Assembly: GCA_050015075.1 (NCBI GenBank)
Contig: JBEKCB010000007.1
Span: 109,747-173,746 of the forward strand
Reading direction: 5' to 3'
DNA from: Candidatus Brocadiia bacterium
GTDB lineage: Bacteria > Planctomycetota > Brocadiia > CAIUPP01
DNA length: 64,000 nucleotides
Part shown: positions 1 through 64,000 of the stretch, one piece after another
Numbering within the stretch: the first letter of the stretch is position 1
Layout: the number at the start of each line of letters is the position of its first letter
Notes under the pieces: model-generated
Told to the model about the DNA's origin: nothing
Database searches by the model: none
What the model saw: only the letters and a program-made list of their open reading frames with translations
Position numbers and translations under genes: made by a program

Positions 1-216
1 CTCGTCCTCGAATAGCCGTAACGAGCGGCCGAAAAACGACCGAGGCGAGCGCGCGCCCAACGCTCCGCGCAAAATTCCGGTTGCGGGACTTGACTCGCAG
101 TGTCGGGCGGCGGTACATTCGAATAGAGTTGGGGCGGAGGCATGCGGGCGAATTTCAGCAACTGGGGTTGCCGGATTCCCGAATGAAGGGGCCCATTGAT
201 GGGAAGGATTCCTGCC

Positions 217-633
217 ATGAGAAAGAGTTGGATTGTCGCCGCATTCTGCGCCGGCCTCGTCGTCCTCGCCGCCGGTTGCGCCTCGTCGTGGCACAAGGGA
301 CGCGTGCAGCCGATGCTCTCCGGCATTCTCGACGGCAAGACTTTTGTCGGCGAAGTCGGCGTCGCGGAGGCGCCCTCGACGCGCGACACGTTGACCTTCA
401 AGGACGGCTACTTCCATTCGGCCGCCTGCGACCAGTTCCATTTCGGGAGCGGCGCGTACCTGGCCGTGGCGAGCGGCGACACGACGACGTTCCAGGCGAT
501 AACGCACAACCGGCAAGGCGCGGTGAATGTCTGGATGGGAACGGTCAAGGACAACAAACTCGAAGGCACGGCGACGTTGTACGAGAAAGGCAAAGAGCCG
601 TTCAAGCGCTGGGTGAGGGCAACGCTGCAGTAG
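217..633 (+). CDS. Putative lipoprotein, hypothetical
   Basis: ATG at 217 after GGGAAGGA. N-terminus MRKSWIVAAF...LAAGC has a hydrophobic segment and a lipobox. Confidence 0.65.
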   Translation: MRKSWIVAAFCAGLVVLAAGCASSWHKGRVQPMLSGILDGKTFVGEVGVAEAPSTRDTLTFKDGYFHSAACDQFHFGSGAYLAVASGDTTTFQAITHNRQGAVNVWMGTVKDNKLEGTATLYEKGKEPFKRWVRATLQ

Positions 634-689
634 CGTTGCAGTTCGGAGCGGGCTGAGGGACGTTTCATTTTTTTAGGGGGAAAGCGCAC

Positions 690-893
690 ATGGCGAAGGG
701 CAAGAAGCGGATGGTCAAAGCGCATGCGTTGGAGCAGTCGCACGCGGGTCACGCGAAGCACCTGTGCGACCTGGCGTCGCGCAAGCTGATGGACCAGGTG
801 GCGGACCTGGCGAAGAACTCACAATACGTCTGCCACTTCTGCGGCCGCGCGGCGGCCAAACCGGGCAATCTCTGCGAGCCGATCAAAATCTAG
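690..893 (+). CDS. Small Cys/His-rich, probably metal-binding protein
   Basis: AGGGGG RBS. Motifs HxxHxxHLC and YVCHFCGRAAAKPGNLCEP. Followed by a terminator. Confidence 0.7.
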   Translation: MAKGKKRMVKAHALEQSHAGHAKHLCDLASRKLMDQVADLAKNSQYVCHFCGRAAAKPGNLCEPIKI

Positions 894-907
894 TCGGCCG
901 GACCGAG

Positions 908-945
908 CAGGGCGGAGTTGATTCAGCGACTCCGCCCTGTTTCTT
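908..945 (+). terminator. Intrinsic terminator
   Basis: CAGGGCGGAGT...ACTCCGCCCTG stem followed by TTTCTT. Confidence 0.7.
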
Positions 946-984
946 CCCAACCCCCAAAAGAGACGCCGCGCTCCGCAGCGCCCC

Positions 985-1013
985 TTGACAGTCCATCCGG
1001 CGTCCTCCATACT
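985..1013 (+). promoter_or_regulatory. Sigma70-type promoter upstream of the rhodanese gene
   Basis: TTGACA-17 nt-CATACT. Confidence 0.55.
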
Positions 1014-1168
1014 TTTATTAAAGGAGTCGTCAAGGGCGTCATGGCTCCGGGGTGGAAGCGCAAAGACGACTCCACAAGTGATTGTATCACAAGACGTTAG
1101 CCTGAAAGACGTTCAATCGCACCACTCCGGACCGGACGCATGAATGTCGTTGATAGGAGGGCACAACC

Positions 1169-1681
1169 ATGGTCACAGAAATTGCCATGCTGCCGGTGAT
1201 CCTGATGGGAGTTTCGTTCTTTGGCAGGGGTAAATCCGGAAGCTCGGCGGGCGACAGTTCGTGTTCGTCGTGCGGCTCCAGCGAAAAGAACCTGCCCGAT
1301 GAGGCCAGGGAATCGGTGAAGACACTCCATGAGAACGGCATCGGATTCCTGACGGCGGATCAACTTCAACAGAAGTTGCTGTCCGGCGCGCCGCCGATCG
1401 TGGTGGACGTGCTGCCCGCGGACAACTACCGTGAGTCGCACATCAAAGGCTCCGTCAACATCCCGTATGACCAGGTCGAGCAGTGGGCCTCGCGCCTGAT
1501 TCCGGATATGAACGCCGAGGTGGTCGTCTATTGCGCGAACTACAAATGCCCGGCCAGCATTGAGGCGGGCAAGACGCTGAAACGGCTCGGTTACACCAAC
1601 GTGCATGACTTCAAGGGCGGAATGAAGGAGTGGCTGGACCGGAAGTACACGGTCGAAGGTCATAAGGCTAAAGCGGCGTAG
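1169..1681 (+). CDS. Rhodanese-like domain protein
   Basis: VVDVLPADNYRESHIKGSVNIP, VVYCANYKC active-site loop, FKGGMKEW. AGGAGG RBS. Confidence 0.85.
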   Translation: MVTEIAMLPVILMGVSFFGRGKSGSSAGDSSCSSCGSSEKNLPDEARESVKTLHENGIGFLTADQLQQKLLSGAPPIVVDVLPADNYRESHIKGSVNIPYDQVEQWASRLIPDMNAEVVVYCANYKCPASIEAGKTLKRLGYTNVHDFKGGMKEWLDRKYTVEGHKAKAA

Positions 1682-1861
1682 CAATTCCATCTGCGCCGGT
1701 CGGTTGTGCGGAGCGCCGCCCATCCGGCCGGCGTCGTCGTTGTAAGAAGTCGGCTTGATTTGCCGGCCGAATCACGATAATCTGAGCCAAACCGGGCTCG
1801 TCCTGGGACCCTTCGGTATCGTTTCAGGTTTCGAGCCCTTTCTCTCTCGTCGAGGAGCACC

Positions 1862-2155
1862 ATGTCCCCGTTTGAAATTCTCATGCTCGTCTGTTTCGGC
1901 GCCGCGTGGCCCTTCTCCATCGTCAAGGCGTATCGTTCCCGCGAGAACGGCGGCAAGAGCCTGCTGTTCCTCATCGTGATCTTCATCGGCTACCTGGCGG
2001 GCACGGCGAACAAGCTGTGGTACAAGCCCGACGCGGTCGCCGGAGTCGTTTACCTTTATATTCTGAACGGCATCATGGTCGCGGTGGACATCGCGATCCA
2101 TTTCCGCAACCAGCAGTTCGCCGCGCAGCCCGACAAGGATTTTCTGGGCGAATAA
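1862..2155 (+). CDS. Small PQ-loop/SemiSWEET-like membrane protein
   Basis: Three hydrophobic helices, FGAAWPFSIVKAYRSRENGGKS motif, GAGGAG RBS. Confidence 0.65.
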   Translation: MSPFEILMLVCFGAAWPFSIVKAYRSRENGGKSLLFLIVIFIGYLAGTANKLWYKPDAVAGVVYLYILNGIMVAVDIAIHFRNQQFAAQPDKDFLGE

Positions 2156-2196
2156 CGCATCGTCGCCCGGTTCGCCGAGAGGATTAGGAGCAATCC

Positions 2197-2280
2197 ATGG
2201 CTGATCTCCTGTACGTGGGAATCGTCATCGCGTTCTTCGCGGTCACCATCGTCGGCCTCAAGGCGCTCGACCGGATTTAG
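2197..2280 (+). CDS. 27-aa hydrophobic peptide preceding kdpF (MADLLYVGIVIAFFAVTIVGLKALDRI)
   Basis: AGGAG RBS, single TM helix. Absent from the ORF track because of its size. Confidence 0.6.
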   Translation: MADLLYVGIVIAFFAVTIVGLKALDRI

Positions 2281-2289
2281 GAAGAGACC

Positions 2290-2379
2290 ATGACCGCCAT
2301 CCACGCCGTCTGCGGCGCCGTCGCGCTCGGGCTGCTCATCTACCTCTTCGTGGCGCTGCTGAAGCCGGAGAAATTCTGA
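2290..2379 (+). CDS. kdpF: K+-transporting ATPase subunit F
   Basis: MTAIHAVCGAVALGLLIYLFVALLKPEKF with the YL-x-x-ALL-x-PEKF signature. TGATG overlap with kdpA. Confidence 0.9.
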   Translation: MTAIHAVCGAVALGLLIYLFVALLKPEKF

Positions 2380-4160
2380 TGACCGCCAATGCGTGGTTTC
2401 AGATCCTTCTCTACGTCGGCATATTGACCCTCCTCGCCATCCCGCTGGGCCTGTTCATGGCCAGCGTGTTCGAAGGCCGCGCCGGCCGGATGGAGAAAAT
2501 CCTGCGCCCCGTCGAGCGCCTCCTGTACCGTCTCTGCGGCGTCCGCGCCGACGAGGAGATGAACTGGAAGCAGTACGCGGTGGCGATGCTGCTCTTCAAC
2601 CTCTTCGGCTGCCTGCTCGTGTACGCCCTTCAGCGGATCCAGCTCTTCCTGCCGCTGAACCCGCACAAGCTCGGCGCCGTGTCGCCCGACTCGGCGTTCA
2701 ACACCGCCGTGAGCTTCGCCAGCAACACGAACTGGCAGGACTACGGCGGCGAGTCCACGATGAGCTACCTGACGCAGATGCTGGCGCTCACCGTGCAGAA
2801 TTTCGTCTCCGCCGCCACCGGCATCGCCGTCCTTGTCGCGCTGATCCGCGGGATCGTGCGGAAGGAGACCGAGCACATCGGGAATTTCTGGACCGACCTG
2901 ACGCGCAGCACGCTCTACGTCCTCATGCCGCTATCCATTGTGCTGGCGCTGGCGCTGGTCTGGCAGGGCGTGCCGCAGACGTTCGGCCCGTCGCGGACTG
3001 TGCCGTTCCTTCAGCCGACGCAGGACGACAAGGGCAAAGCGGTCGCCGAGCAGGCGCTGTCGGTCGGCCCGGTGGCCTCGCAGGTGGCCATCAAGCAACT
3101 GGGAACCAACGGCGGCGGCTTCTTCAACGCCAACTCCGCACACCCCTTCGAGAACCCGACTCCGCTCTCCAACTTCCTGGAACTCCTGGCGATCCTCCTC
3201 ATTCCGGCCGCGCTCTGTTTTACGTATGGAAAAATGGTCAAAGACATGCGCCAGGGCTTGGCCATTTTCGCGGCGATGATGGGCTTGTACCTCGTCTGCG
3301 CGATCGGGTGCGTGTGGGTCGAAGAGCGCGGCAACCCGATCCTGGCGAAGCTCGGCGTGGACCAGGCGCCGCACGACGGGGCATCGGCGCTCACGACGGC
3401 GGGCTCGAACAACGCCCTGTCCGGCGGGAACATGGAGGGCAAAGAGGTGCGCTTCGGCCCGGTCAATTCCGCCATCTGGGCCACCGCGACCACGGCGGCC
3501 TCGAACGGCTCGGTGAACTCGATGCACGACTCGTTCACGCCGCTCGGAGGGCTGATCCCGATGTGGCTCATCAAGGTGGGCGAAGTCATCTTCGGCGGCG
3601 TAGGCTCGGGCCTGTACGGCATGCTGGCGTTCGTCATCGTCACGGTCTTCGTCGCCGGCCTGATGGTCGGCCGCACGCCGGAGTACCTCGGCAAGAAGAT
3701 CGAAGCGAAAGAGATGAAGATGGCCTCGCTCGTCATCCTGATCGTCCCGCTGCTGGTCCTCATTGGCTCGGCCGCCGCCGCCGTCTGCGACGCCGGGACC
3801 AGCGGCCTGGGCAACCGCGGCCCGCACGGGCTCAGCGAAATTCTCTACGCGTACGCCAGCACCTCCAACAACAACGGCAGCGCGTTCGCCGGGCTGAACG
3901 TCAACACGCCGTACTATAACCTGACCACGGGCCTGGCCATGCTGCTCGGGCGGTACTGGCTGGCGGTGCCGATCCTGGCCATCGCCGGCTCGCTGGCGCG
4001 GAAGAAAATCGTCCCCGCCGGCGCGGGCACGCTCTCGACGCACACGCCGCTGTTCGTGGCGATGCTCGCCGGCGTCGTGGGGCTTGTCGGCGCGCTCTCC
4101 TTCATCCCGGCGTTGGCGCTGGGGCCCATCGCGGAATTTCTTCAGATGATCCGCTCATGA
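2379..4160 (+). CDS. kdpA: K+-transporting ATPase subunit A
   Basis: [22 protein letters not shown] and NNGSAFAGL selectivity loops. Confidence 0.97.
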
Positions 4161-6232
4161 GCGACAAGAAAACCGGAACGCGCCCGCTGTTCGACCCGCC
4201 GATCGTGAAACGGGCCGTGCTCGACTCGTTCCGCAAGCTCCATCCCGCGCTGCAAATCCACAACCCGGTCATGTTCACCGTGTTCATCGGCAGTGTGGTG
4301 ACGCTGGCGCTCTTCGTCCAGGCGGTGCTGGGCAAGGGCGAGGCGGCGCCCGGATTCATCCTCGCCGTCTCCGCCTGGCTGTGGCTGACGGTGCTGTTCT
4401 CGAACTTCGCCGAGGCGATGGCCGAGGGCCGCGGCAAGGCGCAGGCCGACACCCTGCGCAAGGCGCGGCGCGACATCCTGACGCGGAGACTCGCCGCGCC
4501 GAAGCGCGATGCCTTGTCGGTGCGCGTCGCCTCCGCCGACCTCCGCACCGGCGACTTCGTGCTCGTCGAAGCCGGCGAATTCATCCCCGGCGACGGCGAA
4601 GTGGTCGAGGGCGTCGCCTCCGTGGACGAGAGCGCCATCACCGGCGAGAGCGCCCCGGTGATCCGCGAGAGCGGCGGCGACCGCAGCGCCGTCACCGGCG
4701 GCACCCGCGTCCTCTCCGACTGGCTGATCGTCCGCGTCACCGCGAATCCCGGCGAGAGCTTCCTCGACCGCATGATCTCCATGGTCGAGGGCGCCAAGCG
4801 CCAGAAGACCCCGAACGAGATCGCGCTGAACATCCTCCTCGCGGCGCTGACGATCGTGTTCCTGGTCGTCTGCACCACGCTGCTGCCGTACTCCATCTAC
4901 AGCGTCAAGGAAGCCGGGAAAGGCGTCGTGGTCAGCATCACGGTGCTCGTCGCGCTGTTCGTCTGCCTGGCGCCGACGACCATCGGCGCGCTGCTCTCGG
5001 CGATCGGCATCGCCGGCATGGACCGCCTGATCCAGGCGAACTGCATCGCGATGTCCGGCCGCGCGGTCGAAGCCGCCGGCGACGTGGACGTGCTGCTCCT
5101 CGACAAGACCGGCACGATCACGCTGGGCAACCGGCAGGCGACGGAGTTCATCCCGGCGCCGGGCGTCAACCTGCCGGAACTGGCCGACGCGGCGCAGTTC
5201 GCCTCGCTGGCCGACGAGACGCCCGAGGGCCGCAGCATCGTCGTGCTCGCCAAGGAGAAATACGGCCTGCGCGGGCGCGACATCCATCCGCTGGGCGCGG
5301 CGTTCGTCCCGTTCACCGCGCAGACGCGCATGAGCGGCGTCAACCTCGAAGGCCGCCAGATCCGCAAGGGCGCCGCGGAGGCCATCGAGGCGCACGTCCA
5401 GACCCTTGGCGGCGAATTCCCCGCCGGCGTGCAGGAGAAAGTCCGCGCCATCTCGCTCGAAGGCGGCACGCCGCTGGTGGTCTCGGAAGGCGCGCGGGTG
5501 CTGGGGGTCATCCGGCTCAAGGACGTCGTCAAGGGCGGCATCCGCGAGCGGTTCCTCGAACTGCGCCGCATGGGGATCAAGACGGTGATGATCACTGGCG
5601 ACAACCCGCTGACGGCGGCTGCCATCGCGGCGGAGGCCGGGGTGGACGATTTCCTGGCCGAGGCCACGCCCGAGGCGAAGCTGAAGTACATCCGCGAATC
5701 GCAGGCCGGCGGCCGCATGGTCGCCATGACCGGCGACGGCACCAACGACGCGCCCGCGCTCGCCCAGGCCGACGTCGCCGTGGCGATGAACACCGGCACG
5801 CAGGCGGCCAAGGAAGCCGGAAACATCGTGGACCTCGACTCGAACCCGACGAAGCTCATCGAGATCGTGAGCATCGGCAAGCAGTTGCTGATGACGCGCG
5901 GCTCGCTGACGACGTTCAGCATCGCCAACGACGTGGCGAAGTATTTCGCCATCATCCCGGCGGCCTTCGCCGCGACGTATCCCGCGCTCAACGCGCTCAA
6001 CCTGATGCACCTGGCCACGCCGCAGAGCGCCATCCTCTCGGCGGTGATCTTCAACGCGCTGATCATCGTCTTCCTCATCCCGCTGGCCCTGCGCGGCGTC
6101 AAGTACCGTCCCGTCGGCGCCGAGAAGCTCCTCCGGTTGAACCTGCTGATTTACGGCCTCGGCGGCCTGGCGCTGCCATTCGTCGGCATCAAGTTGATTG
6201 ACATGATTCTCGTTCTGCTGCGGGTCGCTTGA
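4157..6232 (+). CDS. kdpB: K+-transporting ATPase subunit B (P-type ATPase)
   Basis: TGES, DKTGT phosphorylation site, [10 protein letters not shown]. Confidence 0.97.
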
Positions 6233-6242
6233 GGGAAAAGAC

Positions 6243-6860
6243 ATGTTCGCCGAAATCCGCCGTCAAATCCGCCCGGCGCTCGTCGCGCTGGCCCTGTCCT
6301 CGGCGCTGCTGGGGCTGGTCTATCCGGCGGTCATCACCGCCATCGCCCGCACGCTCTTCCCCGGCGCGTCGCATGGCGCCCTCATTGAAAAGGACGGCCG
6401 CGCGCTGGGCTCCCGGCTCATCGGGCAGCCCTTCACGGACCCGAAGTATTTCTGGAGCCGGCCTTCGGCGACCACGCCCTTTCCGTACAACGCGGAATCC
6501 TCCAACGGCTCCAATCTCGGCCCGACCAACCCGGACCTGGCGAAGGCGGTCCGCGAGCGGATCGCCGCGTTGCGCGCCGCCGATCCGGGCAATTCGGCGC
6601 CCGTGCCGGCGGACCTCGTGACGGCCTCGGCCAGCGGGCTCGACCCGGACATCACGCCGGCGGCGGCGGAGTTCCAGGTGCGGCGCGTCGCCCGCGCGCG
6701 GAAGCTCGACGAGAAGGAGGTCCGCGCCCTCGTCGCACGGTTCACCCAGGACCGCCAACTCGGCATCCTCGGCGAGGCGCGAGTGAACGTCCTCGAGCTG
6801 AATCTGGCTTTGGACGGGCGGATCCAGCAAGACCGCCTTAAGGAATCAAGCACAGATTGA
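6243..6860 (+). CDS. kdpC: K+-transporting ATPase subunit C
   Basis: [44 protein letters not shown]. Confidence 0.95.
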
Positions 6861-6894
6861 CAAAGCATCTTTTGATGGCCATAATATCATCAAA
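6857..6894 (+). promoter_or_regulatory. Sigma70 promoter of vapBC with an inverted-repeat operator candidate
   Basis: TTGACA(6857)-17 nt-CATAAT(6880). TTTGATG...CATCAAA inverted repeat flanks the -10 element. Confidence 0.6.
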
Positions 6895-6910
6895 TAGGAG
6901 GGCCCGAATC

Positions 6911-7126
6911 ATGCGGCTCACAATTGATATTGACGAGAAGGTGCTTCGCGGCATTCAAAAGGCAACGGGGAATCGTAAGCGCTCGCCGGCCGTCCGCGAG
7001 GCGCTTGTGCGGTATCTGCGCGAGCGGGAGAAGAGAGAGTTCTTGCGCAAAGTCCTCCGCGGCGAGACGGATTTCGGCATGACGAACGAAGAACTGGAGA
7101 AACTCGCGACCTATGATTCTGATTGA
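6911..7126 (+). CDS. vapB: VapB-family (RHH) antitoxin
   Basis: MRLTIDIDEKVL...AVREAL RHH pattern, AGGAGG RBS, overlaps the downstream PIN gene. Confidence 0.8.
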   Translation: MRLTIDIDEKVLRGIQKATGNRKRSPAVREALVRYLREREKREFLRKVLRGETDFGMTNEELEKLATYDSD

Positions 7127-7502
7127 CACATCGGCCTGGATTGAGTTCTTCCGGCGCAGCGGTAATGCCGCCATCAAGTCGCGCGTGGCCGGGTGGGTGG
7201 AAACGGGCGAGGCGGGTTTCTGCGGCCCCATCCTTTACGAACTAACACTTGGCGCGCGTCCGGCGGAGACGCATTTGATTCGAAAAGCCCTCGGGTTCTG
7301 CGGTTTCCTGGAGTTTCCGGCCGCCGCCTGGGAACTGGGAGCATCACTGGAAAGAGGGATGCGGCAGAATGGCGCCACGGTCCCCCGCGACGACATCCTC
7401 GTCGCAGCCGCTGCGCTGCACCATGATGTTCCCCTCTACTGTTGCGACAAGCACTTCCAGTTCATAGCAAAGCACGCGGCGCCGAAGCTGCGATTGGTCT
7501 GA
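7113..7502 (+). CDS. vapC: VapC-family PIN-domain toxin
   Basis: MILIDTSAWIEFF, ILYEL, DDILVAAAAL, DKHF conserved acidic residues. Confidence 0.9.
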   Translation: MILIDTSAWIEFFRRSGNAAIKSRVAGWVETGEAGFCGPILYELTLGARPAETHLIRKALGFCGFLEFPAAAWELGASLERGMRQNGATVPRDDILVAAAALHHDVPLYCCDKHFQFIAKHAAPKLRLV

Positions 7503-7573
7503 TGTTTTTTCGTTCTTAGCGCTCTGCGCGAGAGTATTTCTTTCTTCATGCGAACGTCAATGATGAGAAGGCG

Positions 7574-10225
7574 ATGGACCCGACCCGCGCCAATCCCGAC
7601 GAACTGCTCAAGCAGGTCAAGGCGGAGGAGCAGCGGCAGCGACGCGGCAAGCTGAAGATCTTCTTCGGTGCGGCCGCCGGCGTCGGCAAGACCTACGCCA
7701 TGCTCGAAGCGGCCCAGGCGCGCAAGACCGAAGGGCTGAACGTCGTCGTCGGGATCGTCGAAACCCATGGGCGCACTGAGACCGAGACGCTCCTCAAGGG
7801 GCTCGAAATCCTGCCGCCGCGTTTCGTGGAGTACCGCGGCACGAAGCTGCGCGAGTTCGACCTCGACGCGGCCCTGGCGCGCAAGCCGGAGCTGATCCTC
7901 GTGGACGAACTGGCGCACACGAACGCGCCCGGCAGCCGCCATGCAAAGCGATGGGAGGACACCAACGATCTCCTCGACGCCGGGATCAACGTCTACACCA
8001 CGCTCAACGTGCAGCACCTCGAAAGCCTCAACGACGTCGTCCAGCAGGTCACCGGCGTCGTCGTCCGCGAGACCGTCCCCGACTCCGTCGTCGAGCAGGC
8101 CGACGAGATCGAGCTGATTGACCTGCCGCCCGACGACCTGATCCGGCGCCTGAAAGAGGGAAAGATCTATCTTCCCGAGCAGGCGGGGTTCGCGGCCGAC
8201 AACTTCTTCCGCAAGGGCAACCTCATCGCGCTGCGCGAGCTGGCGCTGCGCTCGACCGCCGACCGCGTGAACCTGCAGGTGCGCGACTACCGCGAAGAGC
8301 AGGCGATCAGCCGCGTCTGGCGGACCTCCGAACGGCTCCTCGCCTGCGTCAGCCCCAGCCCGTTTTCCGCCCAACTGGTGCGCGCGGCGCGGCGGATGGC
8401 CGCCGGCCTGCACGCGGAATGGATTGCCATCACCGTCGAGCAGCCGAACCTCTCCGAGGCCGGCAAGGAGGCGCTGGCGGAGAACCTAAGCCTGGCGGAG
8501 CAACTCGGCGCCGAGACGGTGAGGGTGACCGGCACGGACGTGGTGAAAGAGGTCGTCGCCTACGCGCGCAAGCACAACGTCACCAAGATCATCGCCGGCA
8601 AGCCCGGCCCGCTCCGCCTTCACGAGCGGCTCTACGGCTCCTTCGTGGGCAACCTGATCCGCGCCAGCGGCGATATTGACGTTTACATCATCAAGGGCGA
8701 GCCGGAGCCGTTCGAGATCACGCGCGCGGTGCGCGTCGAAGCGCCCATCGAGTGGAGGCGGTACGCCTGGGCGGCGCTGACGGTGCTCGTCTGCACCCTG
8801 CTCGCCTGGGCCATGCGCAAGAAGTTCGATCCGTCAAACCTCGTGATGGTCTATCTCCTCGGAGTCGCGCTCATCGCCGCGCGGATCGGGTCCGGGCCGG
8901 CCATCCTCTGTTCCATCCTGAGCGTCGTCGCCTTCGACTTCGCTTTCGTCAAAGTCTATTTCAGCGTCACGGTCGCCGACATCCAGCACCTGGTGTCGCT
9001 GGGCGTCATGCTCGTGGTGGCCCTGATCATCAGCTCGCTGACCTCGCGGCTGCACGTGCAGGCGGAGGACGCCGGCGAACGCGAGCGCCGCACCGCCGCG
9101 CTCTACTCCATGAGCGGCCAACTGGCCAGCAACTGGGGCACGGCGAAGCTGCTCGACGTGGTCGTGCGCCACGTGGCGGAGGTCCTGCAGAGCGAGGTCG
9201 CCGCCCTGGTGCCGGACGAGACCGGCCGGCTGGTGATCCGGGCCGGAAACGATGCGGCCTTTCCGATGGACGCGCGCGAGCGCGGCGTGGCGCACTGGGT
9301 CTTCGACGTCGGCCGCGTCGCCGGCCTGGGGACCGACACCATGCCCGGCGCGGAGTGCCTTTACGTGCCGCTGAACGGCACGCGCGGCCCGGTCGGCGTG
9401 CTGGCTGTCCGGCCGCTCCACGCGGGCCGGCCGCTGACGCCGGACCTGCTTCAGCTTCTCGAGGCGTTCGGCACGCAGGGCGGCATGGCCGTCGAGAGCG
9501 ACCGCTTCGCCGACGAGGCCCGAAAGGCACAACTGGAAGCGGGAGTGGAGAAGTCGCGCAACGCGCTTCTGAACTCCGTGTCGCACGACCTGCGGACGCC
9601 GCTCTCCGCCATCACTGGCGCCGCCAGCACGCTGCTGGAGCACGACGAGCAAATGACGCCCGCCGCCCGCCGCGAGATGGCCGAGAGTATCAGCGAAGAG
9701 GCCGCCCATCTCAGCCGGCTGGTCACCAACCTGCTCGAAATGACGCGGCTGGAGTCCGGCGCCGCCAAGGTCAAGAAGGAGCCGTGCCCGATCGAGGAGG
9801 TCGTCGGCAGCGCCCTGACCCGAATGGAGAAGCAGTTGAGCGGGCATCCGGTGACCACGCATATTCCCGCCGATCTGCCGCTGGTGCCGCTGGACGTAAT
9901 CCTCACCGAGCACGTCTTCATCAACCTGCTGGAGAACGCGGCGAAATACACGCCCGCCGGCTCCCCGATCGAGATCTCCGCGACGGCGTCGGACCAGCAG
10001 GTGACCGTGGAGATCGCCGACCGCGGGCCGGGCATCAGCCCCGGCGACGAAAAGAAGATCTTCGAGAAGTTCTACCGCGGCAAGCTGGCCGGCAGCGCCT
10101 CGGGCGTCGGCCTGGGCCTGACCATCTGCCGCGCGGTCGTCGAGGCCCACGGCGGAAAAATCTGGGCGGAGAACCGCCCCGGCGGCGGCGCGTCGTTCCG
10201 GTTCACCCTGCCGCTGGCGACGTGA
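7574..10225 (+). CDS. kdpD: Sensor histidine kinase KdpD
   Basis: GAAAGVGKT, VDELAHTN, Usp domain, 4 TM helices, GAF, SHDLRTPL H-box, GLGL G-box. Confidence 0.97.
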   Translation: MDPTRANPDELLKQVKAEEQRQRRGKLKIFFGAAAGVGKTYAMLEAAQARKTEGLNVVVGIVETHGRTETETLLKGLEILPPRFVEYRGTKLREFDLDAALARKPELILVDELAHTNAPGSRHAKRWEDTNDLLDAGINVYTTLNVQHLESLNDVVQQVTGVVVRETVPDSVVEQADEIELIDLPPDDLIRRLKEGKIYLPEQAGFAADNFFRKGNLIALRELALRSTADRVNLQVRDYREEQAISRVWRTSERLLACVSPSPFSAQLVRAARRMAAGLHAEWIAITVEQPNLSEAGKEALAENLSLAEQLGAETVRVTGTDVVKEVVAYARKHNVTKIIAGKPGPLRLHERLYGSFVGNLIRASGDIDVYIIKGEPEPFEITRAVRVEAPIEWRRYAWAALTVLVCTLLAWAMRKKFDPSNLVMVYLLGVALIAARIGSGPAILCSILSVVAFDFAFVKVYFSVTVADIQHLVSLGVMLVVALIISSLTSRLHVQAEDAGERERRTAALYSMSGQLASNWGTAKLLDVVVRHVAEVLQSEVAALVPDETGRLVIRAGNDAAFPMDARERGVAHWVFDVGRVAGLGTDTMPGAECLYVPLNGTRGPVGVLAVRPLHAGRPLTPDLLQLLEAFGTQGGMAVESDRFADEARKAQLEAGVEKSRNALLNSVSHDLRTPLSAITGAASTLLEHDEQMTPAARREMAESISEEAAHLSRLVTNLLEMTRLESGAAKVKKEPCPIEEVVGSALTRMEKQLSGHPVTTHIPADLPLVPLDVILTEHVFINLLENAAKYTPAGSPIEISATASDQQVTVEIADRGPGISPGDEKKIFEKFYRGKLAGSASGVGLGLTICRAVVEAHGGKIWAENRPGGGASFRFTLPLAT

Positions 10226-10255
10226 CCGTCGGCGACTTGGGCAGGCCAGATCGAA

Positions 10256-10336
10256 TCGTCCTCGTCCTCGAACTGCTCGTTTCAACGGCCGAGGACAACG
10301 ACGAGGACGAGGACGAGCAGGGCAACGAGGACGAGT
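10256..10336. repeat. Imperfect inverted repeat of CTCGTC/GACGAG hexamers (REP-like)
   Basis: tcgtcctcgtcctcg faces gacgaggacgaggacgag in the kdpD-kdpE spacer. The same unit occurs at window positions 1-10. Confidence 0.5.
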
Positions 10337-10350
10337 AGGGGCTAAGCCTT

Positions 10351-11046
10351 ATGGCGGAAAACGCCGCGAGCATTCTGATCATCGAGGACGAGCCGCCGAT
10401 CGTCCGCTTCCTGCGGACGGCGCTCGGCGGCCACGGCTATTCGTTCCACGAGGCCGCGACCGGGCAGGAAGGCCTGTCGCTGGCCGCGAGTTGCCGGCCG
10501 GATATCCTGCTGCTGGACCTCGGCCTGCCGGACATGGACGGGCTCGAAGTGATCCATCGGCTGCGCGCATGGAGCGCTGTGCCGATCGTCATCATCTCCG
10601 CGCGCGGGCAGGAGAGCGACAAAGTCGCCGCGCTCGACGCCGGCGCCGACGATTACCTGACGAAGCCGTTCGGCGTCCCGGAACTCATGGCGCGCATCCG
10701 CGCGGCGCTGCGGCACGCCGGGCGTGTGGGCGACGACGCCGAAAGCGCCGTCTTCGTCTCGGGCGATCTGAAGGTGGACCTGGCCGGCCATCTCGTCTCC
10801 CTGCGCAACAAGCCGGTCAGCCTGACGCCGATCGAGTTCCGCCTGCTGGCGCTGCTGGTGAAGCACGCCGGCAAAGTCGTCACGCAGCGCCAGTTGCTCA
10901 AGGAAGTCTGGGGGCCGCACCTGACGGACGAAACGACCTACCTGCGCGTCTTCGTGCACCAGTTGCGGCACAAGCTCGAAGGCAACCCCGCGCGCCCCAA
11001 GTACATCCTCACCGAGGCCGGCATCGGCTACCGGTTCCGGCTCTGA
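10351..11046 (+). CDS. kdpE: Response regulator KdpE
   Basis: IIEDE, LLDLGLPDMDG, DDYLTKPF, OmpR winged helix (TEAGIGYRF). Confidence 0.95.
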   Translation: MAENAASILIIEDEPPIVRFLRTALGGHGYSFHEAATGQEGLSLAASCRPDILLLDLGLPDMDGLEVIHRLRAWSAVPIVIISARGQESDKVAALDAGADDYLTKPFGVPELMARIRAALRHAGRVGDDAESAVFVSGDLKVDLAGHLVSLRNKPVSLTPIEFRLLALLVKHAGKVVTQRQLLKEVWGPHLTDETTYLRVFVHQLRHKLEGNPARPKYILTEAGIGYRFRL

Positions 11047-11192
11047 CCGCACAGCCGGTTCTTCACGCCGCTCGATTTGCGGCGCGCCGACGCGCGTTCT
11101 ATAATCAGAGTACGTCGGCTTCGAGATTTCAACCAGCGGGCGGGCGATGACCTCGCTCGCTCTCTTTTTATAGGCATGCGTTCGCGCGACCG

Positions 11193-12428
11193 ATGGGCAT
11201 TTCCTGGAAAAAGACTCTCTATTCGGTCTGCATCGCCCAGTTCATCGCGATGGTCGGCTTCGGGTTCGTGTTTCCGTTCATGGCCTTCTACCTCCACGAC
11301 CTCGGCGTGCCGGCGGGGCCGCAGGCGGACAAATGGGCCGGCATCCTCGTGACGGCGATGGGGGTTCCCATGGCGATCTGCTCGCCGATCTGGGGCTGGC
11401 TCGCCGACCGGCATGGCCGCAAAAGCATGGTGCTCAGGGCCATGTTCGGCGGCGCGGTCACCGTGGCGCTGATGGCGTTCGTCCAGAATGTCCACCAGCT
11501 CTTCGTCCTGCGCATTCTCCAGGGCATCCTCACCGGCACCATCACGGCGAGCATGGCAATGGTCGCCAGCGCGACTCCGACGGAACACTCCGGCTATGCG
11601 CTCGGCCTGGTCACTGTCTCCGCGAGCGGCGGCAACTTCATGGGCCCGTTGCTGGGCGGCTACGCGGCCAAATTCTTCGGCTACCGGCCCACCTTCATCA
11701 TCGCCGGCGCGATCCTCGTGGTCGGCGGCTTCATCGTGACGTACGGCACGGAGGAGAAATTCGAGCGCCACGCCACCAGCCGGGCGGGCGTGACCCGCGC
11801 GTTCCTGCCGTTGCTGGCGATCGGATCGTTCCTCGTGCCGCTGCTGACGCTCTGCCTGATCACCTTTGCCGCGACCGCGCCCACGCCGATCTTCCCCTAT
11901 TTCGTGCAGGACGTATCCGCGATGAACGACAAAGACGCCGCCGCGCTGACCGGTATCATCATCTCGGTGGTCGGGATCGTCGAAACGCTCTCCGCGTGGA
12001 TATTCGGCCGCTTCGGCGACCGGTGGGGGCACCGGCAAGTGCTCATGGCGGCGGTGGTCTGGGGCGGGATCATGGCGGGCCTGCAAGCTTACGCGCGGAA
12101 CATTCCGCAGCTCATGACGTTCCGCATCCTGTTCGCGTTCGGGATGGCGGGGGTTTTCCCCACCGCCAGCGCCATCATCCGCAAGGTGGTGCCCGAGCAC
12201 AGCCTGGGCAAGGCGTTCGGCCTCGTCGCCTCGCTGAACGCCCTGGGATGGGCGTTCGGCCCGCTCGCCGGCGCGTACCTCTCCGCGTACATGCGGGATT
12301 ATCGGCCGACCTTTACGTTTTCCGGAGTCGCGCTATGCATCGTCGCGCTGCTTATCGCTTGGCGCGTGAAGGAGCCGTCCGCGCCCGCCGAGAGAGTCCA
12401 GGCAAGCGCACCGGGCGCCGGGCCGTAA
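11193..12428 (+). CDS. MFS transporter (MdtG/DHA1-like)
   Basis: About 12 TM helices; motif A WGWLADRHGRK and FGRFGDRWGHR. Confidence 0.9.
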   Translation: MGISWKKTLYSVCIAQFIAMVGFGFVFPFMAFYLHDLGVPAGPQADKWAGILVTAMGVPMAICSPIWGWLADRHGRKSMVLRAMFGGAVTVALMAFVQNVHQLFVLRILQGILTGTITASMAMVASATPTEHSGYALGLVTVSASGGNFMGPLLGGYAAKFFGYRPTFIIAGAILVVGGFIVTYGTEEKFERHATSRAGVTRAFLPLLAIGSFLVPLLTLCLITFAATAPTPIFPYFVQDVSAMNDKDAAALTGIIISVVGIVETLSAWIFGRFGDRWGHRQVLMAAVVWGGIMAGLQAYARNIPQLMTFRILFAFGMAGVFPTASAIIRKVVPEHSLGKAFGLVASLNALGWAFGPLAGAYLSAYMRDYRPTFTFSGVALCIVALLIAWRVKEPSAPAERVQASAPGAGP

Positions 12429-12558
12429 GCAGCGGCCCCATGAGCGGCATATTATGGAACGGAACGCTTTTGGAAGAGTAGTTGTGACCACGTGCTTCGG
12501 CGTATAATGTTTGAGAGGGTTTTGAAACACATTATCCCTTCCGGGACCGGAGGTGGCC

Positions 12559-13470
12559 ATGCCGACCGTTATTGAGAACGTCCAGAAAGAAGGTCACGAC
12601 CTGCTGGTTCAGGTTGAGATTTTCCTGTATGTGCATTCCAACATTGAGTCCGGCCCTTCCAACGACCCAGGCCGTGCTCAGGCAGGGTCGGGATCATTTT
12701 GCAATTGGGGCAAACTCGAAGAGGTGGGATTGCAGGAACAGGCAAGGTTGCTTCAAAAGTCCGACGCTTTCTTTTCCGTGCTGGAAACGCTGCTCTCAGG
12801 CCGAACTGCGAGTTGCCGCAAAGAGGTGGAGACGGCGAGCGCGGAATTCCATGAACTCATCGCACAAGAAAAACGGTGCCCGTATAAGAGCGCTGATTCC
12901 GCCGTGCTGGCGGCCAAGAAGGCAATGCAGGTCGCCTTGAGCTGCCTGGCTCGACTCTACGACGGGAAGGGCGGCGAAGTGTGCTTCGTTCCCGACACAA
13001 ACGCCTTGCTTTACAACACGCAGCTCGATGCGTGGCAATTCGACCGCGTCCCAACGTTCACGGTTGTCCTGACCCCCGCAGTCCTTTCTGAACTCGAGGA
13101 CCTCAAAGTGCGGGGAAGTGACAGGAATAAGCCGAAGGCCGAAAACCTGGTGCGGCAAATAGAGGAGTATGCCGGCAGAGGCAACCTGAGCGAAGGCGTA
13201 ACTCTCGCCGAGGGCAGGAGCGTGGTGCGCTCGCTGGCGACAGAACCCGACATGGCCCATACGCTGTCGTGGCTTGACGCCGGCAGTAAGGACGACAGGT
13301 TCATCGCTTCCTTTCTCGAAGTGATGCGGCATCATCCCTGCTGCGAAGTGTTTCTGGTGAGCCGGGACGACAACGTCCGCAACAAAGCGAACTTTGCCTC
13401 GCTTCCGGTCATCGCCCCGCCAGACCCTCCTGCCCAACAAGGTCTTAGACTTCGCCCGAGACAGGGCTGA
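12559..13470 (+). CDS. Standalone PIN-domain protein with N-terminal helical domain
   Basis: FVPDTNALL, VLSELEDLK, DDRFIAS, LVSRDDNVRNKA. GGAGG RBS; TATAAT at 12503. Confidence 0.75.
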   Translation: MPTVIENVQKEGHDLLVQVEIFLYVHSNIESGPSNDPGRAQAGSGSFCNWGKLEEVGLQEQARLLQKSDAFFSVLETLLSGRTASCRKEVETASAEFHELIAQEKRCPYKSADSAVLAAKKAMQVALSCLARLYDGKGGEVCFVPDTNALLYNTQLDAWQFDRVPTFTVVLTPAVLSELEDLKVRGSDRNKPKAENLVRQIEEYAGRGNLSEGVTLAEGRSVVRSLATEPDMAHTLSWLDAGSKDDRFIASFLEVMRHHPCCEVFLVSRDDNVRNKANFASLPVIAPPDPPAQQGLRLRPRQG

Positions 13471-13929
13471 AGGCACATTGCCCGCGTGGCCGTGGCGCGC
13501 AAGCTGGTGGAGATTTGCTGGATTCTCCTGCGGCCCGGCATCGCGAGCGCGCCGCTGCATAGCGAGGAAAAGATTCCAGAACGCGCAGCGTACTGCGGGC
13601 GACGTGTGCCCAAGGCGGCGTTCGAGGCCCGGTCCAGGGGACTGGCGAGCGCCTCGCGTTGATGCCGGGGCGGATGCGCCGTTATTATGATTGGGCTGAC
13701 GCCGCGCGACGAGAATCATGCACGATCCGAGGATGGAATTCGGAGACGGTGCGAACCTGTCTGCCGTAGCTTCAGCGAACGCAGATGGGTGTCTGAACGG
13801 CACACGAACGGCACATTGAGAGTGAACGGCTTGGGCGAGGGACCGCCCTTGACAAGAAGACGGTTATGGATGTCGCCGGAGTCCTCAGTGAGGCGCTACC
13901 GACATCAGTCGGCAAGGACGCCGGACGGC

Positions 13930-14973
13930 CTATTTTCCGACGACCACGATCATGAAGCTATCCTTCACCATGGTCTGCGGGTGTCCCGATTTTGGCTCGA
14001 ATCGCGCCGTCGCCAGATAAACGTTGTGGGTCTTGAGGTCAAGCGCCATCGTTTGCGCGTTGTCTTCCGTCGGGATGTTCTCCGCCTCAAACTTGCCCGG
14101 CGCCGTTTCGCGGGCCACCGTCAGGGTGCCCTCGCCGTTTGAGCTGAAAGCCACGCCGGTGCCCGGATCGAACCCATTCGCGTCCACCCACCGGCCGATC
14201 GGCACGCAGGCGATCACTTTCCCCGCGCTCACGTCCAGGACGGTCATGATTTTGTTGCTGCACCCGGAGAAGACGAGATGATGCGCCGCGTCAAGGGCCA
14301 GGCCCGAAGGCTTCAGGCCCGGCGCGAGCGGGAAACGCTTCGTCACGACGAGTTTCGCGCTGTCAATTTCGACGACCTCGCTGGTGCTCACGATGTTCGC
14401 ATAGACCTTGCCCTGGCCGTCGGCAGAGGCATACTCCGGACAACCGCCGAGCGGGACCGTGCCGACGACTTCGCCGGAGGCGGCGTCGAACGCGGTGGCG
14501 TCATTAGCGTCGCCGTTGAAAGTGAAGACGCGTTTCGAGGCCGGGTCGTAGATGATGCAGTCGGGTCCTGCGCCCGTCTTCACTTCGCCGATCACCTTCA
14601 GCGTCTTCAAATCGAAAATGGTCGAGGTATTGGCGTCGCCGTTGCTGGTAAATCCGCGGCCCAATTCGGGCGCGAGCGCGATGCCGTGCACGCCTTGCGT
14701 GCCGGGGATGTCGCCGACCACTTTATCGGTCTCGAGGTCCACGACCATCACGTGGCTGCTGCGCGAGAGGTACAGCCGCCGCGCGGCGCTGTCAATCGTC
14801 AGGTAATCCCAGCGCCCCTCGCCGCCGAGCGTCACCTTCTTGATCACGTGATAGCCCGACGCCGCTCCGTTGCCGCCTTCCGGCGCCGCAATCGCCGGAC
14901 GCCACATACCGATCCACAGGCACGCCGCCGTCAGCGCCAATCCCGCTTTCAAGGTTCCAAGTCGCATGGACAT
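13930..14973 (-). CDS. Secreted YncE/YVTN-like beta-propeller protein
   Basis: Signal peptide, WDYLTID, GVHGIALAPELGRGFTSNG, repeated blade pattern. Confidence 0.85.
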   Translation of the reverse strand: MSMRLGTLKAGLALTAACLWIGMWRPAIAAPEGGNGAASGYHVIKKVTLGGEGRWDYLTIDSAARRLYLSRSSHVMVVDLETDKVVGDIPGTQGVHGIALAPELGRGFTSNGDANTSTIFDLKTLKVIGEVKTGAGPDCIIYDPASKRVFTFNGDANDATAFDAASGEVVGTVPLGGCPEYASADGQGKVYANIVSTSEVVEIDSAKLVVTKRFPLAPGLKPSGLALDAAHHLVFSGCSNKIMTVLDVSAGKVIACVPIGRWVDANGFDPGTGVAFSSNGEGTLTVARETAPGKFEAENIPTEDNAQTMALDLKTHNVYLATARFEPKSGHPQTMVKDSFMIVVVGK

Positions 14974-15278
14974 TGCTTCTTTCCTCAAAAGACGTTTTTC
15001 CCATTTGACCGTCCCTCCGAGGACGGCCGCCTCTCACAAGCGAAATTGTAAGCTCGAAACGACCGGTGTCAAGGCGACTTCCGACACTTTATCGCCCCTG
15101 CAGATCCCGCCGCGGCCTCGGTCAATGCTAGTGACCTCGATACGATTCCAGGCCTCTCGGATGGTCCACGGTCTCGCCCTCCGTGATACGGATTTGATGC
15201 GGAATTCCGTATCAGGGCAAGGCCGGGCTTTCATTCCACCCGCGTCAATCCACGGGTTTTCCTTACGGGTGCGAGAAA

Positions 15279-15360
15279 TGCGAGGGGCGGGAGTTGAACC
15301 CGCATGGATTTCTCCACTGGATCCTAAGTCCAGCGCGTCTGCCAGTTCCGCCACCCTCGC
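15279..15360 (-). tRNA. tRNA-Leu, anticodon UAG
   Basis: GCGAGGG/CCCTCGC-A acceptor stem, D arm GGAACTGGCAGACGC, CTGGA-CTTAGGA-TCCAG anticodon arm, variable arm, GGTTCAACTCC T arm. CCA not encoded. Confidence 0.95.
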
Positions 15361-15628
15361 GCTGGCGCGATTCTACTTGATTTTTCTTCGCTTCTCAATG
15401 CCCCGCTTGAAGTTGCGTCCTGTCCCTTGCCGTTCACATCGCATGGGCCCGGCGCCGGTCCGTCCTCTTCGACGGCCGGCATGGCATCGGCGAAAAAGGC
15501 TTGACAAGAGGAAAACGGAAGCGCAAACTACCTCCGGCCGGAGAAACGGAAGTGGGCTGCTCTGGAGAGAGTCTCTCGCCAGCGTGAGGCGTTTGTCCAT
15601 TTCACGCTGAACCAGGACGACAACCGCT

Positions 15629-17557
15629 TTGTATGGCATCTCGCACAAGGGTGGCCCGGAGGTTCAGACCATTGGGCATGGGACGGGTTCAGCGACGGTC
15701 CCGGTGCTTCTGAGAAGACTCTGCCCGCAGCATGTCTTCATGCCCGTCTTTTCCGCACTCTTCCTCATCTCGTTTTTCCTCTACCTCTGGTTACGCATTG
15801 ATCCCGCGCTGCTTTGGGGTTTCATGCGGTTCCGAGAGTTCCCTTGCTTCCGGAAGGGCGCGGAGTTCCTCGGAGACTTTCTGCCGTATCCGGGAGGACC
15901 GATCGGGTACCTGGCGGCGTTCCTCTCTCAGTTGTACTACTGGTCCTGGCTCGGCTCGTTGATCGTCACCCTGCTGGGCGGGCTGCTTTGCCTGGCCACT
16001 TACGGAGTATTCCAGGCGCTCGGCGGCACCCGCGTGCGCGCTCTTTACTTCGTTCCGGCAGTCCTCCTCCTGGCGCTTTATAACCTGTACGGCCATCTGC
16101 TTGCCGCCGCGCTGGCGTTGCTGGCCGCATTGCTTTTCGTGAATATCTACTCGCGGTGGGCGCCTCGATCTGCCTGGCTGCGGTTGCCTGCATTCCTGCT
16201 TCTGTCCGCCGCCGTCTACTATCTCACGGCGGGCGCGTATCTGGTTTTTGCGGCATTATGCGGAATCCTGGAACTCTTGACCCGGCGGCGGCCTTTCCTC
16301 GGCGCGTGCTATATCGCGTGTGTCGTGGGAGTTCCCTATCTGGCCGAGAGGTGCGTCTTCCCCGTCAGCACCGTCGAGGCATCTCTGCGCTTGATTCCCT
16401 TCTCTTTGGCGAAAACAGGGCCGATTCCAACTGTCGCGCTTGGCCTGTATCTTTTCTGCCCCGTTGTTGGATTAGTGATCGCCATCGTGCGCCGATTCGG
16501 CGGAGGGCGGTTGCGAGCGACCGAAGGCACGCTCTCTCCGTCCGGTCAACAGTCGCAGCCGCGCTCCCTGAGAGCGGGGTTCAGGCCGGCGCTCGAATCG
16601 CCGCTCCTTCTCATCCTGGCCGCCATCCCGATCTATTTCTCGTTGGACATGGGGGCGAGGAGATCCCTTCGAATCGAAAGCTGGGCGAGCCAGGGACGGT
16701 GGGATCAGATCCTTCGAGAAGCCGAGCACCTCTCGCGCTCGCAATACAATCCGACGATCAATTGGGAGGTCAAGCGGGCGCTCTACCACACCGGCCGGAT
16801 GCCCGAGGGCCTGTTTGAGTATGTCCAATACCCCGGGAGCCTTGTGAGCCTTGTGCCCACCGCGGGCGGCGAAGCCAGCGACATCTGGATTGAACTGGGA
16901 GACGTGGCCGAGGCCGAACACCTGGCGTATGAGACGTTGGAAATAGATGGCGAGCGGCCGCGGAACCTGCAACGGGTGGCGCTGATCAACATGGTCAAGG
17001 GTAAGACGGAGGCCGCGCGCGTCTTCCTGGGCGCCCTCGCGCTGGACCCGGTTTGCGGGCGCTGGGGAACGCTCGGCCTGGAGCGTTTGGAGGCCGACCC
17101 GCAACTCTCCACCGACCCGGAAGTCCAGCGCCTGCGTTTCTTCAGGCCCACACGAGACACCGTCAAGTTCAATTCCGTGGAAGACAAGCTGTTGGCGCTC
17201 CTGGAAGCCAACAGGCGAAATCGAATGGCGTTCGAATACCTGATGAGTCACTACCTCCTGTCCCGCCAGCTCGACAAGTTCGCCCTGAACATCCGCCGTC
17301 TCGATGATTTTGACTATCCCGCCGTCCCTCGCCTTTACGAGGAGGCAATACTGGTCTATACGGCCACGACCGGCAAGCAGATTGACCTGAACGGCCGGCG
17401 CATCAGGCCGGAGACGCTCGAACGGTTTCAGCGCGTCGGCAACATCCTCGCTTCTCACGGGAACGACCATGAGGGCGCCCTCAGAGACGTTGCCAGAGAC
17501 TACGGCGGCAGTTTCTTCTGGTGGTCCCTGGCCATGAGAGGACGGCAACCGGAATGA
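15629..17557 (+). CDS. Multi-pass membrane protein with C-terminal helical/TPR-like domain (DUF6057-like); start uncertain
   Basis: YPGGPIGYLAAFLSQLYY, NRMAFEYLMSHYLL, PRLYEEAILVY motifs. ATGA-coupled to the next gene. Confidence 0.7.
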   Translation: MYGISHKGGPEVQTIGHGTGSATVPVLLRRLCPQHVFMPVFSALFLISFFLYLWLRIDPALLWGFMRFREFPCFRKGAEFLGDFLPYPGGPIGYLAAFLSQLYYWSWLGSLIVTLLGGLLCLATYGVFQALGGTRVRALYFVPAVLLLALYNLYGHLLAAALALLAALLFVNIYSRWAPRSAWLRLPAFLLLSAAVYYLTAGAYLVFAALCGILELLTRRRPFLGACYIACVVGVPYLAERCVFPVSTVEASLRLIPFSLAKTGPIPTVALGLYLFCPVVGLVIAIVRRFGGGRLRATEGTLSPSGQQSQPRSLRAGFRPALESPLLLILAAIPIYFSLDMGARRSLRIESWASQGRWDQILREAEHLSRSQYNPTINWEVKRALYHTGRMPEGLFEYVQYPGSLVSLVPTAGGEASDIWIELGDVAEAEHLAYETLEIDGERPRNLQRVALINMVKGKTEAARVFLGALALDPVCGRWGTLGLERLEADPQLSTDPEVQRLRFFRPTRDTVKFNSVEDKLLALLEANRRNRMAFEYLMSHYLLSRQLDKFALNIRRLDDFDYPAVPRLYEEAILVYTATTGKQIDLNGRRIRPETLERFQRVGNILASHGNDHEGALRDVARDYGGSFFWWSLAMRGRQPE

Positions 17558-19149
17558 GGAAGCGGAAACTCTGCGTGCTGCTGTTCTGCGCCGGCCTGGC
17601 GCTATCGGCGGCCGTCCTGTCTTTCCGGCTGCGCCCGCGTGCGAGCGACGTCGCGAACTGCGCGCCCGTGAACCGGCTTCCGCACATACACCCCGATTAT
17701 TCCGGAGTCGTCATTCCGCCGAATATCGCGCCCATGAACTTCGTCGTGGAGGAGCCGGGTGCAGAATACTACGTCAGAATATCATCGAAGCGCGGAGAAG
17801 GTATTGACATTTCCTCCAGCACCCCGCGGATCGTGATCCCCTCAAGACCATGGAAAAGCCTCCTGGCGGCCAATCGCGGGGAGGAACTTCGTTTTGATCT
17901 CTGCGTGCGACCGGCCGGCGGCCGGTGGGAGAGGTTTGACAGCGTCATCAACAAGATCGCACAGGAGGAGGTGGACGGATACCTGGTGTACCGCCTGATC
18001 AACCCGGTGCACAACATTCATTCGGTGATGAGCATCCGTCAGCGGAACCTGCAGGACTTCGACGAATCGGTTCTTCTCGACAGCAGAGATTTCGGCGATC
18101 AATGCATGAACTGCCACACGTTCCTCAACAACAGGCCCGACAACATGATCGTGCAGACGCGCGGCGTCACAGGGGGCATGATCCTCCTGCGCGACGGGAC
18201 GCTCACGAAGGTGGATACCCGCACGAAGCTCAATCCCGCTCCCGCGGCATTCGTCTCGTGGCACCCGAGCGGACGCTTGATCGTTTTCTCGGTCAACACC
18301 CTGCGGCTGTTTTTCCATTCCGCCAGGACCGAACTCCGGGACGTTGTGGACCTGGATTCTCAACTGGCTGTGTACTCGGTCGAGTCGAACAGCATAACGA
18401 GCACATCCAAGATCACCCGGCCTGACCGCCTCGAGACATGGCCGACCTGGGCGCCGGACGGGCGTTACCTGTACTTCTGCTCCGCTCCCAAGTTATGGAC
18501 CAGCCGCGAGAAAGCGCCGCCGGACCGCTACGACCAGGTCCAGTACGACCTGATGCGCATCGGTTATGACCTGAGCACCGGCGCCTGGGGCGAAGTCGAG
18601 GCCGTGCTTTCCGCAGAGGAGACCGGCTTGAGCATCACGCAGCCCCGAATCTCTCCGGATGGAAAGTTTCTCGTGTTCTGCATGTCCGAATACAGCACTT
18701 TCCCCTGCTACCAGCCGAGCAGCGACTTGTACCTCATGGATCTCAGGACCGGCCGCTATGCTCCCATGGAGTGCAACAGCGACCAGGCGGACACGTGGCA
18801 CTGCTGGTCAAGCAACAGCCACTGGCTTGCCTTCACCAGCAAGCGGGGGACCGGCCTGCTGGGCAGAGTGTACTTCAGCTACATTGATGAAAACGGAAAG
18901 GCGCAGAAGCCGTTCATTCTGCCGCAGCGGAACCCGGCTTTCTATGATTCCTTCCCGAAGCTCTATCAGTTGCCGGAGCTTATCGTGGATCCTGTCCGGG
19001 TGAGCGAGCATGAGTTCGCCCGCGCCATTCTCGCCCCCAGCGGAGTCACCGGCCAACTGGCCGTCACGGGTGCGACCCCGAAGGCCGAAGCCGGGCCGAC
19101 GACTCCCATGTACGGCCCTCATCCGGAGACGGACAGCGATGGGCAATAA
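17554..19149 (+). CDS. TolB-like/PD40 beta-propeller protein with a CxxCH motif
   Basis: IHPDYSGVVIPPNIAPMNF, CMNCH, WAPDGRYLYF and ISPDGKFL PD40-type repeats. Confidence 0.75.
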   Translation: MRKRKLCVLLFCAGLALSAAVLSFRLRPRASDVANCAPVNRLPHIHPDYSGVVIPPNIAPMNFVVEEPGAEYYVRISSKRGEGIDISSSTPRIVIPSRPWKSLLAANRGEELRFDLCVRPAGGRWERFDSVINKIAQEEVDGYLVYRLINPVHNIHSVMSIRQRNLQDFDESVLLDSRDFGDQCMNCHTFLNNRPDNMIVQTRGVTGGMILLRDGTLTKVDTRTKLNPAPAAFVSWHPSGRLIVFSVNTLRLFFHSARTELRDVVDLDSQLAVYSVESNSITSTSKITRPDRLETWPTWAPDGRYLYFCSAPKLWTSREKAPPDRYDQVQYDLMRIGYDLSTGAWGEVEAVLSAEETGLSITQPRISPDGKFLVFCMSEYSTFPCYQPSSDLYLMDLRTGRYAPMECNSDQADTWHCWSSNSHWLAFTSKRGTGLLGRVYFSYIDENGKAQKPFILPQRNPAFYDSFPKLYQLPELIVDPVRVSEHEFARAILAPSGVTGQLAVTGATPKAEAGPTTPMYGPHPETDSDGQ

Positions 19150-19172
19150 GTCGCCGGCGTTCAAAAGAAGCC

Positions 19173-19376
19173 CTAAAAGATGGTGTAGATCAGCGGCGCG
19201 AGCGGCGATCCGCCCAGAACGACCAGGAGCGCCATAAGGAACAGGATGATGATGATCGGCAGCAGCCACCATTTCTTGTTGTGGGCGAGAAAGTAGAGAA
19301 ACTCGCTCAACAGGCCCGTGCGCTTCTTCCGGGTCTCTGACTCGAAGTCGTTTCTGTCCGGCTTGATCGTGCCCAA
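19173..19376 (-). CDS. Small membrane protein (DUF5989/SxtK-like)
   Basis: FLAHNKKWWLLPII...SPLAPLIYTIF signature. Confidence 0.8.
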   Translation of the reverse strand: MGTIKPDRNDFESETRKKRTGLLSEFLYFLAHNKKWWLLPIIIILFLMALLVVLGGSPLAPLIYTIF

Positions 19377-19388
19377 GGGGCCTCGCCT

Positions 19389-19817
19389 TCAGAACTGCCG
19401 AAAATAGTCTGCGGCCTTCGCCGGCAATCCTCGCTTGATCCAATAGCTCTCCGCCGCGCTGTCGAACCGCCGGTGCAAAAGGTCCCGTCCGATCAGACGA
19501 AAGATAAGGGCTATCGGCGTAAACACGAGGAAAAATATGATCGCGAGGGCCACGTGGCTCATGACCCATCCGAGCGGCCATGCAACGGCCATCCAGGCGA
19601 TGTAAAGCGGCCGAATCCACCTGGGAGCGGCCAGACCGATGGCCGCCAGCGCAACGCCGAGCGCCCATAACGCAATTGGCGCGGCGTGCCGAACCGTGCC
19701 CAGCTTCCAAGCCGCGAGCGCGCCGGCCAGCCCCAGGCTCAGCAGCAGGACAAGGGCGAACTGACGCAGCCTCCGGTCGTCCGGCCGCCAGTCTATTTCA
19801 ATCACGGCCACGGGCAT
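19389..19817 (-). CDS. SxtJ-family membrane protein
   Basis: LRQF, PLYIAWM...LGWV, IFFLVFTPI..IFRLIGRD.L, SYW, FRQF. Confidence 0.8.
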   Translation of the reverse strand: MPVAVIEIDWRPDDRRLRQFALVLLLSLGLAGALAAWKLGTVRHAAPIALWALGVALAAIGLAAPRWIRPLYIAWMAVAWPLGWVMSHVALAIIFFLVFTPIALIFRLIGRDLLHRRFDSAAESYWIKRGLPAKAADYFRQF

Positions 19818-19840
19818 ACTCCTGAGAAGCGCAAGGTTTG

Positions 19841-19926
19841 GTCATTCCGAGCGAAGCGAGGAATCTCATACGCCTCGCGCCGGTTATGGTTCAACGTGTG
19901 AGATACTTCGCTGCGCTCAGTATGAC
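19841..19926. repeat. REP-like palindromic element
   Basis: GTCATTCCGAGCGAAGCGAGGAATCTCA...TGAGATACTTCGCTGCGCTCAGTATGAC inverted repeat in an intergenic spacer. Confidence 0.6.
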
Positions 19927-19957
19927 GCGGGCTATAGTTATGTTCCGGCACAGTACG

Positions 19958-21796
19958 CTAGTCCAATTGAAACTTCGCAAGATACTCGTCCACCTCGTGA
20001 GGTTTTGCGTTGGGCTGACGCTCTTTGAGAAGCAGGCAGTGCGCAAGGACCAGCGCGTCCATGTTGGTGGCCATGAAACATCGGTACGCCTCTTCAGGGG
20101 TGCAGACAATCGGCTCGCCGCGCACGTTGAAGCTCGTGTTGATCAGGAGCGGGCAACCGGTCCGTTCCTTGAAACGCTTCACCAGTTGATAGTATCGCCC
20201 GTGGCGCTGAGCGTCAACCGTCTGCACGCGGGCCGAGAAGTCCACGTGAGTGATCGCGGGCACCACCGAACGTTGGACGGAAAGTTTCGCCAGGCCGCGC
20301 GCGGCCTTCAGGCGCTCGTCGCCGCCGGCGATCCGCTTGTCCTTTCGAACGTTCGCCACCAGGAGCATGTACGGACTGTCCTCGTTCGGCCGCATCTCGA
20401 AGTATTGAGCCACATCCTCGCGAAGGACCGACGGAGCAAACGGACGGAAGGACTCGCGGAACTTCACCTTGAGATTCATCACTTTCTGCATCTCGGAAGA
20501 GCGGGGGTCGCCGAGGATGCTGCGGCAGCCCAGCGCGCGCGGGCCGAACTCCATGCGGCCCTGGAACCAGCCGACGACCCGTCCCCCAAGGATGAGGTCC
20601 ACGACGCGGTCCATGAGCCGTTCGTCATCCGGGAAGGTCTCGTAGGGTGCGGCGGCCGAATCGAGGAAGGCCCGGACTTCATCGTCGCTGAACGCAGGAC
20701 CCAGGAGGCTTCCGCGCTGGCTGTCCTGCGCTGCAATCTCGCGCCCGTGCCCGAGGAGCTGGTGCCAGACGAACAAGGCTGCACCGAGCGCGGCGCCCGC
20801 GTCGCCGGAGGCCGGCTGAATCCAGATGTCTTTAAACGGCCCTTCGCGCAGGATGCGGCCGTTGCCGACGCAGTTCAAGGCGACGCCTCCGGCCAGGCAT
20901 AAATGATCCAGGCCGGTGAGCTGGTGCGCATGCCGGCAGATCCGCAGCATGATGTCCTCGGTCACTTGCTGTATGCTCGCCGCCACGTCCATGTGGAACT
21001 CGGTCAGCGCGCCTTCCGGCTTTCGAGGGGGCTGTCCGAACAGGCGGTGGAACCGGGCGTTCGTCATCGTCAGGCCTTGGGCATAGTTGAAATAGCGCAT
21101 GTTCATCCGGAAGGAGCCGTCTTCCTTGATATCCAGCAATTGCTTGCGGATCACGTCGGCGTACTTCGGCTCGCCGTAGGGCGCCAGCCCCATCATCTTG
21201 TACTCGCCGCTGTTCACCCGAAATCCCGTGTAATAGGTGAAGGCCGAATAGAGGAGACCCAGCGAATGGGGAAAGCGCAGCTCATGGGTCAACTCGAGCC
21301 GGTTGTCCCGTCCGGCCCCGATGGCCGCCGTCGCCCATTCGCCCACGCCGTCGAGCGTCACAATGGCGGCCTCACGGAACGGAGAGGGGAAGAATGCGCT
21401 GGCTGCGTGCGATTCGTGGTGCTGGACGAAGACGTACCGGCCCTTGAATCGGCGTCTCAGGCCGCGGTCCATGACGTGAGGCAGATAAAGCTTCTGCCGC
21501 AACCACGCCGGCATCGCAAGGCGGAAGCTGCGAAAACCGCCGGGCGCGTAAGCCAGGTACGTCTCGAGCAGGCGGTCGAATTTGAGGAGCGGTTTCTCGT
21601 AGAAGACGACGTGGTCCAGTTCAGCCGCGGTGATGCCCGCCTCACGGAGACAGTAATCAATGGCGCTCTGCGGAAAGCGGAAATCATGCTTCCTGCGGCT
21701 AAAGCGCTCCTCCTGGCTCGCGGCGACAATCCTCCCGTCCTGCACCAGCGCAGCTGCGGAATCGTGATAGAAGGCAGAGATGCCGAGGATATTCAT
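19958..21796 (-). CDS. Carbamoyltransferase (NodU/CmcH family)
   Basis: ILGISAFYHDSAA, HHESHAASAF, LDGVGE, GRMEFGPRALG, KFRESFRPFAP, NTSFNVRGEPIV. Confidence 0.95.
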   Translation of the reverse strand: MNILGISAFYHDSAAALVQDGRIVAASQEERFSRRKHDFRFPQSAIDYCLREAGITAAELDHVVFYEKPLLKFDRLLETYLAYAPGGFRSFRLAMPAWLRQKLYLPHVMDRGLRRRFKGRYVFVQHHESHAASAFFPSPFREAAIVTLDGVGEWATAAIGAGRDNRLELTHELRFPHSLGLLYSAFTYYTGFRVNSGEYKMMGLAPYGEPKYADVIRKQLLDIKEDGSFRMNMRYFNYAQGLTMTNARFHRLFGQPPRKPEGALTEFHMDVAASIQQVTEDIMLRICRHAHQLTGLDHLCLAGGVALNCVGNGRILREGPFKDIWIQPASGDAGAALGAALFVWHQLLGHGREIAAQDSQRGSLLGPAFSDDEVRAFLDSAAAPYETFPDDERLMDRVVDLILGGRVVGWFQGRMEFGPRALGCRSILGDPRSSEMQKVMNLKVKFRESFRPFAPSVLREDVAQYFEMRPNEDSPYMLLVANVRKDKRIAGGDERLKAARGLAKLSVQRSVVPAITHVDFSARVQTVDAQRHGRYYQLVKRFKERTGCPLLINTSFNVRGEPIVCTPEEAYRCFMATNMDALVLAHCLLLKERQPNAKPHEVDEYLAKFQLD

Positions 21797-21832
21797 CGGT
21801 GGAATCCGGACCTCCGGGCGGCTGGTATTCGT

Positions 21833-24442
21833 CTATGGAACATAGTTCGCCGGGCTCTCGCGAAAAGGTTTTTGCGCCTTGTAGGATTCCAACTGCTCTT
21901 CGATCCGTCCGGCCATCTGCGCGGAATGGGCCTTCCGCGCCAGGTCGAGCGCCTGGGTCGCCGCCGCGACCGCCTCGTCAAATCGCCCCTGCTCCGCGCA
22001 GGCCGCGCCGAGCGTACTCAAGGCTGTCGGATTCGCGCCGGCGGTTGCTTGGACGGCCTGTTCGGCCAGTCGCGCCGCTTCGGCTCCGTCGCGGAGACGG
22101 GCGTCCGGAATCGTCGCAAGGATCCACGCCAGGGCGCTCGCGATCTCCGCGGAACCCGGCATCAGTTTCGACGTCTCGCGCAGATGCTCAACCGCATCCG
22201 CCGGGCGGCCGAGCCTGCAGAGCACCCGCGCGAGGCGGATGTGCCCCTCGGCGTCCTTCGGCATCAGGCGCACGAACTCCCGGCATTGCGGCAGCGCTTC
22301 ATCCATCTTCCCGAGAGCGATCAGCGCGGTCGCCAGGCTCTTGTGCCCCGAGGCAAAATCCGGAGCGATTTGCGCGACCGCGCGAAACTGCGCGACGGCC
22401 TCCTTCAGGTCTCGTTCCTCGAAGAGGGCTTTTCCGAGATTGAAGTGCGCCTGCAAATAATCGGGCGAGATCCGCAACGCCTCGTGAAACTGTTGCATGG
22501 CCTCGGCCGGCTTTCCCATCTGCATAAGGACAGTCCCCAAATCATTGTGCGCTTCGCTCGAATCCGGCCTGACTTTAAGAGCCTCTTCGATGTATTGACA
22601 GGCAGCGTCGCTCTGTCCGGCTGCGGCAAGCTTGCGGCCCATCGTCAACGCCGCGAGCACCATGGCATCATGGATCCAAACGGCGCCGGCGGGCGCCTGT
22701 TCCAGGCAGATCTGAAATTGCTCCATGGCGCTCTTGAACTCGCCCCGATCAAACTCCAGTTCCGCAAAATCCTTGCGAAGGAGCAGGTCGTGGGGGTCTT
22801 TTTCGAGCGCGCTGCGGTACAGGTCCGAATCCGCTTTCAGGCCTTCCGGCGTGTTGCGTTTCCCCAATTCTTTCTTGGTCTCCTGCAGCCGCGCACGAAC
22901 CTCGGCCTGGTTGAGTTGAAACGTGAAAGGCGGCGTATTTTCTCTCTCCAACAGGATCTGCACGATTCCAGCCAGGCCCCAGTCGGTCAGGACAAGCGCC
23001 TTCACGCACTTCTCCATGGGCGGCGGCGAAACCGTCTCCGCAGGGTGGGCGTCCATCGAGAAGGCGGCAGGGGTCCGAGCCAGCTCTTCGAAGAGGGCGC
23101 TCGCCAGCAGGTAATTGCCGGCGAAGTTCATGTGCACATGGTCCCAGAACAGCTCAGCGCCGGGCGCCCCGTGCGCCGCCTTGTCCTCCTCACGAAAGAC
23201 CTGCTCGACGTCGAGAAGGTGAATCCCGCTCGGTTCCCGTCCGGCGGCCGCCTCGCGGATGATGCCGTTGATGCGCGTATCCGCGCGGAACCGCAGCACG
23301 TCCAGATCGCGCGCCAGAATGAATTCATCCCGCGCCTTGTCGAATTGCCTAAGCTCCCGGTCACACCGGCCCAGACGAAAATGCAAGTCGGCGAACCGGT
23401 CGTCGAGCGCGGCCGCCTCGCGATATTTCGCCGCCGCCTGCGCGCAGTCGCCCTTGGCCTCGAGCGCAACGCCTGCATTGTACGCCGCTTCCCATGCGGC
23501 CATCGTATCCCGGCCGAGGTCGGAGCGGTGCGCCGACCCGAACGGCGCGCAGTCTTCGAGATTCGTCGCGACCGTGCACAGGATCACGCTGGCGCCCGAC
23601 TTCCGCGCCGCCTCGCAGATGTCGGCCAGGTTTTTCCGAAAATAGCCGTACATCCTTTCCAAACGCGGATCATCGGCGGGCACGTGATTCCCGACAAACA
23701 TGTTCAGGGAGTCCCACCTCTTCGGCCCTCCCGATCCGCTCAAGAACCTCCACGAGGCGCTCTGAAGCAACTGCCCGATCTTCGTGGACCTGATCCAAAT
23801 GCTGCCGCGAATGAGCCAGAGGTTTCGTGAGAAGCGGTCGAACACCGTGCCGGGTCCGTAGGGCCCGATCGCCTCGTTGTTGCCCATATAGATGATGAAC
23901 AGATCGCCATGGAGCCTTGCGCAATCCCGGGCAATCGGAAGGATCACGTGAGAATTGATCGCGGCCAGGCCGGTGTTGATGACCTCGAATCGCAGCTCCG
24001 GGTGCTGGTCGCGCAGCATGACTTGGAGAATCCGGCTGAACCCGAACTCCGGCGCCGGATCGCCGATGGCCGCGGACTCGCCCAGCACGAAGATTCGGTA
24101 CGTTCCGGCGGGCTTGTCGGCTGCGAACGATATCGGGACGGCCGGGCTGCGGGCGATGGCCGGCCTGAAGAACCGCCACCCGAATTTGCCATTGCCGCTG
24201 AACTCACCACCCGGTCCGGCTTTGACAAAGAAATGCGAGGGATATCCATAACCGAACGCGCGCAGGCCGCCCTCGAGCAAGCCGAGGAGCAACGCCGGCA
24301 CGACGACCAGGGCCGCGAGCCGGAAGGCCCACCTGCGCCGGCGGGTGAGGCCGATTCTCGCGGGCCCTTCCTCTCTGGGGCCGCACGGGTTCGGACCCTC
24401 TCTTTCGCACCCTTCAAGATCTTCGGATCCTGCTGATCCCAT
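21833..24442 (-). CDS. SGNH-like hydrolase domain plus TPR protein (paralog 1)
   Basis: N-terminal TM helix, VLGESAA, YMGNNE, WDHVH, multiple TPRs, C-terminal LAWILAT...RDGAEA. GGGGGAAG RBS before the ATG at 24442. Confidence 0.85.
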   Translation of the reverse strand: MGSAGSEDLEGCEREGPNPCGPREEGPARIGLTRRRRWAFRLAALVVVPALLLGLLEGGLRAFGYGYPSHFFVKAGPGGEFSGNGKFGWRFFRPAIARSPAVPISFAADKPAGTYRIFVLGESAAIGDPAPEFGFSRILQVMLRDQHPELRFEVINTGLAAINSHVILPIARDCARLHGDLFIIYMGNNEAIGPYGPGTVFDRFSRNLWLIRGSIWIRSTKIGQLLQSASWRFLSGSGGPKRWDSLNMFVGNHVPADDPRLERMYGYFRKNLADICEAARKSGASVILCTVATNLEDCAPFGSAHRSDLGRDTMAAWEAAYNAGVALEAKGDCAQAAAKYREAAALDDRFADLHFRLGRCDRELRQFDKARDEFILARDLDVLRFRADTRINGIIREAAAGREPSGIHLLDVEQVFREEDKAAHGAPGAELFWDHVHMNFAGNYLLASALFEELARTPAAFSMDAHPAETVSPPPMEKCVKALVLTDWGLAGIVQILLERENTPPFTFQLNQAEVRARLQETKKELGKRNTPEGLKADSDLYRSALEKDPHDLLLRKDFAELEFDRGEFKSAMEQFQICLEQAPAGAVWIHDAMVLAALTMGRKLAAAGQSDAACQYIEEALKVRPDSSEAHNDLGTVLMQMGKPAEAMQQFHEALRISPDYLQAHFNLGKALFEERDLKEAVAQFRAVAQIAPDFASGHKSLATALIALGKMDEALPQCREFVRLMPKDAEGHIRLARVLCRLGRPADAVEHLRETSKLMPGSAEIASALAWILATIPDARLRDGAEAARLAEQAVQATAGANPTALSTLGAACAEQGRFDEAVAAATQALDLARKAHSAQMAGRIEEQLESYKAQKPFRESPANYVP

Positions 24443-24538
24443 CTTCCCCCGGCCTCCGGCGCCGAGAATCCATGGACGCACGACCTGCTTCCTTCGTCCG
24501 CCGCGCCCCCTCGAACCGCGCCCGAGTCACCCAGGCGG

Positions 24539-24567
24539 AATCTATCCGCCGGCAATGGGGTTGTCAA
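24539..24567 (-). promoter_or_regulatory. Sigma70 promoter, copy 1
   Basis: TTGACA-17 nt-TAGATT on the minus strand; duplicated upstream of paralog 2. Confidence 0.6.
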
Positions 24568-24587
24568 GGAAGGCGGCCGGCCGTCGT

Positions 24588-27206
24588 CTAAGGACCATAG
24601 CCTGCCGGGCTCTCGTGAAAAGGTTTTCGCGCCTTGTAGGATTCCAACTGCCCTTCAATCCATCCTGCCGCTTGCGCAGAATCGGCCTTCCGCGCCAGGT
24701 CGAGCGCCTCGGTCGCCGCCGCGATGGCCTCGTCAAAGCGCCCTTGCTCCGCGCAGGCCGCTCCGAGCGTGCTCAGAACCACCGGATTCGCGCCCCCGGT
24801 CGCCCGGTCGGCCTGTTCGGCCAGTCGCAGCGCCTCGGCGCCGTCGCGGACACGGGCGTCCGGATTCGTCGCAAGGATCCACGCCAGGGCGAGCGCGGTT
24901 CTCGCGGACCCCGGCGTCCGTTTCAAGCTCCCGCGCAGGTGCTCCACTGCTTCCGCGGGGCGGCCGAGCATGCAGAGCACCTTGGCGAGACGAGTGTGTC
25001 CTCCGGCGTCGTCCGGCGCCAGCCGCACGAACTCCTGACAGGGCGGCAGCGCCTCCTCTGTCTTCCCGAGCGCGATCAGCGCGGCTGCCAGGTTATCTTG
25101 CCCCTCGGCGGAATCCGGATCGCTTTTCACAGCCGCGCGAAACTGCGCGACGGCCTCCTTCAGGTTTCCTTCCTGGACGAGGGCTTCTCCGAGACTGAGG
25201 TGTGCCGACGAAGAGTCGGGGGAGATCCGCAACGCCTCGTGAAGCTGCCGCATCGCCTCGTCCGGCTTTCCCATCTGCAAAAGAACAGACCCCAGATCGC
25301 TGTGCGCTTCGCTCAAGTCCGGCCTGAGTTTAAGAGCTTCCTCGAAGTATTGACGGGCCGCGTCGTGCTGTCCGGTTGCCCAGAGCTTTCGGCCCATCCG
25401 CCCGATCGCGAAGACGACGCCGGCCGTGATCCAATCAGCGCCCGCGGGCGCCTTTTCCAGGCAGATGTGAAACTGCTCCAGCGCGCTTTTGAACTCGCCC
25501 CGATCGAACTCCAGTTCTGCGTAATTCTGGCGGAGGAGCAGATCCTGGGGAGCTTTTTCGAGAGCGCTGCGGTACAGGTCCGAATCCGCTTTCAGAACTT
25601 CCGGCGTGTCATGTTTTTCCCATTCCCTCTGATCCGCCAGCAACCGCGCACACCGCTCGGCGTGGTTGAGTTGAAACGTGAAAGGCGGCATATCCTCTCT
25701 CTCCAGCAGGATTCCCGCGATCCCCGTCAGGGCCCAGTCGGTCAGCACCAGAGCCTTCGCGCACTTTTCCATGGGCGGCGGCGAAACCGTCTCCGCAGGG
25801 CGGCCGTCCAGCGAGAAGGCGGCAGGGTTCCGGGCCAGTTCTTCGAAGACGGCGCTCGCCAGCAGGTAATTGCCGGCGAAGTTCATGTGGACATGGTCCC
25901 AGAACAGCTCGGCGCCCGGAGCCCCGTGCGCCGCCGGGTCGCCCTCCTCAAAGACCCGCACGAGGTCGAGAAGGTGAATCCCGTTCGGTTCCTGTCCGGC
26001 AGCCGCCTCGCGAATGATGCCGTTGATGCGCGTATCCGCGCGGAACCGCAGCACGTCCTGATCGCGCGCCAGAATAAACTCCTCCCGCGCCTTGTCGAAT
26101 TCCTTCAGATCCCGGTCACACCGGCCCAGGCGAAAGTGCAAGTCGGCGAATTGATCGTCGAGCGCGGCCGCCTCGCGATACTTGGCCGCCGCCTGCGCGT
26201 GGTCGCCCTTGGCCTCGAGCGCAACGCCGGCCTGATAAATCTCCTCCCATGCAGCCGTCTCGTCCGCGCCCAGGTTCGAACGGTGCGCCGACCCGAACGG
26301 CGCGCACTCCCCGAGATTCGTCGCGACGGTGCAAAGGATCACGCGCGCGCCTGACCGCCGCGCCACCTCGCAGATGTCGCTCAGGTTCTTCCGGAAATGG
26401 CCGTACATCCTTTCCAAACGCGGATCGCCGGCGGGCACATGATTCCCGGCGAACATCTTCAAGCCTTCCCACTTCTCCGGCTGCCCCGTTCCTCTCAGGA
26501 ACAGCCGCGAGGCGCTCTGAAGCAGTTGCCCGATCCTTGTGGACTTGCTCCAAATGCTGCCGCGAATGAGCCAAAGGTTTCGCGAGAAGCGGTCAAACGC
26601 CGTGCCGGGTCCGAAGGGTCCGACCACCTCGTTGTTGCCCATGTAGATGATGAACAAGTCGCCATGGAGCCTTGCGCAATCCCGGGCGATCGGAAGGATC
26701 ACGTGGGAATTGATCCCGGTCAGGGCGGTGTTGATGACCTCGAATTGCAACGCCGGGCGCTGCTCGCGCAACATCGCTTCGAGAATCCGACTGAACCCGA
26801 ACTGCGGCGCCGGGTCGCCTGCAGCCGCGGACTCGCCGAGGACGAAGATTCGATATGTTCCGGCCGGCTTTTCGGCTGTGAACGTCGTCGGGACGGCCGG
26901 GGTGCGGGCGATGGCCGGACTGAAGAACCGCCACGCGAACTTGCCATTGCTCGTGAGCTTCTCACCCGCTCCGGCTTTGACAAAGTAATGCGAAGGATAT
27001 CCATAGCCGAACGCGCGCAGGCCGCCCTCGAGCAAGCCGAGGAGCAACGCCGGCACGACGACCATGGCCGCGAGCCGGAAGGCCCACCTGCGCCGGCGGG
27101 TGAGGCTGCTTCTTGCAGGCGCGTCATCCCTCGGGCCGCGCCGGTCCGGACTCTCTCCTCCGCGCCCTTCAAGATATTCAGGGCTTCTTGATCTCAACTT
27201 CCGCAC
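24588..27206 (-). CDS. SGNH-like hydrolase domain plus TPR protein (paralog 2)
   Basis: Co-linear with and highly similar to 21833..24442 over its full length. Confidence 0.85.
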   Translation of the reverse strand: MRKLRSRSPEYLEGRGGESPDRRGPRDDAPARSSLTRRRRWAFRLAAMVVVPALLLGLLEGGLRAFGYGYPSHYFVKAGAGEKLTSNGKFAWRFFSPAIARTPAVPTTFTAEKPAGTYRIFVLGESAAAGDPAPQFGFSRILEAMLREQRPALQFEVINTALTGINSHVILPIARDCARLHGDLFIIYMGNNEVVGPFGPGTAFDRFSRNLWLIRGSIWSKSTRIGQLLQSASRLFLRGTGQPEKWEGLKMFAGNHVPAGDPRLERMYGHFRKNLSDICEVARRSGARVILCTVATNLGECAPFGSAHRSNLGADETAAWEEIYQAGVALEAKGDHAQAAAKYREAAALDDQFADLHFRLGRCDRDLKEFDKAREEFILARDQDVLRFRADTRINGIIREAAAGQEPNGIHLLDLVRVFEEGDPAAHGAPGAELFWDHVHMNFAGNYLLASAVFEELARNPAAFSLDGRPAETVSPPPMEKCAKALVLTDWALTGIAGILLEREDMPPFTFQLNHAERCARLLADQREWEKHDTPEVLKADSDLYRSALEKAPQDLLLRQNYAELEFDRGEFKSALEQFHICLEKAPAGADWITAGVVFAIGRMGRKLWATGQHDAARQYFEEALKLRPDLSEAHSDLGSVLLQMGKPDEAMRQLHEALRISPDSSSAHLSLGEALVQEGNLKEAVAQFRAAVKSDPDSAEGQDNLAAALIALGKTEEALPPCQEFVRLAPDDAGGHTRLAKVLCMLGRPAEAVEHLRGSLKRTPGSARTALALAWILATNPDARVRDGAEALRLAEQADRATGGANPVVLSTLGAACAEQGRFDEAIAAATEALDLARKADSAQAAGWIEGQLESYKARKPFHESPAGYGP

Positions 27207-27285
27207 GCCCTTCAGATCTCATGAGAATCCGGGAATCCCTGGGCGCACGCCCTGTTTCCTGTCCGTACCTATGTCGCCCCAGCGG

Positions 27286-27314
27286 AATCTATCAGCCGGC
27301 AGTGATGCTGTCAA
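27286..27314 (-). promoter_or_regulatory. Sigma70 promoter, copy 2
   Basis: TTGACA-17 nt-TAGATT on the minus strand. Confidence 0.6.
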
Positions 27315-27385
27315 GAAAAACAGGGGCGCGGGACGACCGGTTCGCTAAAAGAGCCGGTTTCTTCGCCGGGCTGAATGAGCCTGGA

Positions 27386-29500
27386 TCACGGAATTTGAGA
27401 TTCGGCCGCGCCATTCCCGGCCGGGTAGATGCTCTTTGTGGACAGCGTGCCGCCGAGCAATCGGTCGCATTCGGTCGCGACTTCCAGCGCGCCGGCGGGT
27501 CTGCGGCGCGGTTTCTTCTCCAACATCCGCATGATGAACCGTTGGATCTCCGCGGTCAGGTCCGGCCGGAAGTCCGCGATGGGCGCCGGCGGGCGCGTTG
27601 AAATGTCGCGGGCGATTTCTTCAAGACTCGCGCCCCGCGGGCGGAGCGGCCACGTGCCGGTCAGCCATTCGTAGGCGATCACGCCGAGCGCATAAATGTC
27701 GGCCTGTCCGGTGACTCGCGCGCCCGCCGCTTGCTCCGGCGCCATGTAGGGCAGCGTGCCGGTCATCTGCGGGATCGAGGTCTCCTGCTGACCGGCGACA
27801 TGGGCGATCCCGAAGTCCACCAGCACCGGGCCGCCGTCGTTGCGAATGAGGATGTTCTCGGGCTTCAGGTCGCGGTGCACCACGCCGGCTTCGTGCAGTG
27901 CGTGGAGGGCCTGCGCGATCCTGGAGAGTTGCGCGACGACCTGGTACGGGTCCGCCGTGGCGTCTCTGGGCATCAGGTTTCGCAAGGCGCCGCCGGAGAC
28001 GAGTTCTTGGATGATGTACGTGGCGCCGTCCGGCTCGGTCCCGATGGCCAGGACACGGACGACGCCGGGATGGCGCACGCGCGAGGCCGCCTCGAGTTCG
28101 GTCCGGGCCGACGCGAGGATGCTCTGCCGGGCGCGCGCGTCGTAGAGCTTCTCAAGGCGAAGCCGCTTGAGCACCACGTCTCTGCCGCGCTCGGGGTCGT
28201 AGACCTGGAAGACATCCCCGAATGCGCCGGCGCCCAACTGCCGGCGGATGACATAAGTGGTCCTCGCGGCGGAACCCGCATCGCCGACGCCGCGGCCTTT
28301 TTCGTCTATCGCGCCCTCGACCAATTCCAGGCCGGCCATGGCCTCGTTGAGGACCGGAAGGTAGCGGGCGAAACCGTCCGCGCGCGCGATGCGCAATCCG
28401 CGCAGCAGGCATTGCTCCGCAAGCGCCTTGTATCTCCATTGCAAGTACGCCTCGGCCAGAGAGATCCGCGCGGGAATTTCTTCGTCCGGAAGGTCCATCT
28501 CCTCGAACCCCTTGACCGTCTCGGCCAGGAGCGGGATGGCCTGCTCGTCCGCGCGCGCCCGGAGCAGCTCTCCTCGCGCGGCGCTGAGGAGCAAAGGGAA
28601 GTAAGCGTCGGCGTCGCGGGGCATCGCCTTTTCCGCCGCGGCAAGTTCCGACTCGGCCCGGTCCGGCTCACCCTGCGCCAGGCGCAGCAGCGCCAGGTCT
28701 TTCCGCGCGAAGAACACCAGGTCCCTGAAACCGGCTGCCTCCGCTTTTTCGATGCACTGGGTCAGGCAGCTCTCGGCCCTCGCATAGTTCTCCATCCCGA
28801 GGAAGGCGCGGCCGAGGTCTTCGAGCATCCGCGCCTGGCCGCGCCGGTCGCCGAGCGCGGCGGCGAGTTCCAGGTTCCGCTCGAAGCAAAAGACGGCCTG
28901 GCTGAAACGCCCGGCTTTCAGGTGGACCCTGCCCAGGTTGCCGAGGGTGATGGCGGTCCCGAAACGGTCCGCCGCCATCGTCTTGAGGACGAGAGAGAAG
29001 GCGTAGTCGTTGACGGCGAGGTCGAGCCGGCCGCGCGCGGCTTCCGCCATGCCCAATGTGTCGAGCACCTGGGCCTGCGCCAGGCGTTCGCCGAGGCCGT
29101 CATAGATTTCCGCGGCTTTCAGGAGGGCTTCGATCGAGGCCGCGGTGCGTCGGAGTTTTCCCTCGGCCAGCCCGATGATGTGCCATGCCCGCCCGGCCAG
29201 AACGGTCCCGGGCGCGACGCGGCTCAAAACGTCTTTCGCGGCATCCAGCGCTTTCGGGATATGGCTTCGTTCGCGGATGCCCAGCAGAGCCAGTTCCAGC
29301 GAGCAGGCGTCGCGGAGCGCGGGCGAGGCGGCCTCGAGGTCCTGGCGGGCCTCGGCTTCCCGGCCGACCAGCAGCCGGGCCTGCGCCCGCCCGAACAACG
29401 CCTCGGCGGAAGAAGCCGGTTCGTCGGACACCACAGCGGGAGTTTCCCGGTCCAACGCCGATCGGTAGGGCTCGGGAAGCGGCACGGTGCAAAAGAACAT
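27386..29500 (-). CDS. TPR-repeat Ser/Thr protein kinase
   Basis: N-terminal TPRs; GAGAFG, HRDLKPEN, DFG, YMAPE. Confidence 0.9.
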   Translation of the reverse strand: MFFCTVPLPEPYRSALDRETPAVVSDEPASSAEALFGRAQARLLVGREAEARQDLEAASPALRDACSLELALLGIRERSHIPKALDAAKDVLSRVAPGTVLAGRAWHIIGLAEGKLRRTAASIEALLKAAEIYDGLGERLAQAQVLDTLGMAEAARGRLDLAVNDYAFSLVLKTMAADRFGTAITLGNLGRVHLKAGRFSQAVFCFERNLELAAALGDRRGQARMLEDLGRAFLGMENYARAESCLTQCIEKAEAAGFRDLVFFARKDLALLRLAQGEPDRAESELAAAEKAMPRDADAYFPLLLSAARGELLRARADEQAIPLLAETVKGFEEMDLPDEEIPARISLAEAYLQWRYKALAEQCLLRGLRIARADGFARYLPVLNEAMAGLELVEGAIDEKGRGVGDAGSAARTTYVIRRQLGAGAFGDVFQVYDPERGRDVVLKRLRLEKLYDARARQSILASARTELEAASRVRHPGVVRVLAIGTEPDGATYIIQELVSGGALRNLMPRDATADPYQVVAQLSRIAQALHALHEAGVVHRDLKPENILIRNDGGPVLVDFGIAHVAGQQETSIPQMTGTLPYMAPEQAAGARVTGQADIYALGVIAYEWLTGTWPLRPRGASLEEIARDISTRPPAPIADFRPDLTAEIQRFIMRMLEKKPRRRPAGALEVATECDRLLGGTLSTKSIYPAGNGAAESQIP

Positions 29501-29597
29501 GACTGTCGCCCTATGGGCTTCTGCGCAGTTCCAATCTCGGGCTGCGACTGATCCCCGCCGCGCTCCTCGCTCGGCCGCGAGGAACGGTCGCGGAAGC

Positions 29598-31391
29598 TTA
29601 TTCGACGCGGAGGACGATGAGGCTGATGTCGTCGCTTTGCGGTGCGCCCGTGGCGAACTCGCGGACGGCGGCGCTGATGCGCTTCACAATCTCATCGGCG
29701 CCGGCATCGCCGACCCGGCGCACCAGGTGCAGCAGGCGCTTCAGGCCGAAGATTTCGCCCTGGGGGTTGAGCGCCTCGGTGACGCCATCGGTGTAGAAGA
29801 CGAGCAGGTCGCCTCGGCGCAACGGCACGTCGGCCTGCTCGTATTCCTCGCCCAGGTCGGCGCCGAGGACCATGCCGCCTTTTTCGAGCGGCTCGGCCCG
29901 GCCGCCGCGGATGACCAGCGGCGGGTTGTGCCCGGCGTTGGTGTACGAGACGATCCGCCGGGCCGGGTCCAGCACGCCGCAGAAGAGCGAGACGAACTGG
30001 CCGGAGCGCGAGTCGTGGCAGAGGTTCTTGTTCAGCCGCCGCATCAACTGGCGCGGCTCGGTGGTGCTTTCCAGGTGAGCGCGCAGCGCGGCGCGCGCCG
30101 AGGCCATCAGCAGCGCGGCCGGGACGCCCTTGCCGGCCACGTCGGCGATGACGAAGGCGACGCGGTCGCCTTTGACGCGGATGAAATCGTAAAAATCCCC
30201 GCCGACTTCGCTGCACGGGATGCTCTGCGCGGCGATGTCGAATCCGGTCACGGTCGGCGGGTGCTCCGGCAGGAGTTGCTCCTGGATCCTTCCCGCCCAG
30301 CGCAGTTCGCGGTCGAGCTTGCGCTTCTCGATGCTCTGCTGGTAGAGCTGCGCGTTCTCGATCGCCACGGCGGCCTGGTTGGCCAGCGACCGCAGCACCT
30401 GCACCTGGTCGGGGTCGAAATGCCGCTGGTCGGCGGTGTAAAGGTGCAGCGTGCCGATGGGCCGCTTCTTGCTGATCAGGCCGAGCGAGATGCCGGAGCG
30501 GATGCCTTCGGCCTGCGCCTCCTTCGGGTACGTCACGCGCGGGTCGTGGAGCATGTCGAAGGTCTGGACCACCTCGCCCTTGAGCGCGGCGCGGTCAATT
30601 TCGCTCCGCTCCACCAGCACGGGGCCTTTGTCGAGGTAGCGCTGGCTGAGGTTGTAGAACGACTTGATGACGAGGCGCTTGCCCTGCGCGTCGAGCAGGC
30701 GGATCGAGCAGCCCTTGGCGCCGGCCGCCTCGGTGGCGCTCTTGGCGACGAGCTTGAGCAGTTGGTTCAGGTCCAGCGTTCCGGCGAGGAGCTTGCTGAC
30801 CTCGTAGAGCGTGCTGATCTCGCGCAGCTTGGCGCGCAGCTCTGCGCCCTGGTAGCAAAGGCCCGCGACGCCGTTGGTGATCGAGACGAGCAGCGTGATC
30901 GCCTGGGTCATCTCCGCTTCCGACCACGGCCGGACGGTGTTCAGCGCCGAGCGGAGTTTTTTCTCCGGGATGCCGCTGCGTTGCGCCAGTTGGGCGATGC
31001 GCGCCGCCGAGACCTGGCCTTCCGGCTGGTCGCCGGTGACGATCGTCCCGACGCAGGTGTTCTCGACCTCGATGGGCGCGGCGAACTGCGAAAGGCCCGC
31101 GTGGCAGACGTACTTGACCACGCGATGCTCTTCGGCCGCGCGCGCCACGGCCCGGCGGTTGCTTTCGCGGCAGCACGTCTCGCCGTATTGCGAACCGGTC
31201 ATGAGCGAGCAGAACGTGTTCTGGCAGCTCGGCCGCGTGACCGGCCGGCCCTGCAGGTCGCGGATGACCACGGAGACGCCGGTGACTTCGGCGAACCGGT
31301 CCTGCATCCGCTGGAGGACGCCGACGTCCACCAGCTCCGCGAGAGGGGTCTCGCGGATGAGCTTGCGAAGCTGGGTGTCGGCTTTCGCCAT
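29598..31391 (-). CDS. PocR sensor-GAF-SpoIIE (PP2C) phosphatase
   Basis: LQRMQDRFAEVTG, YVCHAGL..FAAPI, GAF domain, VGGDFYD, IADVAGKG, NAGH, YTDGVTEA, DDISL. Confidence 0.9.
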   Translation of the reverse strand: MAKADTQLRKLIRETPLAELVDVGVLQRMQDRFAEVTGVSVVIRDLQGRPVTRPSCQNTFCSLMTGSQYGETCCRESNRRAVARAAEEHRVVKYVCHAGLSQFAAPIEVENTCVGTIVTGDQPEGQVSAARIAQLAQRSGIPEKKLRSALNTVRPWSEAEMTQAITLLVSITNGVAGLCYQGAELRAKLREISTLYEVSKLLAGTLDLNQLLKLVAKSATEAAGAKGCSIRLLDAQGKRLVIKSFYNLSQRYLDKGPVLVERSEIDRAALKGEVVQTFDMLHDPRVTYPKEAQAEGIRSGISLGLISKKRPIGTLHLYTADQRHFDPDQVQVLRSLANQAAVAIENAQLYQQSIEKRKLDRELRWAGRIQEQLLPEHPPTVTGFDIAAQSIPCSEVGGDFYDFIRVKGDRVAFVIADVAGKGVPAALLMASARAALRAHLESTTEPRQLMRRLNKNLCHDSRSGQFVSLFCGVLDPARRIVSYTNAGHNPPLVIRGGRAEPLEKGGMVLGADLGEEYEQADVPLRRGDLLVFYTDGVTEALNPQGEIFGLKRLLHLVRRVGDAGADEIVKRISAAVREFATGAPQSDDISLIVLRVE

Positions 31392-31436
31392 GATTGATGT
31401 TACCGAACAGAGCCTTGAATGACTCGTTTCCTGTTC

Positions 31437-31524
31437 ATCGTAATCTTACTCGTAATCGTAATCGCCGTCCATCCGTCGCCGTCCGGAAGGCGATTACGAG
31501 TAAGATTGCGATTGCGATTACGAG
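31437..31524. repeat. Imperfect inverted repeat of CGTAAT/ATTACG hexamers (REP-like)
   Basis: atcgtaatcttactcgtaatcgtaatcgcc faces ggcgattacgagtaagattgcgattgcgattacgag. Confidence 0.6.
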
Positions 31525-31573
31525 ACTTGTTGGATGGCGATCTCGCTGGCGAAACTCAGTGCGCGTGCCTCAG

Positions 31574-31622
31574 AAAAAAACGGGGAGAGCCTCCGCGGCA
31601 TGCGCCACGGCCGCTCTCCCCG
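31574..31622 (-). terminator. Intrinsic terminator after the corrinoid protein gene
   Basis: CGGGGAGAGC...GCTCTCCCCG stem followed by T7 on the minus strand. Confidence 0.75.
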
Positions 31623-31649
31623 CCGAACTCTTGCGCCGGCGTCCGCTGA

Positions 31650-32339
31650 TCAAGCGACCCCTAACAGTTCCTTGGCCTTGTCCACGGCGGATGCGGCGTC
31701 CGGAGCATAACCCTGCGCGCCGATCTCGTCGGCGTAGCTCTGCGTCACCGGCGCGCCGCCGATCATCACTTTCACGTCCTTCAGCCCGGCCTTGCGGACC
31801 GATTCGCACACGGCCTTCATCTGCGGCATGGTGGTCGTGAGCAGCGCGGAGAGGCCGATGAGCTTCACGCCCTGGGCCTTGGCGGCTTCCACGAACTTCT
31901 CCGCCGGCACGTCAATTTCGAGGTCAACGACTTCGAAGCCGGCGCCGCGGAGCATCATGCAGACGAGGTTCTTGCCGATGTCGTGCAGGTCGCCTTTGAC
32001 CGTGCCGAGGATCACCTTGCCGCGCGACTTCACGCCCGCCTTGGTCAGGTAGGGCTGCAGGATTTCCATCGCGCCCGGCTTGGTGGCGGCCTCTTTGGCA
32101 TTGGACATGGCGCGCGCCGCGATCAGCACCTCCGGCACGTAGAACTCGTTGGCCTTGAAGCGGCGGCCGACTTCGTTCATGCCGGCGATCAGCCCGTCGT
32201 TGAGGATCGTCGCGGGCGGCACGTTCGCCGCGAGCGCCTTCTTGACCAGCTCCACGACCACTTCCCGCTTGCCGTTGATGATCGCTTCCGCGAGCGGCTT
32301 CAAGTCCGCTTTCTGCCCGCCGGCCTGTGCCTTCGCCAT
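31650..32339 (-). CDS. Corrinoid (cobalamin-binding) methyltransferase protein, MtbC/MetH cap plus B12 domain
   Basis: FYVPEVLIAARAM, GDLHDIGKNLV (DxHxxG), SALLTTT, GGAPV. Confidence 0.93.
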   Translation of the reverse strand: MAKAQAGGQKADLKPLAEAIINGKREVVVELVKKALAANVPPATILNDGLIAGMNEVGRRFKANEFYVPEVLIAARAMSNAKEAATKPGAMEILQPYLTKAGVKSRGKVILGTVKGDLHDIGKNLVCMMLRGAGFEVVDLEIDVPAEKFVEAAKAQGVKLIGLSALLTTTMPQMKAVCESVRKAGLKDVKVMIGGAPVTQSYADEIGAQGYAPDAASAVDKAKELLGVA

Positions 32340-32471
32340 TTACGTCTCCTTCCCTAAGGATTGTTGGGGTCGGTTCGCGCCTCGTTTTCCGCCCGGAACG
32401 TGCGCCTTTCGGGAATTATGACTTGCGCAGCGTTCCCTGTCAACTGAACTCCAAACGCAAAATGTTCCCGC

Positions 32472-34724
32472 TCAATCCTTCGCGCCGGCGGCCGCCTCCG
32501 CCAGTCGGCGCGTGGCGGCGAGGTCCGGTTTCCCGCTCGGCAGGAAGGGCAGGCTCTCGACGCGGTGGAAGTCCCTCGGCGACGGCAGCCACAGGTTCGG
32601 CACGCCGCGCTCGGACATTCGATGGAGCAGCGCGCCGGCGTCCAGTTCGGGCCCGGAATAGACGACCACGACTTTTTCCCCGCGCACGCGGTCCGGGAGC
32701 GTCACCACGGCAAAGCTGCGCTCGGCCTCGGGCGACGCCGCGGCGAGGGCGGCTTCGATCACCATGTGCGGCACCATCTCGCCGCCGATCTTGCTGAACC
32801 GCGAGATGCGGTCATGAATGTGGAGGAACCCGTCCTCGTCCATCGCGCCGATGTCCGCCGTCACGTACCAGTCGAGCCGCCGCAGGCCCGGTTCCGGCGG
32901 AGGCGGACCCTCGCGAAACGCCGCCGCGGTGGCGCGCGCGTCATCCATGTAGCGCATCATCACGCTCGGCCCGCGGACGAGGATGACGCCGGGCGCGTTG
33001 CCGGCCGCCGGCCGGAGCGTCTCGCGGTCCGCGACGAGGATGCCCAGTCCCGGCAGCGGGCGGCCGACGGAGCCGACACGCGAGCCGATCTGCTTCACGG
33101 GGCCGTCGCGGACGTCCGGCACGTTGACGGACACGACCGGCGAAAGCTCCGTGCAGCCGTAGCCTTCGGTCAGCGGCAGGCCGAACCGCGCCTCGAACGC
33201 CTCCGCCACCGCCGGGACGAGCTTCTGCGCCCCGGCGACCGCCAGCCGCAGCGAGCGGAACTGCTCCGGCTCGCAGCCGCGCACGTAAAGCGCGAAGAAG
33301 GACGAGGTCCCGGCGATGACCGTCGCGCGGTATTTCGCCACCATGCGGCCGACGCCTTTCGCGTCGAGCGGGTTCGGGTGATAGACCACGCGCATGCGCA
33401 CCGTCAGCGGCGTCCAGAGCGTGGCGGTGAACCCGAACGAATGGAACGGCGGCAGCATGCCCATCATCGTGTCCGACGGGCCGAAGCGCATCACCTCCGA
33501 AAACGCCTCGATGTTGCTCACGATATTGTGATGCGAGAGCATCACGCCCTTCGGCTCGCCGGTGGCGCCGCTGGTGAACATCACCGTGGCCAGGTCGTCC
33601 ATCGCGCCGCGCCGCATCAGCAGGCGCTCGGCGATCGCGTTCGGCGTGATCGCCGCGAGGAGGTAGCACAGCACCCGGTCGCGCCGCGGCATGCCGCGCA
33701 TCACGTCCTCGAGATAAACGTATTCCGGCCGCTCCGGCAGCCCCGTCCGTTGCAGGAGCCCGCGCGAGGTGAAGACCGTCTTCAGCCCGCAGCGCCGGAT
33801 GGCGACGGCGATGGAGGCGCGCGCGCCGGTGAAGTTCAGGTTGACCGGCACGCGGCCGGAGATGAGCGTCGCCGCGTTCATCAGCGCCGCGCCGACCGAG
33901 GCGGGCATCATCATGCCGACGCTCTTCTGCCCGCGACAGCGCCGGTCCATCCAGCGCGAGAGCATCAGCGCGCCCGCGAGCGACGCGCCCCAGGTGAGCT
34001 CCTGGCCGGTCGAGTCGGCCATGCACAGCCGCCGCCATAAGAACGGGCTCGACCGCGCCGCGCGCCAGAACTTGACGTGCAGCGGAAGTTGGAATCGCTT
34101 CCGCAGCGCGAAGGCGTCCGACCCCAGGTCCAGGACCGCGCGGCGCACTTCCGCGGACGAGCTGTCCGGCGGCAGCGGCGCGCCGAACACCACCGTCAGC
34201 GGCCGCGGGATCCGCTTCGGCCGCTTGAAGAAGTAGCGGCCGCCTTCGAAGCTGAAGACGCTGCCCCAAAGCCCGTCCATGTACACCGGCGTGATCGGCA
34301 CGTCCGCCCGGCGCGCAATCAGTTCGAGGCCGCGCTTGAATCCGTGCACGTGGCCGGTGCGCGTCATGCCGCCTTCGGGAAACAGGCAGACGACTTCGCC
34401 CGCCTTGAGCGCCGCGACGACGCCCGCGATGGATGTCTTGATCGCCTCGGGCGCATCATCCGGGGCCACGGGGATCGCCCCGAACGCGCGCACCAGCGGG
34501 CCGGTGAACCACGCGTCGAAGAACTTCCGCCAGATCAGGAACCGAGGCGGCCGCTCCAGGGCGTAGCCGAGGATGATGCTGTCCACGTAGGAAACGTGGT
34601 TGCAGACCAGCAGCGCCGGGCCGCGCGCCGGCAGGTTCCGCGCCCCGATGACCGTGACGCGGTAGAACACCCGCACCAACGGCCGCAGCAGAAAGCGAAG
34701 AATCCGCCACCCGGTGAGATTCAT
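32472..34724 (-). CDS. Aas-like acyltransferase / acyl-ACP synthetase
   Basis: NHVSYVD and FPEG (PlsC); FTSGATGEPKGV, EGYGCTE and RFSKIGGEMV (AMP-binding). Confidence 0.9.
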   Translation of the reverse strand: MNLTGWRILRFLLRPLVRVFYRVTVIGARNLPARGPALLVCNHVSYVDSIILGYALERPPRFLIWRKFFDAWFTGPLVRAFGAIPVAPDDAPEAIKTSIAGVVAALKAGEVVCLFPEGGMTRTGHVHGFKRGLELIARRADVPITPVYMDGLWGSVFSFEGGRYFFKRPKRIPRPLTVVFGAPLPPDSSSAEVRRAVLDLGSDAFALRKRFQLPLHVKFWRAARSSPFLWRRLCMADSTGQELTWGASLAGALMLSRWMDRRCRGQKSVGMMMPASVGAALMNAATLISGRVPVNLNFTGARASIAVAIRRCGLKTVFTSRGLLQRTGLPERPEYVYLEDVMRGMPRRDRVLCYLLAAITPNAIAERLLMRRGAMDDLATVMFTSGATGEPKGVMLSHHNIVSNIEAFSEVMRFGPSDTMMGMLPPFHSFGFTATLWTPLTVRMRVVYHPNPLDAKGVGRMVAKYRATVIAGTSSFFALYVRGCEPEQFRSLRLAVAGAQKLVPAVAEAFEARFGLPLTEGYGCTELSPVVSVNVPDVRDGPVKQIGSRVGSVGRPLPGLGILVADRETLRPAAGNAPGVILVRGPSVMMRYMDDARATAAAFREGPPPPEPGLRRLDWYVTADIGAMDEDGFLHIHDRISRFSKIGGEMVPHMVIEAALAAASPEAERSFAVVTLPDRVRGEKVVVVYSGPELDAGALLHRMSERGVPNLWLPSPRDFHRVESLPFLPSGKPDLAATRRLAEAAAGAKD

Positions 34725-34998
34725 CTGTCCTAACTTATTATCACCATACGTGTTGCGATAACTATATCATAACATGCCTTAACACAGCATGTTATGATAA
34801 ATTGGATTCGTTTTTTCAAATAGCTTTTTACGTCTCAACCTCTTCCCCAAGTGCATCTTGCGATCTGTCAAACGCGAATATATTGTACCATGGCGTATGA
34901 TATCCTGTCAAATCTAACTCATAAGAATTCTAATATTGCGAGTGATCCTTTAGCCTTCAGCGCTATGCGCCGTTGCGCCGCCGAAATCGAGTCGGCCC

Positions 34999-36339
34999 TC
35001 ACTTCGCCGGGGCAACACGGAACTTATACCCGCCGACGTCGCTGAAGTAGATGCGGTCCTGGTTGGCGTCGAACCAGGCCTGCCATCGCTCCGGCGTCCG
35101 GAAGCTCTCCACCGTGTACCGTTTCAGCAGCAGGCGGCCCTTTTCCGCCGTCCGCGCGTCCTTGAGCAACGCAATCATCTGGCCCAGGGCGGCGACGGTG
35201 CGGTTCGACGGGATGTCGGCGGACTTGAGGTCATCGTCCACGCGATAGCCCTTGTCGTAGCAGACAAGCTCCAGGTTATCCTGAAAGTAGTTTACGAAAG
35301 CGTCGTGCTTGCCGAGATACTGCTTTATTAGCTCGGGCGGGAAGGTTCCGCTGAGCGTCTTCTCGGGATCCTTGATCTCGTCAATGATCGAGGCAATCCT
35401 AACCGCGTGCTCTCGCGCGAACTGCACGCGATGGACCAGCGGCGCCACGCCGTCGAACTTGCGGATGTAGCAGACGCAGTTCAGGAAAAGCGCGCGCCCG
35501 GCTTCGGTCATCTGCGAGGGCGGCGAAGAGTAGCCCCACTGTAAAAAGCTCGCATGTCGCCCGACGCCGACGTCGCCGTATTCCTTGCCTGTGTTGTAGC
35601 CTTGCGCCAGCACCTCCGCATCGGGCGAATCGGCGTAGCCGGAGCCATATGAAACAACGCTGCCGTAGTCCTTCCCGCTGTTCTGCACGCGCCAGACTTT
35701 AATCTTCGGAGGCAGCTCCTTGCCGGCCGGCGAGCGGCGGTAGTTTTCCGGCGTCGGCCACATCTCGAATGCGGGCTGAACGGGGAACGGCTTCTGGAAC
35801 ACCTCGTGATTGAGCGGCTCAAACTGAGCCGCGTCGCTCATGCAGTTTCACTCATACCCCGTCTTGAGCCGAAGCTGATTGCCGATCAATCCTCCGGCCA
35901 CGCCGACGGTCACCGTCGCATGGGCATAGTTCTGCGACAGCTTCGGCCGCGGCGCATGGAGGGCCTCCACGCCGTCACCGTCATAATCCAGGATCGCCAC
36001 GTCGAACCCATCGGCGCTCTTGTCGTCGAAGGTCGCCAGGTCGCCGGTCTGGACCTGCGTGAAATACTTGCCCAGGAACTCGACGAAATCCTTCTCGCGC
36101 GCCGAGCCCGGATGACCGGCATAGAGGATGCGCATGGCGATCTTCGCCGGCGGCGCGGGTTCCTCCGCCGCGGTCCCGACGGCGCTGACGATCTGGCTGA
36201 GGTTCATATTGCAGGCCTTGCGCGCGTCCTCATCGGCGGCGGAACGGATTGCCGGCAGGAGCAGAACGGCGACCAGGATGACCACGCTCACGACCACCAG
36301 CATTTCGACGAGCGTAAGACCGCCACGCGCAGTTTTCAT
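34999..36339 (-). CDS. Putative selenoprotein with a prepilin-type N-terminus. In-frame UGA at 35850-35848 joins ORFs 35848..36339 and 34999..35841
   Basis: Minus strand reads ...AAG ACG GGG TAT GAG TGA AAC TGC ATG AGC GAC..., i.e. KTGYE-U-N-C-MSD, in one frame. A hairpin follows the UGA. N-terminus GLTLVEMLVVV...CNMNLSQI. Confidence 0.6.
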
Positions 36340-36439
36340 GGGCGACCCTTTCCCCTGAATAATCGCGTTCATCCGGCGCCATTATACACGCTGGACCGAC
36401 GGAAATGTGTGAGAATCCGGAACGCGCCTATCCGGCTCT

Positions 36440-36646
36440 CTAATCTTCAAAGGTGAAGATGTCCTCAATCCCGCGCTTGAAAGTGCGGGCAATTCGGAAC
36501 GCAAGCCCCAGCGACGGTGTGTACTTGCCGCTCTCGATGGCGATGATGGTTTGCCGTGTCACCCCGACACGTCCGGCCAGCTCCTCTTGCGTCATCTCGC
36601 CGTGCTCGAAACGCAAGCGCCGGACGCAGTTGGATATCTCAGACAT
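36440..36646 (-). CDS. XRE-family HTH transcriptional regulator
   Basis: [29 protein letters not shown]. Confidence 0.9.
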
Positions 36647-37049
36647 CGTCGGCCTCCGCGTGGCGTCTGTAACCCACCAGTACGGCGATTGCGCGCACGA
36701 GGTAGCACGTCATCCAGCCCGACAACACGATAGCGGGAAGCACATGTACGGATACCTGCGAACGCCCATGAAACATGAAGGCCGCAAACCACACGCCCAT
36801 GAGACCCAGAACGAAAATCATGTAAGATGCCGCAAAGCCGGCTATTGTGGCCTTGCGCAAGATGCTTATGTCCCGCTCGTCAGGCTTCTCTCGGCGTCCG
36901 ATGAATACGGCGAAACCGTTAACCCCGAAGAACCCGAAGGCCGCTGTGGCTGCATGAACCCCGACGAACGGCGCCAGGGCGGCGAATAAAACGACGCACA
37001 CGGCGCAAGTTATCACAGCCAACCACGCGCGTTTCTGCTCTGCATTCAT
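36639..37049 (-). CDS. Membrane protein (DUF2178-like)
   Basis: Four TM helices with DERD motif; overlaps the XRE gene. Confidence 0.7.
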
Positions 37050-37063
37050 GGCTCCGCCCCTTA

Positions 37064-37111
37064 TGTAAAGGTAACTGTACATAGTGTAATGCATACTTTA
37101 CACGGTGTCAA
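37064..37111 (-). promoter_or_regulatory. Sigma70 promoter with two 18-bp palindromic operators
   Basis: TTGACA-17 nt-TACACT. TGTA-N10-TACA sites at 37064-37081 and 37085-37102. Confidence 0.65.
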
Positions 37112-37300
37112 GCAATTTCTCGGTCGCCTGCAGGTCTTAAACCAGCTTCACAGAGGCTCGCCGGCACGCCGAGTGAGGGCGCGTGAAATCGCTCTAAGAC
37201 AGCATAGGCATGATCCGGAAAACCGAGTGCCAGTTGAAAAATGAGCCGCAAGGGTATAGATTGCCGCGTGGCGAATGCCGGCACAGAGAGGCGGTTCGAA

Positions 37301-38251
37301 ATGAAGATCGTTGTGCTCGACGGCCATACGCTGAATCCCGGCGATTTGAGCTGGGACGAACTGAAGGCGCTCGGCCCGACCGAGGTTTATGACCGCACGC
37401 CGCCGGACCAGGTCGTCGCGCGCGCGAAGGACGCGGAGATCGTCCTCACCAACAAGACCGTGCTCGACGCGGCGGTCCTCCGGCAGTTGCCCCAACTGAA
37501 GTACATCGGCGTCCTCGCGACCGGGTACAACGTTGTGGACATCCGGGCGGCGCGCGAACGGCACGTTTCGGTGACGAACGTTCCGACCTACGGCACGCCG
37601 TCCGTGGCGCAGATGGTTTTCGCGCACCTGCTCGAGCTGACGCAGCACGTGGCGCACCACGCGCAGACCGTGCGCGATGGGCGCTGGACGAAGAGCGCGG
37701 ATTTCTGCTACTGGGATTTCCCGCTGATCGAGCTGAAGGGCCTGACGATGGGGATCGTCGGCTACGGCCGGATCGGCCGCGAGACGGCCGCCGTCGCGAA
37801 GGCGTTTGGGATGAAAGTGCTCGCGGTCGAAGAGGCCCCGAAGCCGGCCGAGCCCGGGGTGGAGTTCGTCTCGCTCGACGACCTCTTCCGCCGCAGCGAC
37901 GTGGTGAGCCTGCATTGCCCGCTCACGCCGGAGACGAAGGGCCTGGTCAACGCGCAGCGGCTGTCGCTCATGAAGAAGACGGCCTTCCTCATCAACACCA
38001 GCCGCGGCCCGCTCGTCGAGGAGCAGGCGCTGGCCGACGCGTTGAACTCCGGCCGCATCGCCGGCGCGGCGCTCGACGTGCTGGCCGTCGAGCCGCCTCC
38101 GCCGACGCACCCGCTCCTGAAGGCGAAGAACTGCCAGATCACGCCGCACATCGCCTGGGCCACCCGCGCCGCGCGCGAACGCCTGATGAAAGCCGCCGTG
38201 GACAACGTCCGCGTCTTCCTGGCCGGCGGCCGGCAGAATGTGGTGAATTAA
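37301..38251 (+). CDS. D-2-hydroxyacid dehydrogenase (glycerate dehydrogenase-like)
   Basis: MKIVVLDG, GYGRIG, SLHCPLT, INTSRG, LDVL..EPP, TPHIAW. Confidence 0.92.
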   Translation: MKIVVLDGHTLNPGDLSWDELKALGPTEVYDRTPPDQVVARAKDAEIVLTNKTVLDAAVLRQLPQLKYIGVLATGYNVVDIRAARERHVSVTNVPTYGTPSVAQMVFAHLLELTQHVAHHAQTVRDGRWTKSADFCYWDFPLIELKGLTMGIVGYGRIGRETAAVAKAFGMKVLAVEEAPKPAEPGVEFVSLDDLFRRSDVVSLHCPLTPETKGLVNAQRLSLMKKTAFLINTSRGPLVEEQALADALNSGRIAGAALDVLAVEPPPPTHPLLKAKNCQITPHIAWATRAARERLMKAAVDNVRVFLAGGRQNVVN

Positions 38252-38260
38252 GTCTTTAGT

Positions 38261-38350
38261 TCACCACCACGACACGACGAGCACGACGTACGGACTCGGA
38301 AGAGAAAATTCGTTTGGCCTTACGTCGTGCTCGTCGTGTCGTCGTGGTGA
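38261..38350. repeat. Long intergenic inverted repeat (about 30-bp arms)
   Basis: tcaccaccacgacacgacgagcacgacgta faces tacgtcgtgctcgtcgtgtcgtcgtggtga. Confidence 0.75.
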
Positions 38351-38385
38351 GCGCGTGCCTTTGTGGTGCGGGTTAGCGAGGAACT

Positions 38386-39609
38386 ATGACGCCCGCGACC
38401 GAGAAGAGACCTCCGATGCGGCTGCTCGAGATCGCGCTCGACCGGGGCATGATCACGGACGCGCAACTGGAGATGGTCCGCGCGGAGCACACGCAGGTCG
38501 CCGCGCAGGGCCGCAGCAAAACGCCCACGCGCATTGCGATCGAGCGCGGCATCCTCTCCGACCAGGACGCGCACGACCTGGAGACCGAGGCGTGGATCCG
38601 CGAGCTGCCCTCGGACCTGGACGAATACCGCCTGGTGCGGCTCGTCGGGCGCGGCGGCATGGCCGTGGTGTTCGAGGCGCAGGACGTCTCGCTCGGCAAA
38701 ACCGTCGCCATCAAGTTGCTCCTTCCGGAATTCTCGTCGAGCGATTCCTACCTGGCGCGGTTCCATCGCGAGGCGCGCATCGCCGCGCGGTTCACGCACC
38801 CGAACACGGTGCAGGTCTTCCGCGCCGGCGAGAAAGAGGCGGTGCAGTTCCTGGTGATGGAGTTCGTCGAGGGCGAGCCGATCTCCGCGGTCCTGCGGCG
38901 GCGCGGCCGCATCCCGGAACGCGACGCCTTCGACGTGGCCTTGCAGGTCAGCGGCGCGCTCGAGGAAGCCGCCAGCCTCGGCGTCATCCACCGCGACGTC
39001 AAGCCGGGGAACATCCTCATGTCGAAGTGGGGCGTCCCCAAGCTGGCGGATTTCGGCATCGCCAAGGAGTTCGCCGACATCCGCGACGCGCGCATCCAGC
39101 AGTCGCTCACGATGGGCGTCGTCGGCACGCCGACGTACATGTCGCCCGAGCAGGCGCGCGGCGCGCGGGACATTGATTTCCGGTCGGACATCTACTCGCT
39201 CGGCGCGACGCTCTACCACATGGCCGTCGGCGAGCTGCCGTTCCCGGCCTCCACGCCGCAGGAGACGATGGTGCGCGTCGTGGCCGAATCGCCGCGCCTG
39301 CCGCGCACCGTGTTCGCGAATCTCTCCGAATCCGCCGCGGCGGTCATCTGCAAAATGATGGCCAAGAACGCCGCGGACCGGCACGCCTCGTACCCGGAAC
39401 TGAAAGCCGACCTGGCCGCCGCGCGCGACGGCCAGCCGGCCTCGATCAGCTACGCGGAAGCGTGCCGCCTGATGACGCCGGCCGGCCGGCCCGAGGAAAT
39501 CCGCGCGCCCGCCGCCGGCGGCCGCCTGCTCCGAATGCTCGCCGTCGCCGGCGCCGTGGCCGCCGTCGGGCTGGCGCTGATGCTGCTGATGACGCGCGGA
39601 TGCGGTTAG
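38386..39609 (+). CDS. Ser/Thr protein kinase with C-terminal TM helix
   Basis: GRGGMA, VAIK, HRDVKPGN, DFG, YMSPE. Confidence 0.92.
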   Translation: MTPATEKRPPMRLLEIALDRGMITDAQLEMVRAEHTQVAAQGRSKTPTRIAIERGILSDQDAHDLETEAWIRELPSDLDEYRLVRLVGRGGMAVVFEAQDVSLGKTVAIKLLLPEFSSSDSYLARFHREARIAARFTHPNTVQVFRAGEKEAVQFLVMEFVEGEPISAVLRRRGRIPERDAFDVALQVSGALEEAASLGVIHRDVKPGNILMSKWGVPKLADFGIAKEFADIRDARIQQSLTMGVVGTPTYMSPEQARGARDIDFRSDIYSLGATLYHMAVGELPFPASTPQETMVRVVAESPRLPRTVFANLSESAAAVICKMMAKNAADRHASYPELKADLAAARDGQPASISYAEACRLMTPAGRPEEIRAPAAGGRLLRMLAVAGAVAAVGLALMLLMTRGCG

Positions 39610-39614
39610 AGCCG

Positions 39615-39771
39615 CTCGTAGTGTGCCCGTAAGGGCATACGTTTTTCCAATGCGCTTGACGGAAGCAGCGCCTGGCGGCGCCACTACAAGCGAGACGGCG
39701 ATTACCCGCCTTCGCCCCTTCGGCTGCGCTCAGGGCTGCGGCGGGCGAGCGATTACGAGCAAGACTACGAG
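39615..39771. repeat. Degenerate REP-like element
   Basis: ctcgtagtgtgcccgtaa faces gattacgagcaagactacgag, with internal cccttcggctgcgctcaggg resembling the 19841 element. Confidence 0.4.
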
Positions 39772-39794
39772 GTTTGGAAAAAGGAGGCGCGGCC

Positions 39795-40655
39795 ATGGAA
39801 CGCATCTCGTACACGTTCGACATGATGCGCTCGTCGTGGGAGGTGCTCAAGGCGGAGAAGCAGTTGGTGCTTTTCCCGCTGATCAGCGGCATCTGTTGTC
39901 TGCTCGTGCTGGCCTCGTTCGCGCTGCCGCTGTGGGCGGTCGGCTTCCCGAACTCGGAGCAGTTGCAGCAACGGCCGGTGCTGTATTACGGGCTGCTCTT
40001 CCTCTTCTATTTTATGAACTACTTCATCGTCATCTTCTTCAACAGCGCCGTCATCGCGTGCGCCATCGTGCGGATGCGCGGCGGCGAGCCGACGCTCTCG
40101 ACGGGCATCCACGCGGCGCTCTCGCGGCTGCCGCAGATCGCCGGATGGGCGCTCGTTGCGGCCACCGTCGGGCTGATTCTGCGGGCGCTGGAGAACGTGG
40201 CGCGCAAGCGCGGCAACTGGGTGGGCCAGATCGTCGCGGGCATGCTCGGAATGGCGTGGTCGGTCGTGACGTTCCTCGTCGTGCCGATCCTCGTCGTGGA
40301 GAAAAAGGGCCCCTTCGAGGCGCTGAAGGAATCGGTGACGCTTTTGAGGAAGACGTGGGGCGAGCAACTGGTCGGTGGGTTCAGCTTCGGACTGGTCTTC
40401 ATGCTGCTGGGTCTCGGCGGCTTCATCCCGCTTTTCCTGGGCTTCAATATTCTGCACACCGTCATGCCGCTGGGCGTGCTGCTGATCGCCGTCGGGGCGA
40501 TTTACCTGATCGGGCTGTCCGTGGTGCAGTCCACCCTGCAGACCATCTTCCAGGCCGCCGTTTACCTCTACGCCCGCGACGGCCGCGCCCCGAGAGGGTT
40601 CGACGAGTCCTGCCTGAGTTCCGCGATGGCCCCCGCGCCGCGGTCGGATGAGTGA
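39795..40655 (+). CDS. Membrane protein (DUF6159-like)
   Basis: SWEVLKAEKQLVLFPLIS, GPFEALKES..LLRKTWGE. AGGAGG RBS. Confidence 0.75.
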   Translation: MERISYTFDMMRSSWEVLKAEKQLVLFPLISGICCLLVLASFALPLWAVGFPNSEQLQQRPVLYYGLLFLFYFMNYFIVIFFNSAVIACAIVRMRGGEPTLSTGIHAALSRLPQIAGWALVAATVGLILRALENVARKRGNWVGQIVAGMLGMAWSVVTFLVVPILVVEKKGPFEALKESVTLLRKTWGEQLVGGFSFGLVFMLLGLGGFIPLFLGFNILHTVMPLGVLLIAVGAIYLIGLSVVQSTLQTIFQAAVYLYARDGRAPRGFDESCLSSAMAPAPRSDE

Positions 40656-40688
40656 GCCGGCAGACCGCCGCCGGCGCCCGTCTTGATT

Positions 40689-40773
40689 TGGGCGAGGAGG
40701 GGGTCGAACCCTCACGTCCCTAGCGGGACATCGGATTTTAAGTCCGATGCGTCTGCCATTCCGCCACTCGCCC
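40689..40773 (-). tRNA. tRNA-Leu, anticodon UAA
   Basis: GGGCGAG/CTCGCCC-A acceptor stem, TCGGA-CTTAAAA-TCCGA anticodon arm, long variable arm, GGTTCGACCCC. Confidence 0.95.
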
Positions 40774-40967
40774 GAGTGTCGGTTAGCATAGCCCAAGCAG
40801 AGGGCCAAATCAATTACGACCGGGAACTCGCGGTCGGTGTCGGCTCAACACGGGAATCGGCCCACAATTCCGGCTAAGCCGCGCGCCTCACGCAAAAGGA
40901 AAAGCCTGTCCAAGGCCGTGCCGACCCGCAGCAGCGACGTTCATTATGTTGCGCCGCCGTTTGCGCG

Positions 40968-42959
40968 TTACCGGGCGTATTTGAAGACGGCCACTCCATA
41001 GGGTTGAACTTCGAACGTCCCCTGGCAACGCCGACGGGTGAGCAACTCCACGGCCGGGCGCTGCAGCTTGAGCGTGGCCGGCTGGTTCGACAACTCGACG
41101 GCGATAAGACCTTCGGCCGCCCGGCCCTTGCGCGGGACAACGAGAAGGTTCGCCGAGGCCTCGGCGGCGGGGGCGACGCGCGCCTCAACTGCGGCGTCGA
41201 GGAGCAGCCGCTGCAGGTCCTGCTCGCCGGGGAGCGTGCCGAGGAGGATGATCCGCCCCTTGGCCATGCGCTTCTCGACCACGGCGGCCAAGCCTTTCAT
41301 CGGGCCTTCGACATAGGTCGCCAGCGGCTTCGCGCCGTGGAGTTCGTATGAGTCGTACCAGAGCGCGCCCTGCGACTTGTGCCCGTCATTCCACAGGAAC
41401 GAGAACGGCCGCGCGTCGCCCGGGATTTCATATTTGCAGCGTATGCCCGCCCACTCTTCCAGCGAACCATACGGCGCGTGAGAGAACTTGGCGGCGTGCC
41501 GGTCGCGGATGTCGGTGAAGGGCCCGGCAATCCAGGTGCCGCCGGCCTCGATCCATTTGCGCAACCGCTCGCGCAGGCTGCCTTCGTCGAGGTTCGGCAG
41601 GAAGGGCGAGAAGAGCAGCTTGTACGCCGACAGGTCCGCCTGTGCGTCGAGGAGGTCGGGCCGGAGTTGCGCCTGGATCATCGGGTGATAGATGTTGTTG
41701 ACCAGCGTATCGCAGTACTTGAACCCATTGACGATCGGCTGGAACTCGAACATCCAGTACGCCGGCCCCGAGTAATGCAGCGCCAGGCCCGTGCGCACGG
41801 GACGGGTGCCGTTGAGGAAGCCGGCGGCGGCCTTCAGCCCCGTGGCGATCTCCTGAACCTCGCCGAAGATGTGCAGCGGGCGCCCCGCGCTGGAGACGAC
41901 CGAGCCGTGCATGAGTTCCTGCCCGGCCCGGTGCGCGCGCCAGAGCCAGTAAAGGGTGGCCTCGCCGCCCAGAGCAAAAGGCAGCCACGAGTTCGCCCGG
42001 CAGAATCCCGGCTCGCGGTAACCGTTGGAAGCCGCCACACCGCCGTTCCAGCAGGTGGAGGTTTCCGTATTCCAGAAGGCCCGGTCCTTGAGCGACCGGC
42101 ACAGGTCCATCCAGAACGCCGCCCGCCACATGTTGTTCGGCTTGGTGTAGTGGTTGAACTGGACGATGTTGAGCTTCCGTTCGATGTCGAAGTAGTTCAG
42201 CCCGAAGGCGGGCATCATGTCGGTGCCCACAGGCTGCCGGACGAGCCGGTGGAGGATATCGGCCTGGTGGTGGCAGAATTCCACGACGGAATCGGACTGG
42301 AAGCACATCCACGCCGTCTGAAGCGACGGGTGGTGCCACGTGTCGCTGCGAGGGACGGGCAGTTGCGCGAAGGACTGGTAGGCCTGGCTCCACAGGTTAT
42401 TGCACCAGGCGGCGTTGAGGGCCTCGATCGTGCCGAACTTCGCCCGCAGGGCGTCCTGGAATTTCTGCAGGCAGATGGGGCAGCAGCACGCGCGCGTGCC
42501 ATAGGGGTACAGCTCGTTGTCAATCTGCCAGCCGATGACGTTGGGGTCCCGGCCGAACTCCTCGGCCATGCGCGTGACGATCCGCGCGCAATGACCGCGA
42601 TAGACGGGGCTGTTGGAGCAGACGTGCCGTCGCGCGCCGTGCTGGGCGCGCACGCCCTGCTCGGACATGACGAGTGATTCGGGATAACGCTCCGTCAGCC
42701 ACGCCGGCGGGGTGGGCGTCGGCGTGCCCAGGATCGTGGCGATGCCGGCCTTGGCCAGTTTCCGGACCACGACGTGGAGCCAGTCGAAATCGTACTGACC
42801 TTCCTGCGGCTCCATCCGGCTCCAGGCGAACTCGCCGATGCGCATCACATTCATGCCGGCCTGCTTCATCAGGGCGATGTCGTCATCCACCTGCGAAAAC
42901 GGCCAGTCCTCCGGATAATAAGCGGCGCCGAGGTAAGGGGGTTTGACTGTGTTGCTCAT
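40968..42959 (-). CDS. Beta-galactosidase, GH42 family
   Basis: YYPEDW, RIGEFAWSRMEP, WQIDNE, GQELMHG, trimerisation domain. Confidence 0.92.
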   Translation of the reverse strand: MSNTVKPPYLGAAYYPEDWPFSQVDDDIALMKQAGMNVMRIGEFAWSRMEPQEGQYDFDWLHVVVRKLAKAGIATILGTPTPTPPAWLTERYPESLVMSEQGVRAQHGARRHVCSNSPVYRGHCARIVTRMAEEFGRDPNVIGWQIDNELYPYGTRACCCPICLQKFQDALRAKFGTIEALNAAWCNNLWSQAYQSFAQLPVPRSDTWHHPSLQTAWMCFQSDSVVEFCHHQADILHRLVRQPVGTDMMPAFGLNYFDIERKLNIVQFNHYTKPNNMWRAAFWMDLCRSLKDRAFWNTETSTCWNGGVAASNGYREPGFCRANSWLPFALGGEATLYWLWRAHRAGQELMHGSVVSSAGRPLHIFGEVQEIATGLKAAAGFLNGTRPVRTGLALHYSGPAYWMFEFQPIVNGFKYCDTLVNNIYHPMIQAQLRPDLLDAQADLSAYKLLFSPFLPNLDEGSLRERLRKWIEAGGTWIAGPFTDIRDRHAAKFSHAPYGSLEEWAGIRCKYEIPGDARPFSFLWNDGHKSQGALWYDSYELHGAKPLATYVEGPMKGLAAVVEKRMAKGRIILLGTLPGEQDLQRLLLDAAVEARVAPAAEASANLLVVPRKGRAAEGLIAVELSNQPATLKLQRPAVELLTRRRCQGTFEVQPYGVAVFKYAR

Positions 42960-43005
42960 GAACGATTCTCCTTTTTAACTCAGCTGCCTGCGCCATGGCC
43001 TGCGG

Positions 43006-44481
43006 TTACGCGCGCGTGGCCAGTTCATGCGGCTGGACTCGGGGCGAGTGCGCGCCGCAGCTCTCCGCTTTTTCGGCCTCCGGCGTGGCCGCCGGGCTCG
43101 CGTAAAATCCGAACTCGCGCAGGAGCCGCAGTTTCGGCAGCACGTTGCCTTCCAGGTCAATGTGGAAGAACCCGGAGAAGATGTCCGGGTTGTCCGTGAT
43201 GAGCTGGAAATACCGCCGGTACCGCTCCGGGATGCGGATGCCGCCGTCCACGTACGTCTCGTGGCCGGTGCAGACGAACTCCGGCAGCAGCCAGGGCGAA
43301 AATTCGAGCTTCGCCTTCGCCGACCACTCGCGGTACACCTCCGTCTGCGGCAGAAGCGAGAGCAGGCTCGGCAGGATGCGCGCACCCATCATGCGGAACG
43401 AGATCATCTGGAAGAGCGACTGCCGGAAGTCCTCGATCGTCTCGAACGGGAATCCCCAGACGTAGAACGTGTCCACGCGCGGGAAGATCGGGATCGCCTT
43501 CGGGACGATCTCGAGCGCCTGCGCGGCGGTGAAGCCCTTGCGGATGATCTCCAGCACGCGGTCCGAGCCGGACTCGATGCCGAACCGCAACTCCAGGCAG
43601 CCGCACGCGGCCATCGCGCGCATCATCTCCTCGTCCACCAGGTTCACGCGGCCGAACGCCTTCCATTCCAGCTTCAGCCCCGTGCGCGCCAGCTCGTCGC
43701 AGAACGCCATCACCTGCCGTTTGCCGGAGACGAAGAACTCGTCCTGGAAAAGGAACATCTCCGCGCCGGCGCGCTCATGGATGAGCTTCATCTCCGCCAC
43801 GATGTTCCGCGGGCTGCGCGAGTAGCTCTCCAAGTTCCAGACCGGCGCCACCGAGCAGAACGTGCACGGATACGGGCAGCCGCGGCTGGTCATCAACCCG
43901 TAACCGGCGTACCGTTTCAGCTCGATCTTGTCGAAGGCGGGGAACGGGATGCTGTCGAGGTCGCGGATGCGCGCGCGGTCGGGATTGTGGCGGATTTTTC
44001 CCACGCCGTCGCGGTAAGAGATGCCGGCGACGCCGGAGAGGTCGCCGCCGGACTTCAGCGCGCGCAGGAGGTCCGGCCCGGTCAGCTCGCCTTCGCCGCG
44101 GCAGATGACGTCAATCCATGGAAAGCGCGCGAGCACTTTCTCTTCGACCGACTTCGACCCGACGCCGCCGAGGACCAGCGTGCGGCCGGGATAGCGCTTC
44201 TTCAGGGCCTGCAGCGCCAGGACGGTGAACGGCAGCAGGTTCGCCATGCACGAAAGGCCGATGACCGGCGCGGGCTCTTTCAGGAAATCGAGGAAGGCGG
44301 CGATGTCGAACGGATCGTCGGTCGGGCAGGTCTGGTAGTCGCGGAAGTCCACCTCGAAGCCGGCGTCCTCGAGCGCGCGAGTGAGATACAGGCAGCCGAG
44401 CGGCACGTGCAGCTCGCGCTCGACCTCCTCGCCGTAGCGCATGAAGAGCATGTTCAGGTTGATCAGCGTGATGTCGGCCAT
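43006..44481 (-). CDS. B12-binding radical SAM enzyme
   Basis: PLGCLYL, VLGG, GEGE, SRGCPYPCTFC (CxxxCxxC), QDEFF, FGIESGS, GFPFET. Confidence 0.9.
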   Translation of the reverse strand: MADITLINLNMLFMRYGEEVERELHVPLGCLYLTRALEDAGFEVDFRDYQTCPTDDPFDIAAFLDFLKEPAPVIGLSCMANLLPFTVLALQALKKRYPGRTLVLGGVGSKSVEEKVLARFPWIDVICRGEGELTGPDLLRALKSGGDLSGVAGISYRDGVGKIRHNPDRARIRDLDSIPFPAFDKIELKRYAGYGLMTSRGCPYPCTFCSVAPVWNLESYSRSPRNIVAEMKLIHERAGAEMFLFQDEFFVSGKRQVMAFCDELARTGLKLEWKAFGRVNLVDEEMMRAMAACGCLELRFGIESGSDRVLEIIRKGFTAAQALEIVPKAIPIFPRVDTFYVWGFPFETIEDFRQSLFQMISFRMMGARILPSLLSLLPQTEVYREWSAKAKLEFSPWLLPEFVCTGHETYVDGGIRIPERYRRYFQLITDNPDIFSGFFHIDLEGNVLPKLRLLREFGFYASPAATPEAEKAESCGAHSPRVQPHELATRA

Positions 44482-44491
44482 GCTGTTTTCC

Positions 44492-45202
44492 CTAGGGTTG
44501 GTCCGGACGCATGCCTGTAACCACCATCGGCGGCTTGGGCACCTGCGGCGTGACAGCGGCATCCGTGTCCGGCGGAGTCGCCGGCGGATTCGTAGTCGCC
44601 GGGCTGCCGGGCGGCGTCTCCGCGGGAAGCGACGGCGGCCGGTCCGGTCGAACGCCGCCGAAGTTGGTCGGGCGCTTCGGATTGTTCACGGCATCGGTAT
44701 CCGCCGGTTCTGCTACGAAGCCAAAGACCGCGTGGGAAAACACCGGAGCGCTCCCCGTCGTTGACTGCGCGGCGGAGGGCGGCTGGTCGGGTCTGCTGCC
44801 GGTCGGCGGAGGCGGCGCTGATTCGCCGCACCCGGCCAAATCCGCTCCGAGCGCGACGAGCATCACCGCCGCGGCCGCGCCCATGAGGACCGGCCGGAGT
44901 TTCGCGTCAACGTTGGTCCGGCTGATGATCGCTTCGAGCTGCGCATGCGGGATGCCCGCGAGCATCGCGATTTCCGAGGGGCGCAGTTCCAGCCCGATCG
45001 TCTTCGCCGCCTCGGCGCGCTGCTCCAGGAGCAATCGGCGGAACTGCGGGTCCACCGCCGCCTTTTTGATCAGCACCTCGACCCCGCGCGGCACGCCGCC
45101 CAGCGGCTTGCCCGCGCCCGGCGGCCGCCCGCCGACGATCGTCGTCCGCACCGACTCCTGCTCGATTCGGCGTCCGCCGCCCTTCTGGTCCGGAGCGCTC
45201 AT
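44492..45202 (-). CDS. Protein with NHLP-like leader, hydrophobic segment/lipobox and three GxRPD repeats; candidate RiPP-type substrate
   Basis: EVLIKKAAVDPQFRRLLL, VMLVALGADLAGC, TGSRPDQP/GGVRPDRP/TGMRPDQP. Confidence 0.65.
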   Translation of the reverse strand: MSAPDQKGGGRRIEQESVRTTIVGGRPPGAGKPLGGVPRGVEVLIKKAAVDPQFRRLLLEQRAEAAKTIGLELRPSEIAMLAGIPHAQLEAIISRTNVDAKLRPVLMGAAAAVMLVALGADLAGCGESAPPPPTGSRPDQPPSAAQSTTGSAPVFSHAVFGFVAEPADTDAVNNPKRPTNFGGVRPDRPPSLPAETPPGSPATTNPPATPPDTDAAVTPQVPKPPMVVTGMRPDQP

Positions 45203-45246
45203 CGTTGCGTTCTCCTTCCATCGGTTCGACACTCACATTCGGCAGG

Positions 45247-45366
45247 ATTCTACACCCGTTGAATGAAAAAGCAACTGAAATGTTACGTCCTGCGGCGAGA
45301 GGCGGCCATCATTGCCCTCCGAAAATGCGCCGGGCCGATTGACAGAATTACGGCTGCGTGTAGAAT
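45247..45366. promoter_or_regulatory. Divergent sigma70-like promoters
   Basis: Plus strand TTGACA(45339)-16 nt-TAGAAT; minus strand TTGCTT(45274)-16 nt-TAGAAT. Both contain GTGTAGAAT. Confidence 0.5.
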
Positions 45367-45404
45367 GGCGCAGGGCGAACGGCAACAGGAACGGGAAGGG
45401 TCCG

Positions 45405-46100
45405 ATGAAACCAGGATCGCGCGGCGCTTCGGCGGGTGCGGGCGGAAGCCGGCCCGAGCTGGAAAGTCTCGGTGAAGTCGGCATCCTCTTCGCCGACCTT
45501 TCCGGCTACACCCAGGTCGTCTATCAGTGCGTAGGCGATGAAGACCGGCTTCAGCGCCTGTCCATGGCGCTTTACCGGCTCTTCAATGCGCCCGGCCATG
45601 CGCATCCGGACATTTCCGTGGAAGGCTACGCCGGGGACGGCTTCCTGGCGTTCAGCCGCGGCCGGACGCCGGTCCGCACCATGTACGACTTCGCGCTGAC
45701 TTTGCACAGCCGTTTCGACGCGGAGACTCGGCCGCTGATGCTGAACCTGGGCTTTCGCGCCAGCGCGGCGCTGCGCACCGGGCTTCACATCGGGCGCGTC
45801 TGGCGCATGAAGTTGTCCGCAGAGCCGGAGCCGCCGCGCTATTCCAACATCTCCGACGCGATCAACGTGGCCAGCCGCGTGGTGGCCGGGCAGGTCTGCC
45901 GCCGGCGCGGCCTAGCCGTGACGCGCGACTGCTATCGCCGCCTGCTCTACGCCGGCCGCAAGGAAGTCCGCGAGCCGGACGAAGTCATCCAGGACCGCAA
46001 CCAGTATCCGGAGCCCATCGAGATCTATCACATCCGGCCGGAGGAGCATCAGCAGATCGTCACCCGCTCGGCCGGACAGGCGAAGAATCCGCCGGCGTGA
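45405..46100 (+). CDS. Class III nucleotidyl cyclase domain protein
   Basis: ILFADLSGYT, YAGDGFLA, RTGLHIG, DAINVASRV. Confidence 0.8.
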   Translation: MKPGSRGASAGAGGSRPELESLGEVGILFADLSGYTQVVYQCVGDEDRLQRLSMALYRLFNAPGHAHPDISVEGYAGDGFLAFSRGRTPVRTMYDFALTLHSRFDAETRPLMLNLGFRASAALRTGLHIGRVWRMKLSAEPEPPRYSNISDAINVASRVVAGQVCRRRGLAVTRDCYRRLLYAGRKEVREPDEVIQDRNQYPEPIEIYHIRPEEHQQIVTRSAGQAKNPPA

Positions 46101-46147
46101 GGCGTGCGCATTCGTTCTGAGACGTCCGCAGAGGTGAGGAGAGTGTG

Positions 46148-48436
46148 ATGGGACTGACGATCCGCTTCCAGGGCGGCGCGCGCGCCGGAGAAGTTCTCGA
46201 CTTCGGCGACCAGGTCGAGACCGTCGTCTTCGGCCGCGATGCCGACAGGTGCCAGGTGGTTTTTCCGCCGGAAGAGACGAAGGTCGGGCGCGAGCACTGC
46301 GCGCTCCGGCGCGTCCTGGGCCGCTACCGCCTGCAGCTCAACAAGGACAACCTCGTCCTGCTCGACGGCAAGCCGGCGATGGAAGACCAGGAACTCGGCG
46401 CGACGGCCGACCTGCAACTGGGGCCGGACGGGCCTCGGCTGATCGCCGAGACGACCGGGAAGGCCGGCCTGCTTCCGACGATGGACCAGGGGCGGCGCGC
46501 GGGCCAGGCGACGATGGTCCGCGATGCGGGCCGGACGGCCAGGAAGGGCCGGAACATCGCTCTTGCGGTGGCCGCGTTGCTCGTGATCCTCGGCGTCGTC
46601 GTCCTCACCGTGGCGCGGCGGCAGGAGGAGAAAATTCGCAGCGTCACCGAATTGACCCAGGCGGATAAGGCGCTGATCAACGACATGGCCGGCAAGCTCG
46701 CGACGGTCGCCGCCAAGTCCGAGGCGCTGCCGATGGCGCTGGCGAAAGCGCGGCCGTCGGTCTACATGGTCGTGCTGCGCTTCCAGCCCGAGGGGAAATC
46801 GTCCTACGAAGAGGTGCAGCTCGGCACGGCGTGGGTCATCGCCGACGGCGTGCTCGCCACCAACGCGCACGTCGCGGAGGTGTTCAACAACCTGGGCAAG
46901 ACAATGGAGGACCTCAAGCCGCTCGGCGTCCTCAAGGAGTACGTGGTCCGCTCGAACGCGCCTGAGCCGAAGACGCATCGCATCAAGTCCGTGCGCATTC
47001 ACCCCGGTTACGAGGAGTTCCAGAAGATCTGGGGCGAACTCAAGCCCGGCTACGGACAATCGCTCAGGACCCTGCGCATTGTGGACGCCGCCGGCCCGGC
47101 TTGCGACGTCGGGCTCCTGCAGGTGGACGAGGCGGACCAGGCCGGCCTGGCCGCGAAGCTGCCGGTCGCAACGCCGAAGGAACTCGGCGAGCTGCTCGCC
47201 GGCCGATCGGTCGGATACGTCGGTTACCCGGGCGAGAACCTGGCGCTCATCAGCCAGACGCATCCGAACCCCGTCACGCAGGTCGGCAGCATTACCGCCG
47301 TGACCGATTTTCTCGGCGTCAGCTCGAAGGACGGTCAACTGATCCAGAATTCGCTGCCGCTCGCCGGCGGCGCCAGCGGCAGTCCGGTCCTGAACGCGGA
47401 CGGACAGGTCATTGCCATCCTCAGCGCGGGCAACATGGTGGTGACGAGCGCGGGCCGGACTCCGTCGGCGGCCGGCATCAATTTCGCCCAGCGCGTTGAC
47501 CTGGTCACCGAACTGCTCGAGGGACGGGCCGCGAAAGCCCAGCCGGAACGCTCCGCCGCGTGGCGAAGGCAGATACCGGAGGTGTACGACACCGGGCTCG
47601 CCCTGCTGCACAAGGAACTGGTTCCTGAATACGTGAAGTTCCGGGAAGTCCAACTGGCCGGCGACGATCAGAACGTGGAAGTCCAGGCGCGGGAAATCTC
47701 CCACCAGGCCGGCAAGCTCACCGCATCCGCCGAAGCCGCCAATCCGGCGACGTATAAGCTGACGGCGACTCTTCCCTTGAACGCCGTGTGCCTGGTGGTG
47801 GTCGCCTCGAGCGACGACGCCTGCGATCTCGCCTTGAACGTGGTGGAAAAGGGCGGCGCCGCAACGGGCCAGGAGCATCCCGGACAGAAAATCCACGAGG
47901 AAGTTCCCTGGGCGAGCGTGACCCAGTTCGAAGTGCGCGACACGGAGCCGATCGAGATCACGGCCTCCGCCAGTTCGGCCAACGCGCCGGTGGAAGTGTA
48001 CGTGTACCAGCTCGAAAGGAAAGAGCCGACGCCGGAAAAGCGCCTTGGCAAGATCCTCGCCTCCTGGCAGAACGATCTCAAAGAGAACAAGGGCGGCGAA
48101 TTCACGACCGAGGAGGTGATCGCCCAGCAAGGCGAGTTAGGCGAACCGACCGCCGAATTGAAAACGGCGATCTACAAAATGGACCTGTCTATCGCCGCCG
48201 AGGGCCATTACATGGCGGTCGCCGCCGGATCGCCCGGCCAGAACGTCGCCATCCTCGTGGCTGCGGTCAACGGCGACGAGCGGACTGAGCTTGCGAAAGA
48301 CACGCGCGACCTTCCCTGCACCGCCTGCGCATTCGATGCGGACGGGAAGGTGAAGACCGAGATCTACGTCCTGGGCCAGACCGCCCGGACCAAGTTCAAC
48401 CTCTGGGTCTATCGAGCCGTGCCCAAGATGCCGTGA
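46148..48436 (+). CDS. FHA-TM-trypsin-like serine protease with C-terminal beta domains
   Basis: FGR...VGREHC (FHA), TM helix, TNAHV / DVGLL / GGASGSPV catalytic triad. Confidence 0.85.
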   Translation: MGLTIRFQGGARAGEVLDFGDQVETVVFGRDADRCQVVFPPEETKVGREHCALRRVLGRYRLQLNKDNLVLLDGKPAMEDQELGATADLQLGPDGPRLIAETTGKAGLLPTMDQGRRAGQATMVRDAGRTARKGRNIALAVAALLVILGVVVLTVARRQEEKIRSVTELTQADKALINDMAGKLATVAAKSEALPMALAKARPSVYMVVLRFQPEGKSSYEEVQLGTAWVIADGVLATNAHVAEVFNNLGKTMEDLKPLGVLKEYVVRSNAPEPKTHRIKSVRIHPGYEEFQKIWGELKPGYGQSLRTLRIVDAAGPACDVGLLQVDEADQAGLAAKLPVATPKELGELLAGRSVGYVGYPGENLALISQTHPNPVTQVGSITAVTDFLGVSSKDGQLIQNSLPLAGGASGSPVLNADGQVIAILSAGNMVVTSAGRTPSAAGINFAQRVDLVTELLEGRAAKAQPERSAAWRRQIPEVYDTGLALLHKELVPEYVKFREVQLAGDDQNVEVQAREISHQAGKLTASAEAANPATYKLTATLPLNAVCLVVVASSDDACDLALNVVEKGGAATGQEHPGQKIHEEVPWASVTQFEVRDTEPIEITASASSANAPVEVYVYQLERKEPTPEKRLGKILASWQNDLKENKGGEFTTEEVIAQQGELGEPTAELKTAIYKMDLSIAAEGHYMAVAAGSPGQNVAILVAAVNGDERTELAKDTRDLPCTACAFDADGKVKTEIYVLGQTARTKFNLWVYRAVPKMP

Positions 48437-48440
48437 GCCG

Positions 48441-51053
48441 ATGTCATGCCGGTGGTTGAGGAACCTGATGGACAACGGGCTTGCTTCCTGGTTCAGAATA
48501 TGGCACCCGCGGTATCGGGGCATTCTGGTTCAACTGGCCGTCGCCGCCGCGATTGCCGCCGCGCTCTTATACGTCCAGCAGGGTTTGCTCGACCTTCTGA
48601 CGCTGTCGCTGGCGTCCAACCCTGCGGCGCCCGCCGAGTCGGGCGAGCATGCGGACAAGGCGCTGACGGTCCTCTCGAATGATGCCGCCTCGCTGGGCCT
48701 CACGCCGGCATCGCTGCCGCTGCTCGTCCTGGGACTCTTCATCCTGGTGGCGGTCGTCGCGAGCGCAATAGACTACTGGAAAGTGCGCGTGACGGGCCGG
48801 CTGAGAGTCCGAAGCGAAGATGACCTGGAAGCCGAGATCCTCGCGCACCTGCTGCGGCAGGACGACGCGTTCTTCGCCCGCCATTCGCCCTCCGAGACGG
48901 TCAATCGCCTGGCGGTGGATGTGTACCGGACGACCGAAAACCGGCCGAACCTGATGCTCGCCGTGGCCTCGGTCGCCCTCATCGTCAGCAGCCTGGGCTA
49001 CTTTGTGCAGAAGGACTGGCGGCTGGCGGCGGTGGCTTTCGGAGGCTGCGTCGCGGGCGCCCTGTGGACCTTCCACATGACCAAGCGCGTCAAGGACATG
49101 GACGCCAGCTACCTCCGCTCCGACGACCGGGTCAAATCGCACTTCGAGGATTGCCTGAGAGCGTCTCCGGAGATCCAGGTCGGCGACCTCCATCGCAAGG
49201 TCCGCCGGCATTTTGAGGAGGTCCAGGAGGACCGCACGCAGACGTATCTGCGCTATGTGGGCCTCAACGCGGCGCTGAGCGTGGGCAGCACGGTGTGGTA
49301 CTTGCTGGCATTCATCGCCATGATCTTCGTCGCCCTGCACCTGCGAGGGAGCAGCGGCGAGAACTCGTCGCTGGCCCTGGTCCCGGTGGTGATCTGGGCG
49401 TTGCCGCGCCTGTTCAACAGCGCCTCGTCGCTGGTCTTCCTCAACCTGCAGTTCCAGCTCGCCCGGACCAGCATGAAGCGGCTGCTGGAATACGAGGCCC
49501 TCGCGTCGCCGCCGCCGGCGGGGCAGGCGCAGACGCGCGCCGGCGAGGAAATCGCTCGCGTGGAACCGATCCGCGCCGACCGGGTTACCTATCGGTACGC
49601 AGCCGCCGACGGCACGCAACAAGTCGGCCTGTCGGAGGTCAGCGCCACGTTCGTCCCCGGCCAGTGGACGGCGCTGGTGGGCACAGCCGGCTCGGGCAAG
49701 TCCACCTTGCTCAGGCTGCTGCTCCGGCGGGCCAAGCCGCATGAGGGCGAAATCTTTTACGGCGACCGGCCGCTTCAATCGCTTTCCGACCGGCAACTCG
49801 CCGATCTCCTATCCGTCATGCCCCAGTCGGTGGCGCTGCTGGATGCCGCGATTGGGGAGAACCTGCTGTTCGGCAGAGCCGCGCCCGCCGGCCGGACCTC
49901 GCCCGAGCTGACCGACGCGGACCTCGAAGTGGTGGAAAGCGCGGGCCTCGCAAAGGTCTGCCGGCTTAAAGCGCTCGACATGCTTCCGGAAAAGGAACGC
50001 GGTTGCGCGGAGTTGGCCGGAGGAATCGCGGAGACCCGGAACCGGCTTCGCGAGCGGCTGCGGAAGGAATGCGGCGCGGTCATTCTGCCGTTCGAGGAAG
50101 GCCGCGCGGACGCGAAACACTGGGTGCTCGAGCACCTGTTGAACGGGCGGTGCGACCGTGAAAAGGCCGCGCGGATCCTGCTGCATAAGACGCGCGCCGG
50201 CAGCTTGAAGGCGCTGCCCGGAACGCCGCTGGGCGTCGAACTCGTCCGCGCCGGGCGGGCGGTCCTGCAGCAAAACCGCCACCTGCTCCAGATCCCCAAC
50301 TTCCACGTCTACTGTCAACTGGCCCCGTCGGCGATTGACGAGAGGGTCTGGCAACTGCGGTCGTCCAGCGTCGCGCTCGCCGACGGCGCCGCGCTGTCAA
50401 CGGCGGAAACCCTGGCCTTCTGCGTGATCGCTTTGACGAGTTGCCCGTCCGAGTTCGCGGGCGCCGAAGGTTCCAGAGACTGGGGCAACCCGGACTTCAA
50501 GAACGAGTGCGCCGGGACGATCGCCGGGCTTAGAGAGATGCTCGGCGACGCCTGTAAGGGGTTCGACATCGGCGCGATTCATCCGAACCTGACCTGGCGC
50601 GAGAACCTCATCTTCGGCGTGGTGCAGTCGCAGAACGTCCGAACGCGCCGCCTGGCGGACGAGGCCGTCCTGAACTTCGTCGAGCAGGACGGGCTGCGGC
50701 AGGCGTTCACGCGGCTCGGGCTCGAATTCGGCATCGGCCGCCTCGGCGGCAACCTCTCGGGCGGGCAGCGGCAGCTCGTCGCCTTATGCCGCTCGCTCCT
50801 GCGGCGGACTCCGGTGCTCGTCCTCGACGAGCCGACCTCCGCCCTGGACCCGGCCAGTTGCTCCGCGGTCCTGGCGCTGCTTCACGCCTGGAAGATGAAC
50901 CGGATCCTCATCACGGTGAGTCATGACGTGGAGCTGATGCGGCATGCCGACGTCATCCAGGTGATGGATGGAGGCCGTTTGGTCGCGAAGGGTTCCTTCC
51001 CGGAATTGGAGGCGGGGTCCGACGTTTTCCGCAAGATCCTGCGACAGACATGA
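48441..51053 (+). CDS. ABC exporter (TMD plus NBD) with a large insertion inside the NBD
   Basis: TM domain, GTAGSGKS, MPQ Q-loop; LSGGQRQ, VLVLDEPT and VSH follow only after a long insert. Confidence 0.88.
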   Translation: MSCRWLRNLMDNGLASWFRIWHPRYRGILVQLAVAAAIAAALLYVQQGLLDLLTLSLASNPAAPAESGEHADKALTVLSNDAASLGLTPASLPLLVLGLFILVAVVASAIDYWKVRVTGRLRVRSEDDLEAEILAHLLRQDDAFFARHSPSETVNRLAVDVYRTTENRPNLMLAVASVALIVSSLGYFVQKDWRLAAVAFGGCVAGALWTFHMTKRVKDMDASYLRSDDRVKSHFEDCLRASPEIQVGDLHRKVRRHFEEVQEDRTQTYLRYVGLNAALSVGSTVWYLLAFIAMIFVALHLRGSSGENSSLALVPVVIWALPRLFNSASSLVFLNLQFQLARTSMKRLLEYEALASPPPAGQAQTRAGEEIARVEPIRADRVTYRYAAADGTQQVGLSEVSATFVPGQWTALVGTAGSGKSTLLRLLLRRAKPHEGEIFYGDRPLQSLSDRQLADLLSVMPQSVALLDAAIGENLLFGRAAPAGRTSPELTDADLEVVESAGLAKVCRLKALDMLPEKERGCAELAGGIAETRNRLRERLRKECGAVILPFEEGRADAKHWVLEHLLNGRCDREKAARILLHKTRAGSLKALPGTPLGVELVRAGRAVLQQNRHLLQIPNFHVYCQLAPSAIDERVWQLRSSSVALADGAALSTAETLAFCVIALTSCPSEFAGAEGSRDWGNPDFKNECAGTIAGLREMLGDACKGFDIGAIHPNLTWRENLIFGVVQSQNVRTRRLADEAVLNFVEQDGLRQAFTRLGLEFGIGRLGGNLSGGQRQLVALCRSLLRRTPVLVLDEPTSALDPASCSAVLALLHAWKMNRILITVSHDVELMRHADVIQVMDGGRLVAKGSFPELEAGSDVFRKILRQT

Positions 51054-51514
51054 ACACAACGGTCCTCAGCGTGGCCGAACGCATGCAGGCGCTCGGCAGA
51101 TGTCCCGCCTTCGCGCGGGTCCCGGCCGGCGACCTGAGCGTATTGGCGGAAATGGTCGAGACGGAGCGGCTCGCCGAGGGCGAAATCCTCTTCGAAACAG
51201 GCGAGCCGAGCACGAGCGTCTACGTGATCGCGGCCGGCGCGATGGGAGTCTGGCTTCCCGGCCGGCCCGAACCGGTGCGCAGGCTGGGCGCCGGCGACCT
51301 GCTGGGCGAATACGGGATGTTCTCGCGCCAGGGCCGCACCGCCACCGTCAAGGCTGAAACGCCGGCGGTGCTGCTCTCGCTGGACTACCCGCGCTTTCGC
51401 GCTTTCCTCGTGCAGTTTCCCGAGTCCGCGCTGGTGCTGCTGGAGATCGCCGTCCATCGTCTGACGGCGGCCGAAGCCGGCGACGGCGCCAATGGACGGG
51501 CCAGACATGAGTAG
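51050..51514 (+). CDS. Cyclic nucleotide-binding domain protein
   Basis: GEILFETGE, YVIAAG, GDLLGE, RTATVKA. ATGA-coupled to the ABC gene. Confidence 0.9.
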   Translation: MNTTVLSVAERMQALGRCPAFARVPAGDLSVLAEMVETERLAEGEILFETGEPSTSVYVIAAGAMGVWLPGRPEPVRRLGAGDLLGEYGMFSRQGRTATVKAETPAVLLSLDYPRFRAFLVQFPESALVLLEIAVHRLTAAEAGDGANGRARHE

Positions 51515-52187
51515 TTCGGAATCCATCCTTCAGACCTATCTCGGACTTCTTCCGGCTTCCCCGGAGAGCGGCGTTTTGCGCCTGCTGGTGCAACTGGGCA
51601 TCCAGGTCGTCGGCGCGGACGAGGGATCGCTGCTGGTGCTCGACGAGAAATCGCGTTCACTCGTCTTCGCCATGACCGCCGGCGACCGTGTCTCCGAAAA
51701 AACGCTCATGGGCCAGCGCGTGCCTCTGGGCAAGGGGATCACCGGCCTGGCGGCGGCCACGCACGAGGTGCAGATCGGCGCGCCGACCTACAAGGATATC
51801 CGGCAGACCCGCCGGCGCGGCCGCCCCGCGGGCGCGCCCGAGGCGGTGATCGCGGCGCCGATGCTCATCGGCGACACGCTCATCGGGGTCATCACCTGCG
51901 TCAGCTTCAAGAAGGGAAAGCGCTTCGGCGCTGACGACGCGCGGCTCTATGCGGGGCTCGCCTCCATCGCGGGAGTCGTGGTGGACCAGTGCAGGCGGTT
52001 GTCGGCCGCCGGCGCGGGCCGCGGCGCGCGGGCGTCGCTGAAAGCGTTGGGAGAAATCGGAACGGTCGAGCGGGAGATCGCGCAGTCCATCGCGCGACTG
52101 TCGCGGAAGCGCCCCGAGGCCTTGACGTGCGTCGCGCAGATTCTGAAGTCCGTCGAACGGATCTCTCTTTCCAGCGGCGGAGGATAA
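51507..52187 (+). CDS. GAF domain protein
   Basis: GSLLVLDEKSRSLVF, VPLGKGITG, IAAPMLIGDTLIGVI. Confidence 0.85.
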   Translation: MSSSESILQTYLGLLPASPESGVLRLLVQLGIQVVGADEGSLLVLDEKSRSLVFAMTAGDRVSEKTLMGQRVPLGKGITGLAAATHEVQIGAPTYKDIRQTRRRGRPAGAPEAVIAAPMLIGDTLIGVITCVSFKKGKRFGADDARLYAGLASIAGVVVDQCRRLSAAGAGRGARASLKALGEIGTVEREIAQSIARLSRKRPEALTCVAQILKSVERISLSSGGG

Positions 52188-52949
52188 GTGGCCAGATCGC
52201 GGGGATTGACGGCGGCGGTCCAGGTTCGGCCCGAGGCGCTCGGCAAGGTCAAGCTCAGGCCGGTTGAAGTGGCCATCCTCGACAGCGGGATTGACGCGGG
52301 CCACCCGGCGCTCCGCGGGCGGATCGTCGCGGCGTTCCGCGTGGAGGGCGGGCAGAGGAATCCCAAGGTCCGCCCGGCGCGGCGGAAGAACAATGACGAC
52401 TACGGCCACGGGACGGCGGTCGCCAGCATCATCGCGCGCATCGCTCCGAACGCGCGGCTGGTGGACGTCCGCGTCCTGGGGCCGGACAACCAGGGGTCCG
52501 GCGCGGCGCTGATCGAGGGGCTTCGCTTCGCCGTGGAACGCGGGTCGCGCATCATCAATATGAGCCTGGCCGCGACGGGCGAATTCGCCGCCGACCTGCA
52601 GGCCCTTTGCGAGACCGCGTATTACCAGAACCAGGTCGTCGTCGCGGCGAAAAGAAACATGCCGCTGGTGGACAACGGTTTCCCCGCGGAGTTCTCTTCC
52701 TGCATCGGCGTGGACAACCGCGCTTTTCCCTCGCCGTTCGTCTTCCGTTTCATGCCGGACCAGACCATCGAGTACGCCGCTCATGGAACCGCGGTCGCGG
52801 TCGCGGCCCCGGGCGGCGGCTACTCCACCAAGACCGGGACGAGCTTCGCCACTCCGACGATCACCGGGATCTGCGCCCGGATGCTGGGCGCTTACCCGGA
52901 TATGCGCCCGTTTGAGGTCAAGTCGCTGCTCAAGCTGTTCGCGCGGTGA
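52188..52949 (+). CDS. S8 subtilisin-family peptidase, no signal peptide
   Basis: ILDSGID, HGTAVA, GTSFATP catalytic triad. Confidence 0.92.
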   Translation: MARSRGLTAAVQVRPEALGKVKLRPVEVAILDSGIDAGHPALRGRIVAAFRVEGGQRNPKVRPARRKNNDDYGHGTAVASIIARIAPNARLVDVRVLGPDNQGSGAALIEGLRFAVERGSRIINMSLAATGEFAADLQALCETAYYQNQVVVAAKRNMPLVDNGFPAEFSSCIGVDNRAFPSPFVFRFMPDQTIEYAAHGTAVAVAAPGGGYSTKTGTSFATPTITGICARMLGAYPDMRPFEVKSLLKLFAR

Positions 52950-54172
52950 GTGGACGGACGCGGACGCGGGAACTCTTTTATCGGGACGCCGCCGTGGTCG
53001 CTGTGAACCGTTCGACTCGTTGCCGGTTCCTCTCTCGCACGCGGACCGTCATCCTTGCGGTCACGAACGACTGCAACATGGCCTGTTCGTACTGCTACCA
53101 GGACTCGCGGCTCATTCCGCGCGGAGGAAAGGCGCGACTCTTGCCCGCGGAGGTCGCCCGAGCGGCGCTTTCGGACATCGTCCGCACGACATCTTCCCGG
53201 CGCGTCGGCGTCATTTTTCACGGCGGGGAACCGACGCTGGCTCCGCAGGAATGGTATCGAGAGGTCATTGCGCCCGTTTCGCGGCTGGCCGCCAGGTCGG
53301 GCAAGAGCCTTCAGTTCCACATGCAGAGCAACGGGCAGTTGATTGACGATTCGTGGGCATCGTGTTTTCGCGCTCTGGCGATCAACGTCGGAATCAGCAC
53401 CGACGGCCCGGCCGAGGTGTCGCTGCCCTATCGGGCGGGCAGCGAGAACGCGGCGCGCGCGGTGCGCGTCATGCAGGCCTACGGACTGCGGCCCGGAGCG
53501 ATTGTGGTGGCCACGCCGCGCAACCTTCCGGTCATCGGCGATGTCATGAGCTATCTGGCCGATCTTCAGTTAGATGGTTTTCATCTCCTGCCATGGCTCG
53601 CCTTTGGACGTTCTCACGACGCCTCCGACGCCGCCTATCGGCAGATGCTCCTCGCCGGCTACATCCAGGTCGCCGAGACGCTCCTCGCAAATCCGGGCTA
53701 TCCGGTCGAGGCGCGCCTGGCTCTCTACGTTTCGCGATTTGTCGGAAAGCCGACGAGTTCGATCAAGGCCACCGGTTGTCAGAGCCTCAGAAAGCCTTGC
53801 GGCAGGCAACTGATCTACTTAGACGAAACGGGCGGCATCTATCCCTGTCAATCGCTCCATTCGGACGCCTTGGAATTCGGCCGGGCCACAGCGAATGGAA
53901 TCAGGTCGTGCACGCGGCCGGTTTTGCCTGAGGCGAGCCCGATGGCTGAGCGTCATCGCATCCGTTGCGCCCTGTGCGCGGCCGGCAGGATCTGCACTTA
54001 TGGTTGCGCTGCCGACGACGGTTCTGAGGCCGGACAGTGGCGCTGTGAATTGGCGCAAGGACTTTATGAGTACTTCCTGGCGAATACATCTCGCGCCGCG
54101 CGGCTGCACGATATCCTAAGTGAATCGCGAAACTACCGCCGGACTCGAGTCTGTAAGGACCAGGTCGCATGA
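52946..54172 (+). CDS. Radical SAM/SPASM-domain maturase 1
   Basis: CNMACSYC, FHGGEPTL, QSNG, GGIYPC, CALC...CTYGC. GTGA overlap with the S8 gene. Confidence 0.88.
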   Translation: MSGRTRTRELFYRDAAVVAVNRSTRCRFLSRTRTVILAVTNDCNMACSYCYQDSRLIPRGGKARLLPAEVARAALSDIVRTTSSRRVGVIFHGGEPTLAPQEWYREVIAPVSRLAARSGKSLQFHMQSNGQLIDDSWASCFRALAINVGISTDGPAEVSLPYRAGSENAARAVRVMQAYGLRPGAIVVATPRNLPVIGDVMSYLADLQLDGFHLLPWLAFGRSHDASDAAYRQMLLAGYIQVAETLLANPGYPVEARLALYVSRFVGKPTSSIKATGCQSLRKPCGRQLIYLDETGGIYPCQSLHSDALEFGRATANGIRSCTRPVLPEASPMAERHRIRCALCAAGRICTYGCAADDGSEAGQWRCELAQGLYEYFLANTSRAARLHDILSESRNYRRTRVCKDQVA

Positions 54173-54360
54173 AAATAAGAATCAAGGCCTTGGATGGTTC
54201 TTTCTATGAAGTCGAGGAATCGCGGCTTCAGGCGTATAAAGTTCCCGCCGAGGAAGTCGCGGGGCAGTTGCAACACTTGAAGGGTTCCTTGCGGCTGGAC
54301 CTGGCCAGGGAGTTAGATGCGCCGGTACCCAAACGGCCGCGGCGGCGCAAGAGGAGGTGA
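54169..54360 (+). CDS. Small peptide with leader-like N-terminus and EVAGQ motif; possibly a degenerate precursor
   Basis: AAGGA RBS, ATGA overlap, DGSFYEV..., EEVAGQ. Confidence 0.55.
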   Translation: MKIRIKALDGSFYEVEESRLQAYKVPAEEVAGQLQHLKGSLRLDLARELDAPVPKRPRRRKRR

Positions 54361-54434
54361 TCGCTTAGAAGCCATGCGAAGAAGAGGGTGGTGAGTGCGG
54401 TCCATGTACGATCATTTGGTTAGGAAGACAGGCC

Positions 54435-54620
54435 ATGTCATTGATTACGGTGGATGCGAAAGGCAACGTGTACCTCGTCCCCGATAATGTGCTGAAGAAG
54501 TATTGCAGGAAAGTCGGCCGGATCAGCGACAAGAAGCGCAAGGGAACCGCCCAGGTCGAAGGCCAGGACTGGTTGATTTGCCAGGCCTGGCTGAACTGTT
54601 CAGGAACCAAGGGCGGCTGA
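54435..54620 (+). CDS. Candidate RiPP precursor peptide A
   Basis: MSLITVDAKGNVYLVP...QVEGQ-DWLICQAWLNCSGTKGG. Paralog of 55855..56052. Confidence 0.8.
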   Translation: MSLITVDAKGNVYLVPDNVLKKYCRKVGRISDKKRKGTAQVEGQDWLICQAWLNCSGTKGG

Positions 54621-54640
54621 TTTCCACTGCGGAAGAACTC

Positions 54641-55819
54641 ATGGTAGCGCAGATCGCTGCGACGTCCGGAGCGTACATGAAGAAGGTGAACTGGCTTCAC
54701 CTCCGGGCGCACGACTCCTGCAACCTGTCCTGCTCGTACTGTGTCATGTCGGCGCGCCGCGGGCGCCCCGGCGCGGACGCCATGACGGCGGAACAGGCCG
54801 TTGAGATCCTGCGGCTGCTCCTGGAGCATTCGTCCGCGCCCAGGATTACGGTTGAGATTTCCGGCGGCGAGCCCCTTCTTTGCGGCAGCCGCTGGATCGC
54901 CGCCGTGTGCGGCGGGCTCCGCGCGATGGAGAGGCAGTACGCGAAGCGGCTCGATCTTTGGATCACCACGAACGGCACTCTCCTGACCGAGGAAATCATT
55001 GCGATCATCCGGGACTGCAAGGCCAAGCTTTCCGTGGGCGTGGACGCCCCGGCAGGCGTCTCGGGCGAGGTCAAGACGCTCGATCGCCGGGTCCGCAAGG
55101 GAATCGAGCTGCTCCAGAAGCTGTACGCGACGCCGGGCATCAATGCCGTGGCCACGCTGCCGGCGATGCGCCACGTCACGCGATTCATGGACGAGCTGAA
55201 GCAGATGAACATCCGAGTGTTCCGGCTCACCGCCGTCAACAGCCGGGGCCGCGCGTCGTCGGCGCCGGCGCTGCTCCCCACGGCCAAGGACGCCCTCGCC
55301 TGCACGATGCGGCTAATCCGGTACATGGACCGCTGCGGTTTCTCCATCGTTGAGGCGAGCGCGCTGGATCGCGTCTACCGTTATATGGGAGACGTGTACG
55401 AACCTAACTTCTGCAACGCTCCCGCTTGTCCGGCGGGGAGCGGATTCCTGGCGGTGGACGCAAACGGCGACGTCTATCCCTGCGGGAATGAAACGCGAGA
55501 CCGTTTCATCATGGGCAACATCTACGACGGCTTCGACGGACCGCGCAGCCGACGCGTTCTCTCCGCCTACCACGGCGAGCTTGCCCCGTTTGTCCGTTGC
55601 GTGTATTGTAAGGCCGGCCGGATATGCCATTATGGGTGTCCGGGATGCCTGCATGAAGGAGACACGAGGCATTTCGACGCGGAATGCCAATTGACGCAGA
55701 TGCTGTTCGAGCGTTTCGAGCGAAACCGCGTGGCGATTGGGGAGATATATCGAAAGGCAAAAAGCAACGCGCCGGCGTGCGGCCGCAAACAATCTTCGGG
55801 CGTTCAAGGTGAACGCTAG
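54641..55819 (+). CDS. Radical SAM/SPASM-domain maturase 2 (start may be 54677)
   Basis: CNLSCSYC, SGGEPLL, TTNG, CNAPACPAG...GDVYPC, CVYC...CHYGCP. Confidence 0.9.
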   Translation: MVAQIAATSGAYMKKVNWLHLRAHDSCNLSCSYCVMSARRGRPGADAMTAEQAVEILRLLLEHSSAPRITVEISGGEPLLCGSRWIAAVCGGLRAMERQYAKRLDLWITTNGTLLTEEIIAIIRDCKAKLSVGVDAPAGVSGEVKTLDRRVRKGIELLQKLYATPGINAVATLPAMRHVTRFMDELKQMNIRVFRLTAVNSRGRASSAPALLPTAKDALACTMRLIRYMDRCGFSIVEASALDRVYRYMGDVYEPNFCNAPACPAGSGFLAVDANGDVYPCGNETRDRFIMGNIYDGFDGPRSRRVLSAYHGELAPFVRCVYCKAGRICHYGCPGCLHEGDTRHFDAECQLTQMLFERFERNRVAIGEIYRKAKSNAPACGRKQSSGVQGER

Positions 55820-55854
55820 AGCTTCCTTAGAAAACTCGAGAAAGGAGACGTACA

Positions 55855-56052
55855 ATGGCCGGTGTCATTGCCGTTGATCGAAAAGGCATTGTCTATCTGA
55901 TTCCGCAGGCCATCCTGACCAAGCATTGTAAGAAAGTCGGGTGGCTGAGCGAGAAGAAACGGAAAGTGCCGGGCAGAGGTCAAGTCCAGGGACAGGGAGA
56001 TGATTGGCTCGCCTGCCAGGCATGGGTTAATTGTTCATTGCATCCTAAATGA
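55855..56052 (+). CDS. Candidate RiPP precursor peptide B
   Basis: AAGGAG RBS. MAGVIAVDRKGIVYLIP...QVQGQ-GDDWLACQAWVNCSLHPK. ATGA-coupled to the B12-rSAM gene. Confidence 0.82.
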   Translation: MAGVIAVDRKGIVYLIPQAILTKHCKKVGWLSEKKRKVPGRGQVQGQGDDWLACQAWVNCSLHPK

Positions 56053-58181
56053 GGATCGCCATACTTTCGCCGCCGCTGGGGTCACTCACTCAAGCGCCTT
56101 TGAGTCTGCCGAGCCTGACGGCTTTTCTTCGTGAATCAGGACATCAGGTGGCTCAGCACGACTTGGGTATCAAGTGCATTGACCTGATGCTCACGCCCGA
56201 TTACCTTGACAAGTTGCGCGCGCGCATCAACGCCCGGGCCTCTCACCGGCGTACTCCCCGCGGATTGTCGCCTAAGGATAAGACGCGATGGCGGATAGCG
56301 GTCACCTCGGCCCTGGCCGCGGGTGATTGGACGATCGCCCATATTGAAGAGGCCAAGCGCGTCATGCGCTCTCCGGAGCGTTTTTACCGCAGGGATGAGT
56401 ATGTAGGCGCGAAGAATGCCATTCGGAACGCCCTGCAAATTGTGACGGCGGCATATTTCCCTCTGGAATTAATCTTCAACGAAATCCGATACCCGTTTGT
56501 CGCCTCATTAGATGCAATCCTGGATATGGCGCCTGACAGGAGTCCTTTTACTGAGCCGATGCGGTCGGCCGTGGCCGCAACTCTGCCCCAGCTGCCGCCT
56601 TTAGTCGGCATTTCAATCACGTTCTACGACCAACTGGTCGCCGGGTTTCAACTGGCCGGAATGATCAAGAGGAGGAAGCCGGAAACACACGTCGTGTTAG
56701 GTGGGGCGGCCGTCGCCGCTTCAGAGGAAGCGATACGACGGCACGCGCGGGCGTTCGAGCGCGTGGACAGTTATGTCTTTGGTGAAGGCGAAGCCGGTCT
56801 GCTTGCGTTGGCGACGCTCCTGGAAGAACGCGAGCCGCGCGTCGCGATGCCGGGGAATGTGTACATTTCGCCTGAACTGCCTGCGAGCCGGTACGAGTCC
56901 GGCGACAAGGACCACTGTCAACGAATGAACGGCGACACGTTTCCAACTCCCGACTACACCGGGCTGAATGTTCAGGACTACCTGACGCCTGAGCCCATGT
57001 TCTCATTGTCGAACGCGCGGGGATGTTATTGGCGCAAGTGCGCATTCTGTAATGTCTCCCTGAGCTTCATGCGGGAGTTCCGGCAACGGAGCATGAAACG
57101 TGTTCAACAGGATATAGCGACACTTGTTTCCCGGCACAAAGCTAAGTGGATTTTCTTTGCCGATGATTGCGTGCCGCCTTCACGTTGCCGGGAACTGGCC
57201 GATTACTTAAGAGGGAAGAAACGCCCCGTTTATTGGGTCACGGAATGCCGTTTCGAGAAAGCGTTTTCGCCGAGGCTGCTGCGTTCGATGTATCGGGGCG
57301 GTTGCCGGCAGCTCACGTTCGGAAACGAGTCGGCGAACCAGCGCGTGCTCGACCGCATGCGGAAGGGAACCCGGGCTCCATGGAACAGAAAACTCATCCG
57401 GGCCGCGGCCAGAGCCGGCATCGCGGTGCATCTCCAGAACTTTTTGGGATTTCCCGGCGAGCGCGCGAGCGAAGCTCGAGAGACGGTGGCACTGCTTCTG
57501 GATGAACGCAAGCATATCGCTTCCACGGCGCTGGGATGCTTCCACGTCACGGCCGATTCTCCGGTCCATCGCTTTCCTTCGCAATTCGGTGTGACGAAGC
57601 TCAGGAGAGTCCAGAAAGAAGGCCTGGTGCCGGCGTTCGCTTTCTCATGCCGTACCGGAATGGGGCCGGAACACGTGAAGGAGATGTGGAACAATGCCGA
57701 GGCCGCGCTGAGGCGCGCTTACCCGCACTGGGATGCTTTTCTCGACGGGGTGTTAGGTTTGCACGCCGTTTTGTATATGGCGCGATTCCAGTGCAACAAG
57801 TTCGACGACATCTTCGGTGTGAGGCGAATGCCGCGGAATATCCTTTCGCTCTACCCGCGGGCGCATCCGGGCGTGGTGTGCAGTTTTTCCGCCGGCCGGA
57901 AACCGATGTGCGCGGTCTTCAGCACGCGCACCGGCGGCTGCATGCTCGTTCAGGGAGCATTGGCCGCCGTGTTGAAGGTGGCGGACGGCTCGCACAGCGT
58001 CGCTTCCCTGCTCGGGGCCGCGGCGTCCGTCAAATCGTTGAGAGGGAATCGAACTCGCATCGAGTGTGGCACGACGGTCGTCCTGGGGCTCATGGATTTG
58101 TACCGGAGCGGGTTGATTGACTTGAAGGCCGGCGCTTTTGAAACGCATGAAGCGAGGCCGCAGAAAGGAGGCGGAACTTAG
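56049..58181 (+). CDS. B12-dependent radical SAM enzyme with C-terminal RRE/PqqD-like domain
   Basis: VGISITF, VVLGG, GEGE, RGCYWRKCAFC, FADD, FGNES, GFPGE; C-terminal AVFSTRTG...VADGSHSVASLL...LYRSGLI. Confidence 0.88.
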   Translation: MRIAILSPPLGSLTQAPLSLPSLTAFLRESGHQVAQHDLGIKCIDLMLTPDYLDKLRARINARASHRRTPRGLSPKDKTRWRIAVTSALAAGDWTIAHIEEAKRVMRSPERFYRRDEYVGAKNAIRNALQIVTAAYFPLELIFNEIRYPFVASLDAILDMAPDRSPFTEPMRSAVAATLPQLPPLVGISITFYDQLVAGFQLAGMIKRRKPETHVVLGGAAVAASEEAIRRHARAFERVDSYVFGEGEAGLLALATLLEEREPRVAMPGNVYISPELPASRYESGDKDHCQRMNGDTFPTPDYTGLNVQDYLTPEPMFSLSNARGCYWRKCAFCNVSLSFMREFRQRSMKRVQQDIATLVSRHKAKWIFFADDCVPPSRCRELADYLRGKKRPVYWVTECRFEKAFSPRLLRSMYRGGCRQLTFGNESANQRVLDRMRKGTRAPWNRKLIRAAARAGIAVHLQNFLGFPGERASEARETVALLLDERKHIASTALGCFHVTADSPVHRFPSQFGVTKLRRVQKEGLVPAFAFSCRTGMGPEHVKEMWNNAEAALRRAYPHWDAFLDGVLGLHAVLYMARFQCNKFDDIFGVRRMPRNILSLYPRAHPGVVCSFSAGRKPMCAVFSTRTGGCMLVQGALAAVLKVADGSHSVASLLGAAASVKSLRGNRTRIECGTTVVLGLMDLYRSGLIDLKAGAFETHEARPQKGGGT

Positions 58182-58258
58182 GGGAAACGGCAATCGCACC
58201 GTGCGCAATTCTGTGGTCAGTGTTCCTGCAATCAATGCTTTTGTGAAAGGATCGCACG

Positions 58259-58438
58259 ATGGCCGAAACGATGATCATCGCCATCATCAAGGGGAAGAAG
58301 CTGAGCGCGAAAGAGCAGGCCGCCGTCCGCAAGAGAGTCCAGAAGGCGTTGGCCGGCACGTCTGAGGTGGCCGGGCAGGACGGCGAAACCTGCGTGGGCG
58401 TCAGTGTCGCGCCCGTGACGGTTTCTTATTGCAAGTGA
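58259..58438 (+). CDS. Candidate RiPP precursor peptide C (59 aa, missing from the ORF track)
   Basis: AAGGA RBS. MAETMIIAIIKGKKLSAKEQAAVRKRVQKALAGTSEVAGQ-DGETCVGVSVAPVTVSYCK. Confidence 0.7.
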   Translation: MAETMIIAIIKGKKLSAKEQAAVRKRVQKALAGTSEVAGQDGETCVGVSVAPVTVSYCK

Positions 58439-58458
58439 GCCAATTCGCGAGCCGATGT

Positions 58459-58512
58459 CATGGCGGCTGGGATGGAAGGCGCCGATAAGGCGACCGAAGT
58501 CCAGCCGCCGTG
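58459..58512 (+). terminator. Stem-loop closing the peptide/rSAM cassette
   Basis: CATGGCGGCTGG...CCAGCCGCCGTG. No clear U-tract. Confidence 0.35.
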
Positions 58513-58624
58513 CAGGCTAAACGATTTGTACGACCGGCGGCTGAAACTTACAATATTCGCCGCGCGGGATTCGCAAATCCGGGGCGCGCAGCGGGGAAAC
58601 TTAGGTCCTAATTAGAGAGCGGAA

Positions 58625-61600
58625 ATGGAGACGCAGTTCCATCGCGAGTACCTGTTGCGTCTTCCGCTGCCGGTGGCGCAATTGTATAGTCGGGCGTACA
58701 ACGCCAAGGACGCGCGAAGCCGGCACGATAACTGCTACTACCTGTTCGAAGTGCTCATCAAGCTCTCCGCGTGCCCGTTGACGGCGTGTTATGTGCAGGA
58801 AATACGCCGCGGCGGGCAGCGCGTCGCCAAGCTGGATCAGCTTCTTCTGCAACTGGCGTTTCCGTCGCTGGGGCAGTGGATGGCGATCCTGCGGGAGACC
58901 GCGCGGCATTACGGCTCGCTGCCGGATGCGGCGTCGCATCCGCTGGGGCAGATGTGGGGCCAGTTGAACCGTCCGCAGCATGATCCTTCCGCCCTCGCCG
59001 CGCTCTACCGCCGGATCAAGAACGGGCCGGACGGCCAGCCCGCGGGCGACAAGAGTTGCACGATCCTCCAATTGTTCGAGGCGCTGGTGCAGTACCGCAA
59101 TGGCGTGGTCGGGCACGGAGCGGGGCGCTTCGAATCGTTTTACGCCAATGACATGGGGCCGCTGCTCTTCCCGGCGGTGAATGAGATACTGGCGGAAGGA
59201 GTATTCTCGCCTCTGGGTCCGGCCGGGGCGCGGCTGGCGTACCTGACGGAGTTGCGCGCGGTGTCGGAGGACCGGTTCGAGCTGGGCATGCGGGAGCTGA
59301 CCGGCGCGCAGGGCGAGCGGATGGCGTCGCTGGCGCTGGAGGCGGGCGAGGCGGCGGGGCTGGCGCCGAACCGCGCGGCGGTGCTGTGGCCGGGATTGCG
59401 CGCGCCGCTGCGGCTGGACCCGCTGATGATCTTTCGGGAGAGCGAGGTCGCCGACGAAGTGCTGCTGCTCAACGGTGAGCGCGGCGGCCGGCAGGTGGAG
59501 TACCTGAGCTACACGACGGGTCGGACGGAGCGGACGAAGGACACGGCCGCGGAGCTGGCGGCCCTGCTCTCCATCCTGGCCGGCAAGGAGGTCACGGAGT
59601 CGAAGCTCCAGCAGTTGGCGGAGTTGAGCCGCGCCGCGGTCCCTTCCGTCGAGGCGCTGACGGAGCCGGCCGCGCCGGTGCGGCGGCAGTTGGGCGACTA
59701 CGAGATCCTGGCGGAGATCGGCCGGGGCGGAATGGGCGTGGTGTATCTCGCGCGCCAGTTGTCGCTCGGCCGCCTGGTGGCGTTGAAGACGCTTCCGGCC
59801 GACCTGGCGGGAGACGAGGTGGCGCTGGCGCGGTTCCGGCGGGAGATGCGCGCGCTGTCCCGGTGCGATCATCCGAACATCGTCAAGCTCCTCGACAGCG
59901 GCGTATTCGCGGACGGCCAGGTTTACTACACGATGGAGTACGTCGCAGGCTGCGACCTGGACCAGGTGTGGCACGAACTGTCTCGGTCGGGGTTGGCGCG
60001 GGAGTCGTCGAAGCTGGGGAACAGCACGTTTGCGCGAGCGGTGATCTCGGCGAGCGGGCGGCGGCGCAAGGAAGTGGAATCGCGCTGCGCGGCCTCCGGC
60101 GCGGGCGAGCCGAGACCCGCCGCGGACCAGGAGCCGCCTGCGGTGCCGAAGCTGCCGCTGCCGCCGTTGCCTCCTCTGCCGGAAGTGAGCGAGGACTCGG
60201 GCGGCTACGTGCGAAAGGTGGTGGCGCTGATCCGGGACGCGGCGCTGGCGCTACAGGCGGTGCATGACCAGGGCATCGTGCACCGCGATATCAGCCCGGC
60301 GAACCTGATGCTGACGCCGGACGGATCGCGCGTGGTGTTGATGGACTTCGGGCTGGTGAAGGGGCAGAACCTGTCGCGCTCGCTGACGGAAAAGGGCGGG
60401 TTCGTCGGCAAGCTCCGCTACGCCGCGCCGGAGCAACTGGCCGCGGCCATGCTGAAGGTGGGTCCTCAGGCGGACGTCCGAGGGCTGGGCGTGACGCTCT
60501 GGGAACTGCTGACGCGCCACCGGCTCTTCGAGGAGGCGCACGACGAACGGCAGTTGACGACGCTGGTGCATGAGAAGGACGTGCCGCGCCTTCGGCAGAT
60601 GGATTCGAACTTCGACCGGGACCTGGAGGCGATCGTCGCGCGGGCCACGGAACGGAACGCCGGCGACCGCATCGAGTCGGCCGGGCGGCTGGCGGAATAT
60701 TTGCAGCTTTACCTGGACGGGAAGCCGCTCCCGATCCGCACGCCGACGCTGCGGGAGATGGCCTGGCGCTGGAGCCGGGCGCATAAGCCGCTTGTGGGCG
60801 CGGCGGCGGTGGTGCTGGTCATAGCCGCGGCGGGCCTGGTCTGGTGGTGGCGCTTGCCCGGGACGCTGAGCCTGGACGTGTCGCCCGCCGACGCGCAGAT
60901 AGAAATCGCCGGCCGGACCATCCAGCCGGGTGAAATGCCTCTCCAGATGAAGCTCCCGGCGGGCGTTTACCAGGTGCGCATCCGCAAAGACGGCTTTGCG
61001 GACGAACAGCGCGAAGTCGCCGTGCTGCGCGGCGGTTTCAAGTCACTGCCGCGTGTGTCGCTCATACCTTATCGGGGCACGCTGGGCGTGCAGGCGTGGC
61101 CGCCGGGCACTACGATCGAATTCAACGGCGTGGACTACGCGGCGCCCATCAAGGAGCTTTCCGTTGACACGGGCGTCTACGACCTGCGCGCCCGGGCGGA
61201 CGAATGCTTTGACGCGCTTCACACGGTCCGGATCAATCGCGATCAGCGGACCGAGGACCGGTTCTCGCTCGAACGCGGCTTCCGGTGGAAAGAGCCCTAC
61301 ACCTCGCCGGCCATTCAGAGCGGGGTAGTGATCGTTCCCGGCCCGAAGCCCGGCGACCTCGCAGCTATCGTGCATAACGAAATCGGCCAGATCGTTTTCC
61401 TGTCCGCGGCCAGTGGAGAGCTCGTGGAGAGCATCCCGACGCCGGCCGGCAACATGCGGACATTCACGCAGCTCGACCTGGGCGGAGATGTCGGCAAGGT
61501 GATCGTATCGGGCTTCGAGGACGAGACGGCCGGGCCCAGCGTGCTCGCGATTGGGGCCCATTGGCCGGCAAAAACGCTGTGGGAGTGGCAGGGACCTGCC

Positions 61601-63742
61601 GTTCATTTCGGTCAGGCTCAAAGTCTGGCGATTATCGCAGTGCCCCGTCCGGGCGACGTCGCGCAGGTCGCCGTCGCCGGGCGCGACGGCCGCGTTCGCC
61701 TGCTCGACGGGCGCACCGGGACACAGCGTCAGGAACTCGTCTTGTCCGACGCGGCGCTGGATCTCCCGCCCATGCTGGCAGCGTGGACGGCCGGCGGCGA
61801 AACCTGCCTGGCAGGACTTTATCGGCTCGCGAACCCGAACGAACCGGGGACCGGCCACGGCAAATTGATCGGTGTTGTGATAAAGCCGGCGACAGGGGAC
61901 GTTCTGTGGCGCTGGGAACTGGGCGCCGGCCAGAACGCCTTCTTCGCCGATCTCGACCGCAAGGGCATCCCTCGGATCCTGCTGTGGAACGACAGGGCCT
62001 GGCAGGCGATTGACGCGACTACCGGCGCCGCGCAGGCCGGCGGCACGCTGAGCGGTCCGCTCGTCGGCGGGCCCGGCTTGGCCGATGCCGAAGGCCGCGG
62101 CGCTGACGACCTGATTTTCCAATTCGTTGATCCCTCGCAACCGATGCTCGCCGTGCGCCCGGACGATGGCGCCGTCATCTGGCAGGGGCCCTCCGGCCTG
62201 TATGCCAATCAGCCCCGAGGCGAAGGAGGCGCGCTCCTCCGCACCGCCGACGGCGCGCTGCTGGTTGCGCTCGACCAGGCGCTAGCCGCCGTGGATGCCC
62301 GGAGCGGAAAGGTGCTCTGGCAGGCGGAAGACAGGCCGAGCGGTGTGCTGGTGGACGATGCGCGGGAGAACATTTACGTCACCGTGCTGGACAAGGGCCT
62401 GGTCTGTCTGGATTCATCCGGCAAGACCCGCTGGACGCTGCGGCTGCGGCAGGACGTGACTCCGTGGGCGCTCGTTCCAAGCCAGGACGAGGCGGGAACC
62501 TATGACGTTCTCCTCCACCGCCACGCGGGCCTGATTACGCTGGTGCACGGGCCGCGGCTGCTCTGGGAGGCGGAAGCGACCGCCCCGCTTCAGGCCGCGC
62601 CGCTGGTGGCGACGGGTGATGACGGCAAGCCGGTCGTCATTCAGCTCGGCCCCTGGGGCGACGACGTGAACATGCGTTGGCTCGACGGCGCCTGCGGCAT
62701 CACACGCTGGTCGGATCGGGAATGGTTCTCGCCCAATCGCCCGCCGACCCTGGCGAAGATGGATGCGGACGGCGTGGCCTGCGTGGTTGCCTTCGGGCAT
62801 CCGCCGGCTTCCGACGGCATCTATCTGGTCATTCACCGCGCCTCCGACGGGAAGGTGATCCGGTCGCTGCGCACGGACCTGACCGGCTGGATGTCCTGCG
62901 CGCCGGCCGTGGCCGACTTCCGCGGCGTCGGCGCCTGCGATGTCGCCGTGAGCTGCTGGGACGCCCGGCGGATCGCGATGATTGACGGGCGTTCAGGCGC
63001 CACTCTTTGGTATCAGCCGACGGAACAGCCGAACATGGGCGGCATAGCCGCGGGCGACCTCGGCGGCGGAGGGTCGGCCGACGTCGTCGCCACTTCCCTG
63101 GACGGGCACGTCTACGCGCTGCGGGGCAAAGACGGCAAGCTGATCTGGAAAACCACCGGCAACCGCTGCGCCAGTTGGTCGCCGCCGACGATCGCTGCGC
63201 TGGACGACCAGGGCGCGCCGCAGGTGCTGGTGACCACGGTGACGGGCCAGCTGTTCGTGCTGGACGGACGCGACGGCAAAGAGCTTTGGTCTCCCGACGT
63301 GGCCGGCGGCGGCAAAGTCGGCGGGCGCGCCGTGGTTGCGGCGGTGGATGGGCGGAGCGTCATCCTGGCGCCCATGGGCAGCGCCGGCGTGGTCGCCTTC
63401 GATTGGCCGAGTCGGAAGGAATTGTGGCGCTCGCCGGAAGGCCACCCCGTCATCACCGCGTCGGTCGTCGCCGACTTTGCCCGCGACGGGAAAAGACAAG
63501 TGGTCGTCGCTGCGGCGGACGGCGATGTCTTCGTCCTGGACCTGGTGACTGGCAACCCGCTTTGGCATATGAAGGTCGCCCAGGGCCTGATTGAAGCCGA
63601 TCCCGTCGTCGCTGACCTCGATGGCGGCGGCGTTGACGACATCCTCATCGCCAGCCACGATTCTCATCTGTACGCCATCAGCGGGAAGAAGATTCTTGAC
63701 GCGATGCACCGGCGGGCAGCGGTCAGCCGGCCCGTGAAATGA
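58625..63742 (+). CDS. Large Ser/Thr kinase with N-terminal unknown domain, TM helix, PEGA domains and PQQ/FG-GAP-like beta-propellers
   Basis: GRGGMGVVY, VALK, HRDISPAN, DFG, YAAPE, TM helix, GVYQVRIRKDGF, repeated G-x-x-x-W and DLDGGGVDDI blades. Confidence 0.88.
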   Translation: METQFHREYLLRLPLPVAQLYSRAYNAKDARSRHDNCYYLFEVLIKLSACPLTACYVQEIRRGGQRVAKLDQLLLQLAFPSLGQWMAILRETARHYGSLPDAASHPLGQMWGQLNRPQHDPSALAALYRRIKNGPDGQPAGDKSCTILQLFEALVQYRNGVVGHGAGRFESFYANDMGPLLFPAVNEILAEGVFSPLGPAGARLAYLTELRAVSEDRFELGMRELTGAQGERMASLALEAGEAAGLAPNRAAVLWPGLRAPLRLDPLMIFRESEVADEVLLLNGERGGRQVEYLSYTTGRTERTKDTAAELAALLSILAGKEVTESKLQQLAELSRAAVPSVEALTEPAAPVRRQLGDYEILAEIGRGGMGVVYLARQLSLGRLVALKTLPADLAGDEVALARFRREMRALSRCDHPNIVKLLDSGVFADGQVYYTMEYVAGCDLDQVWHELSRSGLARESSKLGNSTFARAVISASGRRRKEVESRCAASGAGEPRPAADQEPPAVPKLPLPPLPPLPEVSEDSGGYVRKVVALIRDAALALQAVHDQGIVHRDISPANLMLTPDGSRVVLMDFGLVKGQNLSRSLTEKGGFVGKLRYAAPEQLAAAMLKVGPQADVRGLGVTLWELLTRHRLFEEAHDERQLTTLVHEKDVPRLRQMDSNFDRDLEAIVARATERNAGDRIESAGRLAEYLQLYLDGKPLPIRTPTLREMAWRWSRAHKPLVGAAAVVLVIAAAGLVWWWRLPGTLSLDVSPADAQIEIAGRTIQPGEMPLQMKLPAGVYQVRIRKDGFADEQREVAVLRGGFKSLPRVSLIPYRGTLGVQAWPPGTTIEFNGVDYAAPIKELSVDTGVYDLRARADECFDALHTVRINRDQRTEDRFSLERGFRWKEPYTSPAIQSGVVIVPGPKPGDLAAIVHNEIGQIVFLSAASGELVESIPTPAGNMRTFTQLDLGGDVGKVIVSGFEDETAGPSVLAIGAHWPAKTLWEWQGPAVHFGQAQSLAIIAVPRPGDVAQVAVAGRDGRVRLLDGRTGTQRQELVLSDAALDLPPMLAAWTAGGETCLAGLYRLANPNEPGTGHGKLIGVVIKPATGDVLWRWELGAGQNAFFADLDRKGIPRILLWNDRAWQAIDATTGAAQAGGTLSGPLVGGPGLADAEGRGADDLIFQFVDPSQPMLAVRPDDGAVIWQGPSGLYANQPRGEGGALLRTADGALLVALDQALAAVDARSGKVLWQAEDRPSGVLVDDARENIYVTVLDKGLVCLDSSGKTRWTLRLRQDVTPWALVPSQDEAGTYDVLLHRHAGLITLVHGPRLLWEAEATAPLQAAPLVATGDDGKPVVIQLGPWGDDVNMRWLDGACGITRWSDREWFSPNRPPTLAKMDADGVACVVAFGHPPASDGIYLVIHRASDGKVIRSLRTDLTGWMSCAPAVADFRGVGACDVAVSCWDARRIAMIDGRSGATLWYQPTEQPNMGGIAAGDLGGGGSADVVATSLDGHVYALRGKDGKLIWKTTGNRCASWSPPTIAALDDQGAPQVLVTTVTGQLFVLDGRDGKELWSPDVAGGGKVGGRAVVAAVDGRSVILAPMGSAGVVAFDWPSRKELWRSPEGHPVITASVVADFARDGKRQVVVAAADGDVFVLDLVTGNPLWHMKVAQGLIEADPVVADLDGGGVDDILIASHDSHLYAISGKKILDAMHRRAAVSRPVK

Positions 63743-63828
63743 ATGCTCCAACGGACTCCCACTTGACTGCGCCGCCGCGCGACAAGAGAATTCACCCATA
63801 AAGCCATTTCGTTCTGGAGGAGCGGTTT

Positions 63829-64000
63829 TTGAGCGCGAACCGTTACGATGAGCTGTTGGGGGAAGCCGCGGGAGCCGAACCGTTCGTCCGCCGTTCCCTG
63901 GCGTACCTGGAATCAGACTTCCGCGCCGTGGCGCTGCTGGCGCTGTCGGACTGGGAGCGTGCGGAGATCGTGTCGAGCGAGCTGTTCAGCGCGCTCGGAG
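63829..64000 (+). CDS. Start of a hypothetical protein (truncated by the window edge)
   Basis: GGAGGAG RBS, TTG start, frame open to the end of the window. Confidence 0.45.
   Translation, partial: MSANRYDELLGEAAGAEPFVRRSLAYLESDFRAVALLALSDWERAEIVSSELFSALG

Follow-up and report, generated by a model that had tools for sequence, protein, structure and literature searches.

A gene with an in-frame TGA and a lineage-specific N-terminus

The minus strand of the window (the whole 64-kb stretch of DNA that was analyzed) contains two open reading frames, 35848..36372 (174 aa) and 34999..35841 (280 aa), which share one frame and are separated by nothing other than TGA-AAC-TGC. This arrangement had been described in an earlier note on this DNA and was borne out by the ORF positions and by read-through translation of the gap, which yields ...LKTGYE-U-N-C-MSDAAQF, with ...TGYE-U-NCMSDAAQFEPLNHEVFQK as the peptide across the selenocysteine (Sec) junction. 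In our reading, to which we assign a probability of about 85%, positions 36339..34999 (minus strand) represent one gene of 446 codons plus a stop, encoding an exported selenoprotein of roughly 446 aa; homology is unbroken across the internal TGA in 96 copies of the gene. The likeliest start is the ATG at 36339, with the in-frame ATG at 36372 as the alternative, and the gene ends with its actual stop codon, TGA, at 34999-35001. Counted from ATG 36339, the product comprises 446 aa, in agreement with the length of about 446 aa suggested before. The Sec codon, UGA at 35848..35850, corresponds to residue 100 of the core domain and to residue 164 from ATG 36339. It is followed on the same strand by Cys102 (TGC, 35842..35844), the partner in the U-x-C motif, and by His114 (CAC, 35806..35808), 14 positions past Sec, both of which were recognized by their conservation in homologs.

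Two domains can be distinguished in the protein: a predicted alpha/beta domain similar to ThuA and class I glutamine amidotransferases (GATases), which harbors the U-x-C...H site (35449..36147, minus strand, core residues 1-233; AlphaFold), and a mostly helical C-terminal domain of 143 aa (35002..35430, minus strand; model pLDDT 95.2). The latter sets the long forms apart from the short ones of the family, which lack it (L026, both L028 copies, L029, L033, and L034). A scan of the entire 64-kb window with Rfam returned two tRNAs and nothing else. On the RNA level, one 266-nt contig from one metatranscriptome covers the 3' end of the gene, which is too little for claiming expression.

The N-terminus consists of a prepilin-type leader and a hydrophobic helix (36186..36339, minus strand; MKTARGG/LTLVEMLVVV...CNMNLSQIVSAVG), a motif that was read directly: a short basic leader and Gly precede [FLM]-T-L-x-E and the helix (MKTARGG/LTLVEMLVVVSVVILVAVLLLP). 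Translation confirmed both parts of the motif noticed earlier, G/LTLVEMLVVV and the CNMNLSQI that is likewise present in this pilin-like N-terminus. Scores for the prepilin HMMs stayed below the cut-offs (13.3 vs 21.2 bits for PF07963 and 10 vs 16.3 bits for TIGR02532), which is a weak negative for such very short models, and the match to the GspG N-terminus is weak (E 0.0013). The same genome encodes at least 13 other pilin-like N-termini resembling that of the window protein (E 1e-10 to 7e-4; for example, L035:709-1740(-)), as well as two PF01478 prepilin peptidases (55 and 44.3 bits, above the cut-off). With pseudopilin-like PVC proteins of the prepilin type (TIGR02532/PF07963), the window protein shares the leader, G/LTLVEM, the helix, and ...C-x-x-NLSQI as in the paralogs of this genome, whereas its remainder is unrelated to pilins.

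The prepilin-like N-terminus is specific to this lineage, where it replaces an ordinary signal peptide, and is not a family trait. Among the 85 copies whose 5' end is complete, only 3 have a pilin-like N-terminus, and these three are identical; a crude regex-based sorting of the 96 copies gave 35 lipobox-like, 47 other or signal-like, and 3 prepilin-like N-termini, with the remaining 11 cut at the 5' end. Moreover, in three independent DNA runs the contigs fork at 36185/36186, within the junction (36183..36188) at which the pilin-like and the signal-peptide variants of the gene diverge, and the sequence that splits off there codes for the signal peptide found in L063/L064. The prepilin-like fusion proposed in the earlier note is therefore real but confined to one lineage, while relatives use signal or lipoprotein peptides. 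Since these peptides take the place of the prepilin-like leader in the relatives, their sequences support a probable exported location.

Conservation of the Sec codon and of a downstream hairpin

Close relatives, as far as sampled, always have Sec: the aligned codon is TGA in all 96 gene copies examined, that is, in 13/13 genome-derived copies (window included) and in 83/83 copies from 79 metagenome loci, which together span several phyla, and neither TGT/TGC nor TAA/TAG occurs at this codon in any of them. Protein homology extends to both sides of the TGA, with U100, C102, and H114 invariant in alignment A1; among the 85 unique Sec copies, Cys102 is found without exception and His114 in 83. 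The entropy of codon positions 1, 2, and 3 up to the TGA (0.94, 0.55, and 1.63) indicates that the coding signature extends right up to this codon. Past the TGA, third-position variability is lower (1.07 vs 1.63), as expected with an overlaid RNA structure.

A profile search against 1.84 billion representatives resulted in 1412 matches (50%-identity clusters) at E<=1e-3. The best 150 of these 1412 were inspected and include 102 full-length representatives spanning the Sec site, in which position 100 is Cys in 97, Cys102 is kept in 96, His114 in 99, and Glu178 in all 102; the complete C-x-C..H arrangement is found in 93, and Arg197, Asn223, and Tyr227 are conserved as well. Five homologs have a residue other than Cys at position 100, which is Ser in 4 of them, with His114 retained and both Cys of the C-x-C gone together. 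In the Cys forms, the two halves constitute a single continuous protein. The homologs thus speak to the concerns raised in the earlier note, which had asked for Cys or a conserved TGA at this codon and had named TAA/TAG, or halves existing as separate genes, as arguments to the contrary: TGA was found throughout the close relatives and Cys in the great majority of the inspected distant ones.

The earlier note had also called for a check of the Sec machinery. Genes for tRNA-Sec (60.9 bits; called as SeC with anticodon tca by ARAGORN), selB (340.5 bits), selA (533.1 bits), and selD (364.8 bits) are present in the genome, above the cut-offs, and are all located on contig C13. Among 401 sampled genomes of the phylum, the family was found in 32; selA is present in 32/32 of these compared to 289/401 overall, and 37/38 site-spanning matches have TGA. 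Within 19 loci that were compared, selB adjoins the gene in 3, with selA doing so too in two, and no other recurring partner gene was found in this neighborhood. A search of the genome for a Sec-type formate dehydrogenase gave a sub-threshold match only, which is devoid of internal stops. The selenoprotein family is a candidate reason why this genome retains its Sec machinery.

During bacterial Sec incorporation, SelB carrying Sec-tRNA(Sec) attaches to the SECIS hairpin of an mRNA under translation and inserts Sec at the UGA. A conserved hairpin is located at the position expected of such a bacterial SECIS element. In the window, this SECIS-like hairpin (GCGGCUCA-GUU-UGAGCCGC; 35814..35832, minus strand) has an 8-bp stem and a 3-nt loop starting with G, begins 16 nt past the UGA, with the loop 23 nt past it, and is part of the minimum-free-energy fold. 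Its positions pair in 94.8% of cells across homologs, compared to 29-49% when the hairpin is slid along the alignment. Compensatory changes are found in 4/8 pairs, the covariation score was reached by 0/500 shuffles, and RNAalifold independently recovered a 6-bp core. The published bSECIS model describes a stem of 4-16 bp, a loop of 3-9 nt with G within loop positions 1-2, a distance of 16-37 nt from the UGA, and an MFE <= -7.5 kcal/mol (PMC13188914, Fig. 2 legend). The window hairpin, with its 8-bp stem, GUU loop, and spacing of 23 nt, agrees with this model, and 63/72 unique copies lie within all four of its published limits, the median hairpin energy being -11.0 kcal/mol. The other 9 of the 72 fall outside one strict limit: 7 have no G at the first two loop positions, and in the two most divergent copies the folding energy is insufficient, with one of them also lacking a G there.

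A different hairpin had been drawn earlier from AAAC/GTTT and TGAGC/GCTCA. While its arms are complementary in the window, it is not conserved across homologs (columns 3-6/27-30 and 11-15/22-26; 58.8% of cells pair in the 72 unique segments) and shows no covariation, as 458/500 shuffles reached the observed pairing, and it was rejected as a conserved element. The accompanying caveat that a loop only 12 nt from the UGA would be too close falls away, since the loop of the conserved hairpin sits 23 nt past the UGA.

Predicted fold and relation to known families

The core domain is predicted to fold like ThuA and class I GATases. A Foldseek search with the core model identified 2a9v (E 1.2e-5) and 4pxy (E 1.9e-4), with a probability of 1.00 to GATase subunits, and VIA-align matched the model to 4jqs_A (Z 11.9, rmsd 3.7 over 188 residues), 1t0b_A (Z 11.1), and 3rht_A (Z 10.2). 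The pLDDT of the core model is 79.4 and drops below 50 at residues 99-102; confidence is lowest right where Sec is located, so that the relative geometry of U100, C102, and H114 is not given by the model. For the C-terminal domain, a fold search against 48,161 solved chains gave a best Z of 3.8 and none >=5.

On the sequence level, no family matching the core was found in Pfam, NCBIfam, and PDB, whether the query was the joined protein, either half of it, or Cys homologs. PF06283 (ThuA) gave no match at E<=1 in the window protein, nor did any of 85 Cys homologs match it at E<=0.001, and thioredoxin-family HMMs from Pfam and NCBIfam did not match the window protein. Searching the ESM Atlas with the natural Cys homolog P0124 led to clusters named "hypothetical protein" and, at lower scores, to clusters of ThuA and DsbD_N.

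Core residues 1-233 are thus modeled with the same alpha/beta fold as ThuA/GATase1 proteins (4jqs, 1t0b, 3rht, and the GMP synthase GATase subunit 2a9v), whereas the window protein lacks a sequence match to PF06283 or GATase families and is probably exported. In comparison to class I GATases, the nucleophile elbow is not conserved (positions 83/84 vary between S/D/E/G/A and A/V/T/M/P, respectively, in the 102 representatives from the best 150 of 1412 matches), and the U/C-x-C...H site is located about 16 residues further on. The GxUxG selenoprotein (NF004836, no match at E<=1 in the window protein) is likewise based on a class I GATase-type fold, but its Sec occupies the canonical nucleophile elbow, while that of the window protein is part of Y-x-U-x-C (Y-E-U-N-C).

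[quoted passage not shown] In contrast to thioredoxin-fold selenoproteins (UxxC/CxxU), the predicted fold of the window protein is GATase1/ThuA-like and its motif is U-x-C. None of the Pfam/NCBIfam identifiers for the 119 families in this 2026 review (PMC13188914) matches the window protein, and full-text literature searches together with Table 1 of PMC13188914 turned up no account of the family, which could still be listed in supplementary tables of selenoproteome papers. The window gene belongs to a widespread, so far unnamed family of predicted exported selenoproteins. Recognizing this family would extend selenoproteins to a fold that, as modeled, is foreign to the classic redox selenoproteins.

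Possible function and alternative readings

Based on these results, we propose that SelB with Sec-tRNA(Sec) would bind the conserved hairpin, leading to Sec insertion at UGA 35848-35850. The prepilin-type leader would target the protein to the cytoplasmic membrane, facing outward, and would be cleaved by one of the two A24 prepilin peptidases of the genome; relatives would reach the same compartment via Sec signal or lipoprotein peptides. Within the ThuA/GATase1-like domain, Sec would be part of a U-x-C...H site that also includes Glu178, Arg197, Asn223, and Tyr227. Its selenolate would attack an oxidized substrate, Cys102 would resolve the adduct, and the resulting selenenylsulfide would be re-reduced by a periplasmic relay of the DsbD/TlpA type. 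This redox cycle appears to be the most likely chemistry, with roughly even odds.

When 85 full-length Cys homologs were inspected for fused domains, 42 had DsbD_N (PF11412) and 5 had TlpA-like thioredoxin-fold domains. In this genome, such modules correspond to separate exported proteins: on contig C18, the gene for an exported DsbD_N protein is followed by a redoxin gene. The window protein itself has neither a DsbD_N nor a thioredoxin domain, and its gene neighborhood is not conserved; the redox partner was therefore deduced from the fusions in distant Cys homologs, which point to an extracytoplasmic redox role. Regarding the exported redox selenoprotein that the earlier note had envisaged, Sec and export are supported, and the redox part is supported indirectly by these fusions. 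The fusions would also tie a large, uncharacterized C-x-C superfamily (1412 clusters at 50% identity with a C/U-x-C...H...E...R...N...Y site) to the reductive pathway of DsbD and TlpA in the periplasm. It is possible, though doubtful, that this superfamily comprises hitherto undescribed exported enzymes, in which the first Cys/Sec is catalytic in a novel periplasmic activity, is reduced by DsbD_N/TlpA, and acts as more than a disulfide carrier. If so, the family would rank among the chief users of the Sec machinery in Planctomycetota, in which nearly all members have TGA at the site, with at least two gains of Sec.

Other readings of the same data differ in how the residue at position 100 would be used. 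Periplasmic single-Cys enzymes are known to be protected by DsbG, and Sec/Cys could correspondingly act as nucleophile in an active site of the hydrolase or transferase type (Sec/Cys-His-Glu, GATase1-like), with Cys102 and the DsbD_N/TlpA-type partners serving protection or repair. The predicted GATase1/ThuA-like fold is compatible with this, and the conserved residues (C in 97/102, H in 99/102, and E in 102/102 representatives from the best 150 of 1412 matches, together with Arg197, Asn223, and Tyr227) resemble an enzyme pocket. Moreover, Ser at position 100 combined with His114 in 4/5 non-Cys homologs fits a nucleophile-His enzyme, and a predicted Sec-nucleophile amidotransferase family provides a precedent (PMC13188914, Table 1). 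However, the GATase elbow (core 83/84) is not conserved, the order Cys..His..Glu is unlike the GATase triad, and no amidase or peptidase family in Pfam or NCBIfam matches. Furthermore, the second Cys matches the first in conservation (96/102), and the Ser variants have neither of them, a pattern typical of a redox pair. Overall, a nucleophile of this kind is rather unlikely. Even less probable is a metal site (e.g., for Cu(I), Zn, or Hg) formed by U-x-C and His114, the ligands of which would be kept reduced by thioredoxin/DsbD_N partners, much as TlpA keeps the ligands of Sco proteins reduced. The C-x-C..H arrangement is invariant, Cys homologs are fused to TlpA-like domains, and there is precedent in the U-x-C metal transporter family (SO_0444) and in the many predicted selenoproteins that interact with metals (PMC13188914, section 7); yet metal-handling genes do not recur beside the gene in the 19 loci, and the additional invariant Glu, Arg, Asn, and Tyr would be atypical as soft-metal ligands.

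That the TGA is a plain stop, separating two translationally coupled genes or resulting from a broken gene or an assembly error, is highly improbable. While gene callers everywhere call two ORFs, at least 120 listed database homologs (262-337 aa) cover no more than 53-61% of the joined protein, at its C-terminal end, and an ATG lies three codons past the TGA in 67/85 unique copies, 18/85 have no ATG in the first 10 codons past the TGA, and 12 of these 18 have no GTG or TTG there either. A plain stop is also at odds with the exclusive use of TGA, never TAA/TAG, in 96/96 copies from several phyla, with the Cys at this position in full-length homologs that run through without a break, with the conserved and covarying hairpin, with the co-occurrence of the family and selA (32/32), and with the identical, unaltered TGA in contigs from three independent DNA runs.

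Selenoprotein genes are routinely split in two by annotation. Under the reading of a single selenoprotein gene, this would apply to the listed database entries of the family (at least 120), which are "hypothetical proteins" of about 280 aa starting just past the Sec codon; public protein sets consequently lack both the active site and the export signal. The 96 UGA sites and their covarying SECIS hairpin provide a clean test set for annotators. In addition, the swap between signal peptide and prepilin leader within one habitat represents a small natural experiment on anchoring changes.

A conserved in-frame TGA and its surroundings

The two ORFs and the motifs described in the earlier note were confirmed by both-strand reading, ORF listing and read-through translation. 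A 174-aa minus-strand ORF (35848..36372) ends in TGA, and a 280-aa ORF (34999..35841) starts in the same frame with an ATG two codons (AAC TGC) further on. With the TGA (35848-35850) read as U, the joined translation runs ...LRLKTGYE-U-N-C-MSDAAQFEPLNHEVF..., and the ATG at 36339 yields a 446-aa product with the N-terminus MKTARGG|LTLVEMLVVV. A word-indexed protein search for the joined sequence gave 415 relatives. Among the matches listed (120 of 415), all are 262-337 aa long, span just the C-terminal 53-61% of the joined protein, and thus begin past the TGA; members are named "hypothetical protein" in GenBank at this shortened length. Since the database proteins all start after the TGA, homologs were compared at the DNA level.

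The genome-derived set comprised 13 distinct gene copies, the window counted in: 11 loci from species-representative genomes (Sedimentisphaerales, Phycisphaerales, Brocadiia, other Planctomycetota, Verrucomicrobiota/Limisphaerales and Lentisphaerae) and two paralogs from the window's own genome. In all 13 the aligned codon is TGA and x-C comes next, with homology extending upstream. A metagenome scan returned 338 relatives, from which 79 loci were kept, with TGA in 83/83 site-spanning copies. Overall, the conserved TGA by which the earlier note proposed to recognize a selenoprotein is present in 96/96 homologous copies and never replaced by a Cys codon, TAA or TAG; the same TGA occurs in contigs from three independent DNA runs of other studies. 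Across 85 unique segments of 135 nt, L-K-T-G-Y-x-U-N-C-M/L-x-D-A-A-H/Q is near-fixed around the site, and the entropies of codon positions 1/2/3 before the TGA (0.94/0.55/1.63) are a coding pattern. Furthermore, 12 of these 85 copies lack ATG, GTG and TTG in the first ten codons past the TGA, and third-position variability falls from 1.63 bits before it to 1.07 bits in the 66 nt after it, consistent with an RNA-structure constraint at synonymous sites. The selenoprotein family is real, widespread and mis-annotated.

The own-genome paralogs (G000:C35:35683-36444, L033, and G000:C54:1725-2414, L034) both have TGA at the same codon, and L033 carries an additional N-terminal segment of about 100 aa behind a signal peptide. 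Several organisms have tandem or adjacent arrays of the selenoprotein gene, as at loci L115 (three copies), L104, L119 and L028 (two each), every copy having its own TGA and its own hairpin.

We rate this as a new selenoprotein family with an ordinary decoding mechanism. Table 1 of a 2026 review (PMC13188914) comprises 119 families, nearly all with a Pfam, NCBIfam or similar identifier, and none of these identifiers matches the window protein. None of the nine new families listed in the deep-Sep paper (PMC12013277) resembles it, and full-text literature searches gave no description of the family; supplementary tables might list it.

Decoding machinery and a SECIS-like hairpin

The Sec machinery presupposed by the earlier note is complete in the window's genome (4.64 Mb, 93.6% complete), with tRNA-Sec, selA, selB and selD together on contig C13 (60.9, 533, 340 and 365 bits, respectively); ARAGORN types the tRNA as SeC with anticodon tca. 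The selD match (G000:C13:3632-4555) lies inside a 545-aa open frame compared to a model of 311 positions, and may represent a fused or extended SelD; this frame has no internal stops and is not itself a selenoprotein. A search for formate-dehydrogenase-like matches revealed no Sec-type FdhA in this Sec-using genome, the best match (G000:C5:50176-52197) being under the family cut-off and without an internal stop. Across 401 sampled genomes of the phylum, the family was found in 32 (E<=1e-20), with TGA in 37/38 site-spanning matches. All 32 encode selA, compared to 289/401 overall, which we regard as supporting evidence, given without a statistical test and from related, non-independent genomes. 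At 3 of 19 loci, selB adjoins the selenoprotein gene convergently (L023:3947-5740, L072:4492-7121 and L084:4518-7072), followed by selA in the latter two.

The hairpin drawn in the earlier note, which starts at the UGA, is not conserved among homologs. Folding of the window RNA revealed an 8-bp hairpin, GCGGCUCA-GUU-UGAGCCGC, beginning 16 nt past the UGA within an 81-nt stretch with a folding z of -2.37, and a stem at its positions (19-37, counted from the U of UGA) is part of the minimum-free-energy fold in 10/13 genome-derived copies. In an alignment of 72 unique ungapped 54-nt segments, 94.8% of the hairpin cells pair, compared to 29-49% in slid registers; 4/8 pairs show both-sided changes (17 cells), the covariation score was matched by 0/500 shuffles, and RNAalifold independently recovered its 6-bp core. 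The pair of columns 24-32 switches from U-A to C-G in nine sequences, through a synonymous Ala-codon change and a Glu-to-Gly change on the opposite side. The full bSECIS criteria, taken from the legend of Fig. 2 in PMC13188914, are satisfied by 63/72 unique copies. Seven of the nine others have no G in loop positions 1-2 (the loop is 4 or 5 nt long and its first G is the third base). L027 and L030, the two most divergent copies, do not reach the folding-energy criterion, and L027 also lacks a G in loop positions 1-2.

Cysteine homologs, fold and proposed redox function

A profile from the 13 full-length sequences, scored against 1.84 billion cluster representatives, gave 1412 matches (E<=1e-3). 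Among the best 150, 102 uninterrupted representatives span the site, and 97 of these have Cys at the Sec codon (position 100; Ser 4, Arg 1), with both halves as one piece, in agreement with the earlier reading. Conservation extends to Cys102 (96/102), His114 (99/102), Glu178 and Asn223 (102/102 each), Arg197 (101/102) and Tyr227 (99/102). Another 16 representatives start exactly one residue ahead of Cys102, as expected if they were further Sec forms cut at the UGA. In a quick maximum-likelihood tree (profile positions 114-236, 120 rows, 40 fragments omitted), one group unites 12/13 known Sec genes with 5 Sec-like-start proteins (SH-aLRT 86, inner clade 99) and, with midpoint rooting only, is nested among Cys forms. 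The same midpoint-rooted tree places L030 (L030:2132-3385) as a lone Sec copy within another, otherwise Cys, clade; this copy is divergent (27% identity), with the site G-U-T-C-L and a differently placed hairpin. Because L030 stands apart from the main Sec group, the tree suggests at least two Cys/Sec switches, L030 being the second independent one.

The core lacks any Pfam, NCBIfam or PDB sequence match, and in the ESM Atlas a Cys homolog falls among unnamed clusters. The AlphaFold model of the core (pLDDT 79.4, pTM 0.76; confident outside residues 99-102 and two loops) matched 2a9v (E 1.2e-5) and 4pxy (E 1.9e-4) in Foldseek, and 4jqs_A (Z 11.9, rmsd 3.7 over 188 residues), 1t0b_A (Z 11.1) and 3rht_A (Z 10.2) in VIA-align. 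Residues 1-233 are thus predicted to adopt a ThuA/class I glutamine-amidotransferase-like fold. The canonical nucleophile elbow of those amidotransferases is not conserved. The C-terminal 143 residues (35002-35430, minus strand) were modelled with a pLDDT of 95.2 and resemble no solved chain among 48,161 (best Z 3.8); short forms, including both own-genome paralogs, lack this domain.

A C-terminal DsbD_N domain is present in 42/85 full-length Cys homologs, and 5/85 carry an N-terminal TlpA-like thioredoxin-fold domain; DsbD_N also occurs on two Sec-like-start proteins. Given such fusions, together with the Cys pair and the signals for export, the likeliest reading is an extracytoplasmic selenol/thiol redox site, at which Sec would attack, Cys102 would resolve, and a DsbD-type relay would recycle the U-x-C site. 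In the window's genome, a candidate pair of reducing partners is an exported 370-aa DsbD_N-domain protein (G000:C18, L142:1156-2908) and the 207-aa exported redoxin that directly follows it. Less probably, the Sec site would belong to a nucleophile-His-Glu enzyme or represent a metal site.

Leader exchange and neighbouring DNA

The prepilin-like leader, whose HMM scores are under the cut-offs, was found only in the window and two identical metagenome copies. It is similar to pilin-like paralogs in the window's genome, which encodes two A24 peptidases. Its closest relatives, 86% and 75% identical to the window gene, begin with a conventional signal peptide whose junction is at ...AVGTAAEEPAPPAKI. 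The remaining copies, in a crude regex sort, mostly have lipoprotein-like or signal-like starts. Both leader types meet the same downstream sequence at ...AVGTAAEEPAPP (window 36183-36188; compare loci L063, L064 and L065), and the N-terminal module has been swapped between pilin-like leader and signal peptide. Since, in three independent runs, DNA contigs diverge at 36185/36186 into the signal-peptide variant, both forms coexist in one habitat.

Past the selenoprotein stop, and ahead of an acyltransferase/AMP-binding gene (32472..34724) further downstream, lies a strong sigma-70-like promoter match (34882-34911, minus strand; TTGACA-18-TACAAT, 11/12). The acyltransferase/AMP-binding gene probably has a promoter of its own; terminator-like sites were not found. 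One metatranscriptome contig of 266 nt (34943-35208), which covers the 3' end of the selenoprotein gene and 56 nt past its stop with full identity, hints weakly at transcription of the gene.

Follow-up and report, generated by a model that had tools for sequence, protein, structure and literature searches.

A conserved gene pair encoding a motif-repeat protein with an internal leader-like domain and export signal, and a class B radical SAM enzyme, as a candidate maturation cassette for envelope proteins

In the window, by which we mean the whole stretch of 64,000 nucleotides that was analysed, two adjacent genes on the minus strand encode a precursor-like protein, P0001, and a cobalamin-type radical SAM enzyme, P0002. 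The features discussed below are the following.

44492..45202, minus strand: precursor-like gene P0001 (236 amino acids; stop codon counted in the coordinates)
45116..45145, minus strand: TTIVGGRPPG motif, P0001 residues 20-29, N-terminal of the leader-like domain and disordered in the model
44918..45088, minus strand: Os1348-type NHLP-clan helical domain (leader-like), P0001 residues 39-95
44828..44896, minus strand: hydrophobic segment (residues 103-121) and lipobox L-A-G-C (residues 122-125), an internal export signal or signal-anchor
44780..44800, minus strand: motif 1, G-S-R-P-D-Q-P, residues 135-141, within TGSRPDQP and 10 residues past the lipobox Cys
44636..44656, minus strand: motif 2, G-V-R-P-D-R-P, residues 183-189, within GGVRPDRP
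44495..44515, minus strand: motif 3, G-M-R-P-D-Q-P, residues 230-236, within TGMRPDQP, at the C-terminus of P0001 and followed by the stop codon
43006..44481, minus strand: class B (cobalamin-type) radical SAM enzyme P0002 (491 amino acids, stop included), starting 10 nt past the P0001 stop codon
44068..44409, minus strand: B12-binding domain, P0002 residues 25-138 (Pfam PF02310, 49.3 bits, cut-off 32.1)
43414..43890, minus strand: radical SAM core, P0002 residues 198-356 (Pfam PF04055, 60.1 bits, cut-off 29.5)
43855-43878, minus strand: cluster motif C202-x3-C206-x2-C209 (CxxxCxxC) within the radical SAM core
43387..43569, minus strand: predicted docking surface for the leader-like domain, P0002 residues 305-365, together with residues 453-458 at 43108-43125

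P0001 is laid out as an N-terminal motif, an NHLP-clan domain, an export signal with a lipobox and a Pro-rich tail with three copies of G-x-R-P-D-x-P, and AAGGAG stands a few bases upstream of its ATG. The first-pass annotation of this DNA had described a leader-like segment (EVLIKKAAVDPQFRRLLL, residues 42-59), the LAGC sequence, TGSRPDQP, GGVRPDRP and a C-terminal TGMRPDQP, all of which are present where it placed them, and the 10-nt spacing that it gave between the two genes was reproduced exactly when recomputed. Three copies of G.RPD arose in none of 200,000 shuffles of the whole protein and in none of 200,000 shuffles of the tail, the number of G.RPD expected by chance being 0.011 per protein. 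We found 452 homologs of P0001; the family amounts to 798 clusters (50% identity, E ≤ 1e-10), and a functional name was absent from the records examined. A promoter scan returned one promoter-like site, assigned to the divergent gene on the plus strand, and terminator-like sites at the pair did not exceed the level of shuffled sequence. The stretch recurs in peat metagenome runs from many studies, and the metatranscriptome run X24, an RNA library that may contain DNA, holds a 162-nt contig identical to positions 44618-44779; four other pieces from this run are fragments of 33 to 35 nt that continue unlike the stretch.

The helical domain of P0001 (residues 40-92) scored 43.4 bits against the NCBIfam model of the Os1348 family of the NHLP clan (NF038399, cut-off 40; 46.2 bits in the genome-wide search), which was matched by 30 of 30 relatives at E ≤ 0.01. 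The canonical NHLP leader model TIGR03793, on the other hand, gave 12.3 bits against a cut-off of 50.9 and was matched by a single relative among the 30 (E 1.7e-4). The HMM search that the first-pass annotation had called for therefore upholds its NHLP-like leader as a domain of the NHLP clan, whereas membership of the canonical NHLP leaders was rejected, the score lying below the TIGR03793 cut-off. The AF2 model of the domain comprises four helices with a block-mean pLDDT of 94-98 over residues 41-100, and its best Foldseek match was Os1348 itself (PDB 6lk7; probability 0.97, rmsd 2.5 Å, 55 columns), with an E value of 0.28 that is attributable to the small size of the domain.

Judged by its domains, P0002 is a canonical class B radical SAM enzyme with the B12 domain placed first. 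The cysteines C202, C206 and C209 were invariant in an alignment of 46 orthologs, which across phyla are 59-96% identical to P0002 (mean column identity, 72%). Foldseek comparison of the AF2 model (pLDDT 82.9) gave the protein methylase MgmA as the best match (9ccb, E 3e-19, 21% identity), followed by CysS, TsrM, OxsB, AprD4 and TokK, the E values for MgmA, CysS, TsrM, OxsB and TokK ranging from 3e-19 to 4e-16. Against the NCBIfam collection, P0002 fell far below the cut-off of every named model: the best was ApyD (NF050148; 171.5 versus 750 bits, the match spanning positions 20-395 of 645), and rSAM_ocin_1 (TIGR03975) and the MgmA model (TIGR04014) gave 105.5 bits (cut-off 281.85) and 80.8 bits (cut-off 360), respectively. 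Membership of P0002 in the proteusin (TIGR03975) and ApyD families was rejected on these scores. The first-pass annotation had also likened the enzyme to Mmp10, a likeness that did not survive comparison. In Mmp10 the radical SAM domain (residues 1-257) lies ahead of the cobalamin domain (PMC8828468), the reverse of the order in P0002, and Mmp10 further has a Tyr-ligated cluster and an iron loop; since it was also absent among the sequence and fold matches listed, homology to Mmp10 was rejected, and the comparison is best read as an analogy only.

The linkage of the two genes, for which the first-pass annotation had looked to synteny elsewhere, is borne out by comparison in both directions. 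In searches seeded with the precursor, an enzyme ortholog lies downstream on the same strand in 65 of 78 genome loci, spread over at least 10 phylum-level labels, the genomes compared being mutually related and all of them MAGs; these orthologs are mostly 68-77% identical to P0002 and come after one to six tandem precursor genes. Eight of the 13 loci lacking the enzyme end at a contig edge with less than 750 bp of downstream DNA, and in the other 5, which have at least 7.4 kb of downstream DNA, the family gene is present and the enzyme is absent nearby. Searches seeded with the enzyme found a precursor gene upstream in 64 of 80 metagenome loci; of the 16 others, 14 have less than 500 bp upstream and one has 671 bp only. 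At one locus (L110) the precursor continues in frame into the enzyme. The suggested co-occurrence of GxRPD proteins with this enzyme was likewise found: among 301 Planctomycetota genomes, 8 carry the enzyme ortholog, 8 the precursor family and 7 both, while in the lone precursor-only genome the enzyme is cut off at the contig end and in the lone enzyme-only genome the enzyme stands at the contig start. Within the same class, the protein occurs in 3 of 41 genomes, the source genome included, and the cassette is thus patchy. Judged by gene order, then, the pair is a conserved cassette that recurs in uncultured bacteria of many phyla.

Little else recurs beside it. No conserved protease or transporter adjoins the pair in the 78 loci, where the next commonest gene family reaches 5 of 78. 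A trypsin-like peptidase (46145-48436), an ABC transporter (48441-51053) and a cyclase-like gene near the pair recur, among 158 loci, only in a MAG of the same genus, and the downstream GH42 gene does not recur among the 158. We also noted 56 minus-strand ORFs in 41 loci that resemble an antisense shadow of the precursor genes, by the coordinates of the example locus L078.

The leader-like domain of P0001 is predicted to dock on P0002. The predicted complex reached an ipSAE of 0.85 in three runs, against 0.00 for the best of three controls; in a benchmark, this mark was reached for 58 out of 80 complexes of solved structure and for 2 out of 110 mismatched pairs; at least 39% of contacts agreed between runs, the partner pLDDT was at least 69, and the alignments were built in the present analysis. 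The predicted interface comprises residues 34-46 and 74-97 of P0001, and on the enzyme it falls in regions that contain the AF2 helices 307-313, 319-329, 349-365 and 443-456; among its predicted contacts are residues 76, 80, 88 and 92 of P0001 and residues 353, 357 and 361 of P0002. Neither TTIVGGRPPG nor the tail motif lies in its confident part.

Bacterial lipoprotein signals sit at the N-terminus of the protein. The signal of P0001 does not: its hydrophobic stretch comes after some 100 residues that include a folded domain, and the lipobox Cys is residue 125, a placement that is atypical for a lipoprotein signal. The positively charged K101 and R103 are followed by a hydrophobic stretch (residues 105-121) and then by L122-A-G-C125, which fits the lipobox pattern [LVI][ASTVI][GAS]C. 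Among 361 relatives, the hydrophobic segment is followed by [GAS]-Cys in 243, by AxA without Cys in 58 and by neither in 41; of the remainder, 13 have another Cys, 5 are without a hydrophobic segment and 1 is too short. A twin-arginine-like RRxF[LMV]G is found in 104 of the 361, and RRAFLK in divergent clades, whereas P0001 has no Tat RRxFLK-like motif and carries K-L-R-P-V-L-M-G there instead; we read the signal of P0001 as Sec-type and that of about 29% of its relatives as twin-arginine-like. The tails of some relatives bear TonB_C/AgmX, CarboxypepD_reg or S-layer-like domains, all of them envelope domains, and comparison indicates that these tail domains are extracytoplasmic.

The conservation of GxRPD in homologs, on which the first-pass annotation had made its reading depend, was confirmed by comparison, as was that of the overall architecture: 343 of 360 relatives of P0001 carry the tail motif at least once, mostly in 2 to 3 copies. 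Over 1013 instances, the positions of the motif logo are G 98%, I 54%, R 64%, P 82%, D 81%, R 44% and P 80%. The first Arg (64%) is the least conserved position of the motif core, which makes Arg C-methylation merely one option among several. In 225 of 244 lipobox-type relatives the first motif lies no more than 20 residues from the Cys (median, 9).

These observations can be explained if the motif undergoes a leader-guided radical modification before the protein leaves the cytoplasm by general export, the two genes forming a self-contained maturation cassette, a reading to which we assign a probability of about 0.58. We infer the following order of events: (i) in the cytoplasm, the Os1348-type domain of the NHLP clan would act as a leader and dock on P0002; (ii) the enzyme would then carry out a radical modification within G-x-R-P-D-x-P of the unfolded Pro-rich tail, most likely C-methylation of an unactivated carbon, and may also target the N-terminal G-G-R-P-P-G; (iii) the internal hydrophobic signal would carry the tail across the inner membrane; and (iv) signal peptidase II would cut at the lipobox Cys125, so that leader and signal are lost together and the modified tail remains as a lipid-anchored envelope protein. 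Joint removal of leader and signal by the signal peptidase would explain why the cassette contains no dedicated protease or exporter, and the lack of either as a conserved neighbour agrees with the general machinery carrying out both the export and the removal of the leader.

A different view of the same architecture is that P0001 is a bitopic envelope protein of the TonB/GltG-like kind, whose N-terminal domain stays in the cytoplasm and whose hydrophobic segment anchors it without being cleaved; the enzyme would then bind that domain and modify the cytoplasmic TTIVGGRPPG, or be merely tethered by it, and the motifs of the periplasmic tail would be unmodified interaction motifs. We consider this unlikely, for all that several observations favour it. 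TTIVGGRPPG, a feature missing from the first-pass annotation, shares G-x-R-P with the tail motif, and T21, I22, V23, G24, R26, P27, P28 and G29 of P0001 do not vary among the 30 relatives aligned. It occurs in 75 of 131 precursor genes; by locus, 68 of 71 have it in one gene or more, as do all 40 loci in which only one precursor gene was detected. Being conserved at least as well as the tail motif, it could itself be the true substrate. Some relatives end in TonB_C/AgmX or match GltG or GltJ models, the AF2 helix at residues 103-120 is long enough for a transmembrane anchor, and a tail inserted co-translationally would never encounter a cytoplasmic enzyme. The 41 relatives with neither Cys nor AxA, together with the distance of Cys125 from the N-terminus, also make an uncleaved transmembrane anchor possible. 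On the other hand, 56 of the 131 precursor genes lack the N-terminal motif yet encode all the other parts, namely leader-like domain, signal and tail motifs, and a plain anchor would not be expected to have the [GAS]-Cys or AxA seen behind the hydrophobic segment of 301 of 361 relatives. The first tail motif, moreover, keeps its fixed short distance from the Cys, and the divergent clades carry IVGPRPDD at the site of TTIVGGRPPG, so that their N-terminal motif, G-P-R-P-D-D, is another copy of the tail motif.

The repetition of the tail motif could instead reflect a multi-core RiPP precursor, in which modification of each G-x-R-P-D-x-P core precedes its excision, either in the periplasm or outside the cell, so that small modified peptides such as signals or antimicrobials are released and do not remain part of an anchored protein. 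Motif copies varying from 1 to 16, linkers between motifs that are hypervariable among relatives, tandem precursor arrays of up to six genes (at least 11 at the locus L051) and the termination of 70 of 343 motif-bearing relatives, like P0001, exactly on the last Pro of a motif, as at a unit boundary, would all suit such a precursor. Release of peptides is nevertheless quite improbable in our judgement, since no conserved protease stands beside the pair, many tails continue after a single motif into folded envelope domains (TonB_C, CarboxypepD_reg), and the motif flanks hold no conserved cleavage site beyond P-x-T-[RK].

The cassette may also operate as we propose, with an enzyme that is not a methyltransferase and that introduces a cross-link, an epimerisation, a ring contraction or a radical rearrangement of some other kind within or between the motifs. 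Class B radical SAM enzymes are described as also catalysing ring contractions, cyclisations and C-S or C-P bond formation (PMC10635010); P0002 meets no named methylase model, and the non-methylating class members BchE, HpnJ, OxsB and AprD4 score 56-137 bits against it or are among its fold matches. We give this variant a slim chance, because methylases account both for the nearest fold matches with protein or peptide substrates (MgmA, TsrM, CysS, TokK) and for the best NCBIfam hit (ApyD), and because the aromatic and Cys residues used in known radical SAM cross-links are missing from the motif. That the two genes are neighbours by accident, the enzyme acting on an unrelated small molecule or lipid and P0001 being an ordinary Pro-rich lipoprotein, is hardly credible in view of the two-way synteny, the phyletic co-occurrence, the 10-nt spacing and the predicted docking against controls, and nothing specific speaks for it beyond the rarity of either gene in the phylum sample (8 of 301 genomes), from which the function appears dispensable.

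Several known systems resemble the proposed cassette in part. The proteusins, of the polytheonamide type, are NHLP-leader precursors matured by B12-dependent radical SAM C-methyltransferases, and in canonical NHLP/proteusin systems a dedicated peptidase-containing exporter adjoins the precursor. The cassette shares with them a nitrile-hydratase-like leader domain, a class B radical SAM enzyme and a ribosomal substrate, but it lacks an epimerase, a peptidase-ABC exporter and a Gly-Gly site; its leader precedes an export signal with a lipobox, and what stands for a "core" is a 7-residue motif that recurs along proteins which can reach several hundred residues. Os1348 of Pseudomonas sp. Os17 is presented in PMC7726476 as an 85-residue soluble protein, thought to be a modified precursor, with GNAT, HEXXH peptidase-like and SagB-type dehydrogenase genes as neighbours. 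P0001 resembles it through NF038399, and 6lk7 is the best structural match of its domain, if only at an E value of 0.28, whereas Os1348, as far as that account goes, has no radical SAM partner, no export signal and no G-x-R-P-D motif. None of the neighbours of the Os1348-type cluster (OS3) is conserved beside P0001, whose sole conserved neighbour is the B12 radical SAM enzyme. A precedent for the proposed cytoplasmic modification and subsequent Sec export is offered by the bufferins, which in the description of PMC11626156 are modified in the cytoplasm, need no exporter of their own because they leave by the general Sec route, and are cleaved by signal peptidase. They differ in using an MNIO enzyme with a DUF2063 partner and chemistry on Cys, and in having an N-terminal signal peptide without a separate leader domain, whereas P0001 has a leader-like region of about 100 residues before its signal. 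ApyD, the best NCBIfam hit and also of class B, is portrayed in PMC10635010 as a RiPP-modifying enzyme (aminopyruvatide beta-methyl-Tyr B12 radical SAM) that recognises its precursor via a dedicated binding element; it has an RRE and methylates Tyr, a residue that the motif of the cassette does not contain. MgmA and Mmp10 are likewise cobalamin-dependent class B enzymes, which C-methylate protein residues of methyl-coenzyme M reductase, but they are not known to use a leader domain, unlike what we propose for P0002. To our knowledge, protein modifications by cobalamin-dependent radical SAM enzymes have so far been essentially these methylations of methyl-coenzyme M reductase.

To conclude, a search of the main texts of openly accessible papers returned no description of this architecture or motif, and the cassette probably represents a novel route to the chemical modification of exported proteins. 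More tentatively, and with slightly less than an even chance in our estimate, it may represent an undescribed and widespread class of radical-SAM-modified envelope proteins, in which a RiPP-type leader stands upstream of a Sec or Tat lipoprotein signal, general export and signal peptidase II take the place of the RiPP exporter and leader protease, and the exported G-x-R-P-D-x-P bears a new modification, a C-alkylated Gly, Arg, Pro or Asp, at a constant spacing from the lipid anchor, possibly as an envelope tether or recognition element in anaerobic Planctomycetota, Verrucomicrobiota, Zixibacteria and others. The minimal size of two genes makes the proposal simple to test by experiment, and, the family being large and spread over many uncultured anaerobic lineages, a single biochemical experiment would, if the reading is right, annotate hundreds of genomes. 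If true, the proposal would make the boundary between RiPP natural products and the ordinary maturation of proteins less sharp and extend leader-guided logic to lipoproteins and large envelope proteins, with housekeeping secretion replacing the dedicated protease and exporter. It would also lengthen the short list of protein modifications by cobalamin-dependent radical SAM enzymes by a new substrate motif and, probably, a new modified residue.

The gene pair and the other features referred to below are as follows.

43006-44481, minus strand: P0002 gene, class B (cobalamin-type) radical SAM enzyme, 491 aa
44492-45202, minus strand: P0001 gene, precursor-like protein, 236 aa
45312-51053, plus strand, divergent from the pair: cyclase-like gene, 763-aa trypsin-like peptidase and 870-aa ABC transporter
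54503-55819, plus strand: radical SAM gene, 438 aa, Radical_SAM and Fer4_12 domains
56049-58181, plus strand: radical SAM gene, 710 aa, B12-binding and Radical_SAM domains, 24% identity to P0002

The ATG of P0002 lies exactly 10 nt past the TAG stop of P0001, the spacing given in the first-pass annotation, and the strings it quoted are all found in the P0001 sequence: residues 42-59 read EVLIKKAAVDPQFRRLLL, the hydrophobic stretch terminates in L122-A-G-C125, and the tail that follows carries TGSRPDQP (G135), GGVRPDRP (G183) and, at the C-terminus, TGMRPDQP (G230-P236). The observation is thereby confirmed. Three G.RPD motifs occurred in 0 of 200,000 whole-protein shuffles and 0 of 200,000 tail shuffles (expected number, 0.011), so that the triple occurrence is beyond chance. 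Two peat metagenome runs (X3 and X5) show strain differences beside skips in the tail-coding region at 44584-44633 and 44706-44827; the skips, of 48 and 120 bases, come from one contig per run, and linker length between motifs seems to vary among strains. The radical SAM genes at 54503-55819 and 56049-58181 are probably the "first pair" of the same annotation.

The two genes keep together elsewhere. Seeding with a precursor alignment, each species being represented by a single genome, yielded 78 loci, labeled mostly Planctomycetota but also Verrucomicrobiota, Lentisphaerae/Victivallales, Zixibacteria, Coatesbacteria, Omnitrophota, Anaerolineales, Desulfomonile, Acidobacteria, Muiribacteriota, and others. 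A P0002 ortholog, preceded by 1 to 6 tandem precursor genes, stands directly downstream on the same strand in 65 of them (56 full length, 9 cut by the contig end). Among the 13 loci lacking the enzyme, 8 have <750 bp of downstream DNA, including L051, with at least 11 tandem precursor copies up to the locus end, and 5 have at least 7.4 kb with the enzyme absent; the MAG of one of these (L085) carries a complete cassette at another locus (L039). With the enzyme alignment as the seed, metagenome contigs yielded 80 loci, 64 with a precursor gene upstream; the remaining 16 comprise 14 with <500 bp upstream, one with only 671 bp, and L110:1788-4823. In L110 no stop separates the radical SAM gene from the family gene before it, which has eight motifs and whose C-terminal domain is duplicated, so that the two form one in-frame 1,012-residue open reading frame; a natural fusion, loss of the stop or misassembly could each account for it. 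Among 301 genomes sampled evenly across the phylum, the enzyme ortholog (E ≤ 1e-120) was found in 8 and the family in 8, with both in 7 and then on one contig every time; in the sole family-only genome a contig end truncates the enzyme (locus L097), and in the sole enzyme-only genome the enzyme lies where a contig starts, counts that are descriptive only, since the genomes are kin and MAGs. When all ORFs of the 78 loci were clustered, no gene beyond these two proved conserved, the next most frequent family occurring in 5 loci, and the window's own neighbors of the pair are common to a same-genus MAG only or to no locus; the unit is therefore two genes, without protease or exporter. By the same comparison, the divergent string at 45312-51053, kept in the same-genus MAG L015 only, is outside the cassette. 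Its ABC transporter has an insertion inside the ATPase domain.

On sequence criteria, P0001 belongs to a large family without a name and with a fixed architecture. A word-seeded search returned 452 homologs, and an exhaustive search of 50%-identity clusters returned 1,397 at E ≤ 0.001 and 798 at E ≤ 1e-10; the few source names listed read "hypothetical protein" or name a C-terminal TonB/AgmX domain. The alignment runs in the order (i) an N-terminal motif, E-Q-x-A-V-R-T-T-I-V-G-G-R-P-P-G, in which T21, I22, V23, G24, R26, P27, P28 and G29 are identical in 30 of 30 aligned sequences; (ii) the NHLP-clan domain, opening I-P-R-G-I-E-V-L-V-K-K-A-A-V-D-P-x-F; (iii) a hydrophobic stretch, A-F-L-G-R-A-A-A-V-M-L-A-A-L-G; (iv) in most members, a small residue and then Cys; and (v) a variable, Pro-rich tail bearing the motif. 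Three of the 30 members of this alignment (A1) match acyl carrier protein models (P0013, P0094, and one more), and P0013 has two NHLP-like domains in a single predicted protein; such cases may reflect gene calls that fused neighboring genes.

Past the hydrophobic stretch, 243 of 361 nonredundant members have [GAS]-Cys, 58 have AxA without Cys, 41 have neither Cys nor AxA and 13 have another Cys, while 5 lack the stretch and 1 is too short. A twin-arginine-like RRxF[LMV]G precedes it in 104 of the 361 (∼29%), so some members may be exported by Tat, a route open to proteins only once their cytoplasmic maturation is done; the corresponding motif is RRAFLK in the divergent clades (the L093-L097 set). 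P0001 itself has K-L-R-P-V-L-M-G there, with no twin-arginine-like motif, and is therefore Sec-like. Iterating a position matrix over 360 tails, with the strict motif as its start, gave 1,013 instances; the consensus is G 98, I 54, R 64, P 82, D 81, R 44 and P 80%, with P-[PV]-T-[RK] in front of it. The GxRPD repeat is thus conserved among homologs: one or more motifs occur in 343 of the 360 tails, 2 or 3 in most of them, and the maximum is 16. Its last Pro ends the protein in 70 of the 343, as it does in P0001, and the first motif lies ≤20 residues past the Cys in 225 of 244 lipobox-type members (median, 9; P0001, 10). The divergent clades have G-x-R-A-D-R-P instead. Tails range from ∼20 to several hundred residues, and some include folded parts such as TonB_C/AgmX, CarboxypepD_reg or S-layer-like domains, which fits an extracytoplasmic location.

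The proposed NHLP-like leader holds at the level of the clan: residues 40-92 score 43.4 bits with NCBIfam NF038399, "Os1348 family NHLP clan protein" (cutoff, 40), whereas the canonical model TIGR03793 gives 12.3 against a cutoff of 50.9. AlphaFold2 predicts a four-helix domain at residues 39-95 (block-mean pLDDT of 94-98 over residues 41-100) and an additional helix at 103-120, with residues 1-38 and the tail disordered. The top structural match of the domain is Os1348 (PDB 6lk7; probability 0.97 but E = 0.28), described as a putative 85-aa precursor from Pseudomonas sp. Os17, whose reported neighbors, a GNAT, a HEXXH protein and a SagB-like dehydrogenase, are quite unlike those of P0001 (PMC7726476). 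Complex prediction of P0002 with P0001 residues 1-104, with a separate alignment for each, gave an ipSAE of 0.85 over three runs, while the highest of three controls scored 0.00; 58 of 80 solved complexes attain the ipSAE mark versus 2 of 110 mismatched pairs, a calibration that is only rough here because custom alignments were supplied. Contact agreement between runs was at least 39% and partner pLDDT at least 69. The confident predicted interface joins leader residues 34-46 and 74-97 to enzyme residues 305-365 and 453-458, with the N-terminal motif outside it. The model supports, rather than shows, binding of the leader to P0002.

In P0002 a B12-binding domain (residues 25-138) precedes the radical SAM core (residues 198-356), which has C202-x3-C206-x2-C209. 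The enzyme is, judged from alignment, unusually conserved, with orthologs 59 to 96% identical to it (46 sequences; mean column identity, 72%). No named NCBIfam model reached its cutoff, the top one being ApyD (171.5 bits against 750), followed by BchE, HpnJ and rSAM_ocin_1 (105.5 against 281.85). The closest fold to the structure model (pLDDT 82.9) is MgmA (9ccb; E = 3e-19), the glutamine C-methylase of methyl-coenzyme M reductase; CysS, TsrM, OxsB, AprD4 and TokK follow. By both NCBIfam scores and fold matches, the nearest relatives acting on peptides or proteins are C-methylases. The Mmp10 analogy drawn initially did not hold: Mmp10 is absent among the sequence and fold matches listed, and its radical SAM domain, reported at residues 1-257, comes first, opposite to the order in P0002 (PMC8828468). 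The chemistry, going by enzyme class only, would be of the C-methylation type, and the class is described as also including nonmethylases (PMC10635010). Within the motif, Gly is near-invariant and Pro and Asp stand at ∼80%, whereas Arg, at only 64%, is replaced by Q, A, M, or S and is therefore not favored over other motif residues as the target. The C-terminus of P0002 (residues 465-491; 43009-43089) is near-invariant in the 46 orthologs, E-S-C-G-A-H-S-P-R-x-x-P-x-E-L-A-T-R, despite being disordered in the model (pLDDT about 25), and this Cys/His tail might extend as far as the active site or a cofactor. In the 4.6-Mb genome G000, P0002 has 12 matches at E ≤ 1e-10, so that 11 B12-rSAM-like genes stand beside its own, a rich set for the genome size.

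Two features complicate the picture. The first is the highly conserved N-terminal TTIVGGRPPG (residues 20-29 of P0001), missing from 56 of 131 precursor genes, such short forms occurring in multicopy loci only. Of 71 loci, 68 have one or more genes with the motif, and no exception occurs among the 40 loci for which the script counted one precursor gene only; the three loci without it have near-variants or lie on a 3.4-kb contig. Since it shares G-x-R-P with the tail motif and reads G-P-R-P-D-D in the divergent clades, it looks like an extra copy on the cytoplasmic side and may serve as a second substrate or a pseudo-substrate, or may itself be the real substrate. The second is the export signal, ∼100 residues into P0001 and atypical among lipoproteins; together with the 41 of 361 members without an obvious peptidase site, this makes it possible that the hydrophobic segment is an uncleaved anchor.

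The first-pass interpretation, in which the repeats would be modified and then displayed on a lipid-anchored protein, is largely supported by comparative evidence and is, in biochemical terms, a hypothesis. A full-text literature search, with subscription journals and supplements outside its reach, found no description of the architecture or motif. Proteusins are nearest in parts and bufferins in export logic, and the pair falls outside each by its defining tests; bufferins are described as RiPPs modified in the cytoplasm, then exported by Sec and cleaved by signal peptidase (PMC11626156). By analogy, the pair would work like leader-guided RiPP maturation. A leader-like domain predicted to dock on a cytoplasmic radical enzyme, an export signal that includes a peptidase site, and a motif just beyond that site suggest modification followed by export: (i) in the cytoplasm, P0002 would modify the motif while the tail is unfolded; (ii) the export signal would then carry the tail out; and (iii) one cut by signal peptidase (II for P0001) would remove leader and signal together. 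General export and a single signal peptidase cut would account for a cassette with neither protease nor transporter.

What the first reader, a model, noticed from the sequence alone, without database searches (positions are those of the whole stretch)
52946..58438. Candidate novel RiPP system: three radical SAM enzymes interleaved with four small peptides sharing an (E/Q)-V-x-G-Q motif
Seen in sequence: gene order is rSAM/SPASM-1, peptide (EEVAGQ), peptide A (QVEGQ), rSAM/SPASM-2, peptide B (QVQGQ), B12-rSAM, peptide C (EVAGQ). All are on one strand with RBSs and several ATGA/GTGA overlaps. In A, B and C the motif is followed by a 17-19 aa Cys-containing tail. Established: SPASM rSAMs install thioether and aromatic C-C crosslinks in RiPPs, and B12-rSAMs add C-methyl groups. 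Inference: VxGQ marks the leader/core boundary, and the upstream-coupled cytoplasmic S8 protease and ABC exporter could cleave and export the product. I do not recognise this leader family or enzyme combination as a described RiPP class.
Basis: partly seen in the sequence, partly recalled or inferred. Interest (0 to 1): 0.92.

Follow-up and report, generated by a model that had tools for sequence, protein, structure and literature searches.

The report
Rare radical-SAM peptide gene cluster
An uncultured peat bacterium carries a rare gene cluster in which iron-sulfur "radical SAM" enzymes sit next to small tryptophan- and cysteine-containing peptides of an undescribed family that they most likely cross-link, so it probably makes an unknown modified peptide.

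Summary
On the + strand lie an S8 protease, rSAM/SPASM-1, a 63-aa ORF (pep0), peptide A, rSAM/SPASM-2, peptide B, a B12-rSAM and peptide C, with RBSs and ATGA/GTGA overlaps.

- **Coding:** all four small ORFs change mostly at third codon positions.
- **New family:** A and B belong to a peptide family with no Pfam or NCBIfam model. It has a conserved beta-hairpin/helix leader and a core with W-x-x-C, (W/H)-x-(N/D)-C and exactly two Cys in 13 of 13 members.
- **Conserved cassette:** only rSAM-1/pep0/precursor/rSAM-2 recurs outside this genus (locus L022). The S8, ABC exporter, B12-rSAM, B and C do not.
- **Junction motif:** VxGQ is a plausible leader/core junction for A, B and C, and for 8 of 13 family members. 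In pep0 it is not conserved (EEVARQ, EEIERQ), and pep0 has no Cys or Trp, so it looks like an accessory protein.
- **Known families:** every enzyme scores far below every curated family cut-off. The closest analogues are QhpCDEF maturation, triceptides and ranthipeptides.
- **Rarity:** one genus among about 185,000 species genomes.

Verdict: a new variant of rSAM-modified RiPPs. The chemistry is untested.

The parts
52188..52949 (+). Small S8 (subtilisin-like) protease, 253 aa, with no N-terminal hydrophobic signal. It is the candidate leader peptidase.
   Evidence: Pfam Peptidase_S8 scores 9.4e-26. The best NCBIfam hit is QhpE at 97.8 bits, below the cut-off of 165. It is the only QhpE-like match in the genome at E<=1e-5. 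A GTGA overlap joins it to rSAM-1. DSG, HGT and GTSFATP motifs are visible in the translation.
52946..54172 (+). rSAM/SPASM-1, 408 aa. CxxxCxxC lies at residues 43-50, so there is no room for an N-terminal RRE. The C-terminus carries a full set of SPASM cysteines.
   Evidence: Pfam Radical_SAM and Fer4_12. Best NCBIfam hits are DynA 110.1, AmcB 105.4, anSME 100.1 and PapB 93.2 bits, all far below cut-offs of 340-450. It matches the SPASM domain model TIGR04085 at 27.0 bits, at that model's 27-bit cut-off. Closest solved structures are anSME 4k37 (6.5e-14) and the triceptide synthase ChlB 9gm3 (1.2e-12). It is 75% identical to the L022 orthologue.
54169..54360 (+). pep0, a 63-aa conserved small protein without Cys or Trp. 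It is probably an accessory partner rather than a precursor.
   Evidence: An ATGA overlap joins it to rSAM-1. It is present in all three loci with context: the window, G001 and L022. Differences from L022 by codon position are [11,11,29]. The motif reads EEVAGQ, EEVARQ and EEIERQ in the three loci. Its likeness to the A/B leader is weak (hhalign E 0.035, probability 1.5%).
54435..54620 (+). pepA, a 61-aa precursor. The leader is residues 1-44 and ends QVEGQ. The core is DWLICQAWLNCSGTKGG.
   Evidence: Differences from L027 by codon position are [2,0,8]. It belongs to a 13-sequence family with invariant D7, G10, Y13, W46, C49, W52 and C55. AlphaFold2 with the 13-row alignment gives strands 3-6 and 12-15 and a helix 17-23, at pLDDT 70-82 over residues 1-30.
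54641..55819 (+). rSAM/SPASM-2, 392 aa, with no N-terminal RRE.
   Evidence: Pfam Radical_SAM, Fer4_12 and SPASM. Best NCBIfam hits are PapB 100.3, QhpD 81.8, the SCIFF maturase 72.7 and CcpM 71.2 bits, all below their cut-offs. It is 26% identical to rSAM-1 (E 4e-27). Only 8 orthologue clusters (57-100% identity) exist among 5.8 billion proteins.
55855..56052 (+). pepB, a 65-aa precursor and paralogue of pepA. Its core is GDDWLACQAWVNCSLHPK.
   Evidence: It is 65% identical to pepA. Differences from L027 by codon position are [5,3,10]. It has a strong AAGGAG RBS, and its stop overlaps the B12-rSAM start as ATGA.
56049..58181 (+). B12-binding rSAM, 710 aa. It is a candidate peptide C-methyltransferase with a C-terminal extension of about 140 aa of unknown fold.
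   Evidence: Pfam B12-binding and Radical_SAM. The best NCBIfam hit is TIGR03975, RiPP maturation rSAM C-methyltransferase, at 137.6 bits against a cut-off of 281.85. No solved relative was found. Relatives in the phylum (24-35% identity) mostly align no further than about residue 520-600, and none of their listed alignments extends past residue 609.
58259..58438 (+). pepC, a 59-aa precursor with a different leader that ends SEVAGQ. Its core is DGETCVGVSVAPVTVSYCK.
   Evidence: Differences from L027 by codon position are [1,0,7]. Three clusters at 80-100% identity keep the motif as EV[AV]GQ and keep both Cys.
48441..51053 (+). ABC exporter, 870 aa, with a transmembrane domain and a nucleotide-binding domain. 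It is a possible exporter, but the association is unproven.
   Evidence: Pfam ABC_membrane and ABC_tran. NCBIfam hits are MsbA 192.7 bits and the NHLP bacteriocin export ABC TIGR03797 at 167.7 bits, both below cut-off. It is not present at L022.
51050..52187 (+). A cNMP-binding protein (51050-51514) and a GAF protein (51492-52187). They are possible regulators that are co-oriented with and overlap the cluster genes.
   Evidence: Pfam cNMP_binding 2.4e-16 and GAF_2 4.7e-10. There is a weak hit to TIGR03896, bacteriocin-type transport-associated protein, at 27.4 bits against a cut-off of 161.

Best explanation
This is a RiPP biosynthetic locus of an uncultured peat planctomycete. A 92%-identical record is titled 'Candidatus Brocadiia bacterium'.

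**Shown**
- The conserved unit is rSAM/SPASM-1, pep0, precursor, rSAM/SPASM-2.
- The precursors form a new family. A roughly 30-residue leader head (x-V/I-D-x-x-G-x-x-Y … L-x-K-H/Y) models as a beta-hairpin plus helix. A variable basic linker follows, then a short core.
- In all 13 members the core has W-x-x-C, (W/H)-x-(N/D)-C and exactly two Cys.
- All the small ORFs evolve as coding sequence.

**Inferred mechanism**
1. The two RRE-less SPASM enzymes bind the structured leader, possibly with help from pep0, which is translationally coupled to rSAM-1. They install two kinds of cross-link in the core.
2. rSAM-2 is nearest to PapB, QhpD and SCIFF maturases. I propose it makes Cys thioether(s).
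3. rSAM-1 is nearest to DynA, AmcB and ChlB. I propose it makes an aromatic-to-C-beta cyclophane on the (W/H)-x-(N/D) triad.
4. In this genus an added module, B12-rSAM plus pepC, probably C-methylates the Val-rich pepC core.
5. The single small cytoplasmic QhpE-like S8 protease cuts after (E/Q)-V-x-G-Q.
6. The ABC transporter may export the 17-19-aa products.

The biological role is unknown. It could be an antibiotic or a signal. The setting among a cyclase and cNMP, GAF and kinase genes hints at regulated release.
For: **Enzyme identities:**

**The small ORFs are coding.** Differences by codon position:

| ORF | vs L027 | vs L022 |
|---|---|---|
| pepA | [2,0,8] | [23,19,31] |
| pepC | [1,0,7] | not present |
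| pepB | [5,3,10] | not present |
| pep0 | [9,4,12] | [11,11,29] |
| rSAM-1 | [23,16,74] | [64,44,144] |

The intergenic stretches are flat ([5,4,5] and [2,2,3]).

**The family is real.** A profile search of 1.84 billion proteins gave 25 hits at E<=1e-3. Twelve are short peptides with the same leader and core.

**Core motifs:** W-x-x-C in 13 of 13, [WH]-x-[ND]-C in 13 of 13, two Cys in 13 of 13, and VxGQ in 8 of 13.

**Linkage of peptide and enzymes.** All three loci with readable context (window, G001/L027 and metagenome L022) have rSAM-1, pep0, a precursor and rSAM-2 in the same order. None of the 79 distant rSAM loci (36% identity or less) has such a peptide within 10 kb.

**Leader fold:** pLDDT 70-82 over residues 1-30.

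**Junction motif.** It is shared by unrelated leaders (A/B, C and the C6 ORF), each beside rSAM genes. That is 4 of 20,423 small ORFs.

**Protease:** the S8 is the only QhpE-like gene in the genome.

**Known precedents.**
- Triceptide chemistry works on aromatic-X-X motifs including His, and ChlB is a triceptide synthase (passages of PMC11499958).
- In QHNDH maturation a cytoplasmic subtilisin, an ABC exporter and an rSAM thioether enzyme act on one leader-bearing peptide (passages of PMC7876137).
Against: - No chemistry, transcription or translation data exist. No RNA run holds the locus.
- Every enzyme is far below every curated family cut-off. The thioether and cyclophane assignments rest on the ranking of weak hits only.
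- The S8, ABC, B12-rSAM, pepB and pepC are absent from L022, the only independent locus. L022 ends in a transposase fragment.
- VxGQ is missing in 5 of 13 family members.
- The C6 ORF with EVSGQ was not found in G001-G003, so it has no conservation support.
- The likeness of pep0 to the leader is not significant.
- The context of 9 of the 12 short hits could not be fetched. P0003 and P0004 look like the A and B types of a relative, but their loci were not read either.
- The two Cys could simply form a disulfide.
Confidence: 0.72

Rival explanations
1. There are four equivalent precursors, pep0 included. All are cut at VxGQ, and all are processed by one pathway of three rSAM enzymes plus the S8 and ABC.
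For: All four ORFs in the window carry VxGQ. The genes are co-oriented and overlap.
Against: The motif in pep0 reads EEVARQ in G001 and EEIERQ in L022, while its flanks stay conserved. pep0 has no Cys or Trp, and its tail is a variable Arg/Lys run. L022 has the cassette without the B12-rSAM, pepB, pepC, S8 or ABC. pepC has an unrelated leader.
Confidence: 0.1
2. The cluster makes not a free natural product but a QhpC-like, protein-derived cross-linked subunit or cofactor. The Trp/Cys/Asp core would become a thioether-caged (quinone) peptide that joins a periplasmic enzyme.
For: The best hit of the S8 is QhpE and the second-best hit of rSAM-2 is QhpD. An ABC exporter lies upstream. In QHNDH, QhpD makes Cys-Asp/Glu thioethers, QhpE removes a 28-aa leader in the cytoplasm, and QhpF exports. 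The cofactor there is a Cys-Trp quinone (passages of PMC7876137). The core here has invariant Trp and Cys, and usually Asp or Asn.
Against: The scores are below cut-off: QhpE 97.8 against 165, QhpD 79-82 against 453. No QhpC-family match was found in the genome, though that search rang in no control genome either. No dehydrogenase or flavoprotein partner lies in the window. The cores are only 12-20 residues, and L022 has no such partners.
Confidence: 0.07
3. The rSAM/SPASM enzymes act on something other than the neighbouring peptides, for example anSME-like maturation of proteins. The small ORFs would then be unrelated small proteins.
For: anSME is the closest solved structure to rSAM-1 and a top-3 NCBIfam hit. 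The complex prediction gave no answer.
Against: The order rSAM-1/pep0/precursor/rSAM-2 is kept in an independent metagenome locus while the flanks differ. The orthologous enzymes are as rare as the peptides: 8 clusters, one genus among the species genomes. The peptides have a leader/core layout with invariant Trp and Cys. The anSME score is 100 bits against a cut-off of 349.
Confidence: 0.05

Closest known systems
QHNDH gamma-subunit maturation (QhpC with QhpD rSAM/SPASM, QhpE subtilisin and QhpF ABC exporter)
   Same: Both combine a small cytoplasmic S8 protease, an SPASM rSAM and an ABC exporter acting on a leader-bearing peptide whose key residues are Cys, Trp and Asp (passages of PMC7876137). 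QhpE is the best family hit of the S8, and QhpD is among the top hits of both rSAMs.
   Different: All scores are below the family cut-offs. No QhpA, QhpB or QhpG partners are present. The cores are 12-20 aa rather than a subunit of about 80 aa. There are two rSAM enzymes and an extra small protein. The leader is unrelated.
Triceptides (three-residue cyclophane RiPPs; XyeB, GrrM, FxsB, YhhB, AmcB and ChlB maturases) and dynobactin (DynA)
   Same: The maturases are RRE-less SPASM enzymes. An aromatic-X-X motif is present, here (W/H)-x-(N/D) in 13 of 13 members. His and Trp are both accepted in known systems. DynA and AmcB are the top two hits of rSAM-1, and ChlB is its second-closest solved structure.
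   Different: The scores are 105-110 bits against cut-offs of 425-450. Two invariant Cys and a second, thioether-type rSAM are present, and neither is a triceptide feature.
Ranthipeptides and sactipeptides (PapB, the SCIFF maturase, CteB, CcpM)
   Same: rSAM-2 ranks PapB, the SCIFF maturase and CcpM at the top, with CteB as its closest solved structure. The core has invariant Cys, with Asp or Asn nearby.
   Different: The scores are 71-100 bits against cut-offs of 340-500. No SCIFF or PapA-type precursor model hits the peptides. The spacing is D-x3-C, not C-x3-D. That PapB acts on C-x3-D is recalled, not read here.
B12-rSAM C-methyltransferases of NHLP/Nif11-type RiPPs (TIGR03975; proteusin-like)
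   Same: The best family hit of the 710-aa enzyme is TIGR03975. The neighbouring pepC core is Val-rich. The leader end 'EVAGQ' resembles the 'xVAGG' end of NHLP and Nif11 leaders, which is recalled rather than tested.
   Different: The score is 137.6 bits against a cut-off of 281.85. The pepC leader hits no NHLP or Nif11 model. The nearest relatives in the phylum (24-35% identity) are not next to such peptides in the 7 loci read.

Membership tests
Triceptide (3-residue cyclophane) RiPPs | The precursor carries aromatic-X-X motifs that are cross-linked. | tested here: met
   [WH]-x-[ND] directly before the second Cys is present in 13 of 13 family members. The definition comes from passages of PMC11499958. 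Only the presence of the motif was tested, not the cross-link.
Triceptide (3-residue cyclophane) RiPPs | The maturase belongs to a curated cyclophane-synthase family (XyeB, GrrM/OscB, FxsB, YhhB, AmcB). | tested here: not met
   rSAM-1 scores AmcB 105.4/425, GrrM 74.7/310, YhhB 66.4/445, FxsB 56.4/370 and XyeB 51.9/450 bits (score/cut-off). rSAM-2 scores lower.
Triceptide (3-residue cyclophane) RiPPs | There is an aromatic C to C-beta bond (-2 Da). | not testable with these tools
   This needs MS and NMR of the modified peptide.
Ranthipeptide / SCIFF / PapB | The maturase passes the PapB or SCIFF-maturase model. | tested here: not met
   PapB scores 100.3 bits (rSAM-2) and 93.2 bits (rSAM-1) against a cut-off of 340. 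The SCIFF maturase scores 72.7 and 63.8 bits against 425.
Ranthipeptide / SCIFF / PapB | The precursor belongs to a known Cys-rich family (SCIFF or PapA type). | tested here: not met
   NCBIfam and Pfam gave 0 families for all four peptides at E<=0.01.
Ranthipeptide / SCIFF / PapB | There is a thioether from Cys S to a non-alpha carbon. | not testable with these tools
   This needs MS/MS, thiol labelling and NMR.
Darobactin / dynobactin | The maturase passes the DarE, DarW or DynA model. | tested here: not met
   DynA scores 110.1/450, DarW 66.8/650 and DarE 58.8/650 bits (score/cut-off) for rSAM-1.
QHNDH maturation (QhpCDEF) | QhpD, QhpE and QhpC family membership. | tested here: not met
   QhpD scores 79.4 and 81.8 bits against 453, and QhpE 97.8 against 165. 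The QhpC model PF08992 had no match in the genome, but that search rang in no control genome, so that part is inconclusive.
QHNDH maturation (QhpCDEF) | Dehydrogenase subunits and the QhpG flavoprotein lie in the operon. | tested here: not met
   None is among the genes of 43-64 kb.
NHLP/Nif11-type RiPP with B12-rSAM C-methyltransferase (TIGR03975) | The enzyme passes TIGR03975, and the precursor has an NHLP or Nif11 leader. | tested here: not met
   The enzyme scores 137.6 bits against 281.85. pepC has no family hit. An NHLP-clan domain (NF038399, 43.3 bits against 40) is present, but on a different gene on the other strand, at 44492-45232.
RiPP cluster in general (precursor with leader and core beside its maturase) | A short conserved ORF with a conserved leader and a Cys/aromatic core is genetically linked to peptide-maturase-type enzymes across loci. 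| tested here: met
   

The most novel reading that the evidence does not exclude
This may be a new RiPP class. Two RRE-less SPASM radical-SAM enzymes would work with a small partner protein (pep0) that is translationally coupled to the first enzyme and faintly resembles the leader. They would act on a folded beta-hairpin leader and build a doubly cross-linked Trp/Cys core. The core would be either a hybrid of a thioether and a Trp(His)-to-Asn/Asp cyclophane, or a direct radical-SAM-made Trp-Cys link at the two W-x-x-C motifs. The organism may also use one QhpE-like cytoplasmic subtilisin and a common (E/Q)VxGQ junction for several unrelated precursor families.
Probability: 0.3. Interest if true: 0.75.

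Novelty: new variant of a known kind. Interest (0 to 1): 0.55.

Why it matters
Radical-SAM-modified peptides are a main source of new cross-link chemistry and of leads such as darobactin. This locus offers four things:

- a compact, conserved four-gene cassette that can be tested directly in E. coli;
- a precursor family with an unusually structured leader and a tiny invariant Trp/Cys core;
- two enzymes without the usual leader-recognition domain, plus a conserved small protein that may take over that role;
- a candidate shared protease site.

It comes from an uncultured peat planctomycete, a group with almost no characterised natural products. If the chemistry proves to be a known thioether or cyclophane, the find is a routine addition to the catalogue.

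Tried and rejected
- **Complex prediction:** rSAM-1 with pep0 (residues 1-50) gave no answer, ipSAE 0.00 in two runs, and the controls were not folded. This is evidence neither way.
- **Expression:** no RNA holder was listed for the locus. All 24 runs listed are DNA metagenomes, 23 peat and one wetland.
- **Reads:** I laid contigs of 4 runs. They gave only strain variants and some contigs that diverge upstream of the B12-rSAM start. I draw no conclusion from them.
- **Protein atlas:** pep0 gave nothing usable, and the B12-rSAM C-terminus scored 0.83 or less, which is a lead only.
- **RRE hypothesis for the B12-rSAM C-terminus:** Pfam found nothing. A single-sequence AlphaFold2 model had pLDDT 41. 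Its strand-strand-strand-helix-helix-helix order is compatible with an RRE but is too uncertain to use, so I did not run a fold search.
- **pep0 against the leader profile:** E 0.035, not significant.
- **Promoter and terminator scan:** the counts equal those of the shuffles.
- **Genome-collection scan with the peptide pattern:** 600 pattern matches, none a relative.
- **Distant rSAM-2 relatives in the phylum:** 3 of 400 other genomes at E<=1e-30, with 26-27% identity. No such peptide lies in their short flanks.
- **Other SPASM loci in the genome:** there are 15 SPASM matches in all. Scanning around the other loci found no convincing VxG[QG] peptide apart from C6.
- **Literature:** eight searches were run. 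Six looked for a described match and found no description of this leader, core or cluster. A seventh fetched the QHNDH maturation paper as background. The eighth was spoiled, because 'dyna' matched 'dynamics'. Only open-access papers and preprints were searched. Subscription papers and all supplements, for example the precursor lists of the rSAM-RiPP atlases, were not visible and could hold this family.
- **Unexamined hits:** 13 of the 25 profile hits are long repeat proteins. I looked at 3 of them (P0005, P0009 and P0010) and did not examine the other 10.

Full report
**What is there.** The stretch 52188-58438 carries eight co-oriented genes on the + strand:

| Gene | Coordinates | Size |
|---|---|---|
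| S8 protease | 52188-52949 | 253 aa |
| rSAM/SPASM-1 | 52946-54172 | 408 aa |
| pep0 | 54169-54360 | 63 aa |
| pepA | 54435-54620 | 61 aa |
| rSAM/SPASM-2 | 54641-55819 | 392 aa |
| pepB | 55855-56052 | 65 aa |
| B12-binding rSAM | 56049-58181 | 710 aa |
| pepC | 58259-58438 | 59 aa |

Stop and start codons overlap at S8/rSAM-1 (GTGA), rSAM-1/pep0 (ATGA) and pepB/B12-rSAM (ATGA). AGGA-type ribosome-binding sites precede pep0, pepA, rSAM-2, pepB and pepC. Pfam and NCBIfam confirm the enzyme classes. His observation is confirmed.

**Are the small ORFs genes?** A genome of the same genus (G001, locus L027) is collinear with the window at 92-94% nucleotide identity. A metagenome locus (L022) carries more distant orthologues. 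I counted the differences by codon position:

| ORF | vs L027 | vs L022 |
|---|---|---|
| pepA | [2,0,8] | [23,19,31] |
| pepC | [1,0,7] | not present |
| pepB | [5,3,10] | not present |
| pep0 | [9,4,12] | [11,11,29] |
| rSAM-1 | [23,16,74] | [64,44,144] |

The two intergenic stretches are flat ([5,4,5] and [2,2,3]). All four small ORFs therefore evolve as coding sequence. No RNA data could be found.

**The A/B peptides are a new family.**
- pepA and pepB are 65% identical paralogues.
- None of the four peptides hits any Pfam or NCBIfam model at E<=0.01.
- A word-based search of 5.8 billion proteins found 3 close relatives.
- A profile search of 1.84 billion representatives found 25 proteins at E<=1e-3. 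Twelve are short peptides with the same layout.
- The other 13 are long repeat proteins. Of the three I read, one is a beta-propeller-type repeat whose blade motif resembles the leader head.
- In the 13-sequence alignment the invariant residues are D7, G10 and Y13 in the leader and W46, C49, W52 and C55 in the core.
- By pattern:
  - 13 of 13 have W-x-x-C.
  - 13 of 13 have (W/H)-x-(N/D)-C.
  - 13 of 13 have exactly two core Cys.
  - 8 of 13 have VxGQ just before the core.
- AlphaFold2 with this alignment models leader residues 1-30 as a hairpin plus a short helix at pLDDT 70-82. The rest is disordered.

**What is conserved around them.** L022 has rSAM-1 (75% identity), pep0, one precursor (P0006, without VxGQ) and rSAM-2 (76%) in the same order. 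A transposase fragment follows. It has no S8, ABC, B12-rSAM, pepB or pepC, and its upstream genes are unrelated.

The system is rare:
- rSAM-2 has only 8 orthologue clusters (57-100% identity) in 5.8 billion proteins.
- Among the species genomes scanned, only the same-genus MAG is close. The other 79 loci kept are 36% identical or less.
- Among 400 other genomes of the phylum, the best rSAM-2 relatives are 26-27% identical.
- A family HMM run over all 107 fetched loci and the whole genome found the peptides only in this genus and in L022.

The conserved unit is therefore rSAM-1, pep0, precursor and rSAM-2. The rest may be accessory to this genus.

**pep0.**
- It is present in all three loci, is coupled to rSAM-1 and is under selection.
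- It has no Cys or Trp.
- Its 'motif' varies (EEVAGQ, EEVARQ, EEIERQ) while the residues on both sides are invariant. It ends in a variable Arg/Lys tail.
- I read it as an accessory protein, not a precursor.
- Its N-terminus looks like the leader head by eye, but the profile comparison is not significant (E 0.035).
- The complex prediction gave no answer.

**The enzymes.**
- Both SPASM enzymes begin their CxxxCxxC motif within about 45 residues, so they have no N-terminal RRE. They are 26% identical to each other.
- rSAM-1 ranks DynA (110 bits), AmcB (105), anSME (100) and PapB (93).
- rSAM-2 ranks PapB (100), QhpD (82), the SCIFF maturase (73) and CcpM (71).
- All these scores are far below cut-offs of 340-500 bits.
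- The closest solved structures are anSME and ChlB for rSAM-1, and CteB for rSAM-2.
- The B12-rSAM is nearest TIGR03975 (137.6 bits against a cut-off of 281.85).
- Its relatives in the phylum (24-35% identity, in 93 of 400 other genomes) mostly align no further than about residue 520-600, and none of their listed alignments extends past residue 609.
- In the 7 of these loci that I read, the 6 from the window's own class lie next to an argininosuccinate-synthase-like gene, and none of the 7 lies next to a pepC-like ORF.

**The VxGQ junction.**
- pepC has an unrelated leader but ends SEVAGQ. Its two other known variants read SEVVGQ.
- Genome-wide, 4 of 20,423 small ORFs pass the filter '[EQ]VxGQ plus a Cys-containing tail of 8-30 aa'. 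They are pepA, pepB, pepC and a 90-aa ORF on contig C6.
- The C6 ORF's Cys-rich tail follows EVSGQ, and the ORF overlaps the first of two tandem rSAM/SPASM genes (TIGR04463-like, 188 and 212 bits against a cut-off of 525).
- This supports a shared leader/core junction. However, the C6 ORF was not found in three related genomes, and 5 of 13 A/B-family members lack the motif.
- The S8 is the only QhpE-like protease in the genome. That makes it the natural candidate peptidase, by inference only.

**Most likely mechanism.** I put about 0.72 on the general scheme, and less on each chemical step. The two SPASM enzymes bind the folded leader, possibly through pep0, and cross-link the core. I assign thioether formation from Cys to rSAM-2. 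I assign an aromatic-to-C-beta cyclophane on (W/H)-x-(N/D) to rSAM-1. Both assignments rest on the hit rankings, and on the triceptide rule that aromatic-X-X motifs, His included, are the substrates (passages of PMC11499958). In this genus the B12-rSAM probably methylates the Val-rich pepC core, the S8 cuts after GQ, and the ABC transporter may export the product.

The nearest known system by architecture is QHNDH maturation. There an rSAM makes Cys-Asp/Glu thioethers, a cytoplasmic subtilisin removes a 28-residue leader, and an ABC transporter exports (passages of PMC7876137). Every membership test by model score failed.

**Novelty and weight.** No curated model hits the peptides, and none of the six literature searches for a match found one. 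Subscription papers and supplements were not visible. I rate this a new variant of a known kind, the rSAM/SPASM-modified RiPPs. It is rare and compact enough to test directly, and its chemistry is unknown.

New rSAM precursor families are found often. One of his four peptides is not a precursor. The protease, exporter and B12 links are not conserved beyond the genus.

Noticed in passing
window 43006-45232 (- strand): A second RiPP-like pair lies here. A 246-aa ORF (44492-45232) has an N-terminal domain that passes the NCBIfam model NF038399, 'Os1348 family NHLP clan protein' (43.3 bits, cut-off 40). A hydrophobic stretch ending in a lipobox-like LAGC follows, then a long Pro-rich tail. Next to it is a 518-aa B12-binding rSAM (43006-44562) whose best hit is ApyD at 171 bits, below the cut-off of 750. 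The ABC and cNMP genes between the two clusters could serve either one.
   Followed up: partly
G000 contig C6:150199-153292 (locus L107:4200-7293, - strand): A 90-aa ORF ends …GEVSGQ plus a 28-aa tail with 5 Cys. It overlaps the first of two tandem rSAM/SPASM genes (TIGR04463-like, 188 and 212 bits, cut-off 525). The peptide has no family hit and was not found in G001-G003.
   Followed up: partly
window 48441-51053: The ABC exporter's nucleotide-binding domain matches in two pieces (about residues 397-489 and 704-869). This implies an insertion of roughly 200 aa inside the ATPase domain. There is no C39 peptidase domain.
   Followed up: no
pepA/pepB leader, window 54435-54520 and 55855-55940: The leader head (x-V-D-x-K-G-N-V-Y-L-I/V-P) resembles one blade motif of beta-propeller repeat proteins. 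The profile search pulled in 13 long multi-repeat proteins, among them P0009 with repeated 'AVDTKGNVYVTG'. A nine-repeat frame on contig C50 of the same genome also matched.
   Followed up: no
loci L109-L119 (class relatives): Relatives of the 710-aa B12-rSAM (24-35% identity) occur in 93 of 400 other genomes of the phylum, and in 17 of 17 genomes of family f4. In the 6 f4 loci I read, the gene sits directly after an argininosuccinate-synthase-like gene. This looks like a conserved, non-RiPP context of unknown meaning.
   Followed up: partly
whole genome G000: The 4.64-Mb genome has 15 matches to the SPASM domain model, all at or above the cut-off. That is a large complement of SPASM radical-SAM enzymes.
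   Followed up: partly
window 45312-48436 and 58625-63742: The cluster is framed by signalling genes. Upstream lie an adenylate/guanylate-cyclase-domain protein and a 763-aa protein with a trypsin-like domain. Downstream lies a 1705-aa Ser/Thr kinase with PEGA and PQQ-type beta-propeller domains.
   Followed up: no
window 56048-56049 and 58382 (peat contigs laid): Contigs from other peat runs match the B12-rSAM gene but diverge immediately upstream of its start. One contig joins a different leader end, which reads …SEVSGQ in my own translation, onto the pepC core. This hints that the B12-rSAM/pepC module is mobile or variable among related strains.
   Followed up: no
L022:11663-11977: A transposase-like fragment lies directly downstream of rSAM-2 in the metagenome locus. 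The cassette there may therefore be truncated or recently moved.
   Followed up: no
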